Assembly: GCA_965203805.1 (NCBI GenBank)
Contig: OZ241917.1
Coordinates: 32,001 to 96,000 of the forward strand
Direction of reading: 5' to 3'
DNA from: Candidatus Latescibacterota bacterium
Lineage (GTDB): Bacteria > Latescibacterota > UBA2968 > GCA-2709665
Length of the DNA stretch: 64,000 nucleotides
Positions 1 to 64,000 of the stretch are shown here, in pieces (position 1 is the stretch's first letter; every line of letters starts with the position of its first letter). A program made the translations under genes and the position numbers. The notes under the pieces are model-generated. The model was not told where the DNA came from, did no database searches, and was given only the letters and a program-made list of their open reading frames with translations.

Positions 1-236
1 CCGTGATTGCCCTGCAGACAAGGATCTCCGGCCAGATCAACAGAAGTTACGTCGGAAAGCTGCAGGAGGTGCTCGTCGAGGGGGATGCGAGGCGGGGCGA
101 GGGACAGGCGGCGGGAAAATCAGACGGATTCAAAACGGTGGTGTTTCCGAGAAACGGAATCGGGACGAATACATTCGTGAACGTCAGAATTACCGACGCA
201 ACCTCGCGCACGTTGATCGGTCATCCCGAAAACTGA
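1..236 (+). CDS. miaB: tRNA methylthiotransferase MiaB, C-terminal TRAM domain (partial, 5' truncated)
   Basis: LQ..IS...N...VG...EVLVEG...G....FKTVVFP...[16 protein letters not shown] is the MiaB C-terminal/TRAM pattern. Confidence 0.8.
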
Positions 237-282
237 GTTGTCGTGCGGAGCCTGGCAATCGACGCCGCGCCGCGACGCCTAT

Positions 283-1170
283 ATGATCCTGCAAATCGAA
301 AACCAGAACCCGAGAAGAAACCGGCGGTTGCCGGACTGGTTCCGCGTACCCGCGCCCGGCAATGCCGGGTACCGGGAATTGAAACGCCTGATGCGGGAAC
401 TGGACCTGCACACCGTTTGCGAGAGTGCGCGGTGTCCGAATATCGGCGAATGCTGGAGGGCCGGTACGGCCACATTCATGATCCTGGGAGATATCTGTAC
501 CCGAAGTTGCGGGTTCTGCGCGGTAAAGACGGGGCGGCCGGAGGGCCTCGACCTGGAAGAACCCGGCCGGGTCGCCGAAGCCGTGCGGCGGCTGGGCCTG
601 AGACATGCCGTCGTGACTTCCGTGAACCGTGACGAATTGCCGGACGGAGGCGCGTCGATATTTGCAGCCACCATCCGGGCGATCCGTCGGTTGCGGTCCG
701 AAACACGGGTGGAAGTCCTGATTCCGGACTTTCAGGGAAACTGGCCGGCTCTGGAGACGGTGATGTCCGCCGGTCCCGACATTCTGAACCACAACGTGGA
801 AACCCCGCCCAGATTGTACCGCCTGATGCGCCCTCAGGCGAATTACGCCCGGTCTCTCGAACTGCTCAGGCGCGCCCGAAGGGCCGACCCCCGTATTGCA
901 ACGAAGTCAGGGATCATGGTCGGCGCCGGCGAGAGCCTCGAAGAGGTGTATCAGACCATCGACGACATTGCCGAACAGGGAACGGATATACTTACGGTGG
1001 GTCAATATCTGCAGCCTTCGCCGACCCATGTTTCCATCGCCAGATTCTACCGTCCGGACGAATTCCGGAAGATCCGGACTTTTGCGGAGATGCGAGGTTT
1101 TCGCCACGTGGAGTCGGGGCCGCTGGTACGGAGTTCCTACCACGCCGCAAGCCACGTTTCTGCAGGGTGA
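283..1170 (+). CDS. lipA: lipoyl synthase
   Basis: [12 protein letters not shown] (CX4CX5C), CTRSCGFC radical-SAM motif, C-terminal RSSY; ATG 283 preferred as start. Confidence 0.97.
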
Positions 1171-1174
1171 GTGC

Positions 1175-1567
1175 GTGTTCAAGTTGAATCGACGGCGTCC
1201 GAAAGACCGGTGTCGAACCGGTCGGTCCGCCCCCGGCGGCTCAGGCCGCGGCCAGCGGTTCTTTCACGTGGCTTCGATGCAGGAAGTCCCGCCCGGGAAG
1301 GGCAAACTGGTGACGATGATGGGACGTGAGATCGGGCTGTTCAACGTGGGCGGCAGAATCGAGGCGATCGACAACGTCTGTCCTCACAACCAGCGACCCA
1401 TCGGCACCGACGGGATCAGCGGCGGGATGGTGACCTGTTTCTGGCACAACCTCACGTTCGATCTCGAGTCCGGCGCCTGTACCGAGGCGCCGCATTTCAA
1501 GGTCAGGAAATATCCCGTACGTATCCGGGAGGATGAGATTTTCGTCTCTCCAGACGCCGGAGTCTGA
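1175..1567 (+). CDS. Rieske [2Fe-2S] ferredoxin (NirD/dioxygenase-ferredoxin type)
   Basis: NVCPH...VTCFWH..TFDLESG Rieske ligands; start uncertain (GTG 1175). Confidence 0.85.
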   Translation: MFKLNRRRPKDRCRTGRSAPGGSGRGQRFFHVASMQEVPPGKGKLVTMMGREIGLFNVGGRIEAIDNVCPHNQRPIGTDGISGGMVTCFWHNLTFDLESGACTEAPHFKVRKYPVRIREDEIFVSPDAGV

Positions 1568-1589
1568 CGGGTTGCCGGGCGCTTTGGAG

Positions 1590-1618
1590 TTGACTTGAAT
1601 GGCGGCGTTCAATACATT
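1590..1618 (+). promoter_or_regulatory. sigma70-type promoter
   Basis: TTGACT-N17-TACATT upstream of the GWxTD gene. Confidence 0.5.
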
Positions 1619-1725
1619 GCCTGTTTCGGCTCCGGGCGGGAAGCCGCCCGGCCGCAATTGATTCCCGGTGTGCCGGGCGGGACACCGGATTTGAATCGTT
1701 ACAGACAATCTCGGAGACCTGGGAA

Positions 1726-3102
1726 ATGGGATCTAAAGATCGGCTTTGGATAGGCGTCCTGCTGTTTGCGGGCGTTTCGTTCTGGTGTGCGGATGGGCAT
1801 TGCGGCGAAGCGACGGGCGTGGACCTGCCTCTGATCGGCGAAGGCGATCTGGCGTTTTTCACGGACACCGCCGGCTTCCAGGCGTCGGCTGGATATACCC
1901 GCCAGGAGATTTACGTTCTTCTCGATGCGAGTCAGTTGAAATTCAGGCGGAAGAGAAAACGATACGAAGCCGAAATGGAATTGTCCGTTTCCCTGACCGA
2001 CTCCGCGGGCGCCGTCGTCAACGAAGAGACCTGGAAACGCAAGGTGTGGGTCGAAAGCGCCGACGATGTCGAAGGCGCCGGATTGCCCTTTCGGGATATG
2101 ATCGGATTCGACCTGAGGCCCGGCGCCTACCGGATGACCCTTTCGATTCGAGACCTCAAGGAAAAAAAGAAAGCGGTGGCGGAAGGAGCGTTGCAGGTTC
2201 GGAACTTTGAAAGGCAAACCTTGAAATCCAGCGATCTTCTGTTCGCAACGGGGCTTTCAAAAGCCGAGACCGACAGCCGGTTTTCGAGATACGGCTGGCT
2301 GGTGACCCCCAACGTCACGCGGACCTATCCCGCCGGCGGAGACATCGAAGTCTATTACGAGATCTATCACCTTTCGCCTCCGGTTGAGGGAGCGGACAAT
2401 ACGTTTCTGCTGGGTTACAGCGTGCTGGATACGGCCGGCGCCGTGCTTGCGAAGTTTGCCGACCAGCGGTTGATGAAACCGGGGACCAGCGCCGTTAAAA
2501 CAGAGATCTTCAACACCGGCGATCTGCCTCCGGGCACCTACTATCTTCAAGTCGAGGCGCTGGACCGGAGCAACCGCGCGGTACACAGGGTGAAGCGGAT
2601 GGTTTCGCTGGCCCGGCAGCGGGAAGTCGTCGAATTGACCAAGGAGGAACGGGACAACATTCGATTTTACAGAGATATCCGATATATCGCCAGGGGTTCG
2701 CAGCTAAAGGAATACAGGAAACTGAAGAACCGACAGGACCAGATGGTGTTCCTGAAGGGGTTCTGGAAGGAACTTGATCCTACGCCGGCCACCGACGAGA
2801 ACGAACGCCTGATTCAGCACATTCAGCGAATGCGGTTTGCCGAGAACAACTACGCCGCCAGCCGGGGAAAGCGGGGGTCGGATACGGACAAGGGCCGGGT
2901 CTACATCAAGTTCGGCGAGCCGAGCGACATACAATACAATCTGGCGGCATCCAACGAGAAGCCGTTTGAAGTCTGGACGTACGAAAACCAGCGGGGTGTC
3001 CGGTTCATTTTCATGGACCGGCGCGGCGCAGGTGTTTTCGAACTCGTGCACTCCACCCATCCTGCGGAAACGTATAATCCGAACTGGCGGCTTATCGAGT
3101 AG
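1726..3102 (+). CDS. GWxTD-domain exported protein
   Basis: Signal peptide; FWKELDPTP.T.ENE...R..FA...GSDTDKGRVYIKFGEP...EVWTY pattern (W of GWxTD replaced by S). Confidence 0.85.
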   Translation: MGSKDRLWIGVLLFAGVSFWCADGHCGEATGVDLPLIGEGDLAFFTDTAGFQASAGYTRQEIYVLLDASQLKFRRKRKRYEAEMELSVSLTDSAGAVVNEETWKRKVWVESADDVEGAGLPFRDMIGFDLRPGAYRMTLSIRDLKEKKKAVAEGALQVRNFERQTLKSSDLLFATGLSKAETDSRFSRYGWLVTPNVTRTYPAGGDIEVYYEIYHLSPPVEGADNTFLLGYSVLDTAGAVLAKFADQRLMKPGTSAVKTEIFNTGDLPPGTYYLQVEALDRSNRAVHRVKRMVSLARQREVVELTKEERDNIRFYRDIRYIARGSQLKEYRKLKNRQDQMVFLKGFWKELDPTPATDENERLIQHIQRMRFAENNYAASRGKRGSDTDKGRVYIKFGEPSDIQYNLAASNEKPFEVWTYENQRGVRFIFMDRRGAGVFELVHSTHPAETYNPNWRLIE

Positions 3103-3195
3103 TGCGCCGTCCGTGGCCGGGAGCCCGGGGGCGCGTGCGGTTCCGGGTTCACGGCAGTTGTTGCATTCGGCACGGAACCATCCAAGGAACTCGCC

Positions 3196-6100
3196 GTGGA
3201 TCCGAGATTTCTCCTGGAAGAAGGCGTGGGGATCTTTACCGGCAATGAGCTCATTGTCAAGGGCGGTCTGGAACACCGCATGGGTATGCTTACGGGCTAC
3301 CCGGGCTCTCCGGTCGCCGAGGTCTTCGATGCCGCGGAACGCATCCGCGAACTGCTGGTGGAGCAGGGGGTTGTGGTGCAGATCGCCAACAACGAAGCGC
3401 TCAGTGCCGCACGGCTCAACGGCTCCCAGATGGCGCCCGTGCGCGCGATGGCGGTAATGAAGAGCGTGGGCGCCCACGTGGCGTCCGACGGGCTTGCTCT
3501 CGGCAATATGGCGGGTACGGCGCCCGGAGGCGCGGCGGTGGCGGTGTTCGGCGACGATACCTGGTCCGAAGGCACCCAGGTGCCGGCCGATTCCCGGTTT
3601 ATTGCCAAGCATCTTTATATGCCCATTCTGGAGCCCAGTACGTTTCAGGAAATCAAGGACTGGATCGGGGCCGCGTTCGACCTGTCGGAAAAGACACGCC
3701 TTTACGTGGCCTATCTTGTTACCTCCAACCAGGCCGATGGAGGAGGCACGGTCGAGGTGGCTGCCAATCGGTTCCCCGATCTGACGGCGAACACGCCCTT
3801 AACCATCGACAGCGGGTCGATTCCGCTGGACGACCGGGTGATCATCCCGCCAAGCACGGCCGTCAAAGAGGAGGATGTCCTTCATCGACGGATGCCGGAG
3901 TTTCTCGAATGCGCCCGTGAATACAATCTGAATCGCATTCTGTATCCGCCTGAATCGGGGAAAAAGCGATTGGGATTCATCAGTTCCAGCCTCGCCTATT
4001 GCTATCTTGAGCATGTGATGAATATGCTGGGGCTGGAAGGCAGCATTCCGATTCTGAAATACGGGCTGACGTATCCCGTGGATCCGGAGATACTGAAGGA
4101 CTTCGTTGCGTTCGTCGATGACATATACGTGGTGGAAGAGAAACGCGGATTTCTGGAGGGACAGGTCACCGCCGCGCTGCAGAGACTGCATCAGGATGGT
4201 ATGATCGGCCCGTTCAGGGTCTGGGGGAAGCGCTTTCCCGGAGGGCAACCGGGCATTCCGGACAGCAAGGGGATGAATCCCTCCATCCTGCTCAAGGCGC
4301 TCTCGCCCGTGCTGCTGCAGCTGGACGATCCCACGGTCCCCGTCGACCGGGACCGGATTGCGCGGGAAGTGGACCTTGTAAACGAGACGGCCGACTATCA
4401 GGTTCAGGCGGCGGTTCGCACGCCATCCTTCTGTCCCGGTTGCCCGCATCGGGACTCCGCCAGTGTATTGAATCGGGTCATCGACGATTTCAGCAACGCG
4501 GATTATATGAGGAAACACCACCAGAAAGATCCCGCCGACCTGGTGTTTCATGGCGACATCGGTTGCTATTCCCTGCTGAAATACAAGCCTTTCGACCGGC
4601 TGATGCACAATTTGTCCGGTATGGGTCTGGGTGGCGGCACGGGCGCCGGGATCGATCCCTATATTGATAACAAGCAGCTTGTCTTTATGGGAGACTCGAC
4701 TTTCTTCCATAGCGGCATGGCGGCGATTTCCGATTCCATCAAACATGGCCAGGACATTACCTACGTCATTCTGGACAACAAGACGACGGCGATGACGGGG
4801 CACCAGCCGACCCCCGGCGTCGACGTGGACATTCTCGGCAAACCGACGTTCGCACAAGATATCGAACAGGTTGTGCGGGGTATGGCGGGCGACGGAGAAA
4901 GCGTGTTTATCGCGCGGATGAATCCGGCGGAGCGGACGTCCTACCGGCAGACCCTTGAGCGCGCGTTGTTGAAAGACGGCGTGAAGATCATCATTGCGGA
5001 CAAGGAGTGCGGAATCACGTTCCACCGCAGGCAGCGAGCCCTGCAGAACGATATCGTTCAGGACAGGGGATTCCTGCCCGAGGAGCGTCACATCAACATT
5101 ACGCCGGAGGTCTGCGAATATTGCCTGGAATGCACGCGGGCAACCGGTTGCAGCGGATTGACGGTGGAGCAGACGCTCCACGGTCCGAAAATTGCCACGG
5201 ATCTGTCACTGTGTGTCGCGGACGGCGCATGCACACGGGTGACCGTTTCGAACGGCGACGGCACCTGCCCGTCGTTCGAGGAGGTTATCGTAAAGCGTTC
5301 CCGGGCCACGCGGCGACGGACGGAAGCCATCGACCTTTCGAATCTGCCGGCGCCCGACGTCAAGGCGTTTGACGCCACATGGTACGCGTACATCGCCGGG
5401 GTGGGCGGCATGGGCATCAATACCATCGCCGCGATTCTCTCCGTGGCCGGCGCCCGGCAGGGGTATACCGTCCGGTTTACCAACAAGAAGGGATTGGCGA
5501 TCCGAAACGGGGCCGTCTATTCCCACGTGAGCTTCGCGAAGGGCGACCGTGTGATTTCCCAGATCACCCCCTACGGTCATGCCGATTTGCTTCTGGGCCT
5601 GGATATCCTGGAGGCGGTGCGTGGTCTCGAGTCCATGGGTAACGGACGTGTGGCCAGCCCGATACATACAACCGCGGTGGTGGAGACGGGCAAGCGGGAC
5701 ACGGTACTTACGCTTACCGGCCAGGACGAATTCGATACCGCCCGTCTGGAGGAGGTACTGAAGCGCCACACCAGATCCGAGGCGTATTTCGGGATGGACC
5801 TCGGGGAGATATCGGAGCGTTTCCTGGGCAACAAGATTTATGCGAACAGCATCCTTCTCGGGGTTGCGTATCAGCGGGGCGTGTTGCCGCTGGATCTGGA
5901 GAACATAAGATGGTCGATGCAGCGCAACATTAAACGCAGCGACCTCGAGTCCAATTTCAGAGCTTTTGATCTGGGCCGCAAGATCGCCATCGAACCGGAG
6001 GTCGTCGCGCAGGAGAAACCTTCGCTTTCCTCCAACGAGCTGATTGAAGACAAGGCTGGCATTCTTGAACGTGGAAGGGGCAGGAAAGCGAGCGCGGTGT

Positions 6101-6801
6101 ACCTCGATCTGACCGCCGAGGTTGCGCCGCTGGACCTTGCCGACGAGGATCGTCTGCAGTTTGCCCTGGGTGTGTACGATCTGATGCAGTGGGACGGCGC
6201 GGACTACGCCAGGTCTTACGTGAGGCGGGTGCGAAAGGTGTACGAAAAAGACCGCCCCGAAGAGGGATACGAAGCGACCCGCGCGGTCATCAGGTATCTG
6301 CCCCGCGTGATGGCGTACAAGGATGAGGTGTACGTCGCGCATCTGCTGACAAGCGAAGAAAAATACAGGCGCGACCGTGAGCGATTCAACGTGAGCGCCG
6401 AACGCGGAGACCGGATTTCCTACCGTCACTTCAACCGGGGCAATTTCAACATTCTCGGGTTCAACCTGTATCTCAAGCTGACCACCCGGGACTGGATGCT
6501 GAAGCTGATGAAACGAATGAAATTCCTGCGGAAGTTGATGCCGTCGTGGCATCGGGAGGAGAAGGCGTACCGCGACTGGTACGTCGATTTTGTCGACCGG
6601 TTCGAATTCGATCATGAGGAACGGTACGGGGACTACGTGCGGGTGTTCCGCATGCCGGAGGAAGTGCGCGGTTATCGCGAGGTGATCCGCCCCAGGATCA
6701 AGGCGGCGTATCAGGCGGCCGCAGCGATGATGGACGGCAACGGACGCCCCCGGTCGGCCGAACCCTATCTTTCCATCGAGCCCGTTGTTGAACGGGTCTG
6801 A
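3196..6801 (+). CDS. indolepyruvate:ferredoxin oxidoreductase family protein (alpha-beta fused)
   Basis: GYPGSP, RTPSFCPGCPH, GDIGC, GDSTFFHSG (TPP), CEYC..C...GC ferredoxin motif, GVGGMG, MAYKDE. Confidence 0.92.
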   Translation: MDPRFLLEEGVGIFTGNELIVKGGLEHRMGMLTGYPGSPVAEVFDAAERIRELLVEQGVVVQIANNEALSAARLNGSQMAPVRAMAVMKSVGAHVASDGLALGNMAGTAPGGAAVAVFGDDTWSEGTQVPADSRFIAKHLYMPILEPSTFQEIKDWIGAAFDLSEKTRLYVAYLVTSNQADGGGTVEVAANRFPDLTANTPLTIDSGSIPLDDRVIIPPSTAVKEEDVLHRRMPEFLECAREYNLNRILYPPESGKKRLGFISSSLAYCYLEHVMNMLGLEGSIPILKYGLTYPVDPEILKDFVAFVDDIYVVEEKRGFLEGQVTAALQRLHQDGMIGPFRVWGKRFPGGQPGIPDSKGMNPSILLKALSPVLLQLDDPTVPVDRDRIAREVDLVNETADYQVQAAVRTPSFCPGCPHRDSASVLNRVIDDFSNADYMRKHHQKDPADLVFHGDIGCYSLLKYKPFDRLMHNLSGMGLGGGTGAGIDPYIDNKQLVFMGDSTFFHSGMAAISDSIKHGQDITYVILDNKTTAMTGHQPTPGVDVDILGKPTFAQDIEQVVRGMAGDGESVFIARMNPAERTSYRQTLERALLKDGVKIIIADKECGITFHRRQRALQNDIVQDRGFLPEERHINITPEVCEYCLECTRATGCSGLTVEQTLHGPKIATDLSLCVADGACTRVTVSNGDGTCPSFEEVIVKRSRATRRRTEAIDLSNLPAPDVKAFDATWYAYIAGVGGMGINTIAAILSVAGARQGYTVRFTNKKGLAIRNGAVYSHVSFAKGDRVISQITPYGHADLLLGLDILEAVRGLESMGNGRVASPIHTTAVVETGKRDTVLTLTGQDEFDTARLEEVLKRHTRSEAYFGMDLGEISERFLGNKIYANSILLGVAYQRGVLPLDLENIRWSMQRNIKRSDLESNFRAFDLGRKIAIEPEVVAQEKPSLSSNELIEDKAGILERGRGRKASAVYLDLTAEVAPLDLADEDRLQFALGVYDLMQWDGADYARSYVRRVRKVYEKDRPEEGYEATRAVIRYLPRVMAYKDEVYVAHLLTSEEKYRRDRERFNVSAERGDRISYRHFNRGNFNILGFNLYLKLTTRDWMLKLMKRMKFLRKLMPSWHREEKAYRDWYVDFVDRFEFDHEERYGDYVRVFRMPEEVRGYREVIRPRIKAAYQAAAAMMDGNGRPRSAEPYLSIEPVVERV

Positions 6802-6865
6802 TGCGGAAGACGGCGGCGGCCCTGCAGTTTCGCGGATCCGTCCTGTTCTGTCCGGGGAAGGAGAT

Positions 6866-7915
6866 ATGTTAAAGGTCGGGGTTGCCGGTTTGAGGCGTGG
6901 CCGAAGCCTTGCAAATACGTTTCAGAACCATCCGGAAGCGCGACTTGCGGCGGTCTGCGATCCAGTAGCGGAGTGGCGGGAGCGGGCTGCAGACGTCTTT
7001 CGCGTCGGATCGGCGTACGCGGATTTCGACGCGTTTCTGGCGGCGGACCTGGATGTCGTCGTTGTGGCGACGCCGGCGCCCATGCACGCGAACCATTCCA
7101 TTCGGGCGATGGAATCGGGCGCCCACGTCCTGAGCGAGGTTCCAGCCGCCTGGTCGCTGGACGAATCCGACGCGCTGGCCGACGCCGTTCGCCGCACCGG
7201 GCGGATCTACATGATGGCAGAGAATATGAACTTCTACCATTATGTTCAGGACTGGAAGACGAAGATTCAATCGGGTGCAATCGGGCGAGTCTTCTATGCC
7301 GAAGCGGAGTATATACACGATTGCCGGAAACTGATGCAGGGTCCTGGGGGAGAACTGACGTGGCGGGCGTCGATGCCGCCGATTCATTACTGTACCCACA
7401 GCCTCGGTCCGGTTCTGGATATCCTGGACGACCGATGTGTTTCCGCGGTGGGCATGTCGACGGGCACGCATACCGAGCCCGAGATCGGCTCGATTGACAT
7501 GCAGGTGGGGTTGTTCCGGACCGAGAAGGGAAACGTCATCAAGATCCTGTGCGGGTTTACGGTGACCAGGGAGCCCGGGATGCACTGGCAGATCTTCTAC
7601 GGTACCGAGGGTACCCTGGAAAACAGAAGGGCGCCGTGGGAAGACGCCAAGATTTTCCGTACGGGTGAGGGGCCAATGGAGAAAATTCAGGCACTGGACT
7701 CCGATCCCGATGCGCCCGTGGAGGCCAGGGCCGGTGGGCACGGGACCTCGGAATACTTCATGGTGGACCGGTTCGTGCGGGCCGTTTACGGCCGGGGGCC
7801 CGTACCGATAGACGTCTACCGGTCGCTGGATTTTTCGGTCCCGGGACTGTGCGCGCATCTGTCGGCGCAACAGGGTAGCGCGCCGGTCGACGTTCCGGAT
7901 TACAGGGTCCATTGA
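6866..7915 (+). CDS. Gfo/Idh/MocA family oxidoreductase
   Basis: KVGVAG, VVVATP..HA, HVLSEVP, AEYIHD, YCTHSLGP, GHGTSE. Confidence 0.9.
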   Translation: MLKVGVAGLRRGRSLANTFQNHPEARLAAVCDPVAEWRERAADVFRVGSAYADFDAFLAADLDVVVVATPAPMHANHSIRAMESGAHVLSEVPAAWSLDESDALADAVRRTGRIYMMAENMNFYHYVQDWKTKIQSGAIGRVFYAEAEYIHDCRKLMQGPGGELTWRASMPPIHYCTHSLGPVLDILDDRCVSAVGMSTGTHTEPEIGSIDMQVGLFRTEKGNVIKILCGFTVTREPGMHWQIFYGTEGTLENRRAPWEDAKIFRTGEGPMEKIQALDSDPDAPVEARAGGHGTSEYFMVDRFVRAVYGRGPVPIDVYRSLDFSVPGLCAHLSAQQGSAPVDVPDYRVH

Positions 7916-7985
7916 GTCCCGTCGTTCCGGTCCGTGCCGGGCGACGACCCGGCTGCGCATCTGATCCGGATCCTCGTCTGAAATC

Positions 7986-8014
7986 TTGAATCGGCCGACC
8001 CAATTGGGTATATT
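7986..8014 (+). promoter_or_regulatory. sigma70-type promoter
   Basis: TTGAAT-N17-TATATT, overlapped by palindrome ACCCAATTGGGT. Confidence 0.5.
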
Positions 8015-8113
8015 CGCCGGGCAATCAGGCGAAATTTACATGGCGGCTCCGGTCGGAACCACCGGGATTCGACCGCATTCTACGCTGTTTTCAATTTCCA
8101 AGGAGGGCGTGTT

Positions 8114-9259
8114 TTGGCTGCAAATGAGTGGACGACGGTCAATGCTTCGGGAAATCTGCGCGTGGTGGTTACCAAGGAACTTCCTGGCGACCGCTGGCTG
8201 AATATTCTGGAACGGGCGGGATGTCGGGTTGAATACAATACCTCCACCCGGATCCTGCAGGTGGATGAAATCGAAGCGGCAATCGGCGATCGTTGCGACG
8301 GTGTGATCGGACAGCTTACCGAAGATTGGGGGGAACCGCTCTTTTCGGCACTGAAAGCGGCCGGCGGCAAAGCCTACAGCAACTACGCGGTAGGCTATAA
8401 CAACGTGGACGTGGATGCGGCCACGCAGAATGGAATTCCCGTTGGAAACACGCCGGGCGTATTGACGGAAACCACGGCCGAAATGGCGATCGCGCTTACC
8501 TTCTCGGCCGCGCGCCGCGTGGTGGAAGCCGATGAATACATGCGCGGCGGCAGGTACGAAGGATGGTTGCCCACCCTGTTCCTGGGGCAGTTGCTGAACC
8601 GCAAGACCGTCGGAGTGATTGGCGCCGGGCGGATCGGTGCGACCTATGCGCGAATGATGGTCGAAGGGTTCAAGATGAACTTCATCTATTACGATCCCTA
8701 CCCGAATGAGCGCCTCGAAGATTACATACGCGACTACGGCGCGTTCCTTGAGGCTCACGGCGAAGAGCCAGTGAGCGTGACCCGGGCAGACACCGCGGAA
8801 GAGGTGTTGCGCGAGGCCGACGTGGTGAGCCTGCATCCGCTTCTGGATCCGACAACGCACCACCTGATGAACGAGGAACGCCTGAACCAGATGAAGTCCG
8901 ATGCCATTCTGGTAAACGCGAGTCGCGGCCCCGTCATCGACGAAACCGCGCTCGTGGCGCACTGCAGAAAAAATCCGGACTTCAGGGTCGGGCTCGACGT
9001 CTTTGAAGACGAGCCGGAAATGAAGCCCGGATTGAATGAACTGAACAACGTGGTGATCGTTCCCCACATCGCGTCGGCAACGAGTTGGACCCGCGAAGGG
9101 ATGGCGACGCTCGCCGCCAGCAATGTCGCGGGCGTTCTTCGGGGCTTTCCCGCGTGGGCGGACCAGGACGACATCCTGCCGTTTCTGGGCGACGGCGCGC
9201 CCAGCGCGTGTCCGAGTATCGTGAATGCGGAAGAACTCGGACTGCCGGTCGCGGGGTAA
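8114..9259 (+). CDS. D-glycerate dehydrogenase / hydroxypyruvate reductase (plant HPR1-like)
   Basis: GVIGQLTEDWGE, AVGYNNVDV, NTPGVLTETTAE, GAGRIG, VNASRGP, PHIASA; SD AAGGAGG before TTG start. Confidence 0.93.
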   Translation: MAANEWTTVNASGNLRVVVTKELPGDRWLNILERAGCRVEYNTSTRILQVDEIEAAIGDRCDGVIGQLTEDWGEPLFSALKAAGGKAYSNYAVGYNNVDVDAATQNGIPVGNTPGVLTETTAEMAIALTFSAARRVVEADEYMRGGRYEGWLPTLFLGQLLNRKTVGVIGAGRIGATYARMMVEGFKMNFIYYDPYPNERLEDYIRDYGAFLEAHGEEPVSVTRADTAEEVLREADVVSLHPLLDPTTHHLMNEERLNQMKSDAILVNASRGPVIDETALVAHCRKNPDFRVGLDVFEDEPEMKPGLNELNNVVIVPHIASATSWTREGMATLAASNVAGVLRGFPAWADQDDILPFLGDGAPSACPSIVNAEELGLPVAG

Positions 9260-9360
9260 TCGAACCCGTCCGGCTGCGGATGACCAGGACCAGAGCGGCG
9301 GGGTTCCACGCGCACAAGGCGTGAAATCCCGCCGTTCGGTTTTTCGTGGCACGGCGCCGT

Positions 9361-10218
9361 TCACTCCGTTATCTTCGCAATTGCGATTCCGTATTCACCG
9401 GCGACGGAGTAGAGAAGATAGGTATCGGCGTCCTCCCGGTAGATCCCCGGATCGCGAAGCTGCCGCACCCGCTCGGGGGACCATCCGCGTCGGGAGGGCT
9501 CGAGGGGAAGGTCGGCGCCTTCGTAGTCGGTTTCGGGTTCGAGGATGACCTCGGCCCCGGACGCCTGCCAATTCATCCAGTCCGGCGTAAGGCCGACCCG
9601 GGAGCGCAGGATCCGTTCGGGGCAGTCGTGTGCGTTTGAATAGAAGACCGAGAGCGTGTCGCCATCCAGTTTCAGGGCCGTGTGGCGCTGGTCTTCGGAG
9701 AACAATACCGGCCCCTCCTCGAAATCCGTGAGGCCGTCCGACGACCGATAGAAGATCCCCGGCATACCCAGCGCATACGTCGCACCGCGCCAACGGAAGA
9801 CCCGGAAATAGGAATTGCCGAGGTTTTCCGGATATGCTGTGAAGTGAATCCCGTCAGCCGACAGCGCGATTTTGGACTGTTGGCCGTGGCCCGGCACCGG
9901 GCCGTGGTAGTACATCCTGAATTCGCGATTCCTGTCGTCCACGTGGACGTCCGGGGAGGCGAGGTGTCCGGTGGTGTAGGCGTCTTTCAGATCCAGCACC
10001 CCGGGTTCGTAGGTGGTCCACGGACCGGAGAGCCGGTCCGAAAAGGCAAGGCGGATATACTCGCCGCGATGGTGACCGAAATAGAGATAGTACCTGCCGA
10101 GGGGGTCCGGGAGCCATTCGGGAACCCGGACGAGGGATGGACCGTTGACGTTGTCGCCCATCCGGGCGTCCATATGCGGACGGATAATGGGGTTGTCCGG
10201 CAGTCTTTCGATGCGCAT
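9361..10218 (-). CDS. five-bladed beta-propeller glycoside-hydrolase-like protein (GH43/32/130 superfamily)
   Basis: NPII, NGPSL...YYLYF.HH.G.YIRLA, HLASPDV, QLRDP. Confidence 0.65.
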   Translation of the reverse strand: MRIERLPDNPIIRPHMDARMGDNVNGPSLVRVPEWLPDPLGRYYLYFGHHRGEYIRLAFSDRLSGPWTTYEPGVLDLKDAYTTGHLASPDVHVDDRNREFRMYYHGPVPGHGQQSKIALSADGIHFTAYPENLGNSYFRVFRWRGATYALGMPGIFYRSSDGLTDFEEGPVLFSEDQRHTALKLDGDTLSVFYSNAHDCPERILRSRVGLTPDWMNWQASGAEVILEPETDYEGADLPLEPSRRGWSPERVRQLRDPGIYREDADTYLLYSVAGEYGIAIAKITE

Positions 10219-10307
10219 TGACGGGTCCTCCTTCAGGCCGGCTGCAGATTGACGCAGGCCGCGCCGCCACCGGCCGTACGGTCTTTCACCTGAGCTGGGG
10301 CCTGACG

Positions 10308-11291
10308 TTGGCGGAAAAGACGTTCAACAGACGCCTGTCGGTCGCACCGATGATGGACTGGACGGACAGGCACGAACGGTATTTCCTGAGGTTGTTCTCG
10401 CGGCGCATCCTGCTCTACTCCGAGATGATCAGCACCGATGCCGTCCTCCGGGGCCGACGCGAGCAGCTTCTGAAACACCATCGCCGCGAGCATCCGGTGG
10501 CGCTTCAGCTGGGAGGCTGCGATCCGGCGGCGCTGGCGCGCTGTGCGCGGATCGGACAGGACTTCGATTACGACGAGATCAATCTCAACGTGGGCTGCCC
10601 GAGCGACCGCGTGCGGGCAGGCCGGTTCGGCGCATGCCTCATGGCGGAGCCCGACCTGGTCGCCCGTTGCGTGGCGGCCATGCGCGAATCGGTTGAAGTC
10701 CCGGTCACCGTGAAGACGAGGATCGGAATCGACAACCGGGATTCGTATGCGAACCTCGCGCATTTCGTACGCACGGTTTCCGGCGCCGGATGCCGCGTGT
10801 TCGTCATCCACGCCAGAAAGGCGTGGCTGCATGGATTGAGTCCGAAGCAGAACCGCGAGATCCCGCCGCTGCGATACGACGTGGTATATCGTCTGAAACA
10901 GGACTTCCCGGACCTGGAGGTCGTCCTGAACGGAGGGATCACAACCCGCGAACAGGTACGGGAACACCTCGAAACCGTGGATGGCGTCATGATCGGTCGC
11001 GAGGCCTACCAGAATCCCTACTTTCTGGCGTCGATGGACCAGATGTTCTACGGCGATCCGCGCCCCGTGGCCGGGCGGGGGGAGATCCTGGATCGATTCT
11101 GTGAATACGTCGACGATCAGCTGCGCCTGGGGATGCCGCTGGTTGGCATGACGCGGCACATCCAGGGCCTCTTTCAGGGGTTGCCGGGCGCCCGCGCCTG
11201 GCGCCGGCACCTGAGCGAGAACGCGCACAGGCCCGGATCGGGCGTCGAGGTGATCCGGCAGGCCGCCACGTTCGTCCTCGGGCCGTCGTGA
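10308..11291 (+). CDS. dusA: tRNA dihydrouridine(20/20a) synthase DusA
   Basis: SVAPMMDWTDRH, NLNVGCPSDRV, HARKAWL.GLSPKQNREIPPL. Confidence 0.95.
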   Translation: MAEKTFNRRLSVAPMMDWTDRHERYFLRLFSRRILLYSEMISTDAVLRGRREQLLKHHRREHPVALQLGGCDPAALARCARIGQDFDYDEINLNVGCPSDRVRAGRFGACLMAEPDLVARCVAAMRESVEVPVTVKTRIGIDNRDSYANLAHFVRTVSGAGCRVFVIHARKAWLHGLSPKQNREIPPLRYDVVYRLKQDFPDLEVVLNGGITTREQVREHLETVDGVMIGREAYQNPYFLASMDQMFYGDPRPVAGRGEILDRFCEYVDDQLRLGMPLVGMTRHIQGLFQGLPGARAWRRHLSENAHRPGSGVEVIRQAATFVLGPS

Positions 11292-11332
11292 TCCTCCAGG
11301 GGACTATAGAGGAACCCTTCACGCCCGGTTGC

Positions 11333-12118
11333 TCACGTCTGTGACGCCTGCCGGCAGGCTGCAAGCAGTTCGCTGTGGGATGTGGTGTATCCTATATTGA
11401 CCTCCGTGTCGATGACGGCGGCCCGGGACAGGTCCAGGTTTTCAGACGTGTCCGCGACTTCGATGGCGGTGGTGCAGTCCCTGATGAGGATGATGTCGTA
11501 TCCGCGGTCTTTCATGGCCCTCATGCCGTAGTCCCTGAAGGGGACGCACATGTTGGCGGCGAAGCCGGCGTAGAAAAGGTGCAGGATCCCCCGGTGTTTC
11601 AGAACTCGGTGCAACTGGGCGCCGGTGACGATTACGTCGTCGCCGTGGCGAGGTTCGGCTTCGGGAATGATGCGGCGGTTCTTTATGGTGTCTTCGAACA
11701 CCTGATCGTGCGGATCCTTGGGCTGCGCCCACGCTTCGTAGTCGCCCGTTCTCGACCGGAATTCCGCGGGCGGCCAGTCGTCGGAGGCCGGCCCCGGTCG
11801 TCCGAAGACTTCGTCATCGCCCGCAAAGCGGGTCCACGCCTCATAGCGTTTGGCGCAGTCGGGGCTGGGCGCGTGGATCACCGCGGCGCCGACCGATCGG
11901 AAGGCCTCCGCAACCGGGACGATGCGTTCAAGGGTGATGTCTCTCCCGCGCCGCAGGTGCGTGCTCACGAAGTGGTCGCTCCACACGTCCACAAGCACCA
12001 GTGCGATCCGGTCCGCCGGATAGTCTCGCTGCAGGGTGCGGAGATGGAATTCGTCTTCGGTGACTTTAGCTCGCCGGGTGAGGTGATAGTACCGGACGTC
12101 CAGCCGGAGGTTCTTCAT
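11333..12118 (-). CDS. isochorismatase-family cysteine hydrolase
   Basis: ALVLVDVW, YAGFAANMCV..RDYG, LIRDCTTA. Confidence 0.8.
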   Translation of the reverse strand: MKNLRLDVRYYHLTRRAKVTEDEFHLRTLQRDYPADRIALVLVDVWSDHFVSTHLRRGRDITLERIVPVAEAFRSVGAAVIHAPSPDCAKRYEAWTRFAGDDEVFGRPGPASDDWPPAEFRSRTGDYEAWAQPKDPHDQVFEDTIKNRRIIPEAEPRHGDDVIVTGAQLHRVLKHRGILHLFYAGFAANMCVPFRDYGMRAMKDRGYDIILIRDCTTAIEVADTSENLDLSRAAVIDTEVNIGYTTSHSELLAACRQASQT

Positions 12119-12300
12119 TGCGGACCTTTCGTTTCGGGGCGGTGATTTCGAACCGTCTTTCCTCACGTAATATGGCGAGGATTGAACACCGGTGTCAAGG
12201 ATAACCCGTCGTTCATGGGGATTCGGCGGTACCGATCGGGCGTAACCCCGCGGCAGAGGTTTCCATTACGTCAACCCTAACGAGGAAGGCGGCTCTGGGG

Positions 12301-13671
12301 ATGAAGAGAGAACACATCTGGGCGCATCATGAGTGGGACGCAACGATCAACTGGAAGTTGATGGAAGGCGGATATGCCGACCTGCAGAGCGTGAGGGCGG
12401 GGGAGGAAATCACGTTTCACATTTCGAACTCACGGTCGTACTACGAGATCTTCATCTTCCGGGAAGGCGCCAAAAGGGAACTGGTCAAGACTATAGAGGG
12501 GCTGCGGGGGGCGCTTCAGGAGGTACCGGAGCTGGGCTACCGGGATGGGTACGGGTGGGCGCCGGCGGCGTCCTTCGTCATTCCGGAAACCTGGAAGAGC
12601 GGAATCTATATTGCAACCTTCCCGACCGGACAGGGGCTGCGCGAGATTTTCTTCGTGGTACGCCCCAGGTCGCCGGAATCTCCAATGTTGCTGACGGTTG
12701 CGACCAATACCTACCAGGCCTACAACAATGTGGGCGGCAAGTGCTTTTACGACTATATATCCACCGACCGGCAGCACGCCAAATTGCTGAGTTTCGAACG
12801 CCCCCTTCAGATGGAGTGCCTGGGCAACTTCTACATCTGGGACCAGTTTTTCACCTCGTGGCTGGATGCGGAGGGGTACGGCGTCGATTATTGTGTGAAC
12901 GGCGACCACGACGCGGAACCCGATATTCTGAACGACTACCGGGCAAACGTACGTTTCTGCCACGACGAATACAACAGCAGAAACGAGTGCGAACAGTTAC
13001 AGCGTTTCGTTCGGAATGGAGGCAATCTCATCCTGTTCGGCGGGAACTGTTTCTGCCAGGAAATCGAGTTGAGAAACCACGGCAGGCAGATTTATTGCGC
13101 AAAGCCCTACTATCACGATCATCCCACGCCCGAGCGTCCGGAAACGTCGTTTCTCTGCTTTCTGGACGACCTTCGCCAGCGCACGATCGGCGTGTTCTAC
13201 ACGTCGTTTGTCCACACGAAGACAACCGATCCGAACGTTTTCCTGGCTCCCACGACCGAGGACTGGGGGTACTACCGCGTGTGCGACCCGGAACACTGGG
13301 TGTATGAGGGAACAGGGTTGGCCGAGGGGGACGAATTCGGACGGGAGGACTCGATCGTCGGCGTGGAGGCGGACGCGGCGGACCTGAAATTCATTGACGG
13401 CCGGCCCGTGTACACGGGTGCGGACGGGGTATCGCCGGAGTACAGGATCGTGGCGCTTGCGGATTGCATGACCCCCGACGGTCACCGTCTGGCGAAGGAA
13501 GGGGGGAAAGAGGGCGTTGCGCCGTGCTACGGCACGGTGGCCATCAATGAAACGGAGTTCGAGGGTACGATTTTCAACGCCGCCACCATCGAATGGGCTC
13601 ATGGGTTGTACCGCGACGAAAGCGTGGTGGCCGTGATTACCCGCAACGTTCTGGACAGGTTGGCGACGTAA
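12301..13671 (+). CDS. N,N-dimethylformamidase beta-subunit-like protein
   Basis: WKSGIY, TNTYQAYN..GGK.FY, SFERP, HDEY, GVEAD, IFNAATIEW..GL...ITRNVL. Confidence 0.8.
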   Translation: MKREHIWAHHEWDATINWKLMEGGYADLQSVRAGEEITFHISNSRSYYEIFIFREGAKRELVKTIEGLRGALQEVPELGYRDGYGWAPAASFVIPETWKSGIYIATFPTGQGLREIFFVVRPRSPESPMLLTVATNTYQAYNNVGGKCFYDYISTDRQHAKLLSFERPLQMECLGNFYIWDQFFTSWLDAEGYGVDYCVNGDHDAEPDILNDYRANVRFCHDEYNSRNECEQLQRFVRNGGNLILFGGNCFCQEIELRNHGRQIYCAKPYYHDHPTPERPETSFLCFLDDLRQRTIGVFYTSFVHTKTTDPNVFLAPTTEDWGYYRVCDPEHWVYEGTGLAEGDEFGREDSIVGVEADAADLKFIDGRPVYTGADGVSPEYRIVALADCMTPDGHRLAKEGGKEGVAPCYGTVAINETEFEGTIFNAATIEWAHGLYRDESVVAVITRNVLDRLAT

Positions 13672-13731
13672 CGGGGACCGATCCGGTTTCTCACGGCAAC
13701 ACATGGAAACGCTTCGAACGGGGTACAGCCA

Positions 13732-15399
13732 ATGTCTGATGCGGGTGTGCGAATTCAACTGGACCTGAGCATCCCGATGAGAGACGGGGTGACGCTCTAC
13801 GGCGCGGCATATCGGCCCGCGCACGGCGAGTGCTTTCCCGTTCTGCTGATCCGGTCGCCCTACAGTACCGAGCATCCCAGATACGTGGACTGGGCGGTCC
13901 GGTTCGCGAGGTCCGGCTACGCGGTGATCATGGTGGACAGCAGGGGGCGGTACGAATCGGAAGGGGAGTGGCGGGCCTATGCGGACGAAGCTCGCGACGG
14001 CTACGACACGCAACAATGGATCGGGGCGCAGGCATGGTGCGACGGCAATATCGGGATGTTCGGGATTTCCTATCCGGGCTTCACCCAGATTCTGCCGGCC
14101 CCGTTCCGGAGCCCCTTCGTAAAGGGGCTGATGCCCATCGCAAACCAGGAGGACAACTACGGTCACCTGCGCTACAATGGTCTCCTTCAGCTGCAGAATG
14201 CGATGAACTGGATCTGGCTCGGAGGACGGACCAACCAGAACGCGCCGCGGGAACTGCTGGACTGGGAACGCATCTACCGCCGGCTGCCGCTGATCTCGGC
14301 AATGGACGGCATCGCGGAACGGCCTTTTTTCAGAGAGGTGGTCCGGCACGGCGAATTCGACGAATTCTGGTCGTCAACCAGCATGAAAGGCCGGTACCGG
14401 GAAGTGAACGCGCCGGCCTATTTCGTCACGGGATGGTACGACAATCTCGTTCACGAGGGCTTCAAGTGTTTTCGCGGCTGGCGTACGGAGCCGGCAGACG
14501 CCCGGACCCGAACGTTGACCCGCCTGTTGGTCGGGCCGTGGACGCATTCGCAGATCGGGAGCGCGGAGCCGTACGGGGATATCGATTTCGGATCGAATGC
14601 CGCGGTGGATATTCCCGGCGAACACCTGCGCTGGTACGACCGGCGGCTGCGCGGAATCGATACGGGGATCGACGAGGAGCCGCCCGTCAGGATCTTCGTG
14701 ATGGGCCGGAATTCCTGGCGGTGGGAAAACGAGTGGCCGCTGGCGCGAACGCAATACACGGCGTACTATCTCCACAGCGGCGGCCGCGCCAATACTTCGT
14801 TCGGCGATGGAACGCTCAGCCGTGAAGCGCCGGGGGACGAGCCCGCGGACCGGTTCGACTACGATCCGGAGGATCCGGTGACCACAGTGGGCGGGCAGAG
14901 CTTGTTCCCCGCCAACACGGGTCCCCGGGACCGGCGGGGCTTGGAAACCCGCGAGGACGTGCTGGTATACACAACGGAAGCCCTGACGTCGGACGTGGAG
15001 GTGACCGGCCCCGTGGAACTCACCCTGTTCGCCGCATCGGATGCGCGCGATACGGACTTTACGGCCACCCTGGTCGACGTGTATCCCGATGGCGCGGCGA
15101 TCCACGTTACGGAGGGCATCGTGCGGGCCCGTTACCGAGAATCCTTTCGCAGGCCGAGTCCGATCCGTCCGGGGGCGGTGGTGGAATACCGGATCGTACT
15201 CTGGGAGACGAGTAATCTGTTCAGGGCCGGCCATCGGATCAGGCTGGAAGTCTCCAGCAGCAACTTTCCCCGTTTCGACCGGAATCTCAACACCGGCAAT
15301 ACCCCCGGCCTGGACGACGAAATGAGAGTCGCCCGTCAGACGATCCATCACAGCGGCCAATATGCCTCTTTTCTGCGTCTCCCGGTCATTCCCCAATGA
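13732..15399 (+). CDS. CocE/NonD family serine hydrolase
   Basis: MRDGV.L, RSPY, GISYPG nucleophile motif, GWYD, GPWTH, SSNFPRFDRN. Confidence 0.93.
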   Translation: MSDAGVRIQLDLSIPMRDGVTLYGAAYRPAHGECFPVLLIRSPYSTEHPRYVDWAVRFARSGYAVIMVDSRGRYESEGEWRAYADEARDGYDTQQWIGAQAWCDGNIGMFGISYPGFTQILPAPFRSPFVKGLMPIANQEDNYGHLRYNGLLQLQNAMNWIWLGGRTNQNAPRELLDWERIYRRLPLISAMDGIAERPFFREVVRHGEFDEFWSSTSMKGRYREVNAPAYFVTGWYDNLVHEGFKCFRGWRTEPADARTRTLTRLLVGPWTHSQIGSAEPYGDIDFGSNAAVDIPGEHLRWYDRRLRGIDTGIDEEPPVRIFVMGRNSWRWENEWPLARTQYTAYYLHSGGRANTSFGDGTLSREAPGDEPADRFDYDPEDPVTTVGGQSLFPANTGPRDRRGLETREDVLVYTTEALTSDVEVTGPVELTLFAASDARDTDFTATLVDVYPDGAAIHVTEGIVRARYRESFRRPSPIRPGAVVEYRIVLWETSNLFRAGHRIRLEVSSSNFPRFDRNLNTGNTPGLDDEMRVARQTIHHSGQYASFLRLPVIPQ

Positions 15400-17495
15400 A
15401 TCGGACTTCATATCGAATCGGCGCCGACGTTGGCGGAACCTTCACGGATGTCATCCTCATGGACGGCGAGGGGAATATACGGACCCACAAGATCCCCTCG
15501 ACGCCGCCGGACTTCGAGCAGGCCGTGCTGGACGCCATCGCCCGCCTGCTGGGAGATTCCGGCATCCCGGGCGGAGAGATCGGTGATGTCTCCCACGGGA
15601 CCACCGTGGCGACGAATGCGGTCCTGGAGCGGCGGGGAGCCAGGACCGCGCTGATTACCACGCGCGGATTCCGGGACGTTCTGGAACTGAGGCGCATCAG
15701 GGCGCCGCAGATGTACGATCTGTTCTTCGACAAGCCTGAACCGCTGGTGGAACGGTATCTGAGATTCGAGGTGTCGGAGCGCTTTGCCGCGAATGGTGAC
15801 GTTCTGGCGCCCCTGGACGAGGCGGACCTCAAGGCGGTCATCTCAGCGCTGGAGAAGGAACGGGTGGAGTCGATTGCGGTCTGCACGCTTCACTCGTACG
15901 CGTATCCCGAGCATGAACACGCCATTGGCCGGTGTCTCGAAGGCGCGTGTCCCGGTGTACCGGTGTCTCTCTCGACGGAGATTCTGCCGGAGCGGCGGGA
16001 GTACGAACGTTCGGCAACCACGGTGCTGAACGCGTACGTCCGTCCGGTGATGCAGCGTTATCTCACGGCGATGCGGGTTGGGTTGAGTGAGCAGGGCATT
16101 CAGTCGCCGGTGCTGATCATGCAGTCTGCCGGGGGCCTGACGCCCGAGGCAGACGCGGCGCGTCGACCGGTTTACGTTCTCGAGTCGGGACCGGCGGCCG
16201 GGGTCTTCGCCGCCCGATCCGCCGGAGAGCAACTGGGTATCGGCGATCTCATCACGTTCGACATGGGGGGCACTACGGCCAAGGCGTCCATCGTGGAAGA
16301 AGGCGAAATCTCCTACAGCCCGGAATACGAGGTCGGCGCATCCGTATCGGCCGGAAACCGGCTGGTGGGCGGAGGCGGGGAACTGATCCGCGCGCCCAGC
16401 ATCGATATCGCGGAGGTGGGATCGGGCGGCGGCAGCGTGGCCTGGCTGGACGGTGCCGGCGGGTTGCGGGTGGGGCCAAGAAGCGCGGGTGCGGTTCCGG
16501 GCCCCGCATGTTACGGCCGCGGTGGAACGGAGCCCACCGTAACCGACGCGAATGCGGTGCTCGGATATATCCGGCCGGGCGAACTGGCCGACGGGGGGGT
16601 ATCCGTAGACCCTGAGGCCGCGAGAAGGATCGTCCACGACCGGATCGCGGGTCCGCTGGGCATGGACCTGCTCGAAGCGGCCGAGGGCATACACCGCATT
16701 GCCAATGCCCGGTGTATGCGAGCGCTTCGGTCCGTGTCCACCGAGCGGGGCCGCGATCCAAGGGCGTTCTCTCTGATCGCCTTCGGCGGGTCCGGTCCGA
16801 TTCATGCGGCCGGGCTGGCCAAAGAGCTCCTCAGCCCCAGGGTGATCGTACCTCCGCTGCCGGGGTTGTTCAGCGCGCTGGGACTGCTGTTTTCCGGCGT
16901 TGAACACCATGAAATATCCAGTTGTCTGCTCTCCGGCGACGGACTGAGCGCCGGGGCGCTCGGCGGCATCCAGACGGACCTGAAACAGAAGATGCTGGCC
17001 AGGTTCAGGGCAGAGGGATATTCCGCCGAACAGGTGGCGATGTACGACAGTGTCGACGTGCGTTACAGAGGCCAGGCGTCCGAAATCCGGATTCCGCTGC
17101 CGGAATCACCGGCGACGGACGCCGCGATAAAGCATCTGCACGAAGCGTTTGAACGCGCCCATCGGCAGATGTACGGGCATTCGTCGGACCCGGACAATCC
17201 GGTCGAGGTGGTTGCCGTTCGCCTGATCGGCAGAACGGCCCGCCGCGACGCGAGCGGCCGAATGCGCGCCACGCGGCCCGTCGGGCGCAAGGTGTCCGTG
17301 CGTCGGGCATATTTCGGAAAGGCCTGGGGAACGGTGGAAACGCCCGTAATCGACCGCGCGGAGCTTGTCCGGCCTCAGGACGGGCCCCTCCTGATCGATG
17401 AATACGACTCCACGATCGTCGTACCGCCGGACCAGCGGGTGTATCGCGACCGGCAGGACTACGTGATTCTGGAGGACGTCGGGGCGCGTGGATAA
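15396..17495 (+). CDS. hydantoinase/oxoprolinase subunit A
   Basis: DVGGTFTD, HGTTVATN, ESGPAAG, DMGGTT, SAGAVPGPACY, FGGSG. Confidence 0.93.
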   Translation: MNRTSYRIGADVGGTFTDVILMDGEGNIRTHKIPSTPPDFEQAVLDAIARLLGDSGIPGGEIGDVSHGTTVATNAVLERRGARTALITTRGFRDVLELRRIRAPQMYDLFFDKPEPLVERYLRFEVSERFAANGDVLAPLDEADLKAVISALEKERVESIAVCTLHSYAYPEHEHAIGRCLEGACPGVPVSLSTEILPERREYERSATTVLNAYVRPVMQRYLTAMRVGLSEQGIQSPVLIMQSAGGLTPEADAARRPVYVLESGPAAGVFAARSAGEQLGIGDLITFDMGGTTAKASIVEEGEISYSPEYEVGASVSAGNRLVGGGGELIRAPSIDIAEVGSGGGSVAWLDGAGGLRVGPRSAGAVPGPACYGRGGTEPTVTDANAVLGYIRPGELADGGVSVDPEAARRIVHDRIAGPLGMDLLEAAEGIHRIANARCMRALRSVSTERGRDPRAFSLIAFGGSGPIHAAGLAKELLSPRVIVPPLPGLFSALGLLFSGVEHHEISSCLLSGDGLSAGALGGIQTDLKQKMLARFRAEGYSAEQVAMYDSVDVRYRGQASEIRIPLPESPATDAAIKHLHEAFERAHRQMYGHSSDPDNPVEVVAVRLIGRTARRDASGRMRATRPVGRKVSVRRAYFGKAWGTVETPVIDRAELVRPQDGPLLIDEYDSTIVVPPDQRVYRDRQDYVILEDVGARG

Positions 17496-17512
17496 CCGGC
17501 GGCGGCATATGG

Positions 17513-19282
17513 GTGGTACCTGAAACCATGACGGCAATTGATCCTGTTACTCGCGAAATCATGCAGAATGCGCTGGCCGCGGCCGCCGACGAAATGGGCG
17601 CCGCGCTCTATCGCACGGCCTATTCCACCATCGTGCGCGATTGCCTGGACTATTCCACGTCGCTGTGCAACGCAAACGGTCAGATGATCGCGCAGGGCGT
17701 TACGATTCCACTGCATCTGGGATCTGTACCGTATGCATTGAATGCGCTGCTCGAACGGTTCGGCGATGACATCGACCCCGGCGACGTGTTCATCATGAAC
17801 GATCCGTTCGACGGCGGGATGCACATTCCGGACATCTTTATCGTGCAACCGATCTTCTGGGAGGGTGAGCGGGTGGCCTTTGCGGTGAGTACGGCGCACC
17901 ATCTGGACCTGGGCGGACGCCTGCCCGGAAGTTCCGCTTGCGACAACACGGAGATCTACCAGGAAGGCATCCGGATTCCGTGGCTGAAGCTCTATCGCCG
18001 GGGTGAGCCCGAAGCGTCCATTTTTGCCCTGATCCGTGCGAACGTCCGAGTGCCCCAGATGACGATCGGCGACATCAGAGCGCAGTTGGCGGCCTGCCAT
18101 ATGGGGGAACGGGCGGTGCATGCGTTGATCGAGCGGTACGGACCCGAGACGTTTCTGGCGTGCGCGCAGGATCTGATCGACTATACGGAACGGCTGGTAC
18201 GTGCGGAGATCGCTTCGTGGCCCGATGGCTCCCATACCTTTACCGATTTCCTGGACAGCGACGGCGTGGGCGGGCCCAGGGTGCGGATCCGGGTGACCGT
18301 GACCGTGCGGGGTGACTCGCTCACGGCCGATTTCACGGGGACGGACCCCCAGGTGCGCGGCGCCGTCAACAGTACGCTCTCGTTTACCGCAGCCGTCGTG
18401 GCCCTTTGCGTTCGCGCCGTGATGCGTGAGGAGATTCCGAATACGGAAGGGATGTTCCGACCGCTGGAGATCATCGCGCCGGAGGGTGCACTCGTAAACG
18501 TGAGGATGCCGGGCGCGTCGTCGATGCGTGGCGTGACCGGGTTCCGGATGACGGACGTCGTGTTCGGGGCGCTGGCCGGGCTGCTGCCCGACCGTGTGCC
18601 GGCCGCCGGCGAGGGCGGCAATACGCTCGTTATCATCGGCGGACAGCGGCGGGACCGGTCGCCTTACGTCTATTATGAGCTGCTCTCCGGGACCTGGGGG
18701 GCGCGGCCGGACCGGGACGGAAACGATGGACTGTGCAATCCGGCCAACGTGGCCAGCAATATTCCCGTTGAACAGGCCGAATGCGAATATCCCGTGAGAA
18801 TCGACCGGTACGGACTGGTCTGCGACAGCGGCGGTCCGGGCAAATACCGGGGCGGACTGGCGATCGAGCGGGAGTGGACGCTGCTTTCGGGACAAGCGCA
18901 TCTGGCAATCCGGTCCGATCGAAGAGACCATCTGCCATACGGATTGTACGGGGGCCGGCCGGCGACGGGATCGACCAACGTGCTCTACGGCAGCGACGGC
19001 GGCGAGGAGTTGCCGACGATGATTTCGACGACGATGGCGGCCGGAGAGCGGATCTACCACCGGCAGGCGGGCGGCGGGGGATGGGGAAATCCGATGGAAC
19101 GGGACCCGGGGGCGGTCGCGCGGGACGTGAAGAACGGGAAGGTGTCGGTGGACCGGGCGCGGGAGCAGTACGGCGTGGTGATCGATGAAGGGAATCTCGC
19201 GGTAAATCAGGCGGAAACCGGGAAGACCCGGCGGAGGATGGCGGATCAGGGTGCCGTGCCCGCAAGCGGCGACTCCGGTTGA
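17513..19282 (+). CDS. hydantoinase B/oxoprolinase subunit
   Basis: EMG..L.RTAYS..VR...DYS, HLGS, NDPFDGGMHIPD, HHLDLGG, DSGGPGKYRGG, GGGGWG. Confidence 0.93.
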   Translation: MVPETMTAIDPVTREIMQNALAAAADEMGAALYRTAYSTIVRDCLDYSTSLCNANGQMIAQGVTIPLHLGSVPYALNALLERFGDDIDPGDVFIMNDPFDGGMHIPDIFIVQPIFWEGERVAFAVSTAHHLDLGGRLPGSSACDNTEIYQEGIRIPWLKLYRRGEPEASIFALIRANVRVPQMTIGDIRAQLAACHMGERAVHALIERYGPETFLACAQDLIDYTERLVRAEIASWPDGSHTFTDFLDSDGVGGPRVRIRVTVTVRGDSLTADFTGTDPQVRGAVNSTLSFTAAVVALCVRAVMREEIPNTEGMFRPLEIIAPEGALVNVRMPGASSMRGVTGFRMTDVVFGALAGLLPDRVPAAGEGGNTLVIIGGQRRDRSPYVYYELLSGTWGARPDRDGNDGLCNPANVASNIPVEQAECEYPVRIDRYGLVCDSGGPGKYRGGLAIEREWTLLSGQAHLAIRSDRRDHLPYGLYGGRPATGSTNVLYGSDGGEELPTMISTTMAAGERIYHRQAGGGGWGNPMERDPGAVARDVKNGKVSVDRAREQYGVVIDEGNLAVNQAETGKTRRRMADQGAVPASGDSG

Positions 19283-19307
19283 CTCGGGCGCCGAACGGTG
19301 GTATATT
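19279..19307 (+). promoter_or_regulatory. sigma70-type promoter (extended -10)
   Basis: TTGACT-N17-TATATT with TG before the -10 box. Confidence 0.6.
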
Positions 19308-19356
19308 TGGATAGAGGCTGGCGGAACATCTGACGATGTTAATCTGGAGGTATCCT

Positions 19357-20202
19357 ATGTCCCGAAAAATCAATCAGTTCGTTCTGGTTCTTCTGTTGTT
19401 CGGGTTCGCGGGCTGCAGCGCCCCGCTGACGGAGTTGTCGCGGCGCGGAGACGTCGGGGGCGTTCAGCGGGCCCTCGAACGCGGACGCGACGTAAACGCG
19501 AGGACGCCGCAGGGACACAGCCCGTTGACGCTGGCATCCAGAGAGGGTCATCTGGAGGTCGTTCTCGACCTGCTCCGGGCCGGCGCGGACGTCCACGCCG
19601 TGGCCTGGACCGTTGGCGCCCATACCGTCGAGAGCCAGGATCGACACGGCGGCTACGCGTTCATCAGGGAACGGTACGTCAATCCCGACAGTTCCGGCCC
19701 TCAGTCCAGATTCATGGCGCAGCGTACGCGCGGCTCGGCCGGCTGGGTGCTCAGAGACGGGAAGACAGCGCTGATGCTGGCTGCCGAGGCCGGTCACGAG
19801 GACGTGGTCGAGGCGCTTGTCGAAGGCGGCGCCGACCTGTTCGCCACCAGCGGCGGTGAGATCGTGACCGCCGGAATGCCGTCGTTCAGGGATTACGATG
19901 CATATATCTCCGGATATACCGGTGCGCAACCCGAAGACATCGGCCGCGAAGAGGATAAACATGGCGGCAGTTACTACGGACCCGAGCACGGCCGCGTTCT
20001 CTATTACGATATTGTCCATTCCTATCCCGAGCGTCCTTCCTGGTCGATCGGCGGAAGCACGGCGCTGGACCTCGCCTACGGGAACGGACATAAGAAGATT
20101 ATCGAGTACCTCCTGGAAGCCGGCGCGGGGATGACGCCATCGGGTCTGAAACGTGATCTTTCGTCGCCTCGTGAGGACGCTAACGATGTTTCGAATCATT
20201 GA
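19357..20202 (+). CDS. ankyrin-repeat lipoprotein (paralog 1)
   Basis: Lipobox FAGC; G.SPLTLASREGHLEVV..LL.AGADV, GKTALMLAAEAGHEDVV, G.TALDLA..NGH..II.YLL. Confidence 0.85.
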   Translation: MSRKINQFVLVLLLFGFAGCSAPLTELSRRGDVGGVQRALERGRDVNARTPQGHSPLTLASREGHLEVVLDLLRAGADVHAVAWTVGAHTVESQDRHGGYAFIRERYVNPDSSGPQSRFMAQRTRGSAGWVLRDGKTALMLAAEAGHEDVVEALVEGGADLFATSGGEIVTAGMPSFRDYDAYISGYTGAQPEDIGREEDKHGGSYYGPEHGRVLYYDIVHSYPERPSWSIGGSTALDLAYGNGHKKIIEYLLEAGAGMTPSGLKRDLSSPREDANDVSNH

Positions 20203-20271
20203 TCGTCGTACAGCGCTGGTCATTCTTACGGCGGTCGCGGCTTGGCAATGCGCCGGCGGACGAGATCCCGT

Positions 20272-20300
20272 TTGACTTGACCGGTGAAGGTGGCTATATT
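20272..20300 (+). promoter_or_regulatory. sigma70-type promoter
   Basis: TTGACT-N17-TATATT, same hexamers as the promoter of paralog 1. Confidence 0.6.
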
Positions 20301-20350
20301 TTCGGGTGTTACGATGCTAATTGCCAATCGAGCCCCGGAGGAGGTGGACA

Positions 20351-21148
20351 ATGTCTAATACATTCAAGCCACTTGCACTCCTGTTTGCCCTGATGGGTGT
20401 CTGGGGCTGCAGCGCTTCGTTAATGGAAATTTCGCAGCGGGGAGATCTGCAGGCCGTCCGGAGGTCGCTGCACCGTGGAAGCGACGTGAACGCCCGGACG
20501 GTGCAGGGACACAGCCCCCTGACGCTGGCGGCCAGGGAAGGTCATCTGGACGTGGTTCAGGCCCTGATTCAGGCCGGCGCGAACCTGGACGTCAGGGCGT
20601 GGACGTTAGGTGCTCGCGCGGGTGTACGTACGCATCGGCACGACTTTACAGGGCTTTCGAGGGAACAGTTTGCCAATGCCGACAGTTCCGGGCCCCAGTC
20701 CAGGTTTATGGCTGAGCGTACCCGCAGCCGATCCAGTTGGGTGCTGAGAGACGGTAAAACGGCAATGATGCTCGCCGCGCAACGCGGGCATCGTGATATT
20801 GTGGAGGCACTGATCCAGGCCGGCGCCAACGTGCATGAGACCAGCGGCGGAGAGATTGTGACCCGTGCACGTGCATCGTATGAGGACTTTCACGCGTATT
20901 CCGCTGGCACGTCCCGGCCTTCGGGGGGTACCGCCGCGCCCGAACCTGAATATCGCCCAGACGATAAACGCGGCCCCGATGATCCCGGACGCAGCCACTA
21001 CCCGGTCGACTATGCCTATCCCAAACGACCCTACTGGTCGCCGGGCGGCAAAACCGCTCTGGACTTCGCCCGCGAAAACGGGCATTCGGACGTCGTCGAT
21101 CTCCTTCTTGAAGCAGGTGCGCGGATGCGTGAATCAAATTCCAATTAG
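20351..21148 (+). CDS. ankyrin-repeat lipoprotein (paralog 2)
   Basis: SD GGAGGAGG; lipobox VWGC; same ankyrin units and inserts as paralog 1. Confidence 0.85.
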   Translation: MSNTFKPLALLFALMGVWGCSASLMEISQRGDLQAVRRSLHRGSDVNARTVQGHSPLTLAAREGHLDVVQALIQAGANLDVRAWTLGARAGVRTHRHDFTGLSREQFANADSSGPQSRFMAERTRSRSSWVLRDGKTAMMLAAQRGHRDIVEALIQAGANVHETSGGEIVTRARASYEDFHAYSAGTSRPSGGTAAPEPEYRPDDKRGPDDPGRSHYPVDYAYPKRPYWSPGGKTALDFARENGHSDVVDLLLEAGARMRESNSN

Positions 21149-21179
21149 GTTCCTGGAGCGTTCTCGCCCATTGGATATT

Positions 21180-21218
21180 CGGTCTCGTAACAGCGACACA
21201 TTGCGAGACCGTTTTTTG
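21180..21218 (+). terminator. intrinsic terminator
   Basis: CGGTCTCGTAA-loop-TTGCGAGACCG followed by TTTTTT. Confidence 0.75.
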
Positions 21219-21265
21219 TATCGTGCTATCGATGTATCGGGATGGGGTATTAACGTGATGCAATC

Positions 21266-22855
21266 ATGGATCTGGTGATTTCGGGCGGTACGGTGGTTGA
21301 CGGTACCGGCGCCGCTCCCGTCCCGGGCGACGTGGCGGTGGCCGACGGCCGGATCGTCGGCTTCGGACGTTTCCACCGGCCGGATGACGTCCCCTGTGTG
21401 GATGCGGCCGGGTGTTACGTTGCGCCGGGGTTTATCGATATACACAGCCATTCCGATTTCACGCTGGTCGTGGATCCGCGAGCGGTGAGTTCGGTCACTC
21501 AGGGCGTGACGCTGGAGGTGGTGGGGAACTGCGGTCACGGTTGCGCGCCCATCGTCGACCCGGACCGCGCCCGCGCGAATATCTACGGATGCAGGACCGG
21601 CCACGAGATTCAATGGCGTACTGTCGGCGAATACCTGGACGTCCTGGAAGCGCAGCGCCCGGCTGTAAACGTCGTGACACTGGTGCCCAACGGAAATCTG
21701 AGACTGGCGGTCTGCGATGCGGTGGATCGACCGTCCACGCCGGATGAACTGGCCACAATGAAACGGATGCTGGCGCAGGGAATGGAGGAAGGCGCCGCGG
21801 GGTATTCCACGGGTCTGGAATACGGCACCGAGCGGGACTGTCCCGAGAGCGAGATTTCCGACCTGTGCGCGGTCACGGCGGAATACGGCGGGATCTACGC
21901 AACCCATACCCGCAACCGGATGGGCGAGGCGGAGGAGACTGTCGCGGAGGCGATCCGTACCGCCGAATCGGCCGGCGCGCCCCTCCAGATTTCCCATATT
22001 TCATCCGTCGCGCGGCTAGCGGACGACGGCGGGTGGGCGGTCGATCGGGCCCTCGAACAGGTCGACCGTGCGCGCGGCAGCGGCCTGGACGTGCAGTTCG
22101 ACATGCACACGCGGCTCTTCGGGACAACCAATTTGAGCGCCGCGCTGCCGTCGTGGGCGCTGGAAGGACATGAGGGCGACATTGCGCGGCGCCTGCGGGA
22201 TCCGTCCGTTCGGCGGGAGATGGAACACTGTCAGAGTATCGTCTCCGCGCTGGCGCGTGGCGACTGGGGGCGGATCGTCGTCTTCCACTCACCCGTGCAG
22301 CCGGAGCTTGCGGGGAAGAGTATTGCCGAACTCTCGGCCGCCGGGACCGGCAATGCCTTCGACACCATCTGCGACATTCTGTATGCGGCGGTCGACCGAC
22401 TTCACGAAATCATGGTGATCGCGTTCAGCTATCGGGAGGCGGACGTCCGGCCGGCATTCGAACACCCGTTCTGCATGGTCGGATCCGACGCGACCGCGCT
22501 GGCCACCGACGGTCCGTTGAGGGAAGACACTTTTCACGGCGCTTACACGTGGGCATCCTGGTTCTTCCGTCATTTCGTTCGGGACCGGAAATTGTTCTCC
22601 CCACAGGAAGCCGTTCGCAGGCTGACGGCGCTTCCGGCTTCCCGGCTGGGGTTGTCCGACCGGGGCGTGATTCGCGAAGGAGCGCGTGCGGATCTGGCCG
22701 TCTTCGATCCGGATGTGTTTTCCGATCGCGGGACCACGTTCGAACCGAACCGGACGGCCGCGGGCATGCGCCACGTACTGGTAAACGGCGGCTTCGCGGT
22801 GAAGGACGGCGTCCTTACGGGCCAGCGGTCCGGACGGGTATTGCGTCGTGATTGA
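21266..22855 (+). CDS. N-acyl-D-amino-acid deacylase (D-aminoacylase)
   Basis: GGTVVDGTG, PGFIDIHSHSD, GNCG, YATHTR, QISH, VGSD, ADLAVFD. Confidence 0.92.
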   Translation: MDLVISGGTVVDGTGAAPVPGDVAVADGRIVGFGRFHRPDDVPCVDAAGCYVAPGFIDIHSHSDFTLVVDPRAVSSVTQGVTLEVVGNCGHGCAPIVDPDRARANIYGCRTGHEIQWRTVGEYLDVLEAQRPAVNVVTLVPNGNLRLAVCDAVDRPSTPDELATMKRMLAQGMEEGAAGYSTGLEYGTERDCPESEISDLCAVTAEYGGIYATHTRNRMGEAEETVAEAIRTAESAGAPLQISHISSVARLADDGGWAVDRALEQVDRARGSGLDVQFDMHTRLFGTTNLSAALPSWALEGHEGDIARRLRDPSVRREMEHCQSIVSALARGDWGRIVVFHSPVQPELAGKSIAELSAAGTGNAFDTICDILYAAVDRLHEIMVIAFSYREADVRPAFEHPFCMVGSDATALATDGPLREDTFHGAYTWASWFFRHFVRDRKLFSPQEAVRRLTALPASRLGLSDRGVIREGARADLAVFDPDVFSDRGTTFEPNRTAAGMRHVLVNGGFAVKDGVLTGQRSGRVLRRD

Positions 22856-22902
22856 TGGACTTTGGGTTCCTTGCCGCGGTTGATCGGGAAGTGAGGAGTT
22901 CC

Positions 22903-23904
22903 ATGGATCGAAACTCGATTTCAGGCCGGATCCGGTGGACGATCGGCGATGAAAACCCGGTGATCGCCCCGGGTCAGTTGCACGCGGATATGGATAGCAG
23001 GCGCGCCGGCGCCGCCCACGTACTGCAGCTTGGCGATCGCTACCGAATGTACTATTGGGGTACCGGGACGAACGGGTTTCACCGAATTCTGATTGCCGAG
23101 AGCCCTGTGGACGAGCCCAACGACTGGCAGCCCGTGGGCGTCGCGCTCAGCCGGCAGCGGGACACGGACTACAACGATCAGGGGCCGGGGTTTCCATTTG
23201 TGGTTCCGAGCGACGACGGCCCGTGGCTCCTGTACTTTTGCGGTTGGGGGAAAACCAGGGAGGACGGCAAATTGCCGAATACCACGGGCGTGGCAGTCAG
23301 CGACGACGGAGGATATCGCTTCAGTTACCCGAAACGGGAACCCGTGTTGCCGCTGGACCGGGACTGGGACCGGGAGGGTACCGGAAGCGTATGTGTCTTG
23401 CGGGTCAATGCCCGTTACCACATGTACTATACGTCTATCGGGGCCTATTTCAACCGGCCCGAGGGCGCCATAACGGGCCACGGAGACGTGATTCCACGCA
23501 TCGGCGTTGCGTACGCAGGGTCGCGGGACGGTATGGTGTGGACCAAACCCACAGATGGTCTGATGGTCGGACCAAGGGGCTTCGCCACCGAACCCTACGA
23601 GTATATCTGTTCGAAACCCTTTGTCATGCGGGAGCCCGGCGGCTACAGGATGTGGGTGAATACGTTCGGCACGGCCTATCGGATCAGGAGTCTGGTCGGA
23701 CCCGACGGGCGGGACTGGCGCTGGTGCGACAGCGGACCCGATGGCGAACTGGGGGTGGGAAACCCGGGCGCGTTCGACGACAGGCAGCGGTGCTACGTCA
23801 GCGTCGTCAGATGCGGAGACGAGTATCGATGCTGGTATACCGGAAACGGTTTCGGCGCCACGGGGATGGGTTACGCGGTGGGAGTGGTTGAAGACGAGCG
23901 ATGA
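22903..23904 (+). CDS. beta-propeller glycoside-hydrolase-like protein
   Basis: Repeated YRMYYWG/WLLYFCG/YHMYYTS/YRCWYTG blades, S.DG..W motifs, NGFG.TGMG; SD GAGGAG before ATG 22903. Confidence 0.6.
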   Translation: MDRNSISGRIRWTIGDENPVIAPGQLHADMDSRRAGAAHVLQLGDRYRMYYWGTGTNGFHRILIAESPVDEPNDWQPVGVALSRQRDTDYNDQGPGFPFVVPSDDGPWLLYFCGWGKTREDGKLPNTTGVAVSDDGGYRFSYPKREPVLPLDRDWDREGTGSVCVLRVNARYHMYYTSIGAYFNRPEGAITGHGDVIPRIGVAYAGSRDGMVWTKPTDGLMVGPRGFATEPYEYICSKPFVMREPGGYRMWVNTFGTAYRIRSLVGPDGRDWRWCDSGPDGELGVGNPGAFDDRQRCYVSVVRCGDEYRCWYTGNGFGATGMGYAVGVVEDER

Positions 23905-24002
23905 CCGTGAATCGCTCGATGCGGATCCCACGCGCAATCGTACATTGTCGAAAACGGCGTCAGCGGGCTTTCGTTCATTACAGGAGATCAGGAGTCAGGC
24001 GT

Positions 24003-24725
24003 ATGAAACTGGGCGAGTCGAAAGTACGGCAGTATGAGAGCGAAGGATATACCGCGGTTGAAGGGCTGATCTCCACCGACGAGGCCGCCGCCGTGCGGAT
24101 GCGGCTGATGGAATTGATGGAAGGGGAGCACGACTGGCCGGACCTGCATTTTCAGGTCCTGGACCCCGCGAAGTTCCGCAATTCGAAGGATAGATTCGTA
24201 CCCATCGGCGTCCAGAGGCCCGCCAGGCAGGAGGCCGTTTTCCGGGAGGTTGCCGACCACGCCAATCTGAGGCGGGCGATGTCGCAACTGCTGGGTGGGC
24301 CGGTCAAACGATTTACGGATCAGGCGCTGATCAAGAACCGCGCGATCGACGGGCAGTCGTTCTATCACCAGGACTCCTATTACTGGAAGATCGAGCCGAA
24401 GCGGGGGTGCAATGCCTGGATTGCGCTGGATGAGGTGGGGGTCGACGCCAGCGCGCTGGGCATCCTGCCCGGTTCCCACGCGGACTGGACGCTGACCGCC
24501 CACGAACGCTATTACGACGAGCCCAATTACTTCGCCGCGCGGACCGGCGAAGCGTTCACCCGCTGGCGGATTCCGACCGGGGGGGTGGACCTGTCCCGTG
24601 AAGTGGTGCTGCCGATGCGGCCCGGCGACGCGGCGTTTTTCTCCAATTATACCTGGCACCGGTCGGAGGTGAACCGGTCGGGCGAACACAAGACGGCCTA
24701 CGCGATCGCGTACCAGTTGCGGTAG
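24003..24725 (+). CDS. phytanoyl-CoA dioxygenase (PhyH) family Fe(II)/2OG oxygenase
   Basis: YESEGY, HQD, WIALD, PGSH, PGDA.FF...TWHRS..N. Confidence 0.9.
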   Translation: MKLGESKVRQYESEGYTAVEGLISTDEAAAVRMRLMELMEGEHDWPDLHFQVLDPAKFRNSKDRFVPIGVQRPARQEAVFREVADHANLRRAMSQLLGGPVKRFTDQALIKNRAIDGQSFYHQDSYYWKIEPKRGCNAWIALDEVGVDASALGILPGSHADWTLTAHERYYDEPNYFAARTGEAFTRWRIPTGGVDLSREVVLPMRPGDAAFFSNYTWHRSEVNRSGEHKTAYAIAYQLR

Positions 24726-24802
24726 ATACCCGCCGCCGGCGACGTGAGCGGCGAGGCCGGTGTACGCACGGTTGCGTCATCGAATACGGAGAGAGGGTCC
24801 GG

Positions 24803-26260
24803 ATGGTTCGAAGAACGGAACGCGCGCCCACCTCCCGCGTGCGCTATGGCTTTGCACGGGTGGATATTACGCCCCCGGTGGGGATCTACCATCGGATGTG
24901 GGGTGCGGCCAGGCACGACAGGGCAACGGGGGTTCATCGGCCGATTCTGGCCGACGTGCTGGCATTCGCGTCGGTGGACGCGCCGGGGGAAATTGCGCTG
25001 GTTCGCGCGCACCTGGACTTGGTCGGTCTGGTCGCTCAACAGTATGCGGCGCTCGTGAATGCCCTCTGCGACGCCGCGGGGGTCGGGCCGGATCGGGCAG
25101 ACGTGACGTTTTCGCACTCCCATGCCTCCGGGTGGTACGCACCGGATCGATTCGGCATGCCGGGGGGCGAACTGATACAACCGTTTTTGAACGATGTCGC
25201 AGAGAAGCTCGCGCGGGCCTGTGCGAACGCATTGGCGGATATGCGGGAGGTGCTGATTACCTATGCGGACGGGCATTGCAGCATGGCTGCAGACCGGGAT
25301 TACCGGGATGACGTGTTCGGCGGATACGTGTGCGGGTACAATCCTGAAGGCGATGGCGACGACACACTGCTGGTGGGAAGGATCTGCGACGAGGAGGGGA
25401 CGCCGGTGACGACGGTGGTGAATTACGGATGCCACCCGACGACGCTGGCCTGGGAAAATTCCCTGATCAGCCCTGATTTCGTCGGTGCGATGCGGGAGGA
25501 AGTCGAGAGGGTGACCGGGGCGCCATGCACGTTTGCGCTGGCGCCGTGCGGAGACCTGGGGCCGAAAGACGGGTTTGTTGGAGATCTCGAAACGGCCGAA
25601 AAGAACGGCCGGCAACTCGGGTTCGCGGCGCTTTCCGTCCTGATGTCCATGGGCCCGCCGGGTATGGACTTCGTATACCAGGGTCCCGTGATCTCGGGCG
25701 CCACGCTGGGCACGTGGGCGCATTCGGCATTCGGTCGGGAGCGTTTACGGGGGGTTTCTCACGTAACCGGAGGCGTCTATTCCGTGGATCTGCCGATGGT
25801 GGAACGGCCCGATCGGGAAACGCTGCAGGAAGACGTGGCGCGGTGGTCCGAGGCCCAACGGGCCGCTGACGAGGACGGGGATGACCTGAAAGCCCGGTCC
25901 TGCGGCGCCCGGGCCGAACGGGCCAGGCGCTGGCTCGCGCGGATCGCGAACCTGCCGCCGGGCGAGTCATATCCCTATCGGTTTTCGGTATACCGAATGG
26001 GAGACGCAATCTGGGTGACCTGCGGCGGGGAACCATACAGCGATCTTCAGGTCGTGTTGCGCCGGCGGTTTCCCGGGTTCGCGATTCTGGTTTCCCCGCT
26101 CGCGGGCAACGTACAGGTGGCTTACCTGTTGCGGAAAGACGCGTACGGAAAGGGGCTGTACCAGGAGGAGCCGTCGAGTCTCGCGCCGGGCTGCCTCGAA
26201 ATCCTGACCGAGGCCATCGCGGAACGAATCGACAAACTCGTTGCTTCTGATATGTCTTGA
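24803..26260 (+). CDS. neutral/alkaline ceramidase-like amidase (uncharacterised)
   Basis: GFARVDITPP, SHSH.SG, NYGCHPT, ISPDFVG, GEPY. Confidence 0.65.
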   Translation: MVRRTERAPTSRVRYGFARVDITPPVGIYHRMWGAARHDRATGVHRPILADVLAFASVDAPGEIALVRAHLDLVGLVAQQYAALVNALCDAAGVGPDRADVTFSHSHASGWYAPDRFGMPGGELIQPFLNDVAEKLARACANALADMREVLITYADGHCSMAADRDYRDDVFGGYVCGYNPEGDGDDTLLVGRICDEEGTPVTTVVNYGCHPTTLAWENSLISPDFVGAMREEVERVTGAPCTFALAPCGDLGPKDGFVGDLETAEKNGRQLGFAALSVLMSMGPPGMDFVYQGPVISGATLGTWAHSAFGRERLRGVSHVTGGVYSVDLPMVERPDRETLQEDVARWSEAQRAADEDGDDLKARSCGARAERARRWLARIANLPPGESYPYRFSVYRMGDAIWVTCGGEPYSDLQVVLRRRFPGFAILVSPLAGNVQVAYLLRKDAYGKGLYQEEPSSLAPGCLEILTEAIAERIDKLVASDMS

Positions 26261-26354
26261 CAGCCCGTTGGAAAAGTCCATCCGGGCTGCGTCCGGCCCT
26301 TGTGACCGAATGACGGCGTTGTCTGCAGAGCGACTCTTTCAACGGACTGTCAAG
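26256..26354. mobile_element. MITE-like element with 23-bp terminal inverted repeats
   Basis: Left CTTGACAGCCCGTTGGAAAAGTC vs reverse complement of right end CTTGACAGTCCGTTGAAAGAGTC (20/23); no ORF inside. Confidence 0.6.
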
Positions 26355-26367
26355 CGGAGACGTCTAT

Positions 26368-27252
26368 ATGGCGGAACTGATCTACGATGGCGGCGCCGAT
26401 ACGTATCGGTTCGAGACGGAAGCGATGTCCGGCGAGATCCGCGCGTCGGGCGACTATCACGGCGTGTGGACGCTTACGGACAAAATTACGGGCAGACAGG
26501 TGATTCATCCGAAATATTCGGCGTTGAACCTGTTCCGGCTGTTCGCGGTTCACCAGGGCCTGGATCAGCCGCGCCTGATGGAACGCGCCATTGAAGCCCG
26601 TGACAGGGCTGTTGAGGTACATTGGCCCGTTACCGAAACACACCAGGGCGCGCTGACCGCACGGTACGAGGTGATCGAGCCCAACGGGATCGATCTGACG
26701 GTGACGGTGACTTGCGAAGGGACGTATGCGGGATATGAGCTCTTCCTTTCCAACTATTTCCACAAGACACTGCGGCCGCACGTCTATCTCCACGGAAGCC
26801 GGTACGGCCGGGCGGGCACGGCACCCGAGCTTGTCGTTCCCATGGTCAACGACGTCTTTCGCGGGACCGTCGTCGTGTTTCCGCGGGACCCGCACGCCGC
26901 CCGCCGTTGCGTGGACGGGCGGTGGAACCGCAGCGAGGGCAACTCACCCACCGTGCAGATGTGTCCGGTGCGGTACTACGGGTATCCGTTCTCCTTCCTG
27001 ACGGACACCGCGAACCGGCTGGGCGTTGTGCTGATGTCGAAGGAAGCGGACTGTTATGCCATCAGTACGCGTTACCACGTGGACAACGAAGCCGATCGCA
27101 TGACGGATTACAGCGCGTTCGACTTTTCGCTGTTCGGCGACGACCTAGTGCCCGGCAGCCGACGCACGGTCCGGATGCGGCTGGTATTGACAGAGCTCGA
27201 TGAAGACATGTCCCAGCCGCTGGCGCACTATCGGGCGTTTGCGGGGGTTTGA
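26368..27252 (+). CDS. hypothetical protein (possibly beta-sandwich/mutarotase-like)
   Basis: 294-aa ORF with typical codon use, SD GGAG; no recognised motif. Confidence 0.7.
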   Translation: MAELIYDGGADTYRFETEAMSGEIRASGDYHGVWTLTDKITGRQVIHPKYSALNLFRLFAVHQGLDQPRLMERAIEARDRAVEVHWPVTETHQGALTARYEVIEPNGIDLTVTVTCEGTYAGYELFLSNYFHKTLRPHVYLHGSRYGRAGTAPELVVPMVNDVFRGTVVVFPRDPHAARRCVDGRWNRSEGNSPTVQMCPVRYYGYPFSFLTDTANRLGVVLMSKEADCYAISTRYHVDNEADRMTDYSAFDFSLFGDDLVPGSRRTVRMRLVLTELDEDMSQPLAHYRAFAGV

Positions 27253-27539
27253 CGGCGCCCGGCTGCAAAGGCATTCAGGGCACGGTTCGCCGTTGGGTCC
27301 GGCAGTACAGGCCCCAATGCGCGGGATTCAGGGTACCGAATCGATTTCGGGGTTGAATCGCGGCTGGCTTGTTCCTATTTTTACAGGATGGACGGTGTCC
27401 GGGGCGCCGCGGCATGCACTGCGCGATCCGGGTCCGCCGGTCGCGCGGAGCCCATCCGGGCGATTCAAGTGCTCGCCTGGGATTTCCACGGAGGAAAGAA
27501 CCCGTTGGCATTCGACATGGGGCTTTCGGACGAATCCGC

Positions 27540-28736
27540 ATGATGAGACGACTGAAACGGGTGTGGGTTCGGCTCGCGATGGTGGTCGGCGCTTCCGCGG
27601 CCGTGGCCGCTTGCGGAAAAACGCCTCCCACCGTCGACGACGACTTATACGAAGCGTATCCGGGGTTGCCCTACGGGATCATGATCACCCTCGCCGGCAC
27701 CGGGGACCCGGGCAGAAGTGCCGCGGGATCGGGTCCGCTTGACACGAACCTGTATTTTCCCCAGGATATGGCCGTGGGCCCCGGCGGCCGGACGTACATT
27801 CTGGACTGGAACAACAATCGGGTTGTCGTGATCGACAACGGAATCGTCCGTACCCTCATTGGCAACGGCGAACCGGGCAATGCCCGTGCGGGGCCCGCGC
27901 TGGAGACGGGGGTCGATCACCCGACCCATATTTCTTTCGATCTCCAGGGACGGCTGATTCTGTCGGCCTGGCAGAATTCCACGATCCTGAGGTATGACGC
28001 GACCTCCGGTCGCGTCGAACCGATTGCCGGGCGTGGCGACCGCGGTTTCGGGGGTGACGGCGGCCCCGCTCTCGAGGCCTCGCTGAACCTGCCGAGTTCC
28101 ACGGTATTCGACCCGGCCGGTCGCATGTATATCTCGGATCAGGGCAACCTTCGCATCCGAATGGTGGACCTTGACGGCGTGATCTCCACGATTGCGGGCA
28201 CCGGACGGGAGGGGTTTTCCGGGGACGGCGGTCCGGCCCACCTGGCCGACCTCTATGCGCCCACAGGCGACGCCGCGCACCCGGGGGGCCGGATTGCGAT
28301 GGATGGCAGGGGCAACCTTTACATCGCCGATACGTTCAACAACCGCATCCGAATGGTGGACGCCACGGGCAGGATCAGTACGGTGGCCGGCGGCGGAAGC
28401 ATCGGCCCAACCGCCGGTACGTATTCCGGAGACGGCGGCCCGGCAACTCAGGCCAGCCTTTCCCGCCCCAGCGACGTGGCCGTCGACACGGAGGGGAATC
28501 TGTATATTGCCGATACCGGCAACCACTGTATCCGAAAGGTGGATACGGAAGGGGTCATTAACACGCTTGCCGGCAGGTGCGGCGAGCCGGGATTCAAGGG
28601 CGACAGCGACCATCCCCGATGGGGCAAGCTCCGGAGTCCGTTCGGAGTGGCGCTCGACCGGGAGGAGAATCTGTACATCGCCGATACGTTCAACCACCGC
28701 ATCCGCGTGGTGTACAAGCACGTCGCCGAAAGATGA
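27540..28736 (+). CDS. NHL-repeat lipoprotein
   Basis: Lipobox VAAC; repeated GFSGDGGPA..A.L..P..VA.D..GNLYIADT.N.RIR units. Confidence 0.9.
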   Translation: MMRRLKRVWVRLAMVVGASAAVAACGKTPPTVDDDLYEAYPGLPYGIMITLAGTGDPGRSAAGSGPLDTNLYFPQDMAVGPGGRTYILDWNNNRVVVIDNGIVRTLIGNGEPGNARAGPALETGVDHPTHISFDLQGRLILSAWQNSTILRYDATSGRVEPIAGRGDRGFGGDGGPALEASLNLPSSTVFDPAGRMYISDQGNLRIRMVDLDGVISTIAGTGREGFSGDGGPAHLADLYAPTGDAAHPGGRIAMDGRGNLYIADTFNNRIRMVDATGRISTVAGGGSIGPTAGTYSGDGGPATQASLSRPSDVAVDTEGNLYIADTGNHCIRKVDTEGVINTLAGRCGEPGFKGDSDHPRWGKLRSPFGVALDREENLYIADTFNHRIRVVYKHVAER

Positions 28737-28801
28737 TCCGTCGGGCATTCGGCTGGAGAAGAGGAATCGGGGACCGGATACCGTTCTCTGAGGTTTCGAT
28801 T

Positions 28802-29302
28802 ATGGGTGGAATGCAGCTGCTCCGGATAACCGGTTTCGTACTGTCCGCGGGTCTGTGCATTTTCTTTGGTGATACCGCCGCCGCGGGCGATGGACCCGAT
28901 CCACTGCCCCGGGTGCAGGTCGTCACGCTCGAGGGAGATACGCTGAGTCTGGCCGACGTCTGCAAGGACAGGACATCCTTTGTCTATCTGTGGGCAACCT
29001 GGTGCAAGACGTGCAAAAGGGAGTTGAAGCACGTCTACAAGCTGAGGAAGAAATACGGAGACAGGGTGCAGGTCTTCGGCATCGCGTGGAAGAACAGCGC
29101 GGAGGAAATACAGACCTACTTCTCAGACAAGAAGGATTCGCTGCACAGCTATATCGATTCGGATGGCCGGGTGTTCGAAGCCTTCGAGACCCGCTTGACG
29201 CCCACGGTTGTCATCGTAAACGCCCGGGGAGAGGTCGTTTTCTCGGGGTACGGTTCGTTTCGGAAATACAGGAAAATACTTGAAAAGGCATTGAAGGGGT
29301 AG
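28802..29302 (+). CDS. TlpA-family thiol:disulfide oxidoreductase, exported
   Basis: Signal peptide; LWATWCKTC..E, TPTVVIVN..G. Confidence 0.9.
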   Translation: MGGMQLLRITGFVLSAGLCIFFGDTAAAGDGPDPLPRVQVVTLEGDTLSLADVCKDRTSFVYLWATWCKTCKRELKHVYKLRKKYGDRVQVFGIAWKNSAEEIQTYFSDKKDSLHSYIDSDGRVFEAFETRLTPTVVIVNARGEVVFSGYGSFRKYRKILEKALKG

Positions 29303-29316
29303 TCGCCGGAGGATCC

Positions 29317-30297
29317 ATGACCATGAGCCGCACGATACGTGGAATCACGTTATTTCTGTTTGCCCAACTAGTTCTTGCAACCCAGCCCGTTCAGGCGCAG
29401 CCCGGCGTGAGCTGACGCCGTCCCGTGCTCCCGGGCGGGAGAATGCTGCAGGGCAGTCTGATCACCAAAGACCTGCTGGTTCTGAGCGTGAATTACGAGT
29501 ATGAGTACCTGGGAGATGCGATGTACGGTACCGGGCCGATACCCAACATCAACCAGGAAGTGACCAGCATGTCCACAGTGTCCGTATTCGCCAGTTACGG
29601 GGTCAAGGACTGGTTCGGCGCCGCCGTGGTTCTACCGTTTCGTTCCATAACCAACGATAAAATCCTCCTTCCCGGTCAGTACGACAACCAGTATCAGGGC
29701 GGCGAATACATCCGGCATGCCGCGGGCCTCGGCGACGTCGTTCTGATGTTGAACTTTGCTCCACCACTGCCGGAATCGTTGCCAGGCCTGCTCTTTTCTG
29801 CAGGTGTCAAGCTCGCGAACGGGTCGACCCACGCGGTCGACGAATACGGCGAGCGCTTCGCCGACCTGCTGCAGGTGGGGTCAGGAAGCATGGATCCCAT
29901 TTTCTCGGTCAGTCTGTCGCGCGCATTCGACAACCTGTTTTTCAACGGTATGCTGTTCACCCGCATTATTTCCCGCGAGAATGTATACGGCTACAAATAC
30001 GGGAACGAGTTTCAGGGCATCTTTTCGATGGAGTATATGCACGGGGAAAAGCTCATTGCGGGTGTCAGCATGAACCACGTCTACACGTCGCGCGATTATT
30101 TCCAATATGGAAAGATCGCCCGAAAACGCGGCGGCACCTGGCTGTATCTTGCACCGAAGCTGGGCATACGGGCAACGGAGAATCTGAGCCTCGAGGCCCG
30201 GCTGCCGCTGCCGGTCTATCAGAACGTGAACGAAAGCCAGTTGACGTCCGACTACCAGCTCCACGTAGGCGCCACGTATCACTTTTTCGCACGCTAG
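29317..30297 (+). CDS. outer-membrane beta-barrel 'transporter'-family protein; probable selenoprotein (UGA at 29413-29415)
   Basis: SD GGAGG, ATG 29317, signal peptide ending VQA, in-frame TGA at codon 33, continuing into the 29425 ORF (GLGDV, QVGSGS.DP, YKYGN, LPVYQNVN..QL, C-terminal Y.F). Confidence 0.75.
29428..29441 (+). promoter_or_regulatory. candidate bacterial SECIS element
   Basis: CTCCC-GGGC-GGGAG hairpin; loop begins with G at position +18 after the TGA. Confidence 0.6.
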
Positions 30298-30338
30298 GGG
30301 CCGCCTCGCGTCGTTTCGGGTAGCGTCCGGAGGCTTCC

Positions 30339-31073
30339 GTGGCACCCAGAGAAACCGAAAAAATGTGGGTCGCTCTGGCGCCGTTCTACGACGTGATGTA
30401 TCAGTGGAAGGATTACCGGGCCGAGTCGGAGCAAGTACATCAGATGATCCAGGCAAGGCGCGTGTCATCCGGCCGTTCTCTGCTGGACGTCGCGTGCGGG
30501 ACCGGGGAACACGTCCGGTTCTTGCGGGAGCACTACGACGTAACCGGACTGGATCTGAACCGTGAGATGTTGAAGGTGGCGCGCAGCAAGAATCCCGGCA
30601 TCCCTCTGCGTTGTCGCGACATGACCTCCTTCGACCTGAAACGCCGCTTCGACGCCGTCGTCTGCCTGTTCAGTTCGATCGCTTACGTCAGGACCTACCG
30701 GAATCTTGGACGGTCGATCGCGTGTTTCGAAAAACACCTGAAACCGGGCGGCGTACTTGTCATCGAGCCCTTTTTCACGACCGAGACGTTTCTGCCGGGG
30801 TCGATACACGGCGGCACCATGGAAGGAAAGGGTGTCAGAATCTCCAGGCACAGCGTGAGCAGGCGCCGCGGAAACCTGGCCGTTCTCGATTTCCATTTTC
30901 TCCTATCCACAAAAAAGGGCGTACGATACTTCCACGATACCCACGAACTGGCGCTCTTCGACCGGTCGCGGTTCCTTGAAATCCTTTCGAACGCCGGGCT
31001 CCGCACCTGGTATTGCGAGGATGGATTGACGCCGGGTCGAGGGCTGTACGTGTCGTTGAAAGCGCTCCCGTAA
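30339..31073 (+). CDS. class I SAM-dependent methyltransferase (DesVI/TylM1-like)
   Basis: LLDVACGTG.H, FDAVVCLFSSIAY, HLKPGGVLVIEP. Confidence 0.88.
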   Translation: MAPRETEKMWVALAPFYDVMYQWKDYRAESEQVHQMIQARRVSSGRSLLDVACGTGEHVRFLREHYDVTGLDLNREMLKVARSKNPGIPLRCRDMTSFDLKRRFDAVVCLFSSIAYVRTYRNLGRSIACFEKHLKPGGVLVIEPFFTTETFLPGSIHGGTMEGKGVRISRHSVSRRRGNLAVLDFHFLLSTKKGVRYFHDTHELALFDRSRFLEILSNAGLRTWYCEDGLTPGRGLYVSLKALP

Positions 31074-31132
31074 GCCGCCTGCCCGCGTCGCGGGTGGGGC
31101 TGAAACCGTTGAACCCCACAACGTTTCCTCCT

Positions 31133-31160
31133 TTGACATCCTGCGGCCCTTCCGTATTAT
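31133..31160 (+). promoter_or_regulatory. sigma70 promoter of the methylated-amine operon
   Basis: TTGACA-N16-TATTAT. Confidence 0.6.
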
Positions 31161-31258
31161 CTACCGCTTACCCCCTGACGGACAGACGACTGAACGCATA
31201 AACGTGCGCAGCTTTCGGGTCCACGATTCTCCGAAGCCGACGCCAGGAGTGACGGGTT

Positions 31259-32629
31259 ATGGATACACCCGGCAATGACGTTTCCGGAAATGGCCGGCAC
31301 GACCGGAACCCCCAGGTTCTGGGCAGGAATTTCATGTTTCCGCCCCACGTGATCGACGATATCCACATCAAGGCGAATCTGGGGCGGTACCGCATGCGGG
31401 GCATGGCGCTTTTCAAGCAGATTCCATCGTGGGACGACCTGACGTTTCTTCCCGGCACGCTCACAAGGTTCGTGATCGAGGGATACCGCGAGAAATGTGA
31501 GACACGGACCGTGATCGGGCCCGGGGCCGAACGGCCGCTCGTTCTGGATATTCCCATCTACATTACGGGCATGAGCTTCGGCGCGTTGTCCTACGAGGCG
31601 AAAGTGGCGCTGGCGAGAGGGGCCACGATGGCGGGAACCGCGACCTGCTCGGGAGAAGGCGGCATGCTGCCCGATGAGCGCCGGTATTCCGAGAAGTGGC
31701 TCTACCAGTGCATCCAGTCCCGCTACGGGTTCAACCCGCACCACATGCGTCTCGCCGACGGCGTGGAGTTCTTCATCGGACAGGGATGCAAGGTGGGGCT
31801 CGGCGGACACCTGATGGGCCAGAAAGTAACCGACCAGGTGGCTGAAATGCGTTCGCTGCCCGCGGGGATCGACCAGCGTTCGCCGGCGAGGCACCCGGAC
31901 TGGCTGGGCCCCGACGACCTTGCCCTGAAGATCGAAGAGATCCGGGAGGCGACCAACTGGCAGGTGCCCATTCAATTGAAACTCGGCGCGGCCCGGGTCT
32001 ACGACGACGTGCGGATGGCGGCGAAGACGGGGCCCGACAGCATCTATATGGACGGGATGGAGGGCTCGACCGGGGCCGGGCCCCACCTGGCCACCGAGGA
32101 GACGGGCGTTCCGGGAATCGCGGCCATACGGCAGGCCAGAAAGGCGCTGGACGACGTCGGCAAGACCGGAGCGATCACGCTCGTCTACGCGGGCGGGATT
32201 CGCAATGGCGCCGACGTGGCCAAGGCGCTTGCGCTTGGCGCGGACGCGGTTGCCATCGGTACGGCGGCAATGGTGGCGCTGAATTGCAACAAGGATATCC
32301 CCGAGGCGGATTACGAAGGCACGGTCGGCGTTCCGGCGGGGCAATGCTATCACTGCCATACAGGACTCTGTCCCGTGGGCGTGGCCACCCAGGATCCGGT
32401 ACTGCGCGGCCGGCTGGACCCGGATGAGGCGGCCGGGCGTGTGTATAACTTCCTGCATACCCTGGCGATCGAATGCCAGATGTTCGCCAGGGCCTGCGGC
32501 AAGACCGATGTTCACTCCCTGGAGCCGGAGGATCTCGCCGCGCTTACCATGGAAGCCTCCGCCATGGCGGAGGTGCCCCTGGCCGGAACCCGATATACCG
32601 TCGGGCATCCCGAAATGAACAGGTATTGA
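31259..32629 (+). CDS. mgsC: FMN-binding glutamate synthase family protein; N-methylglutamate synthase subunit C-like
   Basis: GMSFGALS, SGEGG, GQGCKVGLGGHL, RSPARHPDW.GPDDL, C.HCHTG.CPVG; operon context with gmaS and tdm. Confidence 0.8.
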   Translation: MDTPGNDVSGNGRHDRNPQVLGRNFMFPPHVIDDIHIKANLGRYRMRGMALFKQIPSWDDLTFLPGTLTRFVIEGYREKCETRTVIGPGAERPLVLDIPIYITGMSFGALSYEAKVALARGATMAGTATCSGEGGMLPDERRYSEKWLYQCIQSRYGFNPHHMRLADGVEFFIGQGCKVGLGGHLMGQKVTDQVAEMRSLPAGIDQRSPARHPDWLGPDDLALKIEEIREATNWQVPIQLKLGAARVYDDVRMAAKTGPDSIYMDGMEGSTGAGPHLATEETGVPGIAAIRQARKALDDVGKTGAITLVYAGGIRNGADVAKALALGADAVAIGTAAMVALNCNKDIPEADYEGTVGVPAGQCYHCHTGLCPVGVATQDPVLRGRLDPDEAAGRVYNFLHTLAIECQMFARACGKTDVHSLEPEDLAALTMEASAMAEVPLAGTRYTVGHPEMNRY

Positions 32630-32659
32630 ACGGCGGAAAGACGGGAACAGGAGACGCCG

Positions 32660-33097
32660 ATGGACGAAGCCAAAGACGTGAACTACTACCTGAAATCCAC
32701 GGGGCTGGACTCGGACCGGGAGAAGGAAATCGGACAGCACATCGGATACCGGTACGATGTGAACCTGCCGCCGGACTACGGGCTTCTGACGCCGTTCCTG
32801 GAGCGGTACACAGAGGTGATGGGGTGGAGGGACCTGAACTGGCTGGAAGACGTACATATGGGATACGAAGACGGAAAGCCGGCGGTATTCGACCGGAACA
32901 TCAATGGCTGGGTGCTGGTGCCCGAAGATATGACGCTGCCCGACAACCAGCAGGAACGTGACATGATTGCGCGGGAACTGCTCGTCAAGTTTCAGATGTC
33001 CGATAGGCATCCGATGATTGAACTTGGAGATGCCTACGGCCTGAAGCTGGAAGACGAAGACGGCGCGCATGGAGCAGACTCAAACCCGGCAACCTGA
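32660..33097 (+). CDS. hypothetical protein (145 aa, acidic)
   Basis: SD AGGAG; typical codon use; embedded in the operon. Confidence 0.8.
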   Translation: MDEAKDVNYYLKSTGLDSDREKEIGQHIGYRYDVNLPPDYGLLTPFLERYTEVMGWRDLNWLEDVHMGYEDGKPAVFDRNINGWVLVPEDMTLPDNQQERDMIARELLVKFQMSDRHPMIELGDAYGLKLEDEDGAHGADSNPAT

Positions 33098-33113
33098 AAA
33101 CCCGGGAGGCGGT

Positions 33114-34508
33114 ATGAGCAATGCGAAGATGTGGGGCCCGGAGGCGTTCTGGGGTCTGGACTACGACTGGGATCCCCAATGGGTGTTGACGCCCGGACAA
33201 CAGGCGCTCCAGGAGAAACTGATCGACCTCTGCCGGACAACGCTGCGGGACAACGCCGTCGAGAGCGATCGCAACCTCGTGTTTCCACGGGAGAATTTCA
33301 GAGCGCTGGCTTCGCTGGGTCTGCTGGGACTGAACGTGCCACGGGAATGGGGAGGCCTGGGAGAAGACCACACGTGTACGGCGATGGTGGTGGAGACGAT
33401 CGCGCGTTACGGGTGCGCCAGTACCGCGATGTGTTATACCATGCACATCGGGGCCGTGGCCGCCGCGATGTTTCGGGCGCACGACAACGCGACGCTTCAA
33501 AGCCTTATGAAGCGCCTCGACAGCGACGTGCTGGTGGGCACGTTATCCTATTCGGATCCGGAGACGGGCTCTCATTTCTGGTACCCCATTTCTTCCGGAG
33601 CCGAGCGGGTGGAAGGCGGCTGGAAGGTGCGAAAAAAGGCGTCTTGGACGACGTCCGCGGGTTTCGCCGACTGGTACATCGTGCAGACGACGAGCCCCGA
33701 TTTCGCCGGCGATTATTCGAATCTTTCCTGCTTCCTCGTCATGGCGGACGAGGTGAAGGCGGAACCGTCGCTGTGGGACGGCCTGGGGCTGCGCGGGAAT
33801 CAGTCCGGCACGCTGGAGGTCGACAACGTCACGATGCCGGAGAACAGGCTGGTGGGGCCGGTGGGCGACGGGGCGAATTCGAATGACGAAACGGTGGATC
33901 CGTTCTTCCTGTTATGTTCATCGGCCTGCTGGAACGGCATTTCTCTGGGGATGATCGACATCGCCAGGCGGCACACAACCGCGCGGCGACACGCCGACGT
34001 GGGCATGCGGGTGGCGGACTATCCGACAATCCAGGACTACGTAGGCGAGGCCGTGATCGATACCAACGCCTCCCGGTCCTTTGTCTACCTGATGGCCCGC
34101 GCGATGGACGACGTCACGAATCAGTGCGACTGGTCCATCCACCGGGACCTCTCCCGCATGCCACGGGCGGACGTGCTGCACTGGATGTGGCAGGTAAAGT
34201 TCACCGCGGCGAAGAACGTGGCAAACGTCTCCGACAAGATGCTTCATGCCTGCGGCGGGACGGGGTACAAACCCGATCTGGGGATTGAACGATACCTGCG
34301 CGACGGCAAGGCCGGCTGGGTGATGGGCCCCACGAACGAGGTCCTCCGCCAGTTTGTAGGGAAGAGCGTACTGTTGGGATTCGACTCGCTGGACTACTGG
34401 AACCAGTCGGTGAACGAGCGCCTGTTGAGGAACGAACTCAAGAAAATGGACGGCGAGACCAAGAAGGAACTCGCGCGTCAGCTTCTGGCTGAAACCGAAG
34501 ACGGGTGA
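33114..34508 (+). CDS. acyl-CoA dehydrogenase-fold flavoprotein (putative two-component monooxygenase)
   Basis: GLLGL.VPREWGGLG, STAMCYTMH, SYSDPETGS, K.SWTTS, WDGLGLRGNQS, CGGTGY...IERYLRD; SD GGGAGG before ATG 33114. Confidence 0.85.
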   Translation: MSNAKMWGPEAFWGLDYDWDPQWVLTPGQQALQEKLIDLCRTTLRDNAVESDRNLVFPRENFRALASLGLLGLNVPREWGGLGEDHTCTAMVVETIARYGCASTAMCYTMHIGAVAAAMFRAHDNATLQSLMKRLDSDVLVGTLSYSDPETGSHFWYPISSGAERVEGGWKVRKKASWTTSAGFADWYIVQTTSPDFAGDYSNLSCFLVMADEVKAEPSLWDGLGLRGNQSGTLEVDNVTMPENRLVGPVGDGANSNDETVDPFFLLCSSACWNGISLGMIDIARRHTTARRHADVGMRVADYPTIQDYVGEAVIDTNASRSFVYLMARAMDDVTNQCDWSIHRDLSRMPRADVLHWMWQVKFTAAKNVANVSDKMLHACGGTGYKPDLGIERYLRDGKAGWVMGPTNEVLRQFVGKSVLLGFDSLDYWNQSVNERLLRNELKKMDGETKKELARQLLAETEDG

Positions 34509-36841
34509 TGCCTGCGGATGTCCAAATGACGGGGACGGGGCTGCTGAGGTGGACGCCGGGCAGGGAGCGCTATCGGGTGCCGGGCGGGGGGGCGATCGCC
34601 CTTGCGCTTTCGCCCGGCGACCGGCTGGCCGTTGTGGACGTGGAGGGGCGCCAGCGATGCGAACTGGGTGTGTTCGGCCCGGATGGCAATGCCGATCCGT
34701 CCAGGCTGGGCGTTCGGGCCGATGGCCCGATGGAGGGTTTCGCGTCCGCGCTCAGGCGGGGCGACGACAGCGCGCAGGCGGCCGACGCGGCGCTTCGGCG
34801 GCGCGGCGTTGACCTTGCCCGGGCCAGAGCGGTGCAGGTTTTCGGCGGAGAAACGGAAGCCGGCGCCGAAGCGTGCTTCGACGTCGCAGACGACGCCGTT
34901 TGCCTGATTGCGGCGCCTGGCGGACCGATGAGGGTGGATGCCCAGGACCCTCCCACGGAGCTCGACGTCGTGGTCAGGCGCTCGCGCGTTGAGGCGCCGG
35001 AACGCCACCCGCTGCCTTCGCCCCTGGGTGACATGCGCCTGGATCTGGAGGTGGAGAGGGCGTCGGCGATCGCATACGAGGTAAAGGCCGGAGAGTTCAT
35101 CCAGGTGATCGACGCCGCCGGCAGGCAGTGTTCCGATTTTCTGGCCTTCGACGCGAGGCAGTTGCAGCGGGGCATTGAGCGGGGGCTGGACGCGACCACG
35201 ACGCGTACGCTCATGGGCCGGGCCTATCCCGGTCCGGGACTTTTCTCGAAGTTTTGCGACCAGGATATGCAGCCGCTGGTGGAAGTCGTTCGGGATACGG
35301 TAGGTCGGCACGATACGTTTGCGCTTGCGTGCACCGCGAGATATTACGAGGATATGGGTTACCCGGGCCACGTCAACTGTACTGACAACTTCAACGCGGC
35401 ACTGGACCCGTATACGATTCAGCCCCGGCGCGGCTGGCCCGCGGTGAATTTTTTCTACAATACGAGAATAGACCTTAATAACGTCCTTTTCCTGGACGAA
35501 CCATGGTCTCGTCCGGGTGACTACGTGCTGCTGAAAGCCCTGACGGACCTGGTTTGCCTGTCGTCCGCGTGCCCGGACGATATCGATCCGGCCAACGGCT
35601 GGGAGCCAACAGAGATCCAGGTCCGCGTCTACCCCGAACGGTACCGGTTTTCCAGAGGAATTGCGCACCGGATGACGGCAGACGCCGAACCGAGGCTGAC
35701 GAGGGAGACGGCCTTTCACCGGCGAACCTCGGCCCTGACCCGACACTTCGAGGAATACCGCGGTTACTGGCTGCCGTCCTCCTTCACGGGGACCGGCGCC
35801 GTCGAGGAGTATTATGCCTGTCGCGAGGCGGCGGCGGTGATGGACCTGTCCGCGCTTCGCAAGTTCGAGGTCCTGGGGCCGGACGCGGAAGCGCTTCTGC
35901 AGCACACCCTCACGCGAGACGTTCGCAGGCTTTCAGCGGGCCAGGTGACGTATTCCGCCATGTGTTATGAAACCGGCGGCATGCTGGACGACGGCACCCT
36001 GTTCCGGTTGGGCCCGGAGAATTTTCGCTGGATTTGCGGCGAGGATTACGGCGGCGTGTGGTTACGCGAGCAGGCGAGTCGCCGCGGGATGCGGGTGTGG
36101 GTCAGAAACGCCACCGACCAACTCCACAATCTTGCCGTCCAGGGCCCGAGAAGCCGGGATATTCTCGACGAAATCATCTGGACGCCTCCGTCCCGCCCGT
36201 CCCTGGCCGAATTGGGCTGGTTCCGATTCACGGTGGGTCGAATCGACGACGGAAGCGGAGCGGCGGTCGTGGTATCCAGGACCGGCTATACGGGCGAACT
36301 GGGCTATGAGGTGTGGTGCCATCCCGACGATGCGCCCGCGGTCTGGGATGCCATATGGGAATCCGGGCAGCCGCATGGCCTGACCCCGCTGGGGCTGGAA
36401 GCCCTGGACATGCTTCGGATCGAGGCCGGTCTCGTTTTCGCCGGCTGCGAGTTCGACGATCAGACGGACCCGTTTGAGGCGGGCATCGGCTTCACCGTGC
36501 CGCTCAAGCGAAAGAAAGACGATTTCATCGGCAAAGAGGCGCTTATTCGAAGACGGTCCGATCCGCAACGCGTGCTCGTGGGGCTGGAGCTGTCCGGAAA
36601 CGAGCCCGCCGCCACCGGCGACGACGTCTATGACGGACGGGGCCGCGTGGGCGTGATTACCAGCGGCACCCGCTCACCCATTCTGGGCAGGAATATCGCG
36701 CTGTGCCGTCTGGCGACCGGGTACGCAGCCGTCGGCGTGGCCGTGGAGGTGGGAAGGCTGGACGGACATCAGAAGCGGATCCCCGCCCGCGTGGTGCGGT
36801 TTCCGTTCTACGATCCGGAGAAGACCCGGCCCCGGGCCTGA
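34508..36841 (+). CDS. tdm: trimethylamine N-oxide demethylase (DUF1989 + GcvT aminomethyltransferase fusion)
   Basis: ERYRVPGGG N-terminus, GRQCSDF, HDTFALAC...GH.NC...SSACPDD Cys set, DLSALRKF, RTGYTGELGYE, LRIEAGL. Confidence 0.85.
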   Translation: MPADVQMTGTGLLRWTPGRERYRVPGGGAIALALSPGDRLAVVDVEGRQRCELGVFGPDGNADPSRLGVRADGPMEGFASALRRGDDSAQAADAALRRRGVDLARARAVQVFGGETEAGAEACFDVADDAVCLIAAPGGPMRVDAQDPPTELDVVVRRSRVEAPERHPLPSPLGDMRLDLEVERASAIAYEVKAGEFIQVIDAAGRQCSDFLAFDARQLQRGIERGLDATTTRTLMGRAYPGPGLFSKFCDQDMQPLVEVVRDTVGRHDTFALACTARYYEDMGYPGHVNCTDNFNAALDPYTIQPRRGWPAVNFFYNTRIDLNNVLFLDEPWSRPGDYVLLKALTDLVCLSSACPDDIDPANGWEPTEIQVRVYPERYRFSRGIAHRMTADAEPRLTRETAFHRRTSALTRHFEEYRGYWLPSSFTGTGAVEEYYACREAAAVMDLSALRKFEVLGPDAEALLQHTLTRDVRRLSAGQVTYSAMCYETGGMLDDGTLFRLGPENFRWICGEDYGGVWLREQASRRGMRVWVRNATDQLHNLAVQGPRSRDILDEIIWTPPSRPSLAELGWFRFTVGRIDDGSGAAVVVSRTGYTGELGYEVWCHPDDAPAVWDAIWESGQPHGLTPLGLEALDMLRIEAGLVFAGCEFDDQTDPFEAGIGFTVPLKRKKDDFIGKEALIRRRSDPQRVLVGLELSGNEPAATGDDVYDGRGRVGVITSGTRSPILGRNIALCRLATGYAAVGVAVEVGRLDGHQKRIPARVVRFPFYDPEKTRPRA

Positions 36842-36960
36842 TCGATAAGCGAATTCCGCGACGCGTCACCGGGGGTTTCGGCGGCCCGGTTGACGGCGTC
36901 CGGACGGCCGGCGGCGGATGAGGCCGGATCCTGCGCCGCGTCCGTTGAGAGGGTATCGGA

Positions 36961-37449
36961 ATGGCGTTCGACCCGATGGAACAACGGCGGATAATGGGTT
37001 GTTTCGCGACCGGGGTAACCGTCGTGACGGCGGTTGCGGGAGGCGAGGCGAGAGGGATGACGGCCAATGCCGTGACCTCGCTGTCGCTGGACCCGCCCCT
37101 GGTCATGGTTGCCGTGGACAAAGGGGCGCAGATGCACGCCCATCTGACCGCCAGCCGCCAATTTGCATTGAATATCCTCAGCGAGGATCAGGAGGCGCTT
37201 TCCGTACAGTTCGCCAGGCCGGGCCCGAAGGACTTTTCGAACGTGGCTTCAACCGCTGGCCGGACGGGCTCGCCCGTCTTCGCGGACGCGCTGGGCCACG
37301 TGGAGTGTCTGCTGGTCGACGTACTGCGGACCGGCGACCACGACATTTTCGTTGGTGAGATTGTGGCGGGCGACGCCGGCGAGGGTCGTCCGCTGCTGTT
37401 TTACCGGGGGAAGTACAGCCGGATGGCGGAAGGGTCCGCGGAGGTCTGA
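36961..37449 (+). CDS. flavin reductase (HpaC/RutF family)
   Basis: MG.FATGVTVVT, GMTAN..TSLSLDPPLV, GDH.IFVG. Confidence 0.92.
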   Translation: MAFDPMEQRRIMGCFATGVTVVTAVAGGEARGMTANAVTSLSLDPPLVMVAVDKGAQMHAHLTASRQFALNILSEDQEALSVQFARPGPKDFSNVASTAGRTGSPVFADALGHVECLLVDVLRTGDHDIFVGEIVAGDAGEGRPLLFYRGKYSRMAEGSAEV

Positions 37450-37503
37450 AGGGTTTCCGTCGCATGCCTGACGGCGTGTTCAAGTTCAATAGGGAGGAAT
37501 GGT

Positions 37504-38895
37504 ATGGATAACGAACTCAGCGCATTGACGGTCGTATTTACGGAATTCTATTACTGGATATGCATCGTTCTCATGTTCCTGATCCACGTCGGCTTCTGTC
37601 TGTATGAAGTCGGCGTCTCCAGGCGGAAGAATATGATGCACACCCTGATGAAGAACGCGATGTTGATTCCGCTGGTGACCATCACGTTCTATTTCTTCGG
37701 GTGGTGGATCTACTTTGCGGTGCAGAACGGGCCCGGGATCACGGGCGGACTCATACAAGCCGCCTGGGCGGAGCCGTGGAATGAACTGATGGGGACGCAT
37801 ATGGGAGGAAAGCCGCACGCCGGCGGGTTGACCGGGGATGATACGGCTCTCTGGGCGCGGTTGAACGGCGTGTTCTGGGCGGCGTTTCTTCTGTTTTCGT
37901 GGACGGCTGGATCGATTCTTTCCGGGGCGGTAATCGAACGCATCCGATCCGGCGCGTTCTGGATCTTTGCGATACTGGTGGGGTCGGTCACCTGGGTGAT
38001 CGATGCGGCGTGGGGATGGTCCGCGGACGGCTGGATGGTGCAGTTGCTGGGTTACCACGACGCGTACGCGTCCGGCGTGATCCACGGGATCAGCGGCGGT
38101 TCCGCGCTGGCGATACTCTATCACCTCGGGCCCCGCATCGGCAGGTTCAGGCCTGACGGCTCTCCCAGGATTTTCCCGCCGCAGAACACGTGGCTGGTCA
38201 TTATCGGACTGTTTTTGATCTATACCGGATTCTGGGGCTTCTATGCGGCCTGCAACGTTCCCATTATGGACATCGATGCCGCAGACGGCAGGTCGTTCTT
38301 CTCGGCCACCACGATTTACCTCACACCCACGACGCTCAGCGCCATCACCTTCAACTTTCTGATGTCTCTCGCCGGCGGATTGATCATGGGGTATTTCGTG
38401 TCCAAAGGCGATCCTTACTGGACCTTCTCGGGCGGACTTGCCGGCATCATCACGGCGTCGGCCGGCAACGACCTGTATCATCCGATGCAGGCGCTTCTCA
38501 TCGGCGCATTCGGCACGTTCTGCATGTACAGGTTGCACAATTGGGTCGAACGCCGCTTCAGGATCGACGATGCGGTGGGCGCCGTGGCGGTGCACGGATA
38601 TGCCGGGGTCATCGGCGTTATTGTCGCGGGATTCGTCCTGTGGGGGTATCCGGGCGCTAATCCCGATTACGCCCCGATAACGCCGTGGGGTCAGACGCTC
38701 GGCGCCGTCATCATGTTTTTCGTGCTGGGTTTTCTGCCATGTTACGTGGTGGGTGCGATTCTCAAGAAGCTGGGCGTTCTCCGCATTCCGGCGCAAATCG
38801 AACTGGCGGGTCTGGATCACACGACCATCGAGAACGAAACGGCCGACGCGAACGAACTCGTCCAGGCGGAAGTCGACGAAGCGCGGGGAAACTGA
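37504..38895 (+). CDS. amt: ammonium/methylamine transporter (Amt family, divergent)
   Basis: Polytopic membrane protein; HVGF..YE.G..R.KN, SGAVIER, LGPR.G.F, IDDAVGAVAVHG, E..GLD. Confidence 0.88.
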   Translation: MDNELSALTVVFTEFYYWICIVLMFLIHVGFCLYEVGVSRRKNMMHTLMKNAMLIPLVTITFYFFGWWIYFAVQNGPGITGGLIQAAWAEPWNELMGTHMGGKPHAGGLTGDDTALWARLNGVFWAAFLLFSWTAGSILSGAVIERIRSGAFWIFAILVGSVTWVIDAAWGWSADGWMVQLLGYHDAYASGVIHGISGGSALAILYHLGPRIGRFRPDGSPRIFPPQNTWLVIIGLFLIYTGFWGFYAACNVPIMDIDAADGRSFFSATTIYLTPTTLSAITFNFLMSLAGGLIMGYFVSKGDPYWTFSGGLAGIITASAGNDLYHPMQALLIGAFGTFCMYRLHNWVERRFRIDDAVGAVAVHGYAGVIGVIVAGFVLWGYPGANPDYAPITPWGQTLGAVIMFFVLGFLPCYVVGAILKKLGVLRIPAQIELAGLDHTTIENETADANELVQAEVDEARGN

Positions 38896-38904
38896 AGGGA
38901 ATCG

Positions 38905-40590
38905 ATGGGCGAGCAAGGGATATTGCCGGATATCGAAATCGCGAGGCAGGCCGATTTGCTTCACGTCGGCGATGTCGGGAGAAAGCTGGGCGTACCCGAA
39001 GATCAACTGGAGGTCTACGGCAGGTACAAGGCCAAGGTTTCGATGGGTTTTTGCGACAGCCTGGCCGGAAATCCCACCGGTAAACTCGTGCTGGTCTCGG
39101 CGATCAATCCGACGCCCTCCGGCGAGGGCAAGACCACGACAACCGTGGGTCTGGGCGACGCGCTGAACCGGCTGGGCAAGCGCGCGGCCGTGTGTCTCAG
39201 GGAGCCCTCTCTGGGTCCCTGTTTCGGCATGAAGGGAGGCGCTGCCGGCGGCGGGGCCGCGCAGGTCGCGCCAATGGAGGACATCAACCTGCACTTTACG
39301 GGCGATATCCATGCCATCGGCGTCGCCCACAATCTGCTGGCCGCGGCAGTCGACAACCACATTCATCACCGCAACAGGCTGGATATCGATCCCCGGCGCA
39401 TCCTGTGGAAGCGCGCCCTGGATATGAACGACCGGGCGTTGCGCGATATCGTCATCGGTCTCGGGGGCACGGGGAATTCCTATCCTCGAGAATCCGGGTT
39501 TGAAATCACGGTCGCGTCCGAAGTGATGGCGATCTTCTGCCTGTCCGAGTCGCTCGACGAGCTTCGTGAGCGTCTGGGTCGAATCATAGTGGCGCGTACA
39601 CGGGCCAACGAACCGGTTACGGCGGCGGACCTCAATGTGCACGGGGCGATGGCCGTGCTGTTGAAGGACGCGCTGAAACCGAATCTGGTCCAGACGATCG
39701 AGAATAACCCGGCGATCGTCCACGGGGGTCCGTTCGCCAATATCGCGCACGGATGCAACTCGGTGATCGCGACCAAGCTGGCGATGCGTCTGGCCGAATA
39801 CACTGTGACCGAAGCCGGATTCGGCGCGGACCTCGGCGCGGAGAAATTTCTGAACATCAAATGCCGGCAGGCCGGCATCCGCCCGGACGTGGTCGTGCTC
39901 GTGGCAACCGTCCGGGGGCTGAAATACCACGGGGGGACGTCGCTCAGGAGGCTGGCGGACCCCGATCCGGCCGCCGTGGAGAAAGGACTTGTAAATCTCA
40001 GGAAGCATATTGAAAATGTCCGGCGTTTCGGTCTGCCGGCGGTCGTCGCAGTGAACCGGTTTCTAACCGACACCGCCGATGAGGTCGCATTGATCGTGGA
40101 CAGGTGCGCCGACATGGACTTGCCGATCGTTCCTTCGGAACACTGGGCCGCAGGGGGGGCCGGCGCCGAAGCGCTTGCCCGAACGGTCGTCGAAGCCGCG
40201 GAAACGGGGCCTGCCGATTTCAACCTTCTGTATCCCGACAGTCTGCGGTTGTGGGACAAGGCCAGGATTGTGGCCCGGGAAATCTACGGCGCCGACGATA
40301 TCATGGGGGACAAACGCCTGAGAGCCCGGTTCGGAAAGCTCGAGGAAGCGGGGTACGGAAGGTTTCCGGTTTGTATGGCCAAGACCCAGTATTCGCTCTC
40401 GACCGATCCGGGACTGAAGGGCAGACCGAGAGGTTTCGACGTGCCCATCCGCGACGTGAGGGTGTCTGCCGGGGCCGGTTTCGTGGTGGTGTACACCGGC
40501 GATGTCATGACAATGCCGGGGCTGCCCCGCAAACCCTCTGCCGAGGCCATCGACTACGATGAAGCCGGACAGACCGTGGGTCTGTTCTGA
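38905..40590 (+). CDS. fhs: formate--tetrahydrofolate ligase
   Basis: [54 protein letters not shown]. Confidence 0.97.
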
Positions 40591-40728
40591 CGGCACGAGC
40601 CGCCACCGATGGTGTCCGCCGTCTCCGGGGAGCGCGACATCTTCGAAACCAGGCATCCGGACGCTTCGCTTCAGCTTCCGAATGAGACGAATGGTTTCAA
40701 CATACTCACCAGTGTAAGGAGGTGGCAG

Positions 40729-40959
40729 ATGAGAACGGGTCAGATAGACACGTGGACGGGAAATCCGGCTGACGTCGGTCCGATGTACCCCTTTGTCGGG
40801 TACGAGGTTCCTCTATTCGTGGTTTGTGTTGTCCTGTGGCTCGCGTACACGGTCTGGCAGATGAAACACGAGAACGCGGTTTACCGGGAGGAACTGGATC
40901 AGTGCGCCAGCGCCGGCTCTTCGGCATCGGCAACAGAAGGCGAGAGCAAGGATTCCTAA
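40729..40959 (+). CDS. small single-TM membrane protein (76 aa)
   Basis: SD TAAGGAGGT; W.G....VGPMYPFVG.E followed by a hydrophobic helix. Confidence 0.75.
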   Translation: MRTGQIDTWTGNPADVGPMYPFVGYEVPLFVVCVVLWLAYTVWQMKHENAVYREELDQCASAGSSASATEGESKDS

Positions 40960-40986
40960 CGTTGATTTTCCTGGGGAGATCTGACG

Positions 40987-42321
40987 ATGACGCTGGACCA
41001 GGTTAAAGATTTCGTAGAGAAAAATGGAATAGACTTCTTTCTGTGCTCGTTTGTGGAGATGAGCGGGATGCCCAAGGCCAAGGTGGTGCCGGTCACGCAC
41101 CTGGACGACATGGCCTCGGAAGGCGCGGGGTTCGCGGGGTTCGCGGCGGGCAATATGGGACAGGGGCCGCACGATTCCGATATGATGAACATACCGGATT
41201 TCAGTTCGATGACCGTGTTGCCATGGCGCAAGAACACGGCGTGGGTGGCGGGTAACATCCAGGTCGAAGGGGAACCGTTCGGCTACTGTCCCCGGACGAT
41301 TATGCAGCGCCAGCTCGAGAAGGCCGAGGCAAGGGGTTATCGGTTGAATCTGGGCGTGGAAGCGGAGTTCATCCTCCTGAAGAAGGACGATCAGGGCCAA
41401 TATACGCTGGCCGACCCGATGGACACGCTGGAAAAGCCCTGTTATGATCTCGTCACGCTGCATCGCAATCTGGATGTGATGACCACGCTCATCGGGTATA
41501 TGCAGGAGCTGGGATGGGAACCCTATGCCAACGACCACGAAGACGCCAATTGCCAGTTCGAGATAAACTGGACCTATTCCGACGCGCTCACGACCGCGGA
41601 CCGGCAGACCTTTTTCAGGTGGATGGTGAAAGTGAACGCGGAGCGTCACGGATACCACGCGACCTTCATGCCGAAACCGTTTTCTCATCTCACCGGCAGC
41701 GGGGCGCATTATCACATGAGCCTGTGGGACCCGGAGAACAGGATCAATCTATTCCTCGACGAGGCAGACGAAAACGGGCTGTCGAAGGAAGCTTACTGGT
41801 TCATGGCGGGCATCCTCAACCACGCCAAGGCGATTTCGGCCGTTTCCGCGCCGCTGGTGAACAGCTATAAGCGACTCACGAGGGGCGCGCCTCGCTCAGG
41901 GGCCTCCTGGGCGCCGATCTGTATCACGTACGGTGGATCGAACCGGACGCAGATGGTTCGCATCCCGGACGCGGGGCGTATCGAGAATCGGGCGATCGAC
42001 GGGGCGGCCAATCCCTATCTGACGACCGCGGCGATGCTGGCGGCGGGGCTCGACGGCATCGAAAACCGCATGGATCCGGGCGAACGCAACGAGGGCAACC
42101 TCTACGAGGTGTCCGAGAGCGAATTGAAAGCGCGGGGCGTCGACCTGCTGCCGGGGACCCTGGCCGAGGCGGCCGATCACCTGGCGTCCGACGACGTGAT
42201 CCGGGAAGCGCTCGGAACGGAATATGCCGACTACTACGTGCAGGTGAAACGCGAAGAGTGGGCGGAGTACCATCTGCACGTCGACCAGTGGGAGCGGGAA
42301 CGCTATCTGCCGGTGTATTAA
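40987..42321 (+). CDS. gmaS: gamma-glutamylmethylamide synthetase / type III glutamine synthetase
   Basis: KAK.VP, GAGFAGFA, NDHEDAN.QFE.N, TFMPKPF, NRT.M.RIP..GR.E.R..DG..NPY; context with mgsC and tdm. Confidence 0.85.
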   Translation: MTLDQVKDFVEKNGIDFFLCSFVEMSGMPKAKVVPVTHLDDMASEGAGFAGFAAGNMGQGPHDSDMMNIPDFSSMTVLPWRKNTAWVAGNIQVEGEPFGYCPRTIMQRQLEKAEARGYRLNLGVEAEFILLKKDDQGQYTLADPMDTLEKPCYDLVTLHRNLDVMTTLIGYMQELGWEPYANDHEDANCQFEINWTYSDALTTADRQTFFRWMVKVNAERHGYHATFMPKPFSHLTGSGAHYHMSLWDPENRINLFLDEADENGLSKEAYWFMAGILNHAKAISAVSAPLVNSYKRLTRGAPRSGASWAPICITYGGSNRTQMVRIPDAGRIENRAIDGAANPYLTTAAMLAAGLDGIENRMDPGERNEGNLYEVSESELKARGVDLLPGTLAEAADHLASDDVIREALGTEYADYYVQVKREEWAEYHLHVDQWERERYLPVY

Positions 42322-42348
42322 AGCTGGTTGACGTCGCGAGGTCTGCCT

Positions 42349-43692
42349 ATGGAGAGTGCAGTTGAACGGACGGTTCGGGAAGCGCCGCGGGGCATTGGAG
42401 GATTGCTCCGAAATATCGGTCCGGGCGTAGTTGTGTCCGGATCGGTGGTCGGGTCCGGCGAGTTGCTCGTTACGACGCGCATGGGCGCCGAGGTGGGCTT
42501 CGTGTTTCTCTGGGGGGTGATCCTGGCCTGTCTGGTCAAGTTCTTCATCCAGCTTGAACTCGGGCGCCAGTGCGTTCTGCACAACAGTACGACGATACAG
42601 GTACTGGATCGTGTGCCCGGAATGCGGCTGGCGAATACCTCGTGGGCGGCATGGTTGTGCGTGCTGGGATACTTCTCGGTAATGATCGCCGTGATCGGCA
42701 TCCTGGGGTCGGTGGCCGGACTGATGGTGACCCTCCTTCCCGGCGTCCCGTACAACGTCTGGGCCGTTCTGGTATTCGCGGCCATCTCGATTCTGCTGTA
42801 CCGGGGTCTGTACGCCGACCTGGAGCGCATGATCACCGTACTGGTTGCGGGCTTCAGTCTGGTTGTTATCGGGTCCGTCGTGGCGATGCAGGCAACGCCC
42901 TACGCCGTGGGCGGCGACGAGATATTGTCAGGGTTTCGCTTCGCCTTGCCGGCGGACGGGGCATTTGTGGCCATGGCTGTGATGGGGTCGGTGGGCGCGA
43001 CGGCGGTGGAGTTGTTTATGTATCCTTACTGGGTGAGGGAAAAAGGGTATGCGGATTTCGTCGGACCTCGTGAGGATACACCTGAATGGCGGGCGCGCTA
43101 TCGGGGCTGGATGCGGGTGCTGAAAACCGACGCGCTGGTCTGCACGGGAATCGCATTGGTGATTACCTGCGCCTACTATCTGCTGGGCGCTGCGATACTC
43201 AAGAAACTGAACGTGGTTCCCCAGGGCATGGAGGTCGTCGAGCAGGTATCGCTGATTTTTACACGAAGCATCGGACCGTGGACCAAGAACGTGTTCATGT
43301 TCGGCGCGTTCTGCACGCTGTTTTCCACGCTGCTCGTCTTTACCGCCAGTTCGGGACGCATCAGCGTGGACTTTCTGAGGCGGACGGGCGTCGCCAGTCT
43401 CGATCACGAGGACGGCCGGCTTCGGCTGCTGAGGGCGTTGCAGATCGCCTTTCCGTTTCTGTGGCTCTGTGTGACCATTGCAACCCCGAATACGCCCCTG
43501 GCCCTGGTGCTGATCGGGGCCAATGCCAATAACCTGCTGCTGATTCCGATGGCCTACGGCGTGGTGCACCTGGCGATGCGCGCCGCGGACCCGGAACGGA
43601 TGTCCGTCTGGACGGAACTTGGATTGCTGCTGACGATCTGGGCGATCATCAACTTTACCGCGATCAATCTGTATCTGAACTGGACGCGTTAG
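42349..43692 (+). CDS. NRAMP-like (APC superfamily) secondary transporter
   Basis: IGPG.V..GS.VGSGEL..TT..GA..GF, many TM helices, YPYW..EKG. Confidence 0.8.
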   Translation: MESAVERTVREAPRGIGGLLRNIGPGVVVSGSVVGSGELLVTTRMGAEVGFVFLWGVILACLVKFFIQLELGRQCVLHNSTTIQVLDRVPGMRLANTSWAAWLCVLGYFSVMIAVIGILGSVAGLMVTLLPGVPYNVWAVLVFAAISILLYRGLYADLERMITVLVAGFSLVVIGSVVAMQATPYAVGGDEILSGFRFALPADGAFVAMAVMGSVGATAVELFMYPYWVREKGYADFVGPREDTPEWRARYRGWMRVLKTDALVCTGIALVITCAYYLLGAAILKKLNVVPQGMEVVEQVSLIFTRSIGPWTKNVFMFGAFCTLFSTLLVFTASSGRISVDFLRRTGVASLDHEDGRLRLLRALQIAFPFLWLCVTIATPNTPLALVLIGANANNLLLIPMAYGVVHLAMRAADPERMSVWTELGLLLTIWAIINFTAINLYLNWTR

Positions 43693-43715
43693 GCATCTGG
43701 AAAGACGCGGAATCC

Positions 43716-43748
43716 AGAAGGGCGGCCGGTAGCGGCCGCCCTTTTTCT
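43716..43748. terminator. intrinsic terminator between convergent genes
   Basis: AGAAGGGCGGCCG-GTAG-CGGCCGCCCTTTTTCT. Confidence 0.8.
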
Positions 43749-43791
43749 GATCGACACGTGCAGAGTCCCGGCGTGGGAGCCGTGGCAACGG

Positions 43792-46143
43792 TCAATCCGA
43801 CGTCTCCACCCAGATGGGTGTGCTCCATCCCTTCGCGCCCATGGCGTGCGCGACGTTGCCGGGGTATTGGGGGACGGGTTCGGGCGACATGACTTCGAGG
43901 TGGTAGTAGTGCCTTCCGGGACGGTACCGGCGCAACTGGAATTCCTTTCGCTCCCCCTGGGTATGGCCGATGAACCTGTCGTCGTGCATCAGACGTCCGT
44001 CCCGGTGGATGCGCAGGATGTATTCACATCCGGCCTCTCCCACGACGCGCCATTTCAGCACCGGATCGTCCCTCACGAGCAGCGAACTGCCCATCATCCG
44101 GTCGTTGATCGTGAATTCGATCAGGATCTGCTGGCCGGCCGTCGCGTAACAACGCCTGGCCCTGATCGCGTCGAGGAAGGCGGCCCGGTCCAGCCGATCG
44201 GCCCAGATGCCGGTGAGCGCGCCGCTCAGGCCCGGGTTGCGGTGGTGGCTGTCGCCGCTGCCGGTGAAGGCGAATTTTCGGCCCGCGTCAAGGTATTTGA
44301 AATAGACGTCGTACAGGTCGATGTTGATCATCCAGCCGGCGCATACGTCGACGCCCCATTCCACGTCCGTGTCGTAAAGATTCCATTTCCCGTTGTGGGG
44401 ATGGGGGAGCGGCAGGTAGCCCTTTTCCTTGAACCAGGCGAGGCACTCCCGGGTGTCCTTGTGGGTATGCCGCTCGCCCTTCGTGTGAGCGTCCTTGTAC
44501 TTGAAGTGCAGCAGGTCCATCTCCATGTCGTCGTCGTCCGACATCACCGACCGGTGGTCCCGCCCGGAGTCCACCCGGTCGGTGATGGTCATTTCGTAGC
44601 CCGGAAACATGGCGAATTGCCCTAGATCATTCAGGACCATGGCGTTGCCCTTCACGTAGTCCCACTCATAGTCCTTCAGGTGCCGCACGTTCCGGCGCGT
44701 GGGCAGATTCCAGAAGCTGTCGTTGTCGGAGACGGTCAGCCCGTCGATCTGCGCCTTGTCGCGGGCGTAGTGACCCAATTCATCCGGCTCGCCCTCTACT
44801 TCGATGGATGCCGCCGAGTGGCAGTGCAGGTCCACCCAGAAGAGGTGGTACTTGCCGCGTTCCGCGCCGGGCAGTTGGTTGCCGGGCCGTTCCGTGCGCC
44901 GCCGCCTTTCGAACGGAAGCCGGACTTCCTTCCATTCGGTCAGGTCGATACGGCGGTTTTCAACGGGTACCACGGGGAGATCGACTGTCAGGCGCGCGTT
45001 TTCCAGATATCGCTCGTCGGTAACCATGTCTTGAGACATCAGGTGAACCCCGGTACCGACCGTGCCGTTGTGGGGAAGCTCATAGAAGACGTTTCCTTCG
45101 GCGACAGTGCGAGGATCCGACCAGACGCCGTCGACGCAGGGTTGGCCGAAGAGGCGGCCCGTGGAATTGAGCGTGCCCTGCTCGCTGTCGGCCTTGACTT
45201 CGTAGAACAGCCACACGCCGCCGGATTCCGCGCCCTTGAGGATGGGGAAAAGCCGCCTGCCCATGTGCCCCAGGTTGGGCGGTTTCGGAAACTCGGTCAG
45301 CAGCCCGTAGTGCAGCGGGGCGATCTCCGTCCCTCCTTCGGCACCGGAAACCGGCTCCCAGGACAGGCCGTCCAGCCGGGCGCACCGCAGGGAATACTTC
45401 TGCTGGAGGGTGCTGTCCCTGTACATGACGTCCACGCCGCGCACCCACGCCGCCCAGAGTGAACCTCCTGTGTCCCTGCAGAGCGTCGACCTGTTCTCCC
45501 ACCCCTCGTCGGTGCTGATCCGGACCACTTTCCGCGGGCCAGAGGGATCGACAGCGCAGCCGAATATGTCGTAGGTGCGTTCCATATAGCTGTCCCAGAC
45601 GATATAGATGCCTTCCGACCCCCATTCGACTATCCTGGGCCGGTAGTTGTAGCGTCCTCCGTTTCGAATCGTCCAGGTCGCGGTCTTGCCATCCGGTAGT
45701 GTCCTGAGGACCCGGATGCTGCCGTTTCGACTGACGGATTCCGCCCAGCTGATCCACAGAGCGCCGGTTTCGTCGAGGACGGCCTGAGGCTCCCAGACTT
45801 TCGCCGACGCAGGCAGGGTCAGGCATGTCCGGCAGGGACTGAACGAATTCCCGTCCCGCCTGCGGGTCCTGAACGCGTACTGGCGGCCGGTCTTTTCCAG
45901 CCAGACGAATACCACTTCATTCCCGTCGGGTATGCAGATGGGACGGGTCTGCATGGCGTCGTTCGTGGATATCGGCTCAATCGGACCCGCGGTCTCTCCG
46001 GCGAACTGTCGAACGAAAACCCTCGACCCCTCGGCCGCGTAAGCCGCCCAGGCCGCCCAGCAGGTGTTGCCGTCCGGCAGGGTGCACAGATTGGGTTCGT
46101 AACTGTCGTTCGAATAAACGCCCTCGGTGATCGCGATTTTCAC
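43792..46143 (-). CDS. beta-propeller + PHP-like (DUF3604/CehA-like) metallohydrolase
   Basis: WVDLHCHS, SDND, FPGYE, PHPH, GDSH, R.YAT.G, WSTPIW; start GTG 46143 after AAGGA. Confidence 0.7.
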   Translation of the reverse strand: MKIAITEGVYSNDSYEPNLCTLPDGNTCWAAWAAYAAEGSRVFVRQFAGETAGPIEPISTNDAMQTRPICIPDGNEVVFVWLEKTGRQYAFRTRRRDGNSFSPCRTCLTLPASAKVWEPQAVLDETGALWISWAESVSRNGSIRVLRTLPDGKTATWTIRNGGRYNYRPRIVEWGSEGIYIVWDSYMERTYDIFGCAVDPSGPRKVVRISTDEGWENRSTLCRDTGGSLWAAWVRGVDVMYRDSTLQQKYSLRCARLDGLSWEPVSGAEGGTEIAPLHYGLLTEFPKPPNLGHMGRRLFPILKGAESGGVWLFYEVKADSEQGTLNSTGRLFGQPCVDGVWSDPRTVAEGNVFYELPHNGTVGTGVHLMSQDMVTDERYLENARLTVDLPVVPVENRRIDLTEWKEVRLPFERRRRTERPGNQLPGAERGKYHLFWVDLHCHSAASIEVEGEPDELGHYARDKAQIDGLTVSDNDSFWNLPTRRNVRHLKDYEWDYVKGNAMVLNDLGQFAMFPGYEMTITDRVDSGRDHRSVMSDDDDMEMDLLHFKYKDAHTKGERHTHKDTRECLAWFKEKGYLPLPHPHNGKWNLYDTDVEWGVDVCAGWMINIDLYDVYFKYLDAGRKFAFTGSGDSHHRNPGLSGALTGIWADRLDRAAFLDAIRARRCYATAGQQILIEFTINDRMMGSSLLVRDDPVLKWRVVGEAGCEYILRIHRDGRLMHDDRFIGHTQGERKEFQLRRYRPGRHYYHLEVMSPEPVPQYPGNVAHAMGAKGWSTPIWVETSD

Positions 46144-46338
46144 GGTTACGGTTCCTTGTGCAGAGATGTTTTCGGGAAGAGTCAGGTGTGGGGGGAAGGG
46201 CCGGGGCCCGCGGTTCGGATGCCCGCCATGGAACGATATAGTAAGGTCCTGGCCGTCCGGGATCGAATTCGAGCTGCTAGTGTTCTGTCCCGGAAATAAG
46301 TTTCCTGAATTCGGCCGTCGAGTCGCCCGGCTCGCATC

Positions 46339-46418
46339 CTTCGACAGGCTCTGGACCCAGCGCCGGAGCGCGGGCGACCTGGCCAGGTCGGCGAGCGATG
46401 GCACTTCGACAAGCTCAG
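46339..46418. repeat. REP-like repeats
   Basis: CTTCGACAGGCTC (46339) and CTTCGACAAGCTCAG (46404) flank the perfect palindrome CGACCTGGCCAGGTCG (46375-46390). Confidence 0.55.
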
Positions 46419-46484
46419 CGCAAGCAACGTCGGCAGACGGGATGAATCGGCGGAAGAATGGTGAGGTGTTTTTGGGACAGGACA

Positions 46485-48113
46485 CTAGGTTCGTTTCCAG
46501 GGTTCTCCGGCTGCAGTCACTTCCTCCCGGATCGTGGCATCGGGTCCAAAGCGGATGTGTCGGAAGGCGAAGGGGATATGGCGTCGGCCGAACAGGGCGT
46601 GGGTAAGTCCCCATTCGAACAACGTAAAGGCGACAACTGCCGCCAGACCGACGCAGCTTGTATAACCGATCCACGCGGCGAAGCTGCCCGCGGACGGAAA
46701 AAGGGGTTGATGAAACGCGTCGGTCTGGACGACAAGCGCCGCGAAAATGGTGCAGATGACGGCGTTGAATGTAATCATGCCCTCGGTGACCAGACGCCGC
46801 GGTGTGAACTCGACGATCTTCAGGGCGAAGTTGAAGTTGACGACCCACCAAAGGAAGACCAGATAGAGGAGCTGGCCAGTTCCCGTCCAGGTGTCCGGAA
46901 TGAATGAAATCGGCTTGGAGCGGTGTGCGTGCATCAGCCAGAACAGGGCGATACCGATGGCAATGTATACCAGTTCAAGCCAGCCGATCCACCCCTTCGA
47001 CCGCACGAACCAGCCTGCAACCGGCAGGCCGTAGGGCCTCTTCGGCAGCGACGCCACCTTGTCCACCCAGTTCAACGGCGCCTTTCTGTGATTGAGATAG
47101 GTGAGTCCCACCAGGACGAATCCCGTCGCGAACATCCCGGTCCACGCGGGCGGCGGGCCGGCATTCGAGCCGGCGGGCGCGACGGTCGATAACAGCCCCA
47201 TGCAGACGGCGATGGCAATGCCGAACAAAAGCCCTTGGGTCTGCTCCATGACACTGTGCCAGTTGGTCTGTAAACCGGTGCGGATGTTCAGCAGTTTCAG
47301 GAACTGGCCCAGCCCGAAGCCGATGCCGCCGATGAATCCCGTGATCAGTCCTGCAAACGCCAGTCCGTAGAGGTCGTACCGCCAGCAGTAGATCAGCAGA
47401 CCGGCGGCAAGGCCGACACACCCGGCCCAGTTGTCGCCCCGGGGCGGGGTCATCCGGAGCTTGAGGACGACGACAAGCACCAGGAAGGACACGAACCACC
47501 CGATGGTCAGGTGGAGCACAAGCGACGTCGCGATATCGAAGCCGCCGCGGAAGAGAGACACGATGATGCCGGCGGCCATCGCCACCAGGTTCGCAAGCCA
47601 GTCGGTATCGTACCAGGAAAGAGCGGCTCTGCCTGATTTGCCGGCACCCGAAAAAAGCAGGTCGACCAGGACCGACTGAAGCGCCCACCCCGCAAAAATC
47701 GCGGCCAGTGGGGCAAAGAAGAGGGCAAGTCGGTCTCCGGTGAAGAATACGGGAAGCGCGGTTCCCGCCCCGCCCAAAAACGCCCACAGGAAGCCGATGA
47801 CGAAGAGGTTGGCGAATCCGTACAGGACGGAAGGCGGGTGGCCCGAGTGCGTGTATCCAACCACGCCCATATACGACATGCTTCCACCGAAAGACCAGCC
47901 GAGCGCGCCGAACATGGCGAAGTAGTGAACGTGCGCAAGCCAGTCGGAACGGCCGGATACCAGAACGGCCGCCATGGCTGCAAGCGCACCCGGTATGGCC
48001 GCTCCGTATTCGTGGCCGAAGTTACCGCGAATGCCCCATCCCACGGATAGGGAAAGGCCGCAGAAGGCCATGAGTTGCCAGGTGATGCCGCTCGCCGCCA
48101 GATACAGGTCCAT
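46485..48113 (-). CDS. polytopic membrane protein of unknown function
   Basis: Many TM segments; GWGIRG.FGHE.GA, GGSMSY, NWHSVME motifs. Confidence 0.8.
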   Translation of the reverse strand: MDLYLAASGITWQLMAFCGLSLSVGWGIRGNFGHEYGAAIPGALAAMAAVLVSGRSDWLAHVHYFAMFGALGWSFGGSMSYMGVVGYTHSGHPPSVLYGFANLFVIGFLWAFLGGAGTALPVFFTGDRLALFFAPLAAIFAGWALQSVLVDLLFSGAGKSGRAALSWYDTDWLANLVAMAAGIIVSLFRGGFDIATSLVLHLTIGWFVSFLVLVVVLKLRMTPPRGDNWAGCVGLAAGLLIYCWRYDLYGLAFAGLITGFIGGIGFGLGQFLKLLNIRTGLQTNWHSVMEQTQGLLFGIAIAVCMGLLSTVAPAGSNAGPPPAWTGMFATGFVLVGLTYLNHRKAPLNWVDKVASLPKRPYGLPVAGWFVRSKGWIGWLELVYIAIGIALFWLMHAHRSKPISFIPDTWTGTGQLLYLVFLWWVVNFNFALKIVEFTPRRLVTEGMITFNAVICTIFAALVVQTDAFHQPLFPSAGSFAAWIGYTSCVGLAAVVAFTLFEWGLTHALFGRRHIPFAFRHIRFGPDATIREEVTAAGEPWKRT

Positions 48114-48123
48114 TACGTTGATC

Positions 48124-50217
48124 TCAGCCGACGTCGATCACGAGATTGCCGTAGTCGTCCACGGTTACGGTACAATCGGGCGGAACAAGGGTTGTAGAGT
48201 CGATTTCCTCCACGATGGCGGGACCCGTGAAGCGGTTGTTCGCCTGAAGGCGGTACCGGTCGTAGATCGACGCGGGCGCCGGTTCGGTGGAACCCGGCAT
48301 GCGGACGTCGCGTTTCGCCTTCAGGGCCGTGCGCGAGGAAGGTCCGCCCTTGGGAACCTGCCGCCGGCTGGGGCGCGGCACGGCGCCCACGGCTGAGAGA
48401 CGCACGTTGACGATTTCCGTGGGTTCCTCCCGGGTTGCGAATCCGTACTGGCGCCGGTGGGCGGTGACAAAGGCGTCGTTCATCTTCCGGGGAAGGCTTT
48501 CCGACAGACGGCCGACGGGTACCCGAAGTTCGTAGGACTGGCCCAGATACCGCATATCGGCCTCGCGGACGAAGCGGATGTTGTCGCGGGAGACGCCTTC
48601 GCTCAAAAGCAGGCCGGTCGCGTGGTCTTCAAACTCGCGGTAGATGTCCGAAAGTCGGGTCACGTCCAGATCATCCGTCCTCTCGATATACGTGCGAACG
48701 TAGTCATGACGCAGGTCGGTAACAAGCAGTCCGAGCGCCGTGGTCACGCCGGGACTGGGCGGTACGAGGACGGTGCGGATGTGCAGCGCCCTGGCCAGCG
48801 CCACGGCATGGAGCGGGCCGGCGCCGCCGAAAGCCACCAGGACGAACGCGCGGGGGTCCACGCCTTTCTGGACCGACACGAGTTGGAGGATGCCCGTCAT
48901 ATTGGCATTGGCGATTTCAATCAGCCCGGCGGCTGCTTCCTCGACGGACAGATTCAGGGGACCGGCGATGCGCCGGCTGAGCGCCTCTTTGGCGAGCGAC
49001 TTGTCAAGGCGGAGTTCACCTCCCAGAAAGTAACCGGGATCGAGGCGGTCGAGAACGAGGTTTGCGTCCGTCAGCGTGGGTTCCGACCCCCCCTTTCCAT
49101 AACAGGCGGGTCCCGGCGCCGCGCCCGCGGATTGCGGGCCTACGGCAAGCGCCCCGCCCGGATCGACGTGGCCGATGCTCCCGCCGCCGGACCCGATTTC
49201 GACCAGATCGATCACGGGCGTTTTTACCGGATAACCCTGACCCTTGTCCCGGGTGGTGGTTGCAACCGCGGCATCGCCGACCTCGAATTCGGCGGCCAGG
49301 CGCGGCTGTCCGTTTTCGATAAGCGCCGCCTTCGCGGTTGTGCCCCCGATGTCCAGCGCAATCAGATCTTCGTACCCGGCCAGCCGGCCCACGTACGAAG
49401 CCGCGATGACGCCCGCTGCCGGACCGGATTCGATGAGCTGTACGGGCTGCTGCCTGGCGGTCCCGGAGGCGATGATGCCGCCGCCGGAAGTCATCAGGAA
49501 CAGGCCGGAGCCGGGGTTCACCGCTCCGAGCCGGTCCTCCAGGCGTTCCACGTAGGCGCCCACCGCCGGAAGCAGCGCGGCATTGACCGCCGTTGTGCTG
49601 GCGCGGGTATATTCGCGGTATTCGGGACAGATGTCGGAGGAGATGCAGACGGGCAGACGGGGACATGCTTCCCGGATGATCCCGGCGGCCCGCCGTTCGT
49701 GCGCCGGGTCCAGATAGGCGTGCAGGAAGCAGACGAGAATCGCTTCCACCCCGTCCTCGGCCAGTCTACCTGCGGCACGGTACACGGCGGCCTCGTCCAG
49801 GGGGACGAGAACCTCGCCATGGGCATCGATGCGTTCGGGTACGCCAACGCACAGGTGGCGCGGTACGAGCGGAGGGGGTTTGTCGTAGTCGAGGTCGTAG
49901 AGGTTGGGCCGGATCTGCCACGCGATCTCGAAAAGATCGCTGAAGCCCTCCGAGGCGATGAGCCCGATCCGGGCGCCTTTCTGCTGGATGATCGTGTTGG
50001 TCGCCACGGTCGTGCCGTGTACCACGAAGCCCACTTGCCGGGCCGTGAGCCCCTGGTTGTCGAGGCCGCGGGTATACGCTTCCATGAAAGCCCGTGAGGG
50101 ATCGTCAGGAGTGGAGGAAACCTTGACGGGGCGGAAGTCGCCCGTGTTTTCGTCCATCACCACGGCATCGGTGAACGTGCCGCCGATGTCGATGCCGATG
50201 CGGTAAGAGGCACTCAT
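48124..50217 (-). CDS. hydantoinase/oxoprolinase subunit A (second copy)
   Basis: DIGGTFTD, HGTTVATN, ESGPAAG, DIGGTT, SAGAAPGPACY, FGGAGP. Confidence 0.93.
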   Translation of the reverse strand: MSASYRIGIDIGGTFTDAVVMDENTGDFRPVKVSSTPDDPSRAFMEAYTRGLDNQGLTARQVGFVVHGTTVATNTIIQQKGARIGLIASEGFSDLFEIAWQIRPNLYDLDYDKPPPLVPRHLCVGVPERIDAHGEVLVPLDEAAVYRAAGRLAEDGVEAILVCFLHAYLDPAHERRAAGIIREACPRLPVCISSDICPEYREYTRASTTAVNAALLPAVGAYVERLEDRLGAVNPGSGLFLMTSGGGIIASGTARQQPVQLIESGPAAGVIAASYVGRLAGYEDLIALDIGGTTAKAALIENGQPRLAAEFEVGDAAVATTTRDKGQGYPVKTPVIDLVEIGSGGGSIGHVDPGGALAVGPQSAGAAPGPACYGKGGSEPTLTDANLVLDRLDPGYFLGGELRLDKSLAKEALSRRIAGPLNLSVEEAAAGLIEIANANMTGILQLVSVQKGVDPRAFVLVAFGGAGPLHAVALARALHIRTVLVPPSPGVTTALGLLVTDLRHDYVRTYIERTDDLDVTRLSDIYREFEDHATGLLLSEGVSRDNIRFVREADMRYLGQSYELRVPVGRLSESLPRKMNDAFVTAHRRQYGFATREEPTEIVNVRLSAVGAVPRPSRRQVPKGGPSSRTALKAKRDVRMPGSTEPAPASIYDRYRLQANNRFTGPAIVEEIDSTTLVPPDCTVTVDDYGNLVIDVG

Positions 50218-51968
50218 CGAATTGCGCTCCGTTCGAGGCGTTTGCGTTGTGCCCGCGTCGCCTCGAAGTCGACGGTCCAGGTCGCCGCGTTGTAGATGAC
50301 TCCGTAGGTTTCGCTCGCGGTCCTGGGCGATACCTTTCCGTCTCTCACGTCTCTGACGACGGCATCCGGTTCCCGTTCGTGCGGGCGGCCGAAGCCCCCG
50401 CCGCCCGGGGTCTGAACGCTGACGCGGCCGCCCTTCGGAACCGTGATGCTGACTTTGGAGGGAAGGCTTTCCGCCCTGCCGTCCGGATCCAGAATGAACC
50501 GTGCGGTGCGTCCGTCCCCACCGCCCCCGAGTCCCCATGGTGGAAAACGCGTGCCGTCTGAGAGGACCGTAAAGGTGGTGTCGCAGTCCGGAAACTCAAA
50601 ATCTCTCCTGATGCCGAGGCCGCCTCGAAACCGGCCGCCGCCGCCGCTGTCGGGTATCAGGCCGTAACGGGCGAAACGGATGGGATAGTTGATTTCCACC
50701 TCCTCGACCGGGGCGTTTTCCGTATTGTGGATGGTGGTCTGGATGGCATCCGGGCCGTCTTTGGCGGGTCGGGCGCCGTTGCCGCCGCCAACGGTCTCCA
50801 TGTAGCAGTAATACGCTTTTTTTCGCGGGTCGTTACCCGCGAAACCCAGGTTGCAGATAATGGCTTTGCCGCAGGCGGGAATCCGGTCCGGCAACGCGTC
50901 GCGCAGGGAGGTGAGGGTCAGCTCCGCCGTGAGTTGCGCCAGTTCCCACGCGCCGACAACGGCTGCGGGCCACGTTGCGGTGAGCACGGTTTTGTCCGGT
51001 CCTGTCACGTCCAGGCATCGGTAGAGTCCGTCGTTGACCAGGATGCGGGGATCGATCAGGCTCTTGATGACCACCGCGATGGCCGCCAGTGTGTTTGAGC
51101 GCGTGGCGTTCAGCGGGCCTGTCTGCTGCGGCGCGGACCCGGTGACGTCCAGTCTGGCGCTTCCGTCGCGGAGTTGGACGGCAACGGCGATTTTGACCGG
51201 TTCGTCATCGAATCCGTTGTTGTCGCGATAACCCTCAGCCTTGTATACACCGGCCGGCAATGCGGCGATCTCACGCCGCGCCCAGCGCTCCGTATAATCG
51301 AGCAGTTCGTCGAAGAAGGCCTCCACCCGGCCAATGTCGTAACGGTCCATGAGTTCGGTGATGCGCCGCGCGCCCACGAGGTTTGCGCCCATCTGCGCGC
51401 GCAGGTCGCCTCCGGTTTCGTGGGGCGCGCGCACGTTTTGCAGAATGAGGCCCAGTACGTTCTCGTCGATTTTCCCCCGGCGCATAATCTTCGTGGGAGG
51501 GATGATGATGCCTTCCTGGTAGATCTCGCGGTTTACGCCCAGGCTGCAGGGCGTGCTTCCCCCCACGTCAACGTGGTGGGCCATGTTGGCCAGGTACCCG
51601 AGCCGGGACTCTCCGGCAAAGACCGGCGCGATCAGGGCGATGTCGTTCAGATGGCTGCTTCCACGGTGAGGATCGTTCAGGATCAGGCCGTCGCCGGGAT
51701 CGAGGTTCTCCGCGCCGTATTCCCGGAGCGCGTTCGGGATCGCGGTCTTCATGGATGAGAGGTGCGGCGGCTGCGAGAAGGATTGTGCGACCACCCTGAA
51801 TGAAGCATCGAAGAAGGCACACGAAAAGTCGGCCCGGGTCTTGATATTCGTGGAATACGCGGTTCGGCGAATCGTGTATGCCATCTCTTCGGTTGCGTTC
51901 AGCAGTGCGTTTTTCATCACTTCGAACGTGATGGGGTCCATGGTCAGTTGAGATGATCGATCGGACAT
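50214..51968 (-). CDS. hydantoinase B/oxoprolinase subunit (second copy)
   Basis: EEM...RRTAYS.NIK..ADFS, NDPHRGSSHLND, HHVDVGG, DSGG.GRFRGG, TPGGGGFG. Confidence 0.93.
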   Translation of the reverse strand: MSDRSSQLTMDPITFEVMKNALLNATEEMAYTIRRTAYSTNIKTRADFSCAFFDASFRVVAQSFSQPPHLSSMKTAIPNALREYGAENLDPGDGLILNDPHRGSSHLNDIALIAPVFAGESRLGYLANMAHHVDVGGSTPCSLGVNREIYQEGIIIPPTKIMRRGKIDENVLGLILQNVRAPHETGGDLRAQMGANLVGARRITELMDRYDIGRVEAFFDELLDYTERWARREIAALPAGVYKAEGYRDNNGFDDEPVKIAVAVQLRDGSARLDVTGSAPQQTGPLNATRSNTLAAIAVVIKSLIDPRILVNDGLYRCLDVTGPDKTVLTATWPAAVVGAWELAQLTAELTLTSLRDALPDRIPACGKAIICNLGFAGNDPRKKAYYCYMETVGGGNGARPAKDGPDAIQTTIHNTENAPVEEVEINYPIRFARYGLIPDSGGGGRFRGGLGIRRDFEFPDCDTTFTVLSDGTRFPPWGLGGGGDGRTARFILDPDGRAESLPSKVSITVPKGGRVSVQTPGGGGFGRPHEREPDAVVRDVRDGKVSPRTASETYGVIYNAATWTVDFEATRAQRKRLERSAIR

Positions 51969-52095
51969 GCCCGGTCTCCCTGAACGGCTTCCCCGGGAAG
52001 TAAGCGGGGGGTGAACGAAACGTGGTATGATCGGCTGCAGCGCGCTGGCGGAACCGGAAGTCAATTCGCACTTTCGCTCCGCAGGAGGTTGTTTT

Positions 52096-55000
52096 CTACG
52101 ATGCGGCGCTCTCGCCGGCTTCCCGCCCGCTGTCCGGGGCGTAAGTCTGCCTCTGCCAGTGACCCGAACCGAAGATCCGGAATCGATCCACCCCCGGATG
52201 CAGAGCTGAAAATGCGATCTCATCGCCGGCGGACAGGAGATGGGCGGCCTCGAGGCGCAGGGCGAACCGGGTGCTGATACGGGTTCCATGTTCGTCCAGA
52301 ATGTCCGCCGCAACCGGGTCGTTCAGAGGTTGGAGGAAGGCCAGGTTTCGGCCCGGTCTCACTTTGTAGACGTTCAGGTTGTCTTCCCTGCCCTGGATCA
52401 CCGGGGGCGGCTCCACCCACGCGCGGTCTGTTTCGACCGCGGTGACAAGCAGATAGCCGACGGCAAGGTGGGGAAAGCCCGTCAGGCGCAAGGTATAGGT
52501 GCCTTCAGGATTGCGCACGCAGGATTGGATGGTGTAGGCGGAGGCACGAGCGCGGTGGCGGATGGTGATGGTATTGTTCGCAAAGACACTGGGGTCCGCG
52601 ATTGCTGAGTCCGGCCGGATCGTCAGAGACTTCCCGACGTCGTCGAATCCGGTGAGCATACCTTCGAGCGTAAGGCCGGATTCGACTCGGCGGCCACCGG
52701 ATTCCGCGAATGTCCCGCCGACCAGAGCCAGCGTCCGGAGACCCTCGGCATCGAACGACGCAATGGTGAGTTCGCCGTCGCTGCGCAGTGCCCGCCCGTT
52801 ACCGGAGATTTTACAGGGTGCGCCGGAGGGGTTGCTCAGAATCAGATCCGTACCCCGGTTGTGCGTCACCTGCAGTCCGGCCGCCTCGCCGCTTTCACAT
52901 GCCAGGCGGCTGGCCCGTTCGATGAACGGGGTCTTACGGTAGGGTTCGTGGACGGCCAGAAAGGCGTTCGGGTGGCGACGGTTGCGTCGGCGGACGGTGA
53001 CCAGCTTCATCTGTTCGCCGAGGTCGCGGTTGTCCAGCCAGCGCTGCGCGGGACCGGTGCCAACGATGATCTCGGATCCGGGCGAGTCGAGCATGTGTAA
53101 TCTGAGAAAGGCTTCCGTGTCGGTTACCGGTGCGCCGTCCGGGTCCGGGTATTCGGTCACGTCGCCCCAGGTTGCCGTCCACGGCCCGTCGCTTTGACCC
53201 GTACTGAGTTGCGCAACGCGCTGTGAACCCCACATGGCGCCCGCCCGTGGGGTGCGGCGGGACGGCGTGAACGTAAAGCCGCTGTAATCGTAGAGGGATT
53301 CCGCCGGGTCGGGCCGGTCCTTGAGATCGACGCCTTCGGTCGAAAAGCGATGCCCGTTGACGTGGAATGTCCAGTCGTGCAAGTGGCCGCCGCTGACGCG
53401 GAAGAGGTCTACGACGTAGGCGTTTTCGGCGTCGCAGTCGATCAGGGCGACGGTGCGCTGGAACCGGTCGGCCCCGGGCACTGTCGCGAGCTCGTCGGCG
53501 TCCTCCTCGGCGGCGTCGATTGCCTTGAATCCGGGCAGATCCACAAAAAATCGAAGGTCTCCACGGAGGTTGTCCGTACCCATCGGGTCGCCGTCCCGCG
53601 TACGGATGGCGACGGTATTGTGGGCAGGAAAGGTCTTTATCCAGTCCACCGTCATAAAGTGGGTGGATCCCATGTAGCCGAGGTCGGTTGCCAGTTCGTG
53701 GCCTGCCGCGTAGAGCGTGAGGTTGAGAGGCGCCATGTGGTAGTGCCCGACTCGCTCCGTGTAGTCGAGTGAGAGTGTGCGGGTACGGTCTCCCTCGCCG
53801 CTGCGCAGGATGGCTTTGCGGTTCTGGCCTAACAGGTGTGAAGGAAGGGGCATTGGAAGTTTCAGCGAGACGACGGGATCGCCCTCCGGATCGATGTTCA
53901 GGTAGTCCCGGTAACCATCCGGGATGCCGCCGCCATGGATTTCTGCCAAGGCGAGCTGTTCCAGCGGCATGGCGGCTCTGATGACACAGTCTTCCCAGGA
54001 AATGGGGCGACCGTCGGGGAAGCCGGTCTTGAGATACTGACCCAGGCCGTGCTTGAAGACGGGCAGGGATAACATGTTGATCCCGTTGAGTCTCCCGTCG
54101 TAATAGGGGGCGGTCCTGTCAAATGCGCCCCGCTGGCCGTGGATGGCCACCATCACCTCTGAAATTCCCCAGCTGGTGTACGAGGGGGAGCCCTCCTTGC
54201 CCAGACCGTCCCCGGTAAAGAAATTATGCAGAAAGTAGAGGATGTCTCTGGCCACGTTTTCGATAATCCGGTCGTCGCCGACGACGCGCCCGAGTTGCAG
54301 TCTGGGCATCTGGGTAGAGGAGGAAAGGTTGTCGGCGCCTGTGACAAGCGAATAGGGATGGAGGGTGTATTCCAGAATGCCGCGTTTGAGTTTTCGGCCG
54401 CGGGCCGCCAGTTTCAATGAATCGCCTTCGACGGACGTGAGGATGCGCAGCGCCGCGGCTTTCAGGTCGGACTCGGAGTCTTCGAAGGTCCCGGCAATCA
54501 GGCTGTAACCGACCAGGAGATCCTCGGCGAGGCTGGCTTTCCAGTTCCACACACCGGGGTATATGGAAGCGCCTTTGGTGCCGTAGCGGTCTCCCGGCGC
54601 GTTCAACGGGCGTTCCGGGTCCCCCTCGATATGATCGAACGGAGCGTAAAGGCGATACCCGGGATAGGATTTCGCGGGTGTATCCTCCTCGTAGAATCCG
54701 GTCAGGCGGTCCCGCAGATTCGCTTCGGATGTTTCCAGGAGTGCGGCAAGATAGGCGTCGCCGAGGAAAGCCCTGGCAAGCGTTACGAGGACGACGCGGG
54801 CCTTGCGGGCGTGTTTGCCTGCCGTGTCGGGATCGGATCTGAGCCTTGCAGCGTGGCTGGCTTCGCCCAGGCGATGGAGTACGCGGCCGGACAACGCCCG
54901 CAGGGAATTCATCCAGCAGAGGGCCTTGAAATAAAAGGCGTTGGTCGGTTCGACGTAGCCGTGGGCCTCGCCGTCCCAATGGTCCCAGGGGATTCCATCG

Positions 55001-55488
55001 TGCGCCCGGCTCCAGTCCTCGTCGTGGTCCTCGCGCCACACCTGGTCCGTGGGAAAGCAGCCGTCTCCGTCGTCGGGGTACCGGGGGTTGGGATAGAACG
55101 CATATTCGCGGCCCTCTTCCCTGCAATACGGACAGTAGAGGCGCCGGGGATCTTCGAGGGACCAGTCGAAATAGCTGTAATACCGTACACGAAACGGGTG
55201 GATGGGGCAGGCGCAGGTATAGATGCCGCGCGGCTCCCGGTGCCAGATGGTATCCAGGTACCATGCATCGGACCTGGCGGACCACTTTTCGGCGACAGCG
55301 AGAGACTCGTTTACCCACGAACAGGCGTCCTCGTCTCCGTCTGCGTACCTTCGGCGGAATTCCTCAATGGAATGAGCGCCGATCCAGACGTTGGGCCGGT
55401 CGGGGAATTCGACCACGCGGTGACCCATGTCTTCGGGCGGGGTCCAGGACGGTTTCACGAATCGTCGATCTCCGATTGGATCCGGCAC
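52096..55488 (-). CDS. heparinase II/III-like protein
   Basis: EGSPSY, GH.H..PLNL.LYA.G.EL..DLGY, AHNTV, RTVALID...YVVDLFRV.GG..HD. Confidence 0.75.
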   Translation of the reverse strand: MPDPIGDRRFVKPSWTPPEDMGHRVVEFPDRPNVWIGAHSIEEFRRRYADGDEDACSWVNESLAVAEKWSARSDAWYLDTIWHREPRGIYTCACPIHPFRVRYYSYFDWSLEDPRRLYCPYCREEGREYAFYPNPRYPDDGDGCFPTDQVWREDHDEDWSRAHDGIPWDHWDGEAHGYVEPTNAFYFKALCWMNSLRALSGRVLHRLGEASHAARLRSDPDTAGKHARKARVVLVTLARAFLGDAYLAALLETSEANLRDRLTGFYEEDTPAKSYPGYRLYAPFDHIEGDPERPLNAPGDRYGTKGASIYPGVWNWKASLAEDLLVGYSLIAGTFEDSESDLKAAALRILTSVEGDSLKLAARGRKLKRGILEYTLHPYSLVTGADNLSSSTQMPRLQLGRVVGDDRIIENVARDILYFLHNFFTGDGLGKEGSPSYTSWGISEVMVAIHGQRGAFDRTAPYYDGRLNGINMLSLPVFKHGLGQYLKTGFPDGRPISWEDCVIRAAMPLEQLALAEIHGGGIPDGYRDYLNIDPEGDPVVSLKLPMPLPSHLLGQNRKAILRSGEGDRTRTLSLDYTERVGHYHMAPLNLTLYAAGHELATDLGYMGSTHFMTVDWIKTFPAHNTVAIRTRDGDPMGTDNLRGDLRFFVDLPGFKAIDAAEEDADELATVPGADRFQRTVALIDCDAENAYVVDLFRVSGGHLHDWTFHVNGHRFSTEGVDLKDRPDPAESLYDYSGFTFTPSRRTPRAGAMWGSQRVAQLSTGQSDGPWTATWGDVTEYPDPDGAPVTDTEAFLRLHMLDSPGSEIIVGTGPAQRWLDNRDLGEQMKLVTVRRRNRRHPNAFLAVHEPYRKTPFIERASRLACESGEAAGLQVTHNRGTDLILSNPSGAPCKISGNGRALRSDGELTIASFDAEGLRTLALVGGTFAESGGRRVESGLTLEGMLTGFDDVGKSLTIRPDSAIADPSVFANNTITIRHRARASAYTIQSCVRNPEGTYTLRLTGFPHLAVGYLLVTAVETDRAWVEPPPVIQGREDNLNVYKVRPGRNLAFLQPLNDPVAADILDEHGTRISTRFALRLEAAHLLSAGDEIAFSALHPGVDRFRIFGSGHWQRQTYAPDSGREAGESAAS

Positions 55489-55549
55489 AGCGCCATCGTG
55501 GGATTACGCGGAGCGAGCGGTCGCCATGCGCCGGCCGGACACGTCCGGA

Positions 55550-56839
55550 TCAATCTGCGTGACCCTCGGCGATTTGCGCGAGGCGTTGGCCGTGACCGGC
55601 AACTTTCGAAAAGGCCCCGGCAACCTGGTCCACCCACGCGGGGCTGGGGTCAACCGGCGTTGACAGCCAGAAGCCGCAATCGTGGATGCGTTCGCTGATC
55701 GGCAGGTCTCCGCGGCTGTACGGAATCCTGGCGTCGGGAGGCAGGTCGCCCCAGGGTCCGCCGAGGTCGTCGAACGGGAAATCGTTGAAGAGCGGTTCCA
55801 GGTGCATCGCACCGTAGCCGAATGGCGTGATGGCCGGGGTTGTCGCCACGCCCTCCGCCACGAGTGCCTTCAGAACGGCGGAAACCGGCGCGCCGATTTC
55901 CGCCGGATCGATAAGCCCGGTATACAGCAGGAGTCCGCCCCGTACCGCCTGCGTGTAGGGTTTCTGGGGTTGGAAGCCCCGTACGGTTTCCAGTTGGCTG
56001 TCCAGCCGACCGAACCAGGCTCGCCTTTTTTCGTTCAGTCCCGGCAGCCGTTCGAGCTGAGCGCGGGCCAGGGCGATCCCCAACGGGTTCGCCCGGTATT
56101 TGACGCCCAGGCCCATGTTGCGGAGGTCCCTGAATCTGTCGGTGACAAACGCGTTCTCGCACCGTCCGTAGTGGCCCAGGGCCAGCATCCGGTCGTAGAG
56201 GTCGCCGTCGTTGGTGACGACCACGCCCGCTTCGATCCCGGTGACCGGCTTGCTTCCCTGCAGACTGAAGCAGCCGATGTGACCGAGCGAGCCGACAGGC
56301 GCGCCGTTCCAGAGGGCGCCGTGGGCGTGCGATGCGTCTTCGATCAGCGTGATGCCGGTTCCGTCGACGAGGTCCCGGAAAGCGTCCATATGGGCGGGAT
56401 TGCCGTAGACGTGGGTCACGATGATCGCGCACGTGTTTTCCGTGATTCGACGTTTGGCGTCTCCGGGGTCCGCGCAGAAGGTATCCGGGTCCGCGTCGCA
56501 GAAGACCGGTGTCGCGCCGCAGTGCAGGATAGGCGTAATGCTGGCGTGCCACGTGACAGAAGGCACGATGACCTCTTTGCCGGTCCGGGCGCCGGAGGCG
56601 AACACCGCCGAATGCAGGGCCGCCGTGCCGTTACAGGTGGCAATGGCGAATCTTGAGCCGGTGAAGGCGCGGAATTCCTCCTGGAAGAGGTCTATCTGCG
56701 AATAGGATTCACCCATGCCGCCTTCGATTACACTCAGGACGGATTGTTTCTCCAGGCCCGTTACGGTCATCCAGCCGTCATCCTGAGACTCTGTAACCGC
56801 CCGAGGCCCGCCATCGAGCGCCAGTTTCGATTGAGACAT
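55550..56839 (-). CDS. DegT/DnrJ/EryC1/StrS PLP-dependent aminotransferase
   Basis: LALDGG, NGTAAL, THVYGNP, EDASHAHGA, FSLQGSK (PLP Lys). Confidence 0.92.
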   Translation of the reverse strand: MSQSKLALDGGPRAVTESQDDGWMTVTGLEKQSVLSVIEGGMGESYSQIDLFQEEFRAFTGSRFAIATCNGTAALHSAVFASGARTGKEVIVPSVTWHASITPILHCGATPVFCDADPDTFCADPGDAKRRITENTCAIIVTHVYGNPAHMDAFRDLVDGTGITLIEDASHAHGALWNGAPVGSLGHIGCFSLQGSKPVTGIEAGVVVTNDGDLYDRMLALGHYGRCENAFVTDRFRDLRNMGLGVKYRANPLGIALARAQLERLPGLNEKRRAWFGRLDSQLETVRGFQPQKPYTQAVRGGLLLYTGLIDPAEIGAPVSAVLKALVAEGVATTPAITPFGYGAMHLEPLFNDFPFDDLGGPWGDLPPDARIPYSRGDLPISERIHDCGFWLSTPVDPSPAWVDQVAGAFSKVAGHGQRLAQIAEGHAD

Positions 56840-56927
56840 TTCCCTTGTTCTCCTGGAATTTGATCCGTATGAAACGCCGGCGTTCCGTGATGCGGGTGCC
56901 CTGACATGGGCACGGCATTCCGCGCAG

Positions 56928-56965
56928 AAAAAAGGCCGCCTTCGCCGGATTCCCGGGAGGGCGGC
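56928..56965 (-). terminator. terminator-like hairpin in the 5' leader of the aminotransferase cluster
   Basis: Minus strand GCCGCCCTC..GAAGGCGGC C TTTTTT. Confidence 0.55.
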
Positions 56966-56986
56966 GGCAGCCGGCAGAGGTGTTCC

Positions 56987-57015
56987 ATAATAGCATGGGC
57001 GGTGGAAATTGTCAA
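56987..57015 (-). promoter_or_regulatory. sigma70 promoter (divergent pair, leftward)
   Basis: TTGACA-N17-TATTAT with extended TG on the minus strand. Confidence 0.65.
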
Positions 57016-57038
57016 AGCGGAAGGCGACCCGTCGAAGC

Positions 57039-57067
57039 TTGACAGTCCCGCCCGCGTGTGTTATATA
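57039..57067 (+). promoter_or_regulatory. sigma70 promoter (divergent pair, rightward)
   Basis: TTGACA-N17-TATATA with extended TG. Confidence 0.6.
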
Positions 57068-57104
57068 TAATAAATCGAAGCATTCTTCCACGGGGGCCTA
57101 TCGG

Positions 57105-57605
57105 ATGATGCGATTCAGGGTGGTATTGAAGGCGATCACAATCCTGCTGGTGGGGTCGGGCGCGGGCCTCGCTTACAACGCCCTGTCCGACTCGGGCATT
57201 CCGCTTCGTACGCCCAGAAACGTGACGGCATTGGAACATGTGAACTGGAGCCTCTACCTCGAGGGCGTCCGTGCGAGTCTTGCCGACGCGAAAGCTGCGT
57301 ACGATTCCGGGACCGTTATCTTTCTGGATGCGCGCATCTCGCGGTCCTATGCAGCCGGACACATTCCGGGTGCGTTGAATCTGACGCCTCACGACGTCAA
57401 CACGGACGGCAGGGAAAAGCTAATGGGTATTCGCAGGGATGCGCAAATCATCACGTACTGCGGGGGCGCCAGATGTCAGGCCAGCGTCAAGCTGGCCCAT
57501 CTTCTGAAGCAGGGCCTGGGGTTTACGCGCGTACGGGCGTTTTTCGATGGATGGGGCGCCTGGGTGGACGCCGGTTATCCGGTAAGAAAAGGGAATGACC
57601 CATGA
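57105..57605 (+). CDS. membrane-anchored rhodanese-like protein
   Basis: N-terminal TM; FLDAR....Y..GHIPGALN, TYCGGARC..S, GWGAW..AGYP. Confidence 0.9.
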   Translation: MMRFRVVLKAITILLVGSGAGLAYNALSDSGIPLRTPRNVTALEHVNWSLYLEGVRASLADAKAAYDSGTVIFLDARISRSYAAGHIPGALNLTPHDVNTDGREKLMGIRRDAQIITYCGGARCQASVKLAHLLKQGLGFTRVRAFFDGWGAWVDAGYPVRKGNDP

Positions 57606-58060
57606 GGTGGGCCCGGAACGGAATCCCGGTCGTTCTGCGCCTCGTGCTGGGCGGTGTGCTGGTCTGGGCCGGACTGGCCAAGGTGTCGGAACCGGCGTTG
57701 TTCGCCCTGACCGTGCGGGCGTACAACGTGCTTCCTCATGTTTTCATCAATGGTTTCGCGGTGGTCGTCCCGTGGATGGAAATCGCCGTCGGCGCGTGCC
57801 TGCTTTCGGGATTCTGGTCCCGGAGCGGCGCGCTGGCCGGGCTCGCCTTGCTCGTGTCTTTTGGTATTGCCATCACCATTAACATCTACCGTGGCGCAAA
57901 TCTGGACTGCGGCTGCTTCGGGTTGGACGGCACGCGCGGCTCACTCAATGAGGCGCTCGTGCAGGATCTCCTGCTGATCGGATGTTCGCTGGTATTGTTG
58001 TTCGTGAGACGCATGCCGTTTTCGCTGGATCGGTGGCTTTTCGAAGACGGCGATCCGTAG
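57602..58060 (+). CDS. MauE/DoxX-family redox-associated membrane protein
   Basis: RLVLG.V.V.AG.AK, PW.E...G..L, DCGCFG. Confidence 0.9.
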   Translation: MRWARNGIPVVLRLVLGGVLVWAGLAKVSEPALFALTVRAYNVLPHVFINGFAVVVPWMEIAVGACLLSGFWSRSGALAGLALLVSFGIAITINIYRGANLDCGCFGLDGTRGSLNEALVQDLLLIGCSLVLLFVRRMPFSLDRWLFEDGDP

Positions 58061-58185
58061 ACGCGGCGGCGTGTAACAAAGAACGTGTTGTCTGTTTTGG
58101 CGTTATCAGGAGCGGCGCCGTTTTGCGACGGTTCCGCCTTTCTGATTTAAGACGAAAAAAAAGACCCGTTCCAGGGTGATGACGC

Positions 58186-61100
58186 ATGAGATACGTGACC
58201 ATCGGGTTTGTCCTTATCGGATTGGCCGCAGGGTGTGAAACCCGCGTGCCTGGCCCCGGGAGCAAGGCCTATCGCAGTGCGGTCGCCGACTTCTATACCG
58301 GCCTTGCCGCCCTCGACGTGGGCGCCCGGGACCGGGCGGCCGCAGCGCTGGCACGGATGACCGAAAGCGTGCCGGGTGAACCCGCGGGTTGGGCGAACCT
58401 GGCCCTGCTGCAGTTTTCCATGGGCCGGGAGGAACAGGCGCTCAGGTCGATAGAACGCGCGCAGGGGCTTGCACCGGAAAACGGGCGTATCGCGCTACTG
58501 ATGGGGGCATTCGAGAGCCGTCGCGGCCGGACGGACGAGGCGGTCTTTCACCTTCGGCGGGCAACGACCCTGGCCGGCCCGTCCCACCTCAAAGCGGGCT
58601 ATGCGCTGGCGCGTGAGCTGGAACGGAAAGGAGACGCGCAAGAGGCGCTCGCCGTGGTGGAAGGGATGCAAGGCAAGGCGCCGCGGAATCTCGCGCTCCT
58701 GCTGGAGCGAATCAGGCTGGCGGCGAAGGCGCAGGATGCGCATGGCCTGCGGGTTTCGATTGCGCGGATCGCCGGGCGCGCCGGCGCGTGGCCGGAAACG
58801 GCGAGGGATCAGGCGCGTGCGCTCGCGAATGCGAAATCGGACTTCCGGCTTGCGGCGCGGCACGCGGCATTCCTGCACAATTCGCTGCTGCGGACGCCTT
58901 CCTTCCGCAGCGACCTGAGTCGGCTGCGTATTCCGTCACAGGCGGTGGGCGAGCCACTGCGACGGTTCCTGAAGATGCAGAGTCCGACGGCCGATTCCGC
59001 GCCCGCGGATACGGCGCTTGCGTTTGTTCCGGAAACACCCGGTAAAGCGACCGGTCTCAAAATGCTCGGCCTCGCCCCGGGGGATCCTCCGGTGGTGTTG
59101 TCCGCATCAGCGGAAACCATCCGCTGGCTGGATTCGTCCGCCCGGGCCGTCCCGTCGCCCGCATCCATGCCGTTGGGCGCCAACGGGTTGCTTTCGGTCG
59201 ACTGGAACAACGACTTCAGGCTGGATCTGGTGGCGGCGGGGGAAGGCGGCGTTCGCCTGTTTCGCCAGGAAGAGGACGGATCGCCTGCCGATGTCACGGA
59301 TCAGACCGGTCTGGACCGGAGTGTGACCGATCGGGCGTATGGAGGCGTCTGGGCCGCGGACGTCGAGATGGACGGGGACCTGGACCTGGTCCTCGGCGGA
59401 CGGCACGCATGCCGCGTATTGCGAAACAACGGGGACGGTACGTTCGGCGTTGCGCAGCCCTTTGCGGGCGTGGCGGGCGCGCGGGCCTTCGAATGGACGG
59501 ATCTCGATGGCGACGGCGTTCCCGATGCGGCCCTGGTGGACAATCGGGGTCGGCTGGTTGTGTTTATCAACGAGCGAAGCGGGTCGTTCGCGCGTACGTA
59601 TGAGAGTGATGGCGAAGTCCGCGCGCTCGCGTCCGGCGACGTGGACGGCGATGGAAGTCTGAACCTGGTGGTCCTGTACCCGGATGGACGCATCGGCGCG
59701 ATTTCGTACGAGAGCGGGCGCTGGGAAATCAGTGAACTGGTCAACACGAAGGGATACGAAAACCCGGCGCGCCTGCGTCTGGCCGATATCGACAATAACG
59801 GGCAGCTCGACCTCGTTGTCGGCGGCGTCCGCGGCGGCGGGTACTGGCTGGGCGACGCCGAAGGATCCTGGCGTCACAACGTCCTGCCGGACGGGTTTCG
59901 GCTCTTCGAGATTTCGGACATGACCCGGGACGGACGCCTGGATCTGCTCGGACTCTCTGAAGCCGGTCGAACGCAGATGCTCGTGAACCGTGGAAAACGC
60001 GACTACCACTGGCAGGTCGTCCGGCCACGGGTGCGGGCGGTCCGGGGGGACGGGAGGATCAATTCATTCGCGCTGGGCGGCGAGGTGCTGGTGCGGTCCG
60101 GGCTCCTTGCGCAGCGCCGGGCGATCAGGACGCCTGCGGTGCATTTCGGTCTGGGCGAATACGACGTGGCGAACGTGGTGCGGGTGCAGTGGCCGAACGG
60201 GACGATACAGGCGGAGTTCGACGTGGCGGCCGATCAGACGATTCTGGCTCGGCAGCGCCTGAAAGGGTCCTGTCCCTGGGTGTTCGCGTTCAATGGCGAA
60301 GAAATGGCCTTCATCAAGGACTTTCTGTGGCGTTCCCCGCTGGGGATGCGGATCAACGCTCAGGTGACGGCCGGCGTGTCTCAAACGGAGGACTGGATCC
60401 TGATCCGGGGCGATGAGCTCGCATCCCGGGACGGACACTACGACATTCGCGTTACCTCCGAACTGTGGGAGACCCAGTTCGTGGACTGGGTGGAGCTGAT
60501 GGTTGTGGACCACCCCGCGGACGTGGCCGTATTCGTGGATGAACGATTCGCAATGCGACAGCCGGAACTCAGAGTGATTCCAACGGGAATGCCCGTCGCG
60601 GTCCGTGCGGCACGGGACGAAACGGGGCGGGACGTGACGGATCGGGTTACGGCGAGAGACGGCCGTTATCTCGATACGTTCGATGTCGGGCGATACCAGG
60701 GCGTGGCCGGGGACCACTGGGTTGAAGTCGATCTGCCGCGGGCGGCCGGGAACGGCGGCGCATGGTTGATCGGGTACGGATGGATCTATCCCACCGACAG
60801 TTCGATCAACGTCGCGATGGGTCATGGCGCGCACGCGAGACCCCGGGGGCTCCGTCTGGATGCGCAGCGGGACGATGGAACCTGGGAAACCGCGGTCCCG
60901 GATCTGGGGTTCCCCGCCGGCAAGTTCAAGACGATTGCGATCGATCTGTCCGGTGTGACGTCTCCCCGGTTGCGCCTCCGGACAAATCTGGAGATCTATT
61001 GGGACTGGCTGGCGTGGGCGGAAACCGCAACCGACGCGCAGTTGCGGACCCGCCGGGTGACGTCTGAGACAGCGGTATTGAGAGGCCGCGGGTTTTCGGA

Positions 61101-61542
61101 GGTCTCGCAACCGGATCGGCGGTCGCCGGACGTTCCTCTGTACTCGTCTCCCGTAAACCCCGCGCCCATGTGGTGGGACCTGAAGGGATATCACACCCGT
61201 TTCGGAGACGTGCGTCCACTGCTGGCTGAGGTAGACGATCGTTATGTGATCATGAACGCCGGAGACGAGCTTGTCTTCCGCTTCCCCGATCCGGGTCCGC
61301 CGCCCTCCGGGTGGGTGAGGGACTTTGTGCTGATGGGCGACGGCTGGGTTAAGGACGGGGACTACAACACGGCATTTTCCAAGACCGTACTGCCGCTGCC
61401 TTCTCATGCCTGGTCTACGTACGAGACCCCGCCGGGTCGGCTGGAAGATGACCCGGTCTACCGCCGCAATCCCGCAGATTGGCAGGAATTCCACACCCGG
61501 TACGTCGCGCCGGAGATTTCCCGGATGCACGCCGGAAGATAG
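58186..61542 (+). CDS. TPR + FG-GAP + ASPIC/UnbV lipoprotein
   Basis: Lipobox AAGC; TPR helices; D.NND..LDL repeats; HFGLG...V.WP.G; KGSCP. Confidence 0.85.
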   Translation: MRYVTIGFVLIGLAAGCETRVPGPGSKAYRSAVADFYTGLAALDVGARDRAAAALARMTESVPGEPAGWANLALLQFSMGREEQALRSIERAQGLAPENGRIALLMGAFESRRGRTDEAVFHLRRATTLAGPSHLKAGYALARELERKGDAQEALAVVEGMQGKAPRNLALLLERIRLAAKAQDAHGLRVSIARIAGRAGAWPETARDQARALANAKSDFRLAARHAAFLHNSLLRTPSFRSDLSRLRIPSQAVGEPLRRFLKMQSPTADSAPADTALAFVPETPGKATGLKMLGLAPGDPPVVLSASAETIRWLDSSARAVPSPASMPLGANGLLSVDWNNDFRLDLVAAGEGGVRLFRQEEDGSPADVTDQTGLDRSVTDRAYGGVWAADVEMDGDLDLVLGGRHACRVLRNNGDGTFGVAQPFAGVAGARAFEWTDLDGDGVPDAALVDNRGRLVVFINERSGSFARTYESDGEVRALASGDVDGDGSLNLVVLYPDGRIGAISYESGRWEISELVNTKGYENPARLRLADIDNNGQLDLVVGGVRGGGYWLGDAEGSWRHNVLPDGFRLFEISDMTRDGRLDLLGLSEAGRTQMLVNRGKRDYHWQVVRPRVRAVRGDGRINSFALGGEVLVRSGLLAQRRAIRTPAVHFGLGEYDVANVVRVQWPNGTIQAEFDVAADQTILARQRLKGSCPWVFAFNGEEMAFIKDFLWRSPLGMRINAQVTAGVSQTEDWILIRGDELASRDGHYDIRVTSELWETQFVDWVELMVVDHPADVAVFVDERFAMRQPELRVIPTGMPVAVRAARDETGRDVTDRVTARDGRYLDTFDVGRYQGVAGDHWVEVDLPRAAGNGGAWLIGYGWIYPTDSSINVAMGHGAHARPRGLRLDAQRDDGTWETAVPDLGFPAGKFKTIAIDLSGVTSPRLRLRTNLEIYWDWLAWAETATDAQLRTRRVTSETAVLRGRGFSEVSQPDRRSPDVPLYSSPVNPAPMWWDLKGYHTRFGDVRPLLAEVDDRYVIMNAGDELVFRFPDPGPPPSGWVRDFVLMGDGWVKDGDYNTAFSKTVLPLPSHAWSTYETPPGRLEDDPVYRRNPADWQEFHTRYVAPEISRMHAGR

Positions 61543-61556
61543 ACAGTGAGTGTCCC

Positions 61557-63317
61557 ATGTCACGCCGAACGGTCCACGGCATCCCGATCGCGATCTTTGT
61601 GCTGCTGCTGGCGGTGCCCGTCTTCATGAAATCCGGTCTGTGGCCGCGGAATGAAAGGAACGTGGCCCAGTTCGGATTTGCGTTCGAGGAAGTCGCCGGA
61701 AAGAGCGGCATCGACTTCGTGCACCGCGGGCCCACGTTCGACGCGAAGCTGACCCATATCATGCCGCACGTCGCCGCAATGGGCGCCGCGGTGTCGGTCG
61801 CGGACTTCAACAGGGACGGTTGGCAGGACCTTTACGTGACCAACAGCGCGGAAGGCGCGGCGAACCGGCTTTATCGGAATCTCGGGAACGGGCAATTCGA
61901 AGACGTGGCCGGCCGGATGGGGGTGGCCGAACTGAATCCCGCGGGAACCGGGATTTCGGTGGGCGCTGTCTGGGGGGACTATGACAACGACGGCTTCGAA
62001 GACCTTTTCGTGTACAAATGGGGCCGGCCGGAGCTGTTTCGGAACGAGTCCGGACAGAGGTTCACGCGTGTGAGCGAGGACGCCGGGCTGCCCGGCTGGC
62101 TTAACGCGGGAAGCGCCGTCTGGCTGGATTACGATTGCGACGGGCGTCTGGATCTGTTTGTTGCCGGATACTGGCCGGATGGGCTTGACCTGTGGAACCT
62201 CGAATCCACCCGGATGATGCCCGAGAGTTTCGAATACGCAGAGAACGGCGGTCGGAAGTATCTCTTTCGCAATCTGGGAGACGGGCGGTTCGAGGACGTT
62301 GCCCGGCGGCTGGGCATTCGAAGCCGGAGGTGGACGCTTGCCGTGGCGGCGGCGGATCTGAACCGGTCGGGTTATCCTGATATCTTCCTGGCCAACGACT
62401 ATGGCGTCTCGGAACTCTACCGGAACCACGGCGGAACGACGTTTGAGGAGATCGGTCGCCGCGCGGGGGTCGGATACCAGCCGAAGAGCGGAATGAACGC
62501 GGTATTCGGCGACGTGCTGAACCAGGGGCGCCTGGCGATCTACGAGACCAATATCTCGGAGGCCGGGATTCTGCTGCAGGGCAACAACCTCTGGGTCGCC
62601 CGCCAGGACGAAGAGCTGGCGTTCGAAAACCTGGCGCAGGTGATGGGCGTGGAGCTGGGCGACTGGAGCTTCGGCGCGCAGTTCGGTGATTTGAACAACG
62701 ACGGGCGTCTTGACCTGTACCTGACCAACGGCTATGTGTCGGCTTCCGAGTCCGAGAGTTATTGGTACGACTTTTCACAGGTTGCCGGCGGACACAGGGC
62801 AATCATTTCAGATGCGAAGCACTGGCCCGCGATGAAGGGACGCAGTCTCGCCGGTTTTCAGCAATCCCGCGTGTGGGTGAACGACGGGATGGGACGGTTC
62901 GTGGACGTGGCTCGCGAGGTCGGCGTCCGCGACCGCTTTGACGGGCGTGCGGTCGCGCTCGTGGATCTCTGGAACCGAGGGGTGCTGGACGTTGTGGTGG
63001 CCAACCAGCGCGGCCCGCTGCTGGTATACAGGAACACCGTGGATCCCGCCCGCCGGTGGATCGGTTTCGATCTGTCGGGCGTAAGGAGCAACCGAAGCGC
63101 GATCGGGGCGCAGGTGAGGGTTTTCTGGAACGGACAGGAACAGATGCAGGAGGTGTCGGGCGGCAGCGGTTTCTCGTCGCAGAATCAACGGCGACTGCAT
63201 TTCGGACTGGGGGTCGGTCAGGAACTGGAAAAGGTGGTTGTAACCTGGCCTTCCGGACGCAGCCTCACCATGGAAACCCCGGCACTGAACGTGTACCACC
63301 GCGTTGAAGAACCCTAG
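61557..63317 (+). CDS. CRTAC1 family protein (FG-GAP + ASPIC/UnbV)
   Basis: DFNRDGWQDLY, DYDNDG..DL, SN..AIGA.V, GSGF.SQ....LHFGLG. Confidence 0.9.
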   Translation: MSRRTVHGIPIAIFVLLLAVPVFMKSGLWPRNERNVAQFGFAFEEVAGKSGIDFVHRGPTFDAKLTHIMPHVAAMGAAVSVADFNRDGWQDLYVTNSAEGAANRLYRNLGNGQFEDVAGRMGVAELNPAGTGISVGAVWGDYDNDGFEDLFVYKWGRPELFRNESGQRFTRVSEDAGLPGWLNAGSAVWLDYDCDGRLDLFVAGYWPDGLDLWNLESTRMMPESFEYAENGGRKYLFRNLGDGRFEDVARRLGIRSRRWTLAVAAADLNRSGYPDIFLANDYGVSELYRNHGGTTFEEIGRRAGVGYQPKSGMNAVFGDVLNQGRLAIYETNISEAGILLQGNNLWVARQDEELAFENLAQVMGVELGDWSFGAQFGDLNNDGRLDLYLTNGYVSASESESYWYDFSQVAGGHRAIISDAKHWPAMKGRSLAGFQQSRVWVNDGMGRFVDVAREVGVRDRFDGRAVALVDLWNRGVLDVVVANQRGPLLVYRNTVDPARRWIGFDLSGVRSNRSAIGAQVRVFWNGQEQMQEVSGGSGFSSQNQRRLHFGLGVGQELEKVVVTWPSGRSLTMETPALNVYHRVEEP

Positions 63318-63479
63318 AAGCTGTCTTAAAATCCCCAGTGGTCTTCGCGCGGCTGCAAAAGCGCCGGTCGGCGTTGGTCAAATCCACCCGTATCTGTAGA
63401 TATGGGCGGATTCTCCCGCCTTGACCGCCACTTTTTCGCTCGCGCTCGGGAACTCACCGGGAATTTTAAAACAACTTCT
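63316..63479. mobile_element. palindromic MITE-like element
   Basis: TIRs AGAAGCTGTCTTAAAATCCCC vs AGAAGTTGTTTTAAAATTCCC (18/21); internal hairpin AATCCACCCGTATC-TGTA-GATATGGGCGGATT. Confidence 0.65.
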
Positions 63480-64000
63480 TAGCGGTACGGCGACCCGCCG
63501 GCAGGCATGTCCGGATTCCTGCCGAACAGGAGCAGGATCGCCGGAATCGCACAAAGGCCGATGACAAGCCCGATCCATCCCGGGTAGAAAAAGGCGGTGC
63601 CGACGTACCCCGCGAGCGCGGCCACGGCCATGGTGGTCAGTGCGTAGGGAAGTTGCGTTCTCACGTGATCCAGGTGGTCGCACGACGTGGCGATGCTCGA
63701 CATGACGGTCGTGTCGCTGATGGGTGAGCAGTGATCCCCGAAGATGGCGCCGTCCAGTACGGCGGCGGCCGCGAGAATCGTGAGCGGGAGTCCGCCCAGG
63801 CTGTGCGCGAGCGGGACCGCTGTGGGTATCAGGATTGCCATGGTTGCCCATGATGTGCCGATAGCGAACGCGATCGCAGCCGCCAGAAGGAAGATCAGCA
63901 GGGGCAGCAGGCCGGGAACCATAAGGGGCGAGAGCGCCGCCGCGAGATACACGGACGTGCCAATGTCCTTGCATATGGCCTGAATTGCCCAGGCCATGAT
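63479..64000 (-). CDS. NhaC-family Na+/H+ antiporter-like transporter (partial, 5' truncated)
   Basis: GTSWATMAIL.P, GAIFGDHCSPISDTT..SS....CDH.DHV.TQLPYA. Confidence 0.9.
   Translation of the reverse strand: MMAWAIQAICKDIGTSVYLAAALSPLMVPGLLPLLIFLLAAAIAFAIGTSWATMAILIPTAVPLAHSLGGLPLTILAAAAVLDGAIFGDHCSPISDTTVMSSIATSCDHLDHVRTQLPYALTTMAVAALAGYVGTAFFYPGWIGLVIGLCAIPAILLLFGRNPDMPAGGSPYR

Follow-up and report, generated by a model that had tools for sequence, protein, structure and literature searches.

An acyl-CoA dehydrogenase-fold flavoenzyme and a small flavin reductase flank tdm across many phyla: a probable candidate for TMA oxidation without the usual enzyme

Across many phyla, a flavoenzyme of the acyl-CoA dehydrogenase (ACAD) fold and a small flavin reductase flank tdm, the gene for TMAO demethylase, and the two are probably a candidate for TMA oxidation without the usual enzyme. 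Going by protein sequence and gene context, we lean, by a modest degree, towards a candidate two-component TMA N-oxygenase that would replace Tmm non-homologously. The protein has the fold of an acyl-CoA dehydrogenase and has lost the dehydrogenase base, its gene is linked to both tdm and a flavin reductase gene, and it excludes Tmm.

The locus lies in a 64,000-nucleotide stretch of a Latescibacterota genome (the window). All of its genes are on the + strand, in the order mgsC-like, 145-aa, ACAD, tdm, flavin reductase, amt, fhs, 116-aa, gmaS and transporter, with assignments from Pfam and NCBIfam:

31259..32629, + strand, MgsC' (the mgsC-like gene), Glu_synthase (FMN) domain (PF01645, 301 bits)
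32660..33097, + strand, u145, conserved 145-aa protein, partner of MgsC', without a Pfam or NCBIfam match
33114..34508, + strand, ACAD-fold protein, proposed oxygenase component (PF02771, PF02770, PF00441)
34505..36841, + strand, Tdm, TMAO demethylase, DUF1989 + GCV_T + GCV_T_C (NF053776, 1244 bits, cut-off 1100)
36961..37449, + strand, HpaC/HsaB/StyB-type NAD(P)H:flavin reductase, proposed reductase component (PF01613, 147 bits)
37504..38895, + strand, Amt-family (ammonium/methylammonium) transporter (PF00909, 190 bits)
38905..40590, + strand, formate-tetrahydrofolate ligase, C1-THF handling (NF010030, 858 bits, cut-off 652)
40609..40959, + strand, 116-aa ORF, weak DUF4381 match under the cut-off
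40987..42321, + strand, GmaS-type type III glutamine synthetase, gamma-glutamylmethylamide synthetase (TIGR03105, 598 bits, cut-off 470)
42328..43692, + strand, Nramp-like transporter (NF037982, 106 bits, cut-off 50)

The sequence bears out the initial annotation in its gene order, its TGATG overlap and its WVMGPT motif. At the TGATG junction, the ACAD stop codon TGA (34506-34508) shares a base with the ATG of tdm (34508). The ACAD start had been placed at 33069; the ATG at 33114, behind GGGAGG, is likelier and gives a protein of 464 aa. The Amt-family transporter is kept in 20 of 80 ACAD loci (77-96% identity), and the 116-aa ORF, named as a small TM protein in the initial annotation, is also kept in related loci. 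As first described, the window holds no Tmm or Dmm oxygenase, and profile searches of the whole 5.87-Mb single-contig genome (99.8% complete) were likewise empty, with zero matches both to the Tmm model NF058570 and to the heme Dmm subunit PF11927.

The ACAD family is compact: its members in Latescibacterota, Gemmatimonadota, Acidobacteriota, Alphaproteobacteria and further groups stay 72-98% identical. At 50% clustering, its bit scores run 825, 564, 510, 419, 330 and 244, and generic ACAD-like proteins reach at most 198. The window protein matches PF02771, PF02770 and PF00441 together, as expected of the acyl-CoA dehydrogenase fold, and its predicted model (pLDDT 91.3) aligns with solved chains of that fold at target-normalised TM-scores of 0.85-0.92. 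Sequence and fold comparisons both place true acyl-CoA dehydrogenases nearest among solved structures; the searches used, Foldseek and a PDB scan with the family profile, cannot tell dehydrogenases and oxygenases of this fold apart. In the HMMER alignment, GWVMGPTNEV of the query is set against ITQIYEGTNQI from a solved ACAD, which puts a Gly at the position of the MCAD-type Glu. Within the family this position is Gly in 25/27 sequences and Ala in the other two, and the catalytic Glu of the dehydrogenases is missing. Phe264 stands at the presumed position of the IVD-type catalytic base, and five residues upstream E259 is invariant. The family also has N- and C-terminal extensions, and polar and aromatic residues, of its own. 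All 17 NCBIfam matches of the protein fall under their cut-offs, the ACAD equivalogs far under, and none reaches a curated dehydrogenase threshold. The family is not nested within any characterised monooxygenase clade, and the protein has no match among the FMO families of Pfam and NCBIfam.

A second line of evidence comes from the reductase. Of the 47 fully flanked loci (those of the 80 ACAD loci with 8 kb or more on either side), 32 have a PF01613 homolog no more than 10 kb from the ACAD gene, as do 49/80 of all loci. The best NCBIfam matches of the window reductase are reductase components of two-component monooxygenases, all scoring under the cut-offs. Two cousins of the ACAD protein, P0122 (52% identity) and P0134 (36%), are fused to an FNR-type reductase (FAD_binding_6 + NAD_binding_1), as is the shorter, possibly truncated cousin P0129. 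Genomic evidence alone thus gives the protein a separate NAD(P)H:flavin reductase partner, as in group D monooxygenases. On sequence grounds, the ACAD-fold protein is not a dehydrogenase, since it lacks the Glu base and has cousins with a fused NAD(P)H reductase.

The link to tdm is strong, and the co-occurrence asked about in the initial annotation is borne out. Of 50 ACAD carrier genomes, 48 hold tdm, 44 of them above the curated cut-off. In a random sample of 401 Alphaproteobacteria, tdm is present in 33 genomes and ACAD in 10, and nine of these ten carriers are tdm-positive (Fisher p=5e-10). The two genes lie within 10 kb of each other at 39/47 fully flanked loci and 53/80 of all loci. A divergent ACAD copy (59% identity) occurs in the tdm-negative genome G098. 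The tdm co-occurrence and co-localisation, the lost catalytic Glu and the reductase-fused cousins together support the earlier view of the ACAD protein and reductase as an oxygenase pair of the methylated-amine pathway.

Distribution relative to Tmm points to the step at which the pair may act. Among the 33 tdm-positive sample genomes, ACAD is found in nine, Tmm in 15, both in none and neither in nine (p=0.0013). As in all our co-occurrence counts, each genome is taken as an independent case even though related genomes have gene content in common, and an absence may reflect incompleteness, since many genomes are MAGs. Over a wider set, Tmm is present in 6/57 ACAD-positive genomes versus 15/24 ACAD-negative, tdm-positive ones (p=4e-6). 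All Tmm counts are matches to NF058570 above its cut-off of 675. The FMO-like family PF00743 was dropped as a Tmm probe, because the full-length matches checked reached only 100-144 bits on that model. Gene order agrees with the counts: the Tmm-type loci L118 and L119 run u145 ... Tmm, tdm, and the window runs u145, ACAD, tdm, so that ACAD sits in the slot held there by tmm. We base the proposed replacement of Tmm on this non-overlap and this shared slot. It would not be a simple one everywhere, because true Tmm stands alongside ACAD in 6/50 carrier genomes and, at loci L052, L053 and L072, lies only 1.6-2.9 kb from it, in genomes without Dmm. In Xanthobacter flavus 301 and Labrys okinawensis, one cluster runs ACAD-reductase-Tdm-...-Dmm reductase-Dmm heme subunit. 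We found no Tmm in X. flavus, and since Dmm is present, TMA to TMAO is the sole step left unassigned there.

We propose a model where the reductase would transfer electrons from NAD(P)H to free FMN or FAD, and the reduced flavin would be bound by the ACAD-fold component and form a C4a-hydroperoxyflavin with O2. This intermediate would pass an oxygen to the nitrogen of TMA, yielding TMAO, which the translationally coupled Tdm would split into dimethylamine (DMA) and methylene-THF. The pair would then be a reduced-flavin- and O2-dependent monooxygenase devoted to the TMAO-demethylase pathway. Oxygenase chemistry, TMA as the substrate and the type of flavin are all predictions of this model.

It is also conceivable, if unlikely, that the pair oxidises DMA instead, by N-hydroxylation and subsequent formaldehyde loss or by direct methyl hydroxylation, with TMAO as the entry substrate, and so fills the gap from DMA to MMA where DmmABC is lacking. 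Neither Tmm nor the heme Dmm subunit is present in 40 of the 50 carrier genomes, which suits this DMA route just as well as TMA oxidation, since TMAO to DMA to MMA would then need just one extra enzyme. The three loci that pair true Tmm with ACAD lie in Dmm-less genomes. Dmm is also somewhat depleted in ACAD-positive genomes over the wider set (6/57 versus 8/24, p=0.02), but the random tdm-positive sample gives no anticorrelation (2/9 versus 8/24, p=0.69). The anticorrelation asked about in the initial annotation thus holds for Tmm and not, in the sample, for Dmm. Moreover, ACAD and Dmm share a cluster in X. flavus and Labrys, and ACAD occurs in only 7/23 of the Dmm-less tdm-positive sample genomes and therefore cannot explain the DMA gap in most of them. 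Demethylation requires hydroxylation of a C-H bond, a reaction that C4a-hydroperoxyflavins seldom perform, and the literature searched offered no support for Tdm demethylating N-oxygenated DMA. Taken together, the suggestion that the pair replaces either Tmm or Dmm is strengthened in its first half and weakened in its second.

A further argument against DMA as the substrate of the pair comes from the other end of the operon. MgsC' and u145 are part of a paralogous GS'-MgsA'B'C'-u145 system, and this system is the better candidate for the DMA gap. It is present in 43/49 ACAD genomes and excludes Dmm both in the sample (p=1.3e-4) and among ACAD genomes (p=3e-4), complementing Dmm where ACAD does not. 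The mgsC-like gene of the initial annotation is not the canonical MgsC: the canonical MgsA-MgsB-MgsC-Mgd cluster sits elsewhere in the genome (C1:1.395-1.414 Mb), MgsC' is a paralog 59% identical to the canonical MgsC, with homologs at 84-97% identity in other phyla, and its own GATase' (MgsA') and GXGXG' (MgsB') partners are separate genes. Nor does u145 fit the role of a third component of the ACAD pair, since it adjoins MgsC' at every locus where both are found and also occurs in Tmm-type genomes without ACAD. It is present in 65/80 genomes at 65-94% identity, has 56 invariant columns across 22 sequences and shows coding-like codon-position GC. A predicted model of moderate confidence (pLDDT 69.7) gave no match in the PDB at E<=0.001, and the ESM Atlas held no usable match. 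Apparent fusions of MgsC' and u145 carry no Rosetta-stone weight. A 602-aa open frame in G024 is an overlapping frame over two genes in different frames; the four database entries read, each a singleton, comprise three with frameshifted stretches and one in-frame read-through.

The GS'-Mgs'-u145 system may process dimethylamine in an oxygenase-free way, with gamma-glutamyl-dimethylamide and N,N-dimethylglutamate as possible intermediates. Small (1.3-1.4 Mb) alphaproteobacterial genomes of marine type also carry this system, beside tmm and tdm. It is tempting to speculate that two predicted modules, the ACAD/reductase TMA N-oxygenase and GS'-MgsA'-MgsB'-MgsC'-u145, carry TMA to MMA without Tmm or Dmm. 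We hold this two-module reading tentatively; under it, the presence of GS'-Mgs'-u145 beside tmm and tdm in these small genomes would explain the DMA 'bottleneck' reported for Dmm-less bacteria.

TMA is suggested by context alone, and the pair might oxygenate another small substrate, such as other tertiary amines (whose N-oxides Tdm perhaps accepts) or dimethyl sulfide (DMS), or carry out a protective or side reaction. According to the available text of PMC13352529, group D relatives are promiscuous on small heteroatom compounds. The co-occurrence of ACAD and Tmm in six of 50 genomes and the divergent copy in G098 also fit such a role, but we consider it quite improbable, as the family is nearly restricted to tdm-positive genomes (9/10 in the sample, 48/50 carriers), the window Tdm passes the equivalog cut-off for TMAO demethylase, and the very high conservation suggests a single specific function. 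That the protein is a true acyl-CoA (or acyl-carrier) dehydrogenase, or some other flavin dehydrogenase or oxidase that has no part in amine oxygenation and stands beside its neighbours by coincidence, accords with its closest solved structures and with the public annotation of its homologs as acyl-CoA dehydrogenase, but is highly implausible given the absent Glu, scores far under every ACAD equivalog cut-off, the linkage to tdm and a flavin reductase kept across phyla and the NAD(P)H reductase fused to its cousins.

TMA, TMAO and DMA rank among the major nitrogen and C1 compounds of the sea, of soils and of animal hosts, and they are also aerosol precursors. Surveys count TMA oxidisers by tmm and DMA oxidisers by dmm. 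ACAD is present without Tmm in 9/33 tdm-positive sample Alphaproteobacteria and in 20/20 examined genomes of Latescibacterota, Gemmatimonadota and Acidobacteriota. If the ACAD family is a TMA oxygenase, such carriers would be TMA oxidisers missed by tmm-based surveys, and a missing step would be added to methylated-amine cycling. Lidbury et al. 2017 asked how Dmm-less bacteria handle DMA, a question that the GS'-Mgs'-u145 finding makes directly testable. Cultured carriers of ACAD include Xanthobacter flavus 301, Labrys okinawensis DSM 18385, Dongia deserti and Virgifigura deserti.

Returning to the two-component TMA N-oxygenase, its closest functional counterpart would be Tmm (NF058570), with which it shares the proposed conversion of TMA to TMAO and the place beside tdm, the two being mutually exclusive among tdm-positive sample genomes. 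The proteins are not homologous; the system described here is two-component and ACAD-fold, whereas Tmm is a class B enzyme of one component that uses bound FAD and NADPH. KijD3, DnmZ and isobutylamine N-hydroxylase with its reductase are ACAD-fold amine N-oxygenases. They share with the window protein the fold, the missing catalytic Glu and N-oxygenation (here predicted) with externally supplied reduced flavin, but they act on primary amines in antibiotic biosynthesis. In the PDB the family profile matches chain 3m9v, presumably KijD3, at E=1e-16, more weakly than true ACADs at 6e-36. The best-scoring curated family in NCBIfam is Rv1679/FadE16 (NF049984), yet its 218 bits lie far under the cut-off of 600, and a literature search at the level of titles found no function for that family. 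DmmDABC, a heme-dependent DMA monooxygenase with a PAS-heme subunit, a ferredoxin reductase and GcvT in the portion of PMC5520151 available, belongs to the same pathway and, in X. flavus and Labrys, to the same cluster as the ACAD pair; the proteins are unrelated, and Dmm co-occurs with the pair rather than being replaced by it. A further parallel is Dms1-3 of Acinetobacter baylyi ADP1, ACAD-fold group D enzymes that, in the available text of PMC13352529, oxidise DMS to DMSO with the reductase MsuE, and the same text has Tmm likewise oxidising DMS. Dms1-3 are distant in sequence (the window ACAD scores 63-69 bits on the SfnB and DszC models, with cut-offs of 431-850) and, as that text presents them, belong to sulfur assimilation, whereas the setting here is tdm/gmaS and the substrate presumably an amine. 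Both systems nonetheless combine an ACAD fold with a separate flavin reductase (an NADH:flavin reductase in the MsuE system), and Dms1-3 oxygenate a heteroatom of a very small methylated compound, as the pair described here is predicted to do.

Domain matches, the likely start of the ACAD-fold protein and the TGATG in which its TGA stop overlaps the ATG of tdm were all read in the sequence, so the gene order described in the initial annotation is correct.

Gene order in the window
31259–32629, +, Glu_synthase-domain protein (MgsC')
32660–33097, +, u145, a 145-aa ORF with no family
33114–34508, +, ACAD-fold protein (ACAD), directly before tdm; likely start ATG 33114, GGGAGG ahead
34505–36841, +, Tdm, after ACAD; NF053776 1244 bits (cut-off 1100)
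36961–37449, +, flavin reductase (PF01613), after tdm
after the reductase, +, Amt-family transporter
after the Amt-family transporter, +, formate-THF ligase (fhs)
after fhs, +, 116-aa ORF
after the 116-aa ORF, +, GmaS-type type III glutamine synthetase
after the GmaS-type gene, +, Nramp-like transporter, last of the series

Upstream of MgsC', 29425–31073 encodes a 290-aa protein without a family match and a class I SAM methyltransferase, both kept in the closest relatives only (L001, L003–L011; 72–96% identity). In a one-genome-per-species scan these relatives are MAGs that carry the label Candidatus Latescibacterota or Gemmatimonadota; the window spans bases 32001–96000 of a single contig of 5.87 Mb, whose marker genes indicate 99.8% completeness. 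DNA near-identical to 32660–37449 turns up in sponge, coral and marine metagenomes from seven studies, which suggests that the organism lives in association with marine invertebrates. An RNA library made from a sample that also gave a DNA run contains contigs that differ at 0–12 letters over 418–652 bases and cover MgsC', u145, the ACAD-tdm junction (34297–34948), tdm, fhs and the transporter; because they come from an RNA library, DNA carry-over is possible and transcript structure does not follow.

Scanning one genome per species confirmed 254 ACAD loci, the best 80 of which were retained. These span Latescibacterota, Gemmatimonadota, Acidobacteriota, many Alphaproteobacteria, Udaeobacter and cyanobacteria, with four cultured carriers (Xanthobacter flavus 301, Labrys okinawensis DSM 18385, Dongia deserti and Virgifigura deserti). 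By tblastn, tdm is present in 53/80 and a reductase homolog in 49/80; where both flanks extend for at least 8 kb (47 loci), the counts are 39 and 32. Fifty of the 80 loci, chosen by us for long contigs and breadth, were extended to whole genomes, and 48 have tdm at E<=1e-100 (44 above cut-off). An even sample of 401 Alphaproteobacteria has tdm in 33 and ACAD (E<=1e-100) in 10, nine of them tdm-positive (Fisher p=5e-10, genomes treated as independent). Many genomes in these counts are MAGs.

The initial annotation had ACAD and the reductase replacing either Tmm or Dmm. True Tmm was recognised with NF058570; PF00743 is a poor probe, and FMO-like is misleading as a tmm marker because true Tmm matches just the first ~210–240 positions of that model. 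Full-length PF00743 proteins in some tdm-positive genomes (L097 1441–2802; L087 1417–2874) were rejected as Tmm, scoring 100–144 bits where the NF058570 cut-off is 675. Among the 33 tdm-positive sample genomes, counted as independent, nine have ACAD, 15 Tmm, none both and nine neither (p=0.0013), whereas heme Dmm (PF11927) is found in 10, comprising 2/9 with ACAD and 8/24 without (p=0.69). In the sample, co-occurrence with tdm and anticorrelation with Tmm held, but anticorrelation with Dmm did not. Within the 50 chosen genomes, Tmm occurs in six, PF11927 in five, both in one (Labrys) and neither in 40.

X. flavus and Labrys share a cluster made up, in this order, of ACAD, reductase, Tdm, a permease or GcvT protein, and the Dmm reductase and heme subunits. 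The NF058570 search of the X. flavus genome found no Tmm, leaving TMA to TMAO as its sole unassigned step. A true Tmm 1.6–2.9 kb from ACAD in L052 (Virgifigura), L053 and L072 counts against simple replacement. On balance, we lean towards ACAD and the reductase as a candidate TMA N-oxygenase; N-oxygenating a tertiary amine is well within the usual reach of a C4a-hydroperoxyflavin. That the pair oxidises DMA seems unlikely: the many ACAD genomes with neither Tmm nor Dmm would accommodate it, and the clusters with Dmm subunits count against it. Action on another small substrate, set against the linkage to tdm, is quite unlikely. Two divergent ACAD copies (G098:C1:2654841-2656217 and G389:C17:24936-26318; 59% and 62% identity) may be subfamilies with another substrate, because the first belongs to the sole tdm-negative carrier in the sample and the other is an additional copy.

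Judged by sequence, ACAD is a family of its own and very probably not a dehydrogenase. All NCBIfam matches fall far below cut-off, the best being Rv1679/FadE16 (218 versus 600), and the models for SfnB, HsaA, DszC and the HpaH oxygenase score 53–69 bits. The family stays compact when clustered at 50% (825, 564, 510, 419, 330 and 244 bits, then <=198). With GWVMGPTNEV aligned by HMMER to ITQIYEGTNQI of a solved ACAD structure, the MCAD-type Glu position holds Gly in 25/27 members and Ala in 2/27, and Phe stands at what we take to be the position of the IVD-type catalytic base. Glu is also missing in the 34 nearest non-family representatives (Ala 21, Gly 9). The family has N- and C-terminal extensions, and S256-N257-D258-E259, W273, W402, C268, C272, D136 and D148, among others, are invariant in it only; we predict an acidic/aromatic pocket that would suit a small cationic amine. 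AlphaFold models the protein confidently (pLDDT 91.3). Foldseek and the family profile rank true ACADs first, ACAD-fold 5z8t ('Flavin-containing monooxygenase') close behind and chain 3m9v, presumably KijD3, far lower, and fold and sequence therefore leave the chemistry undecided. Fusions that occur in nature favour an oxygenase fed by NAD(P)H: cousins P0122 (770 aa, 52% identity), P0134 (882 aa, 36%) and the shorter P0129 (562 aa) carry a C-terminal FAD_binding_6 + NAD_binding_1 reductase (FNR-type) and resemble self-sufficient forms of the two-component system. A true dehydrogenase, the class ranked first by fold and lacking here its MCAD-type Glu, is very unlikely.

The proposal that u145 is part of the ACAD unit was not borne out, as u145 always adjoins a Glu_synthase-domain gene (u145 in 31/80 ACAD loci, that gene in 30/80) and occurs in Tmm-type genomes, near tmm and tdm. 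It was found in 65 of 80 genomes searched, namely 49 ACAD genomes (G049 omitted) and 31 other tdm-positive sample genomes. At 1.395–1.414 Mb the window's genome carries a canonical MgsA-MgsB-MgsC-Mgd cluster (L115, G000:C1:1395000-1414000), whose MgsC is 59% identical to MgsC'. Beside it is an orphan trio, GS-like (494 aa), GATase (310 aa) and GXGXG (284 aa), with no Glu_synthase partner (L115 4561–7847; C1 about 1.3996–1.4028 Mb). The order GS'-MgsA'-MgsB'-MgsC'-u145 recurs in 5/5 Tmm-type loci examined and 15/80 ACAD loci, the first three proteins being 55–87% identical to the trio; three further loci match it in part only. The block stands directly ahead of ACAD-tdm in L012–L014 (about 4800–9980) and is also placed at L116–L120. 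In the window's genome it is split, with GS', MgsA' and MgsB' (L115 4561–7847) 1.3 Mb from MgsC' and u145 (window 31259–33097), which adjoin ACAD-tdm. Adjoining tmm/tdm or ACAD/tdm in many genomes, this is a paralogous system distinct from canonical GmaS/MgsABC. Database 'fusions' of Glu_synthase' and u145 (P0273, P0275, P0286) contain out-of-frame stretches and are most likely assembly frameshift artefacts.

The u145 module and the heme DMA monooxygenase are distributed in a strongly complementary way. With genomes counted as independent, the 33 sample genomes comprise 21 with u145 only, eight with Dmm only, two with both (one a weak Dmm match, 51 bits) and two with neither (p=1.3e-4), and among the 49 ACAD genomes u145 is in 43 and Dmm in four of the six others (p=3e-4). 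Tmm and ACAD each occur with Dmm and with u145, giving all four pairings, which, though not a phylogenetic correction, argues for two independent substitutions and not one lineage effect. The five-gene system is a candidate oxygenase-free DMA route.

A four-step scheme is the most economical. Either Tmm or ACAD with the reductase would turn TMA into TMAO, and Tdm would take TMAO to DMA; DMA would pass onward via DmmABC or the GS'-Mgs'-u145 system, and MMA would be handled by GmaS, MgsABC and Mgd. In full-text literature, mostly without subscription journals, we found no paper that attributes the oxidation of TMA or DMA to an ACAD-fold enzyme and none on a glutamyl route for DMA. According to Lidbury et al. 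2017 (PMC5520151), SAR11 and many marine bacteria lack dmmDABC, which they term a bottleneck, and dimethyl sulfide is oxidised by ACAD-fold enzymes with a free reductase (PMC13352529).
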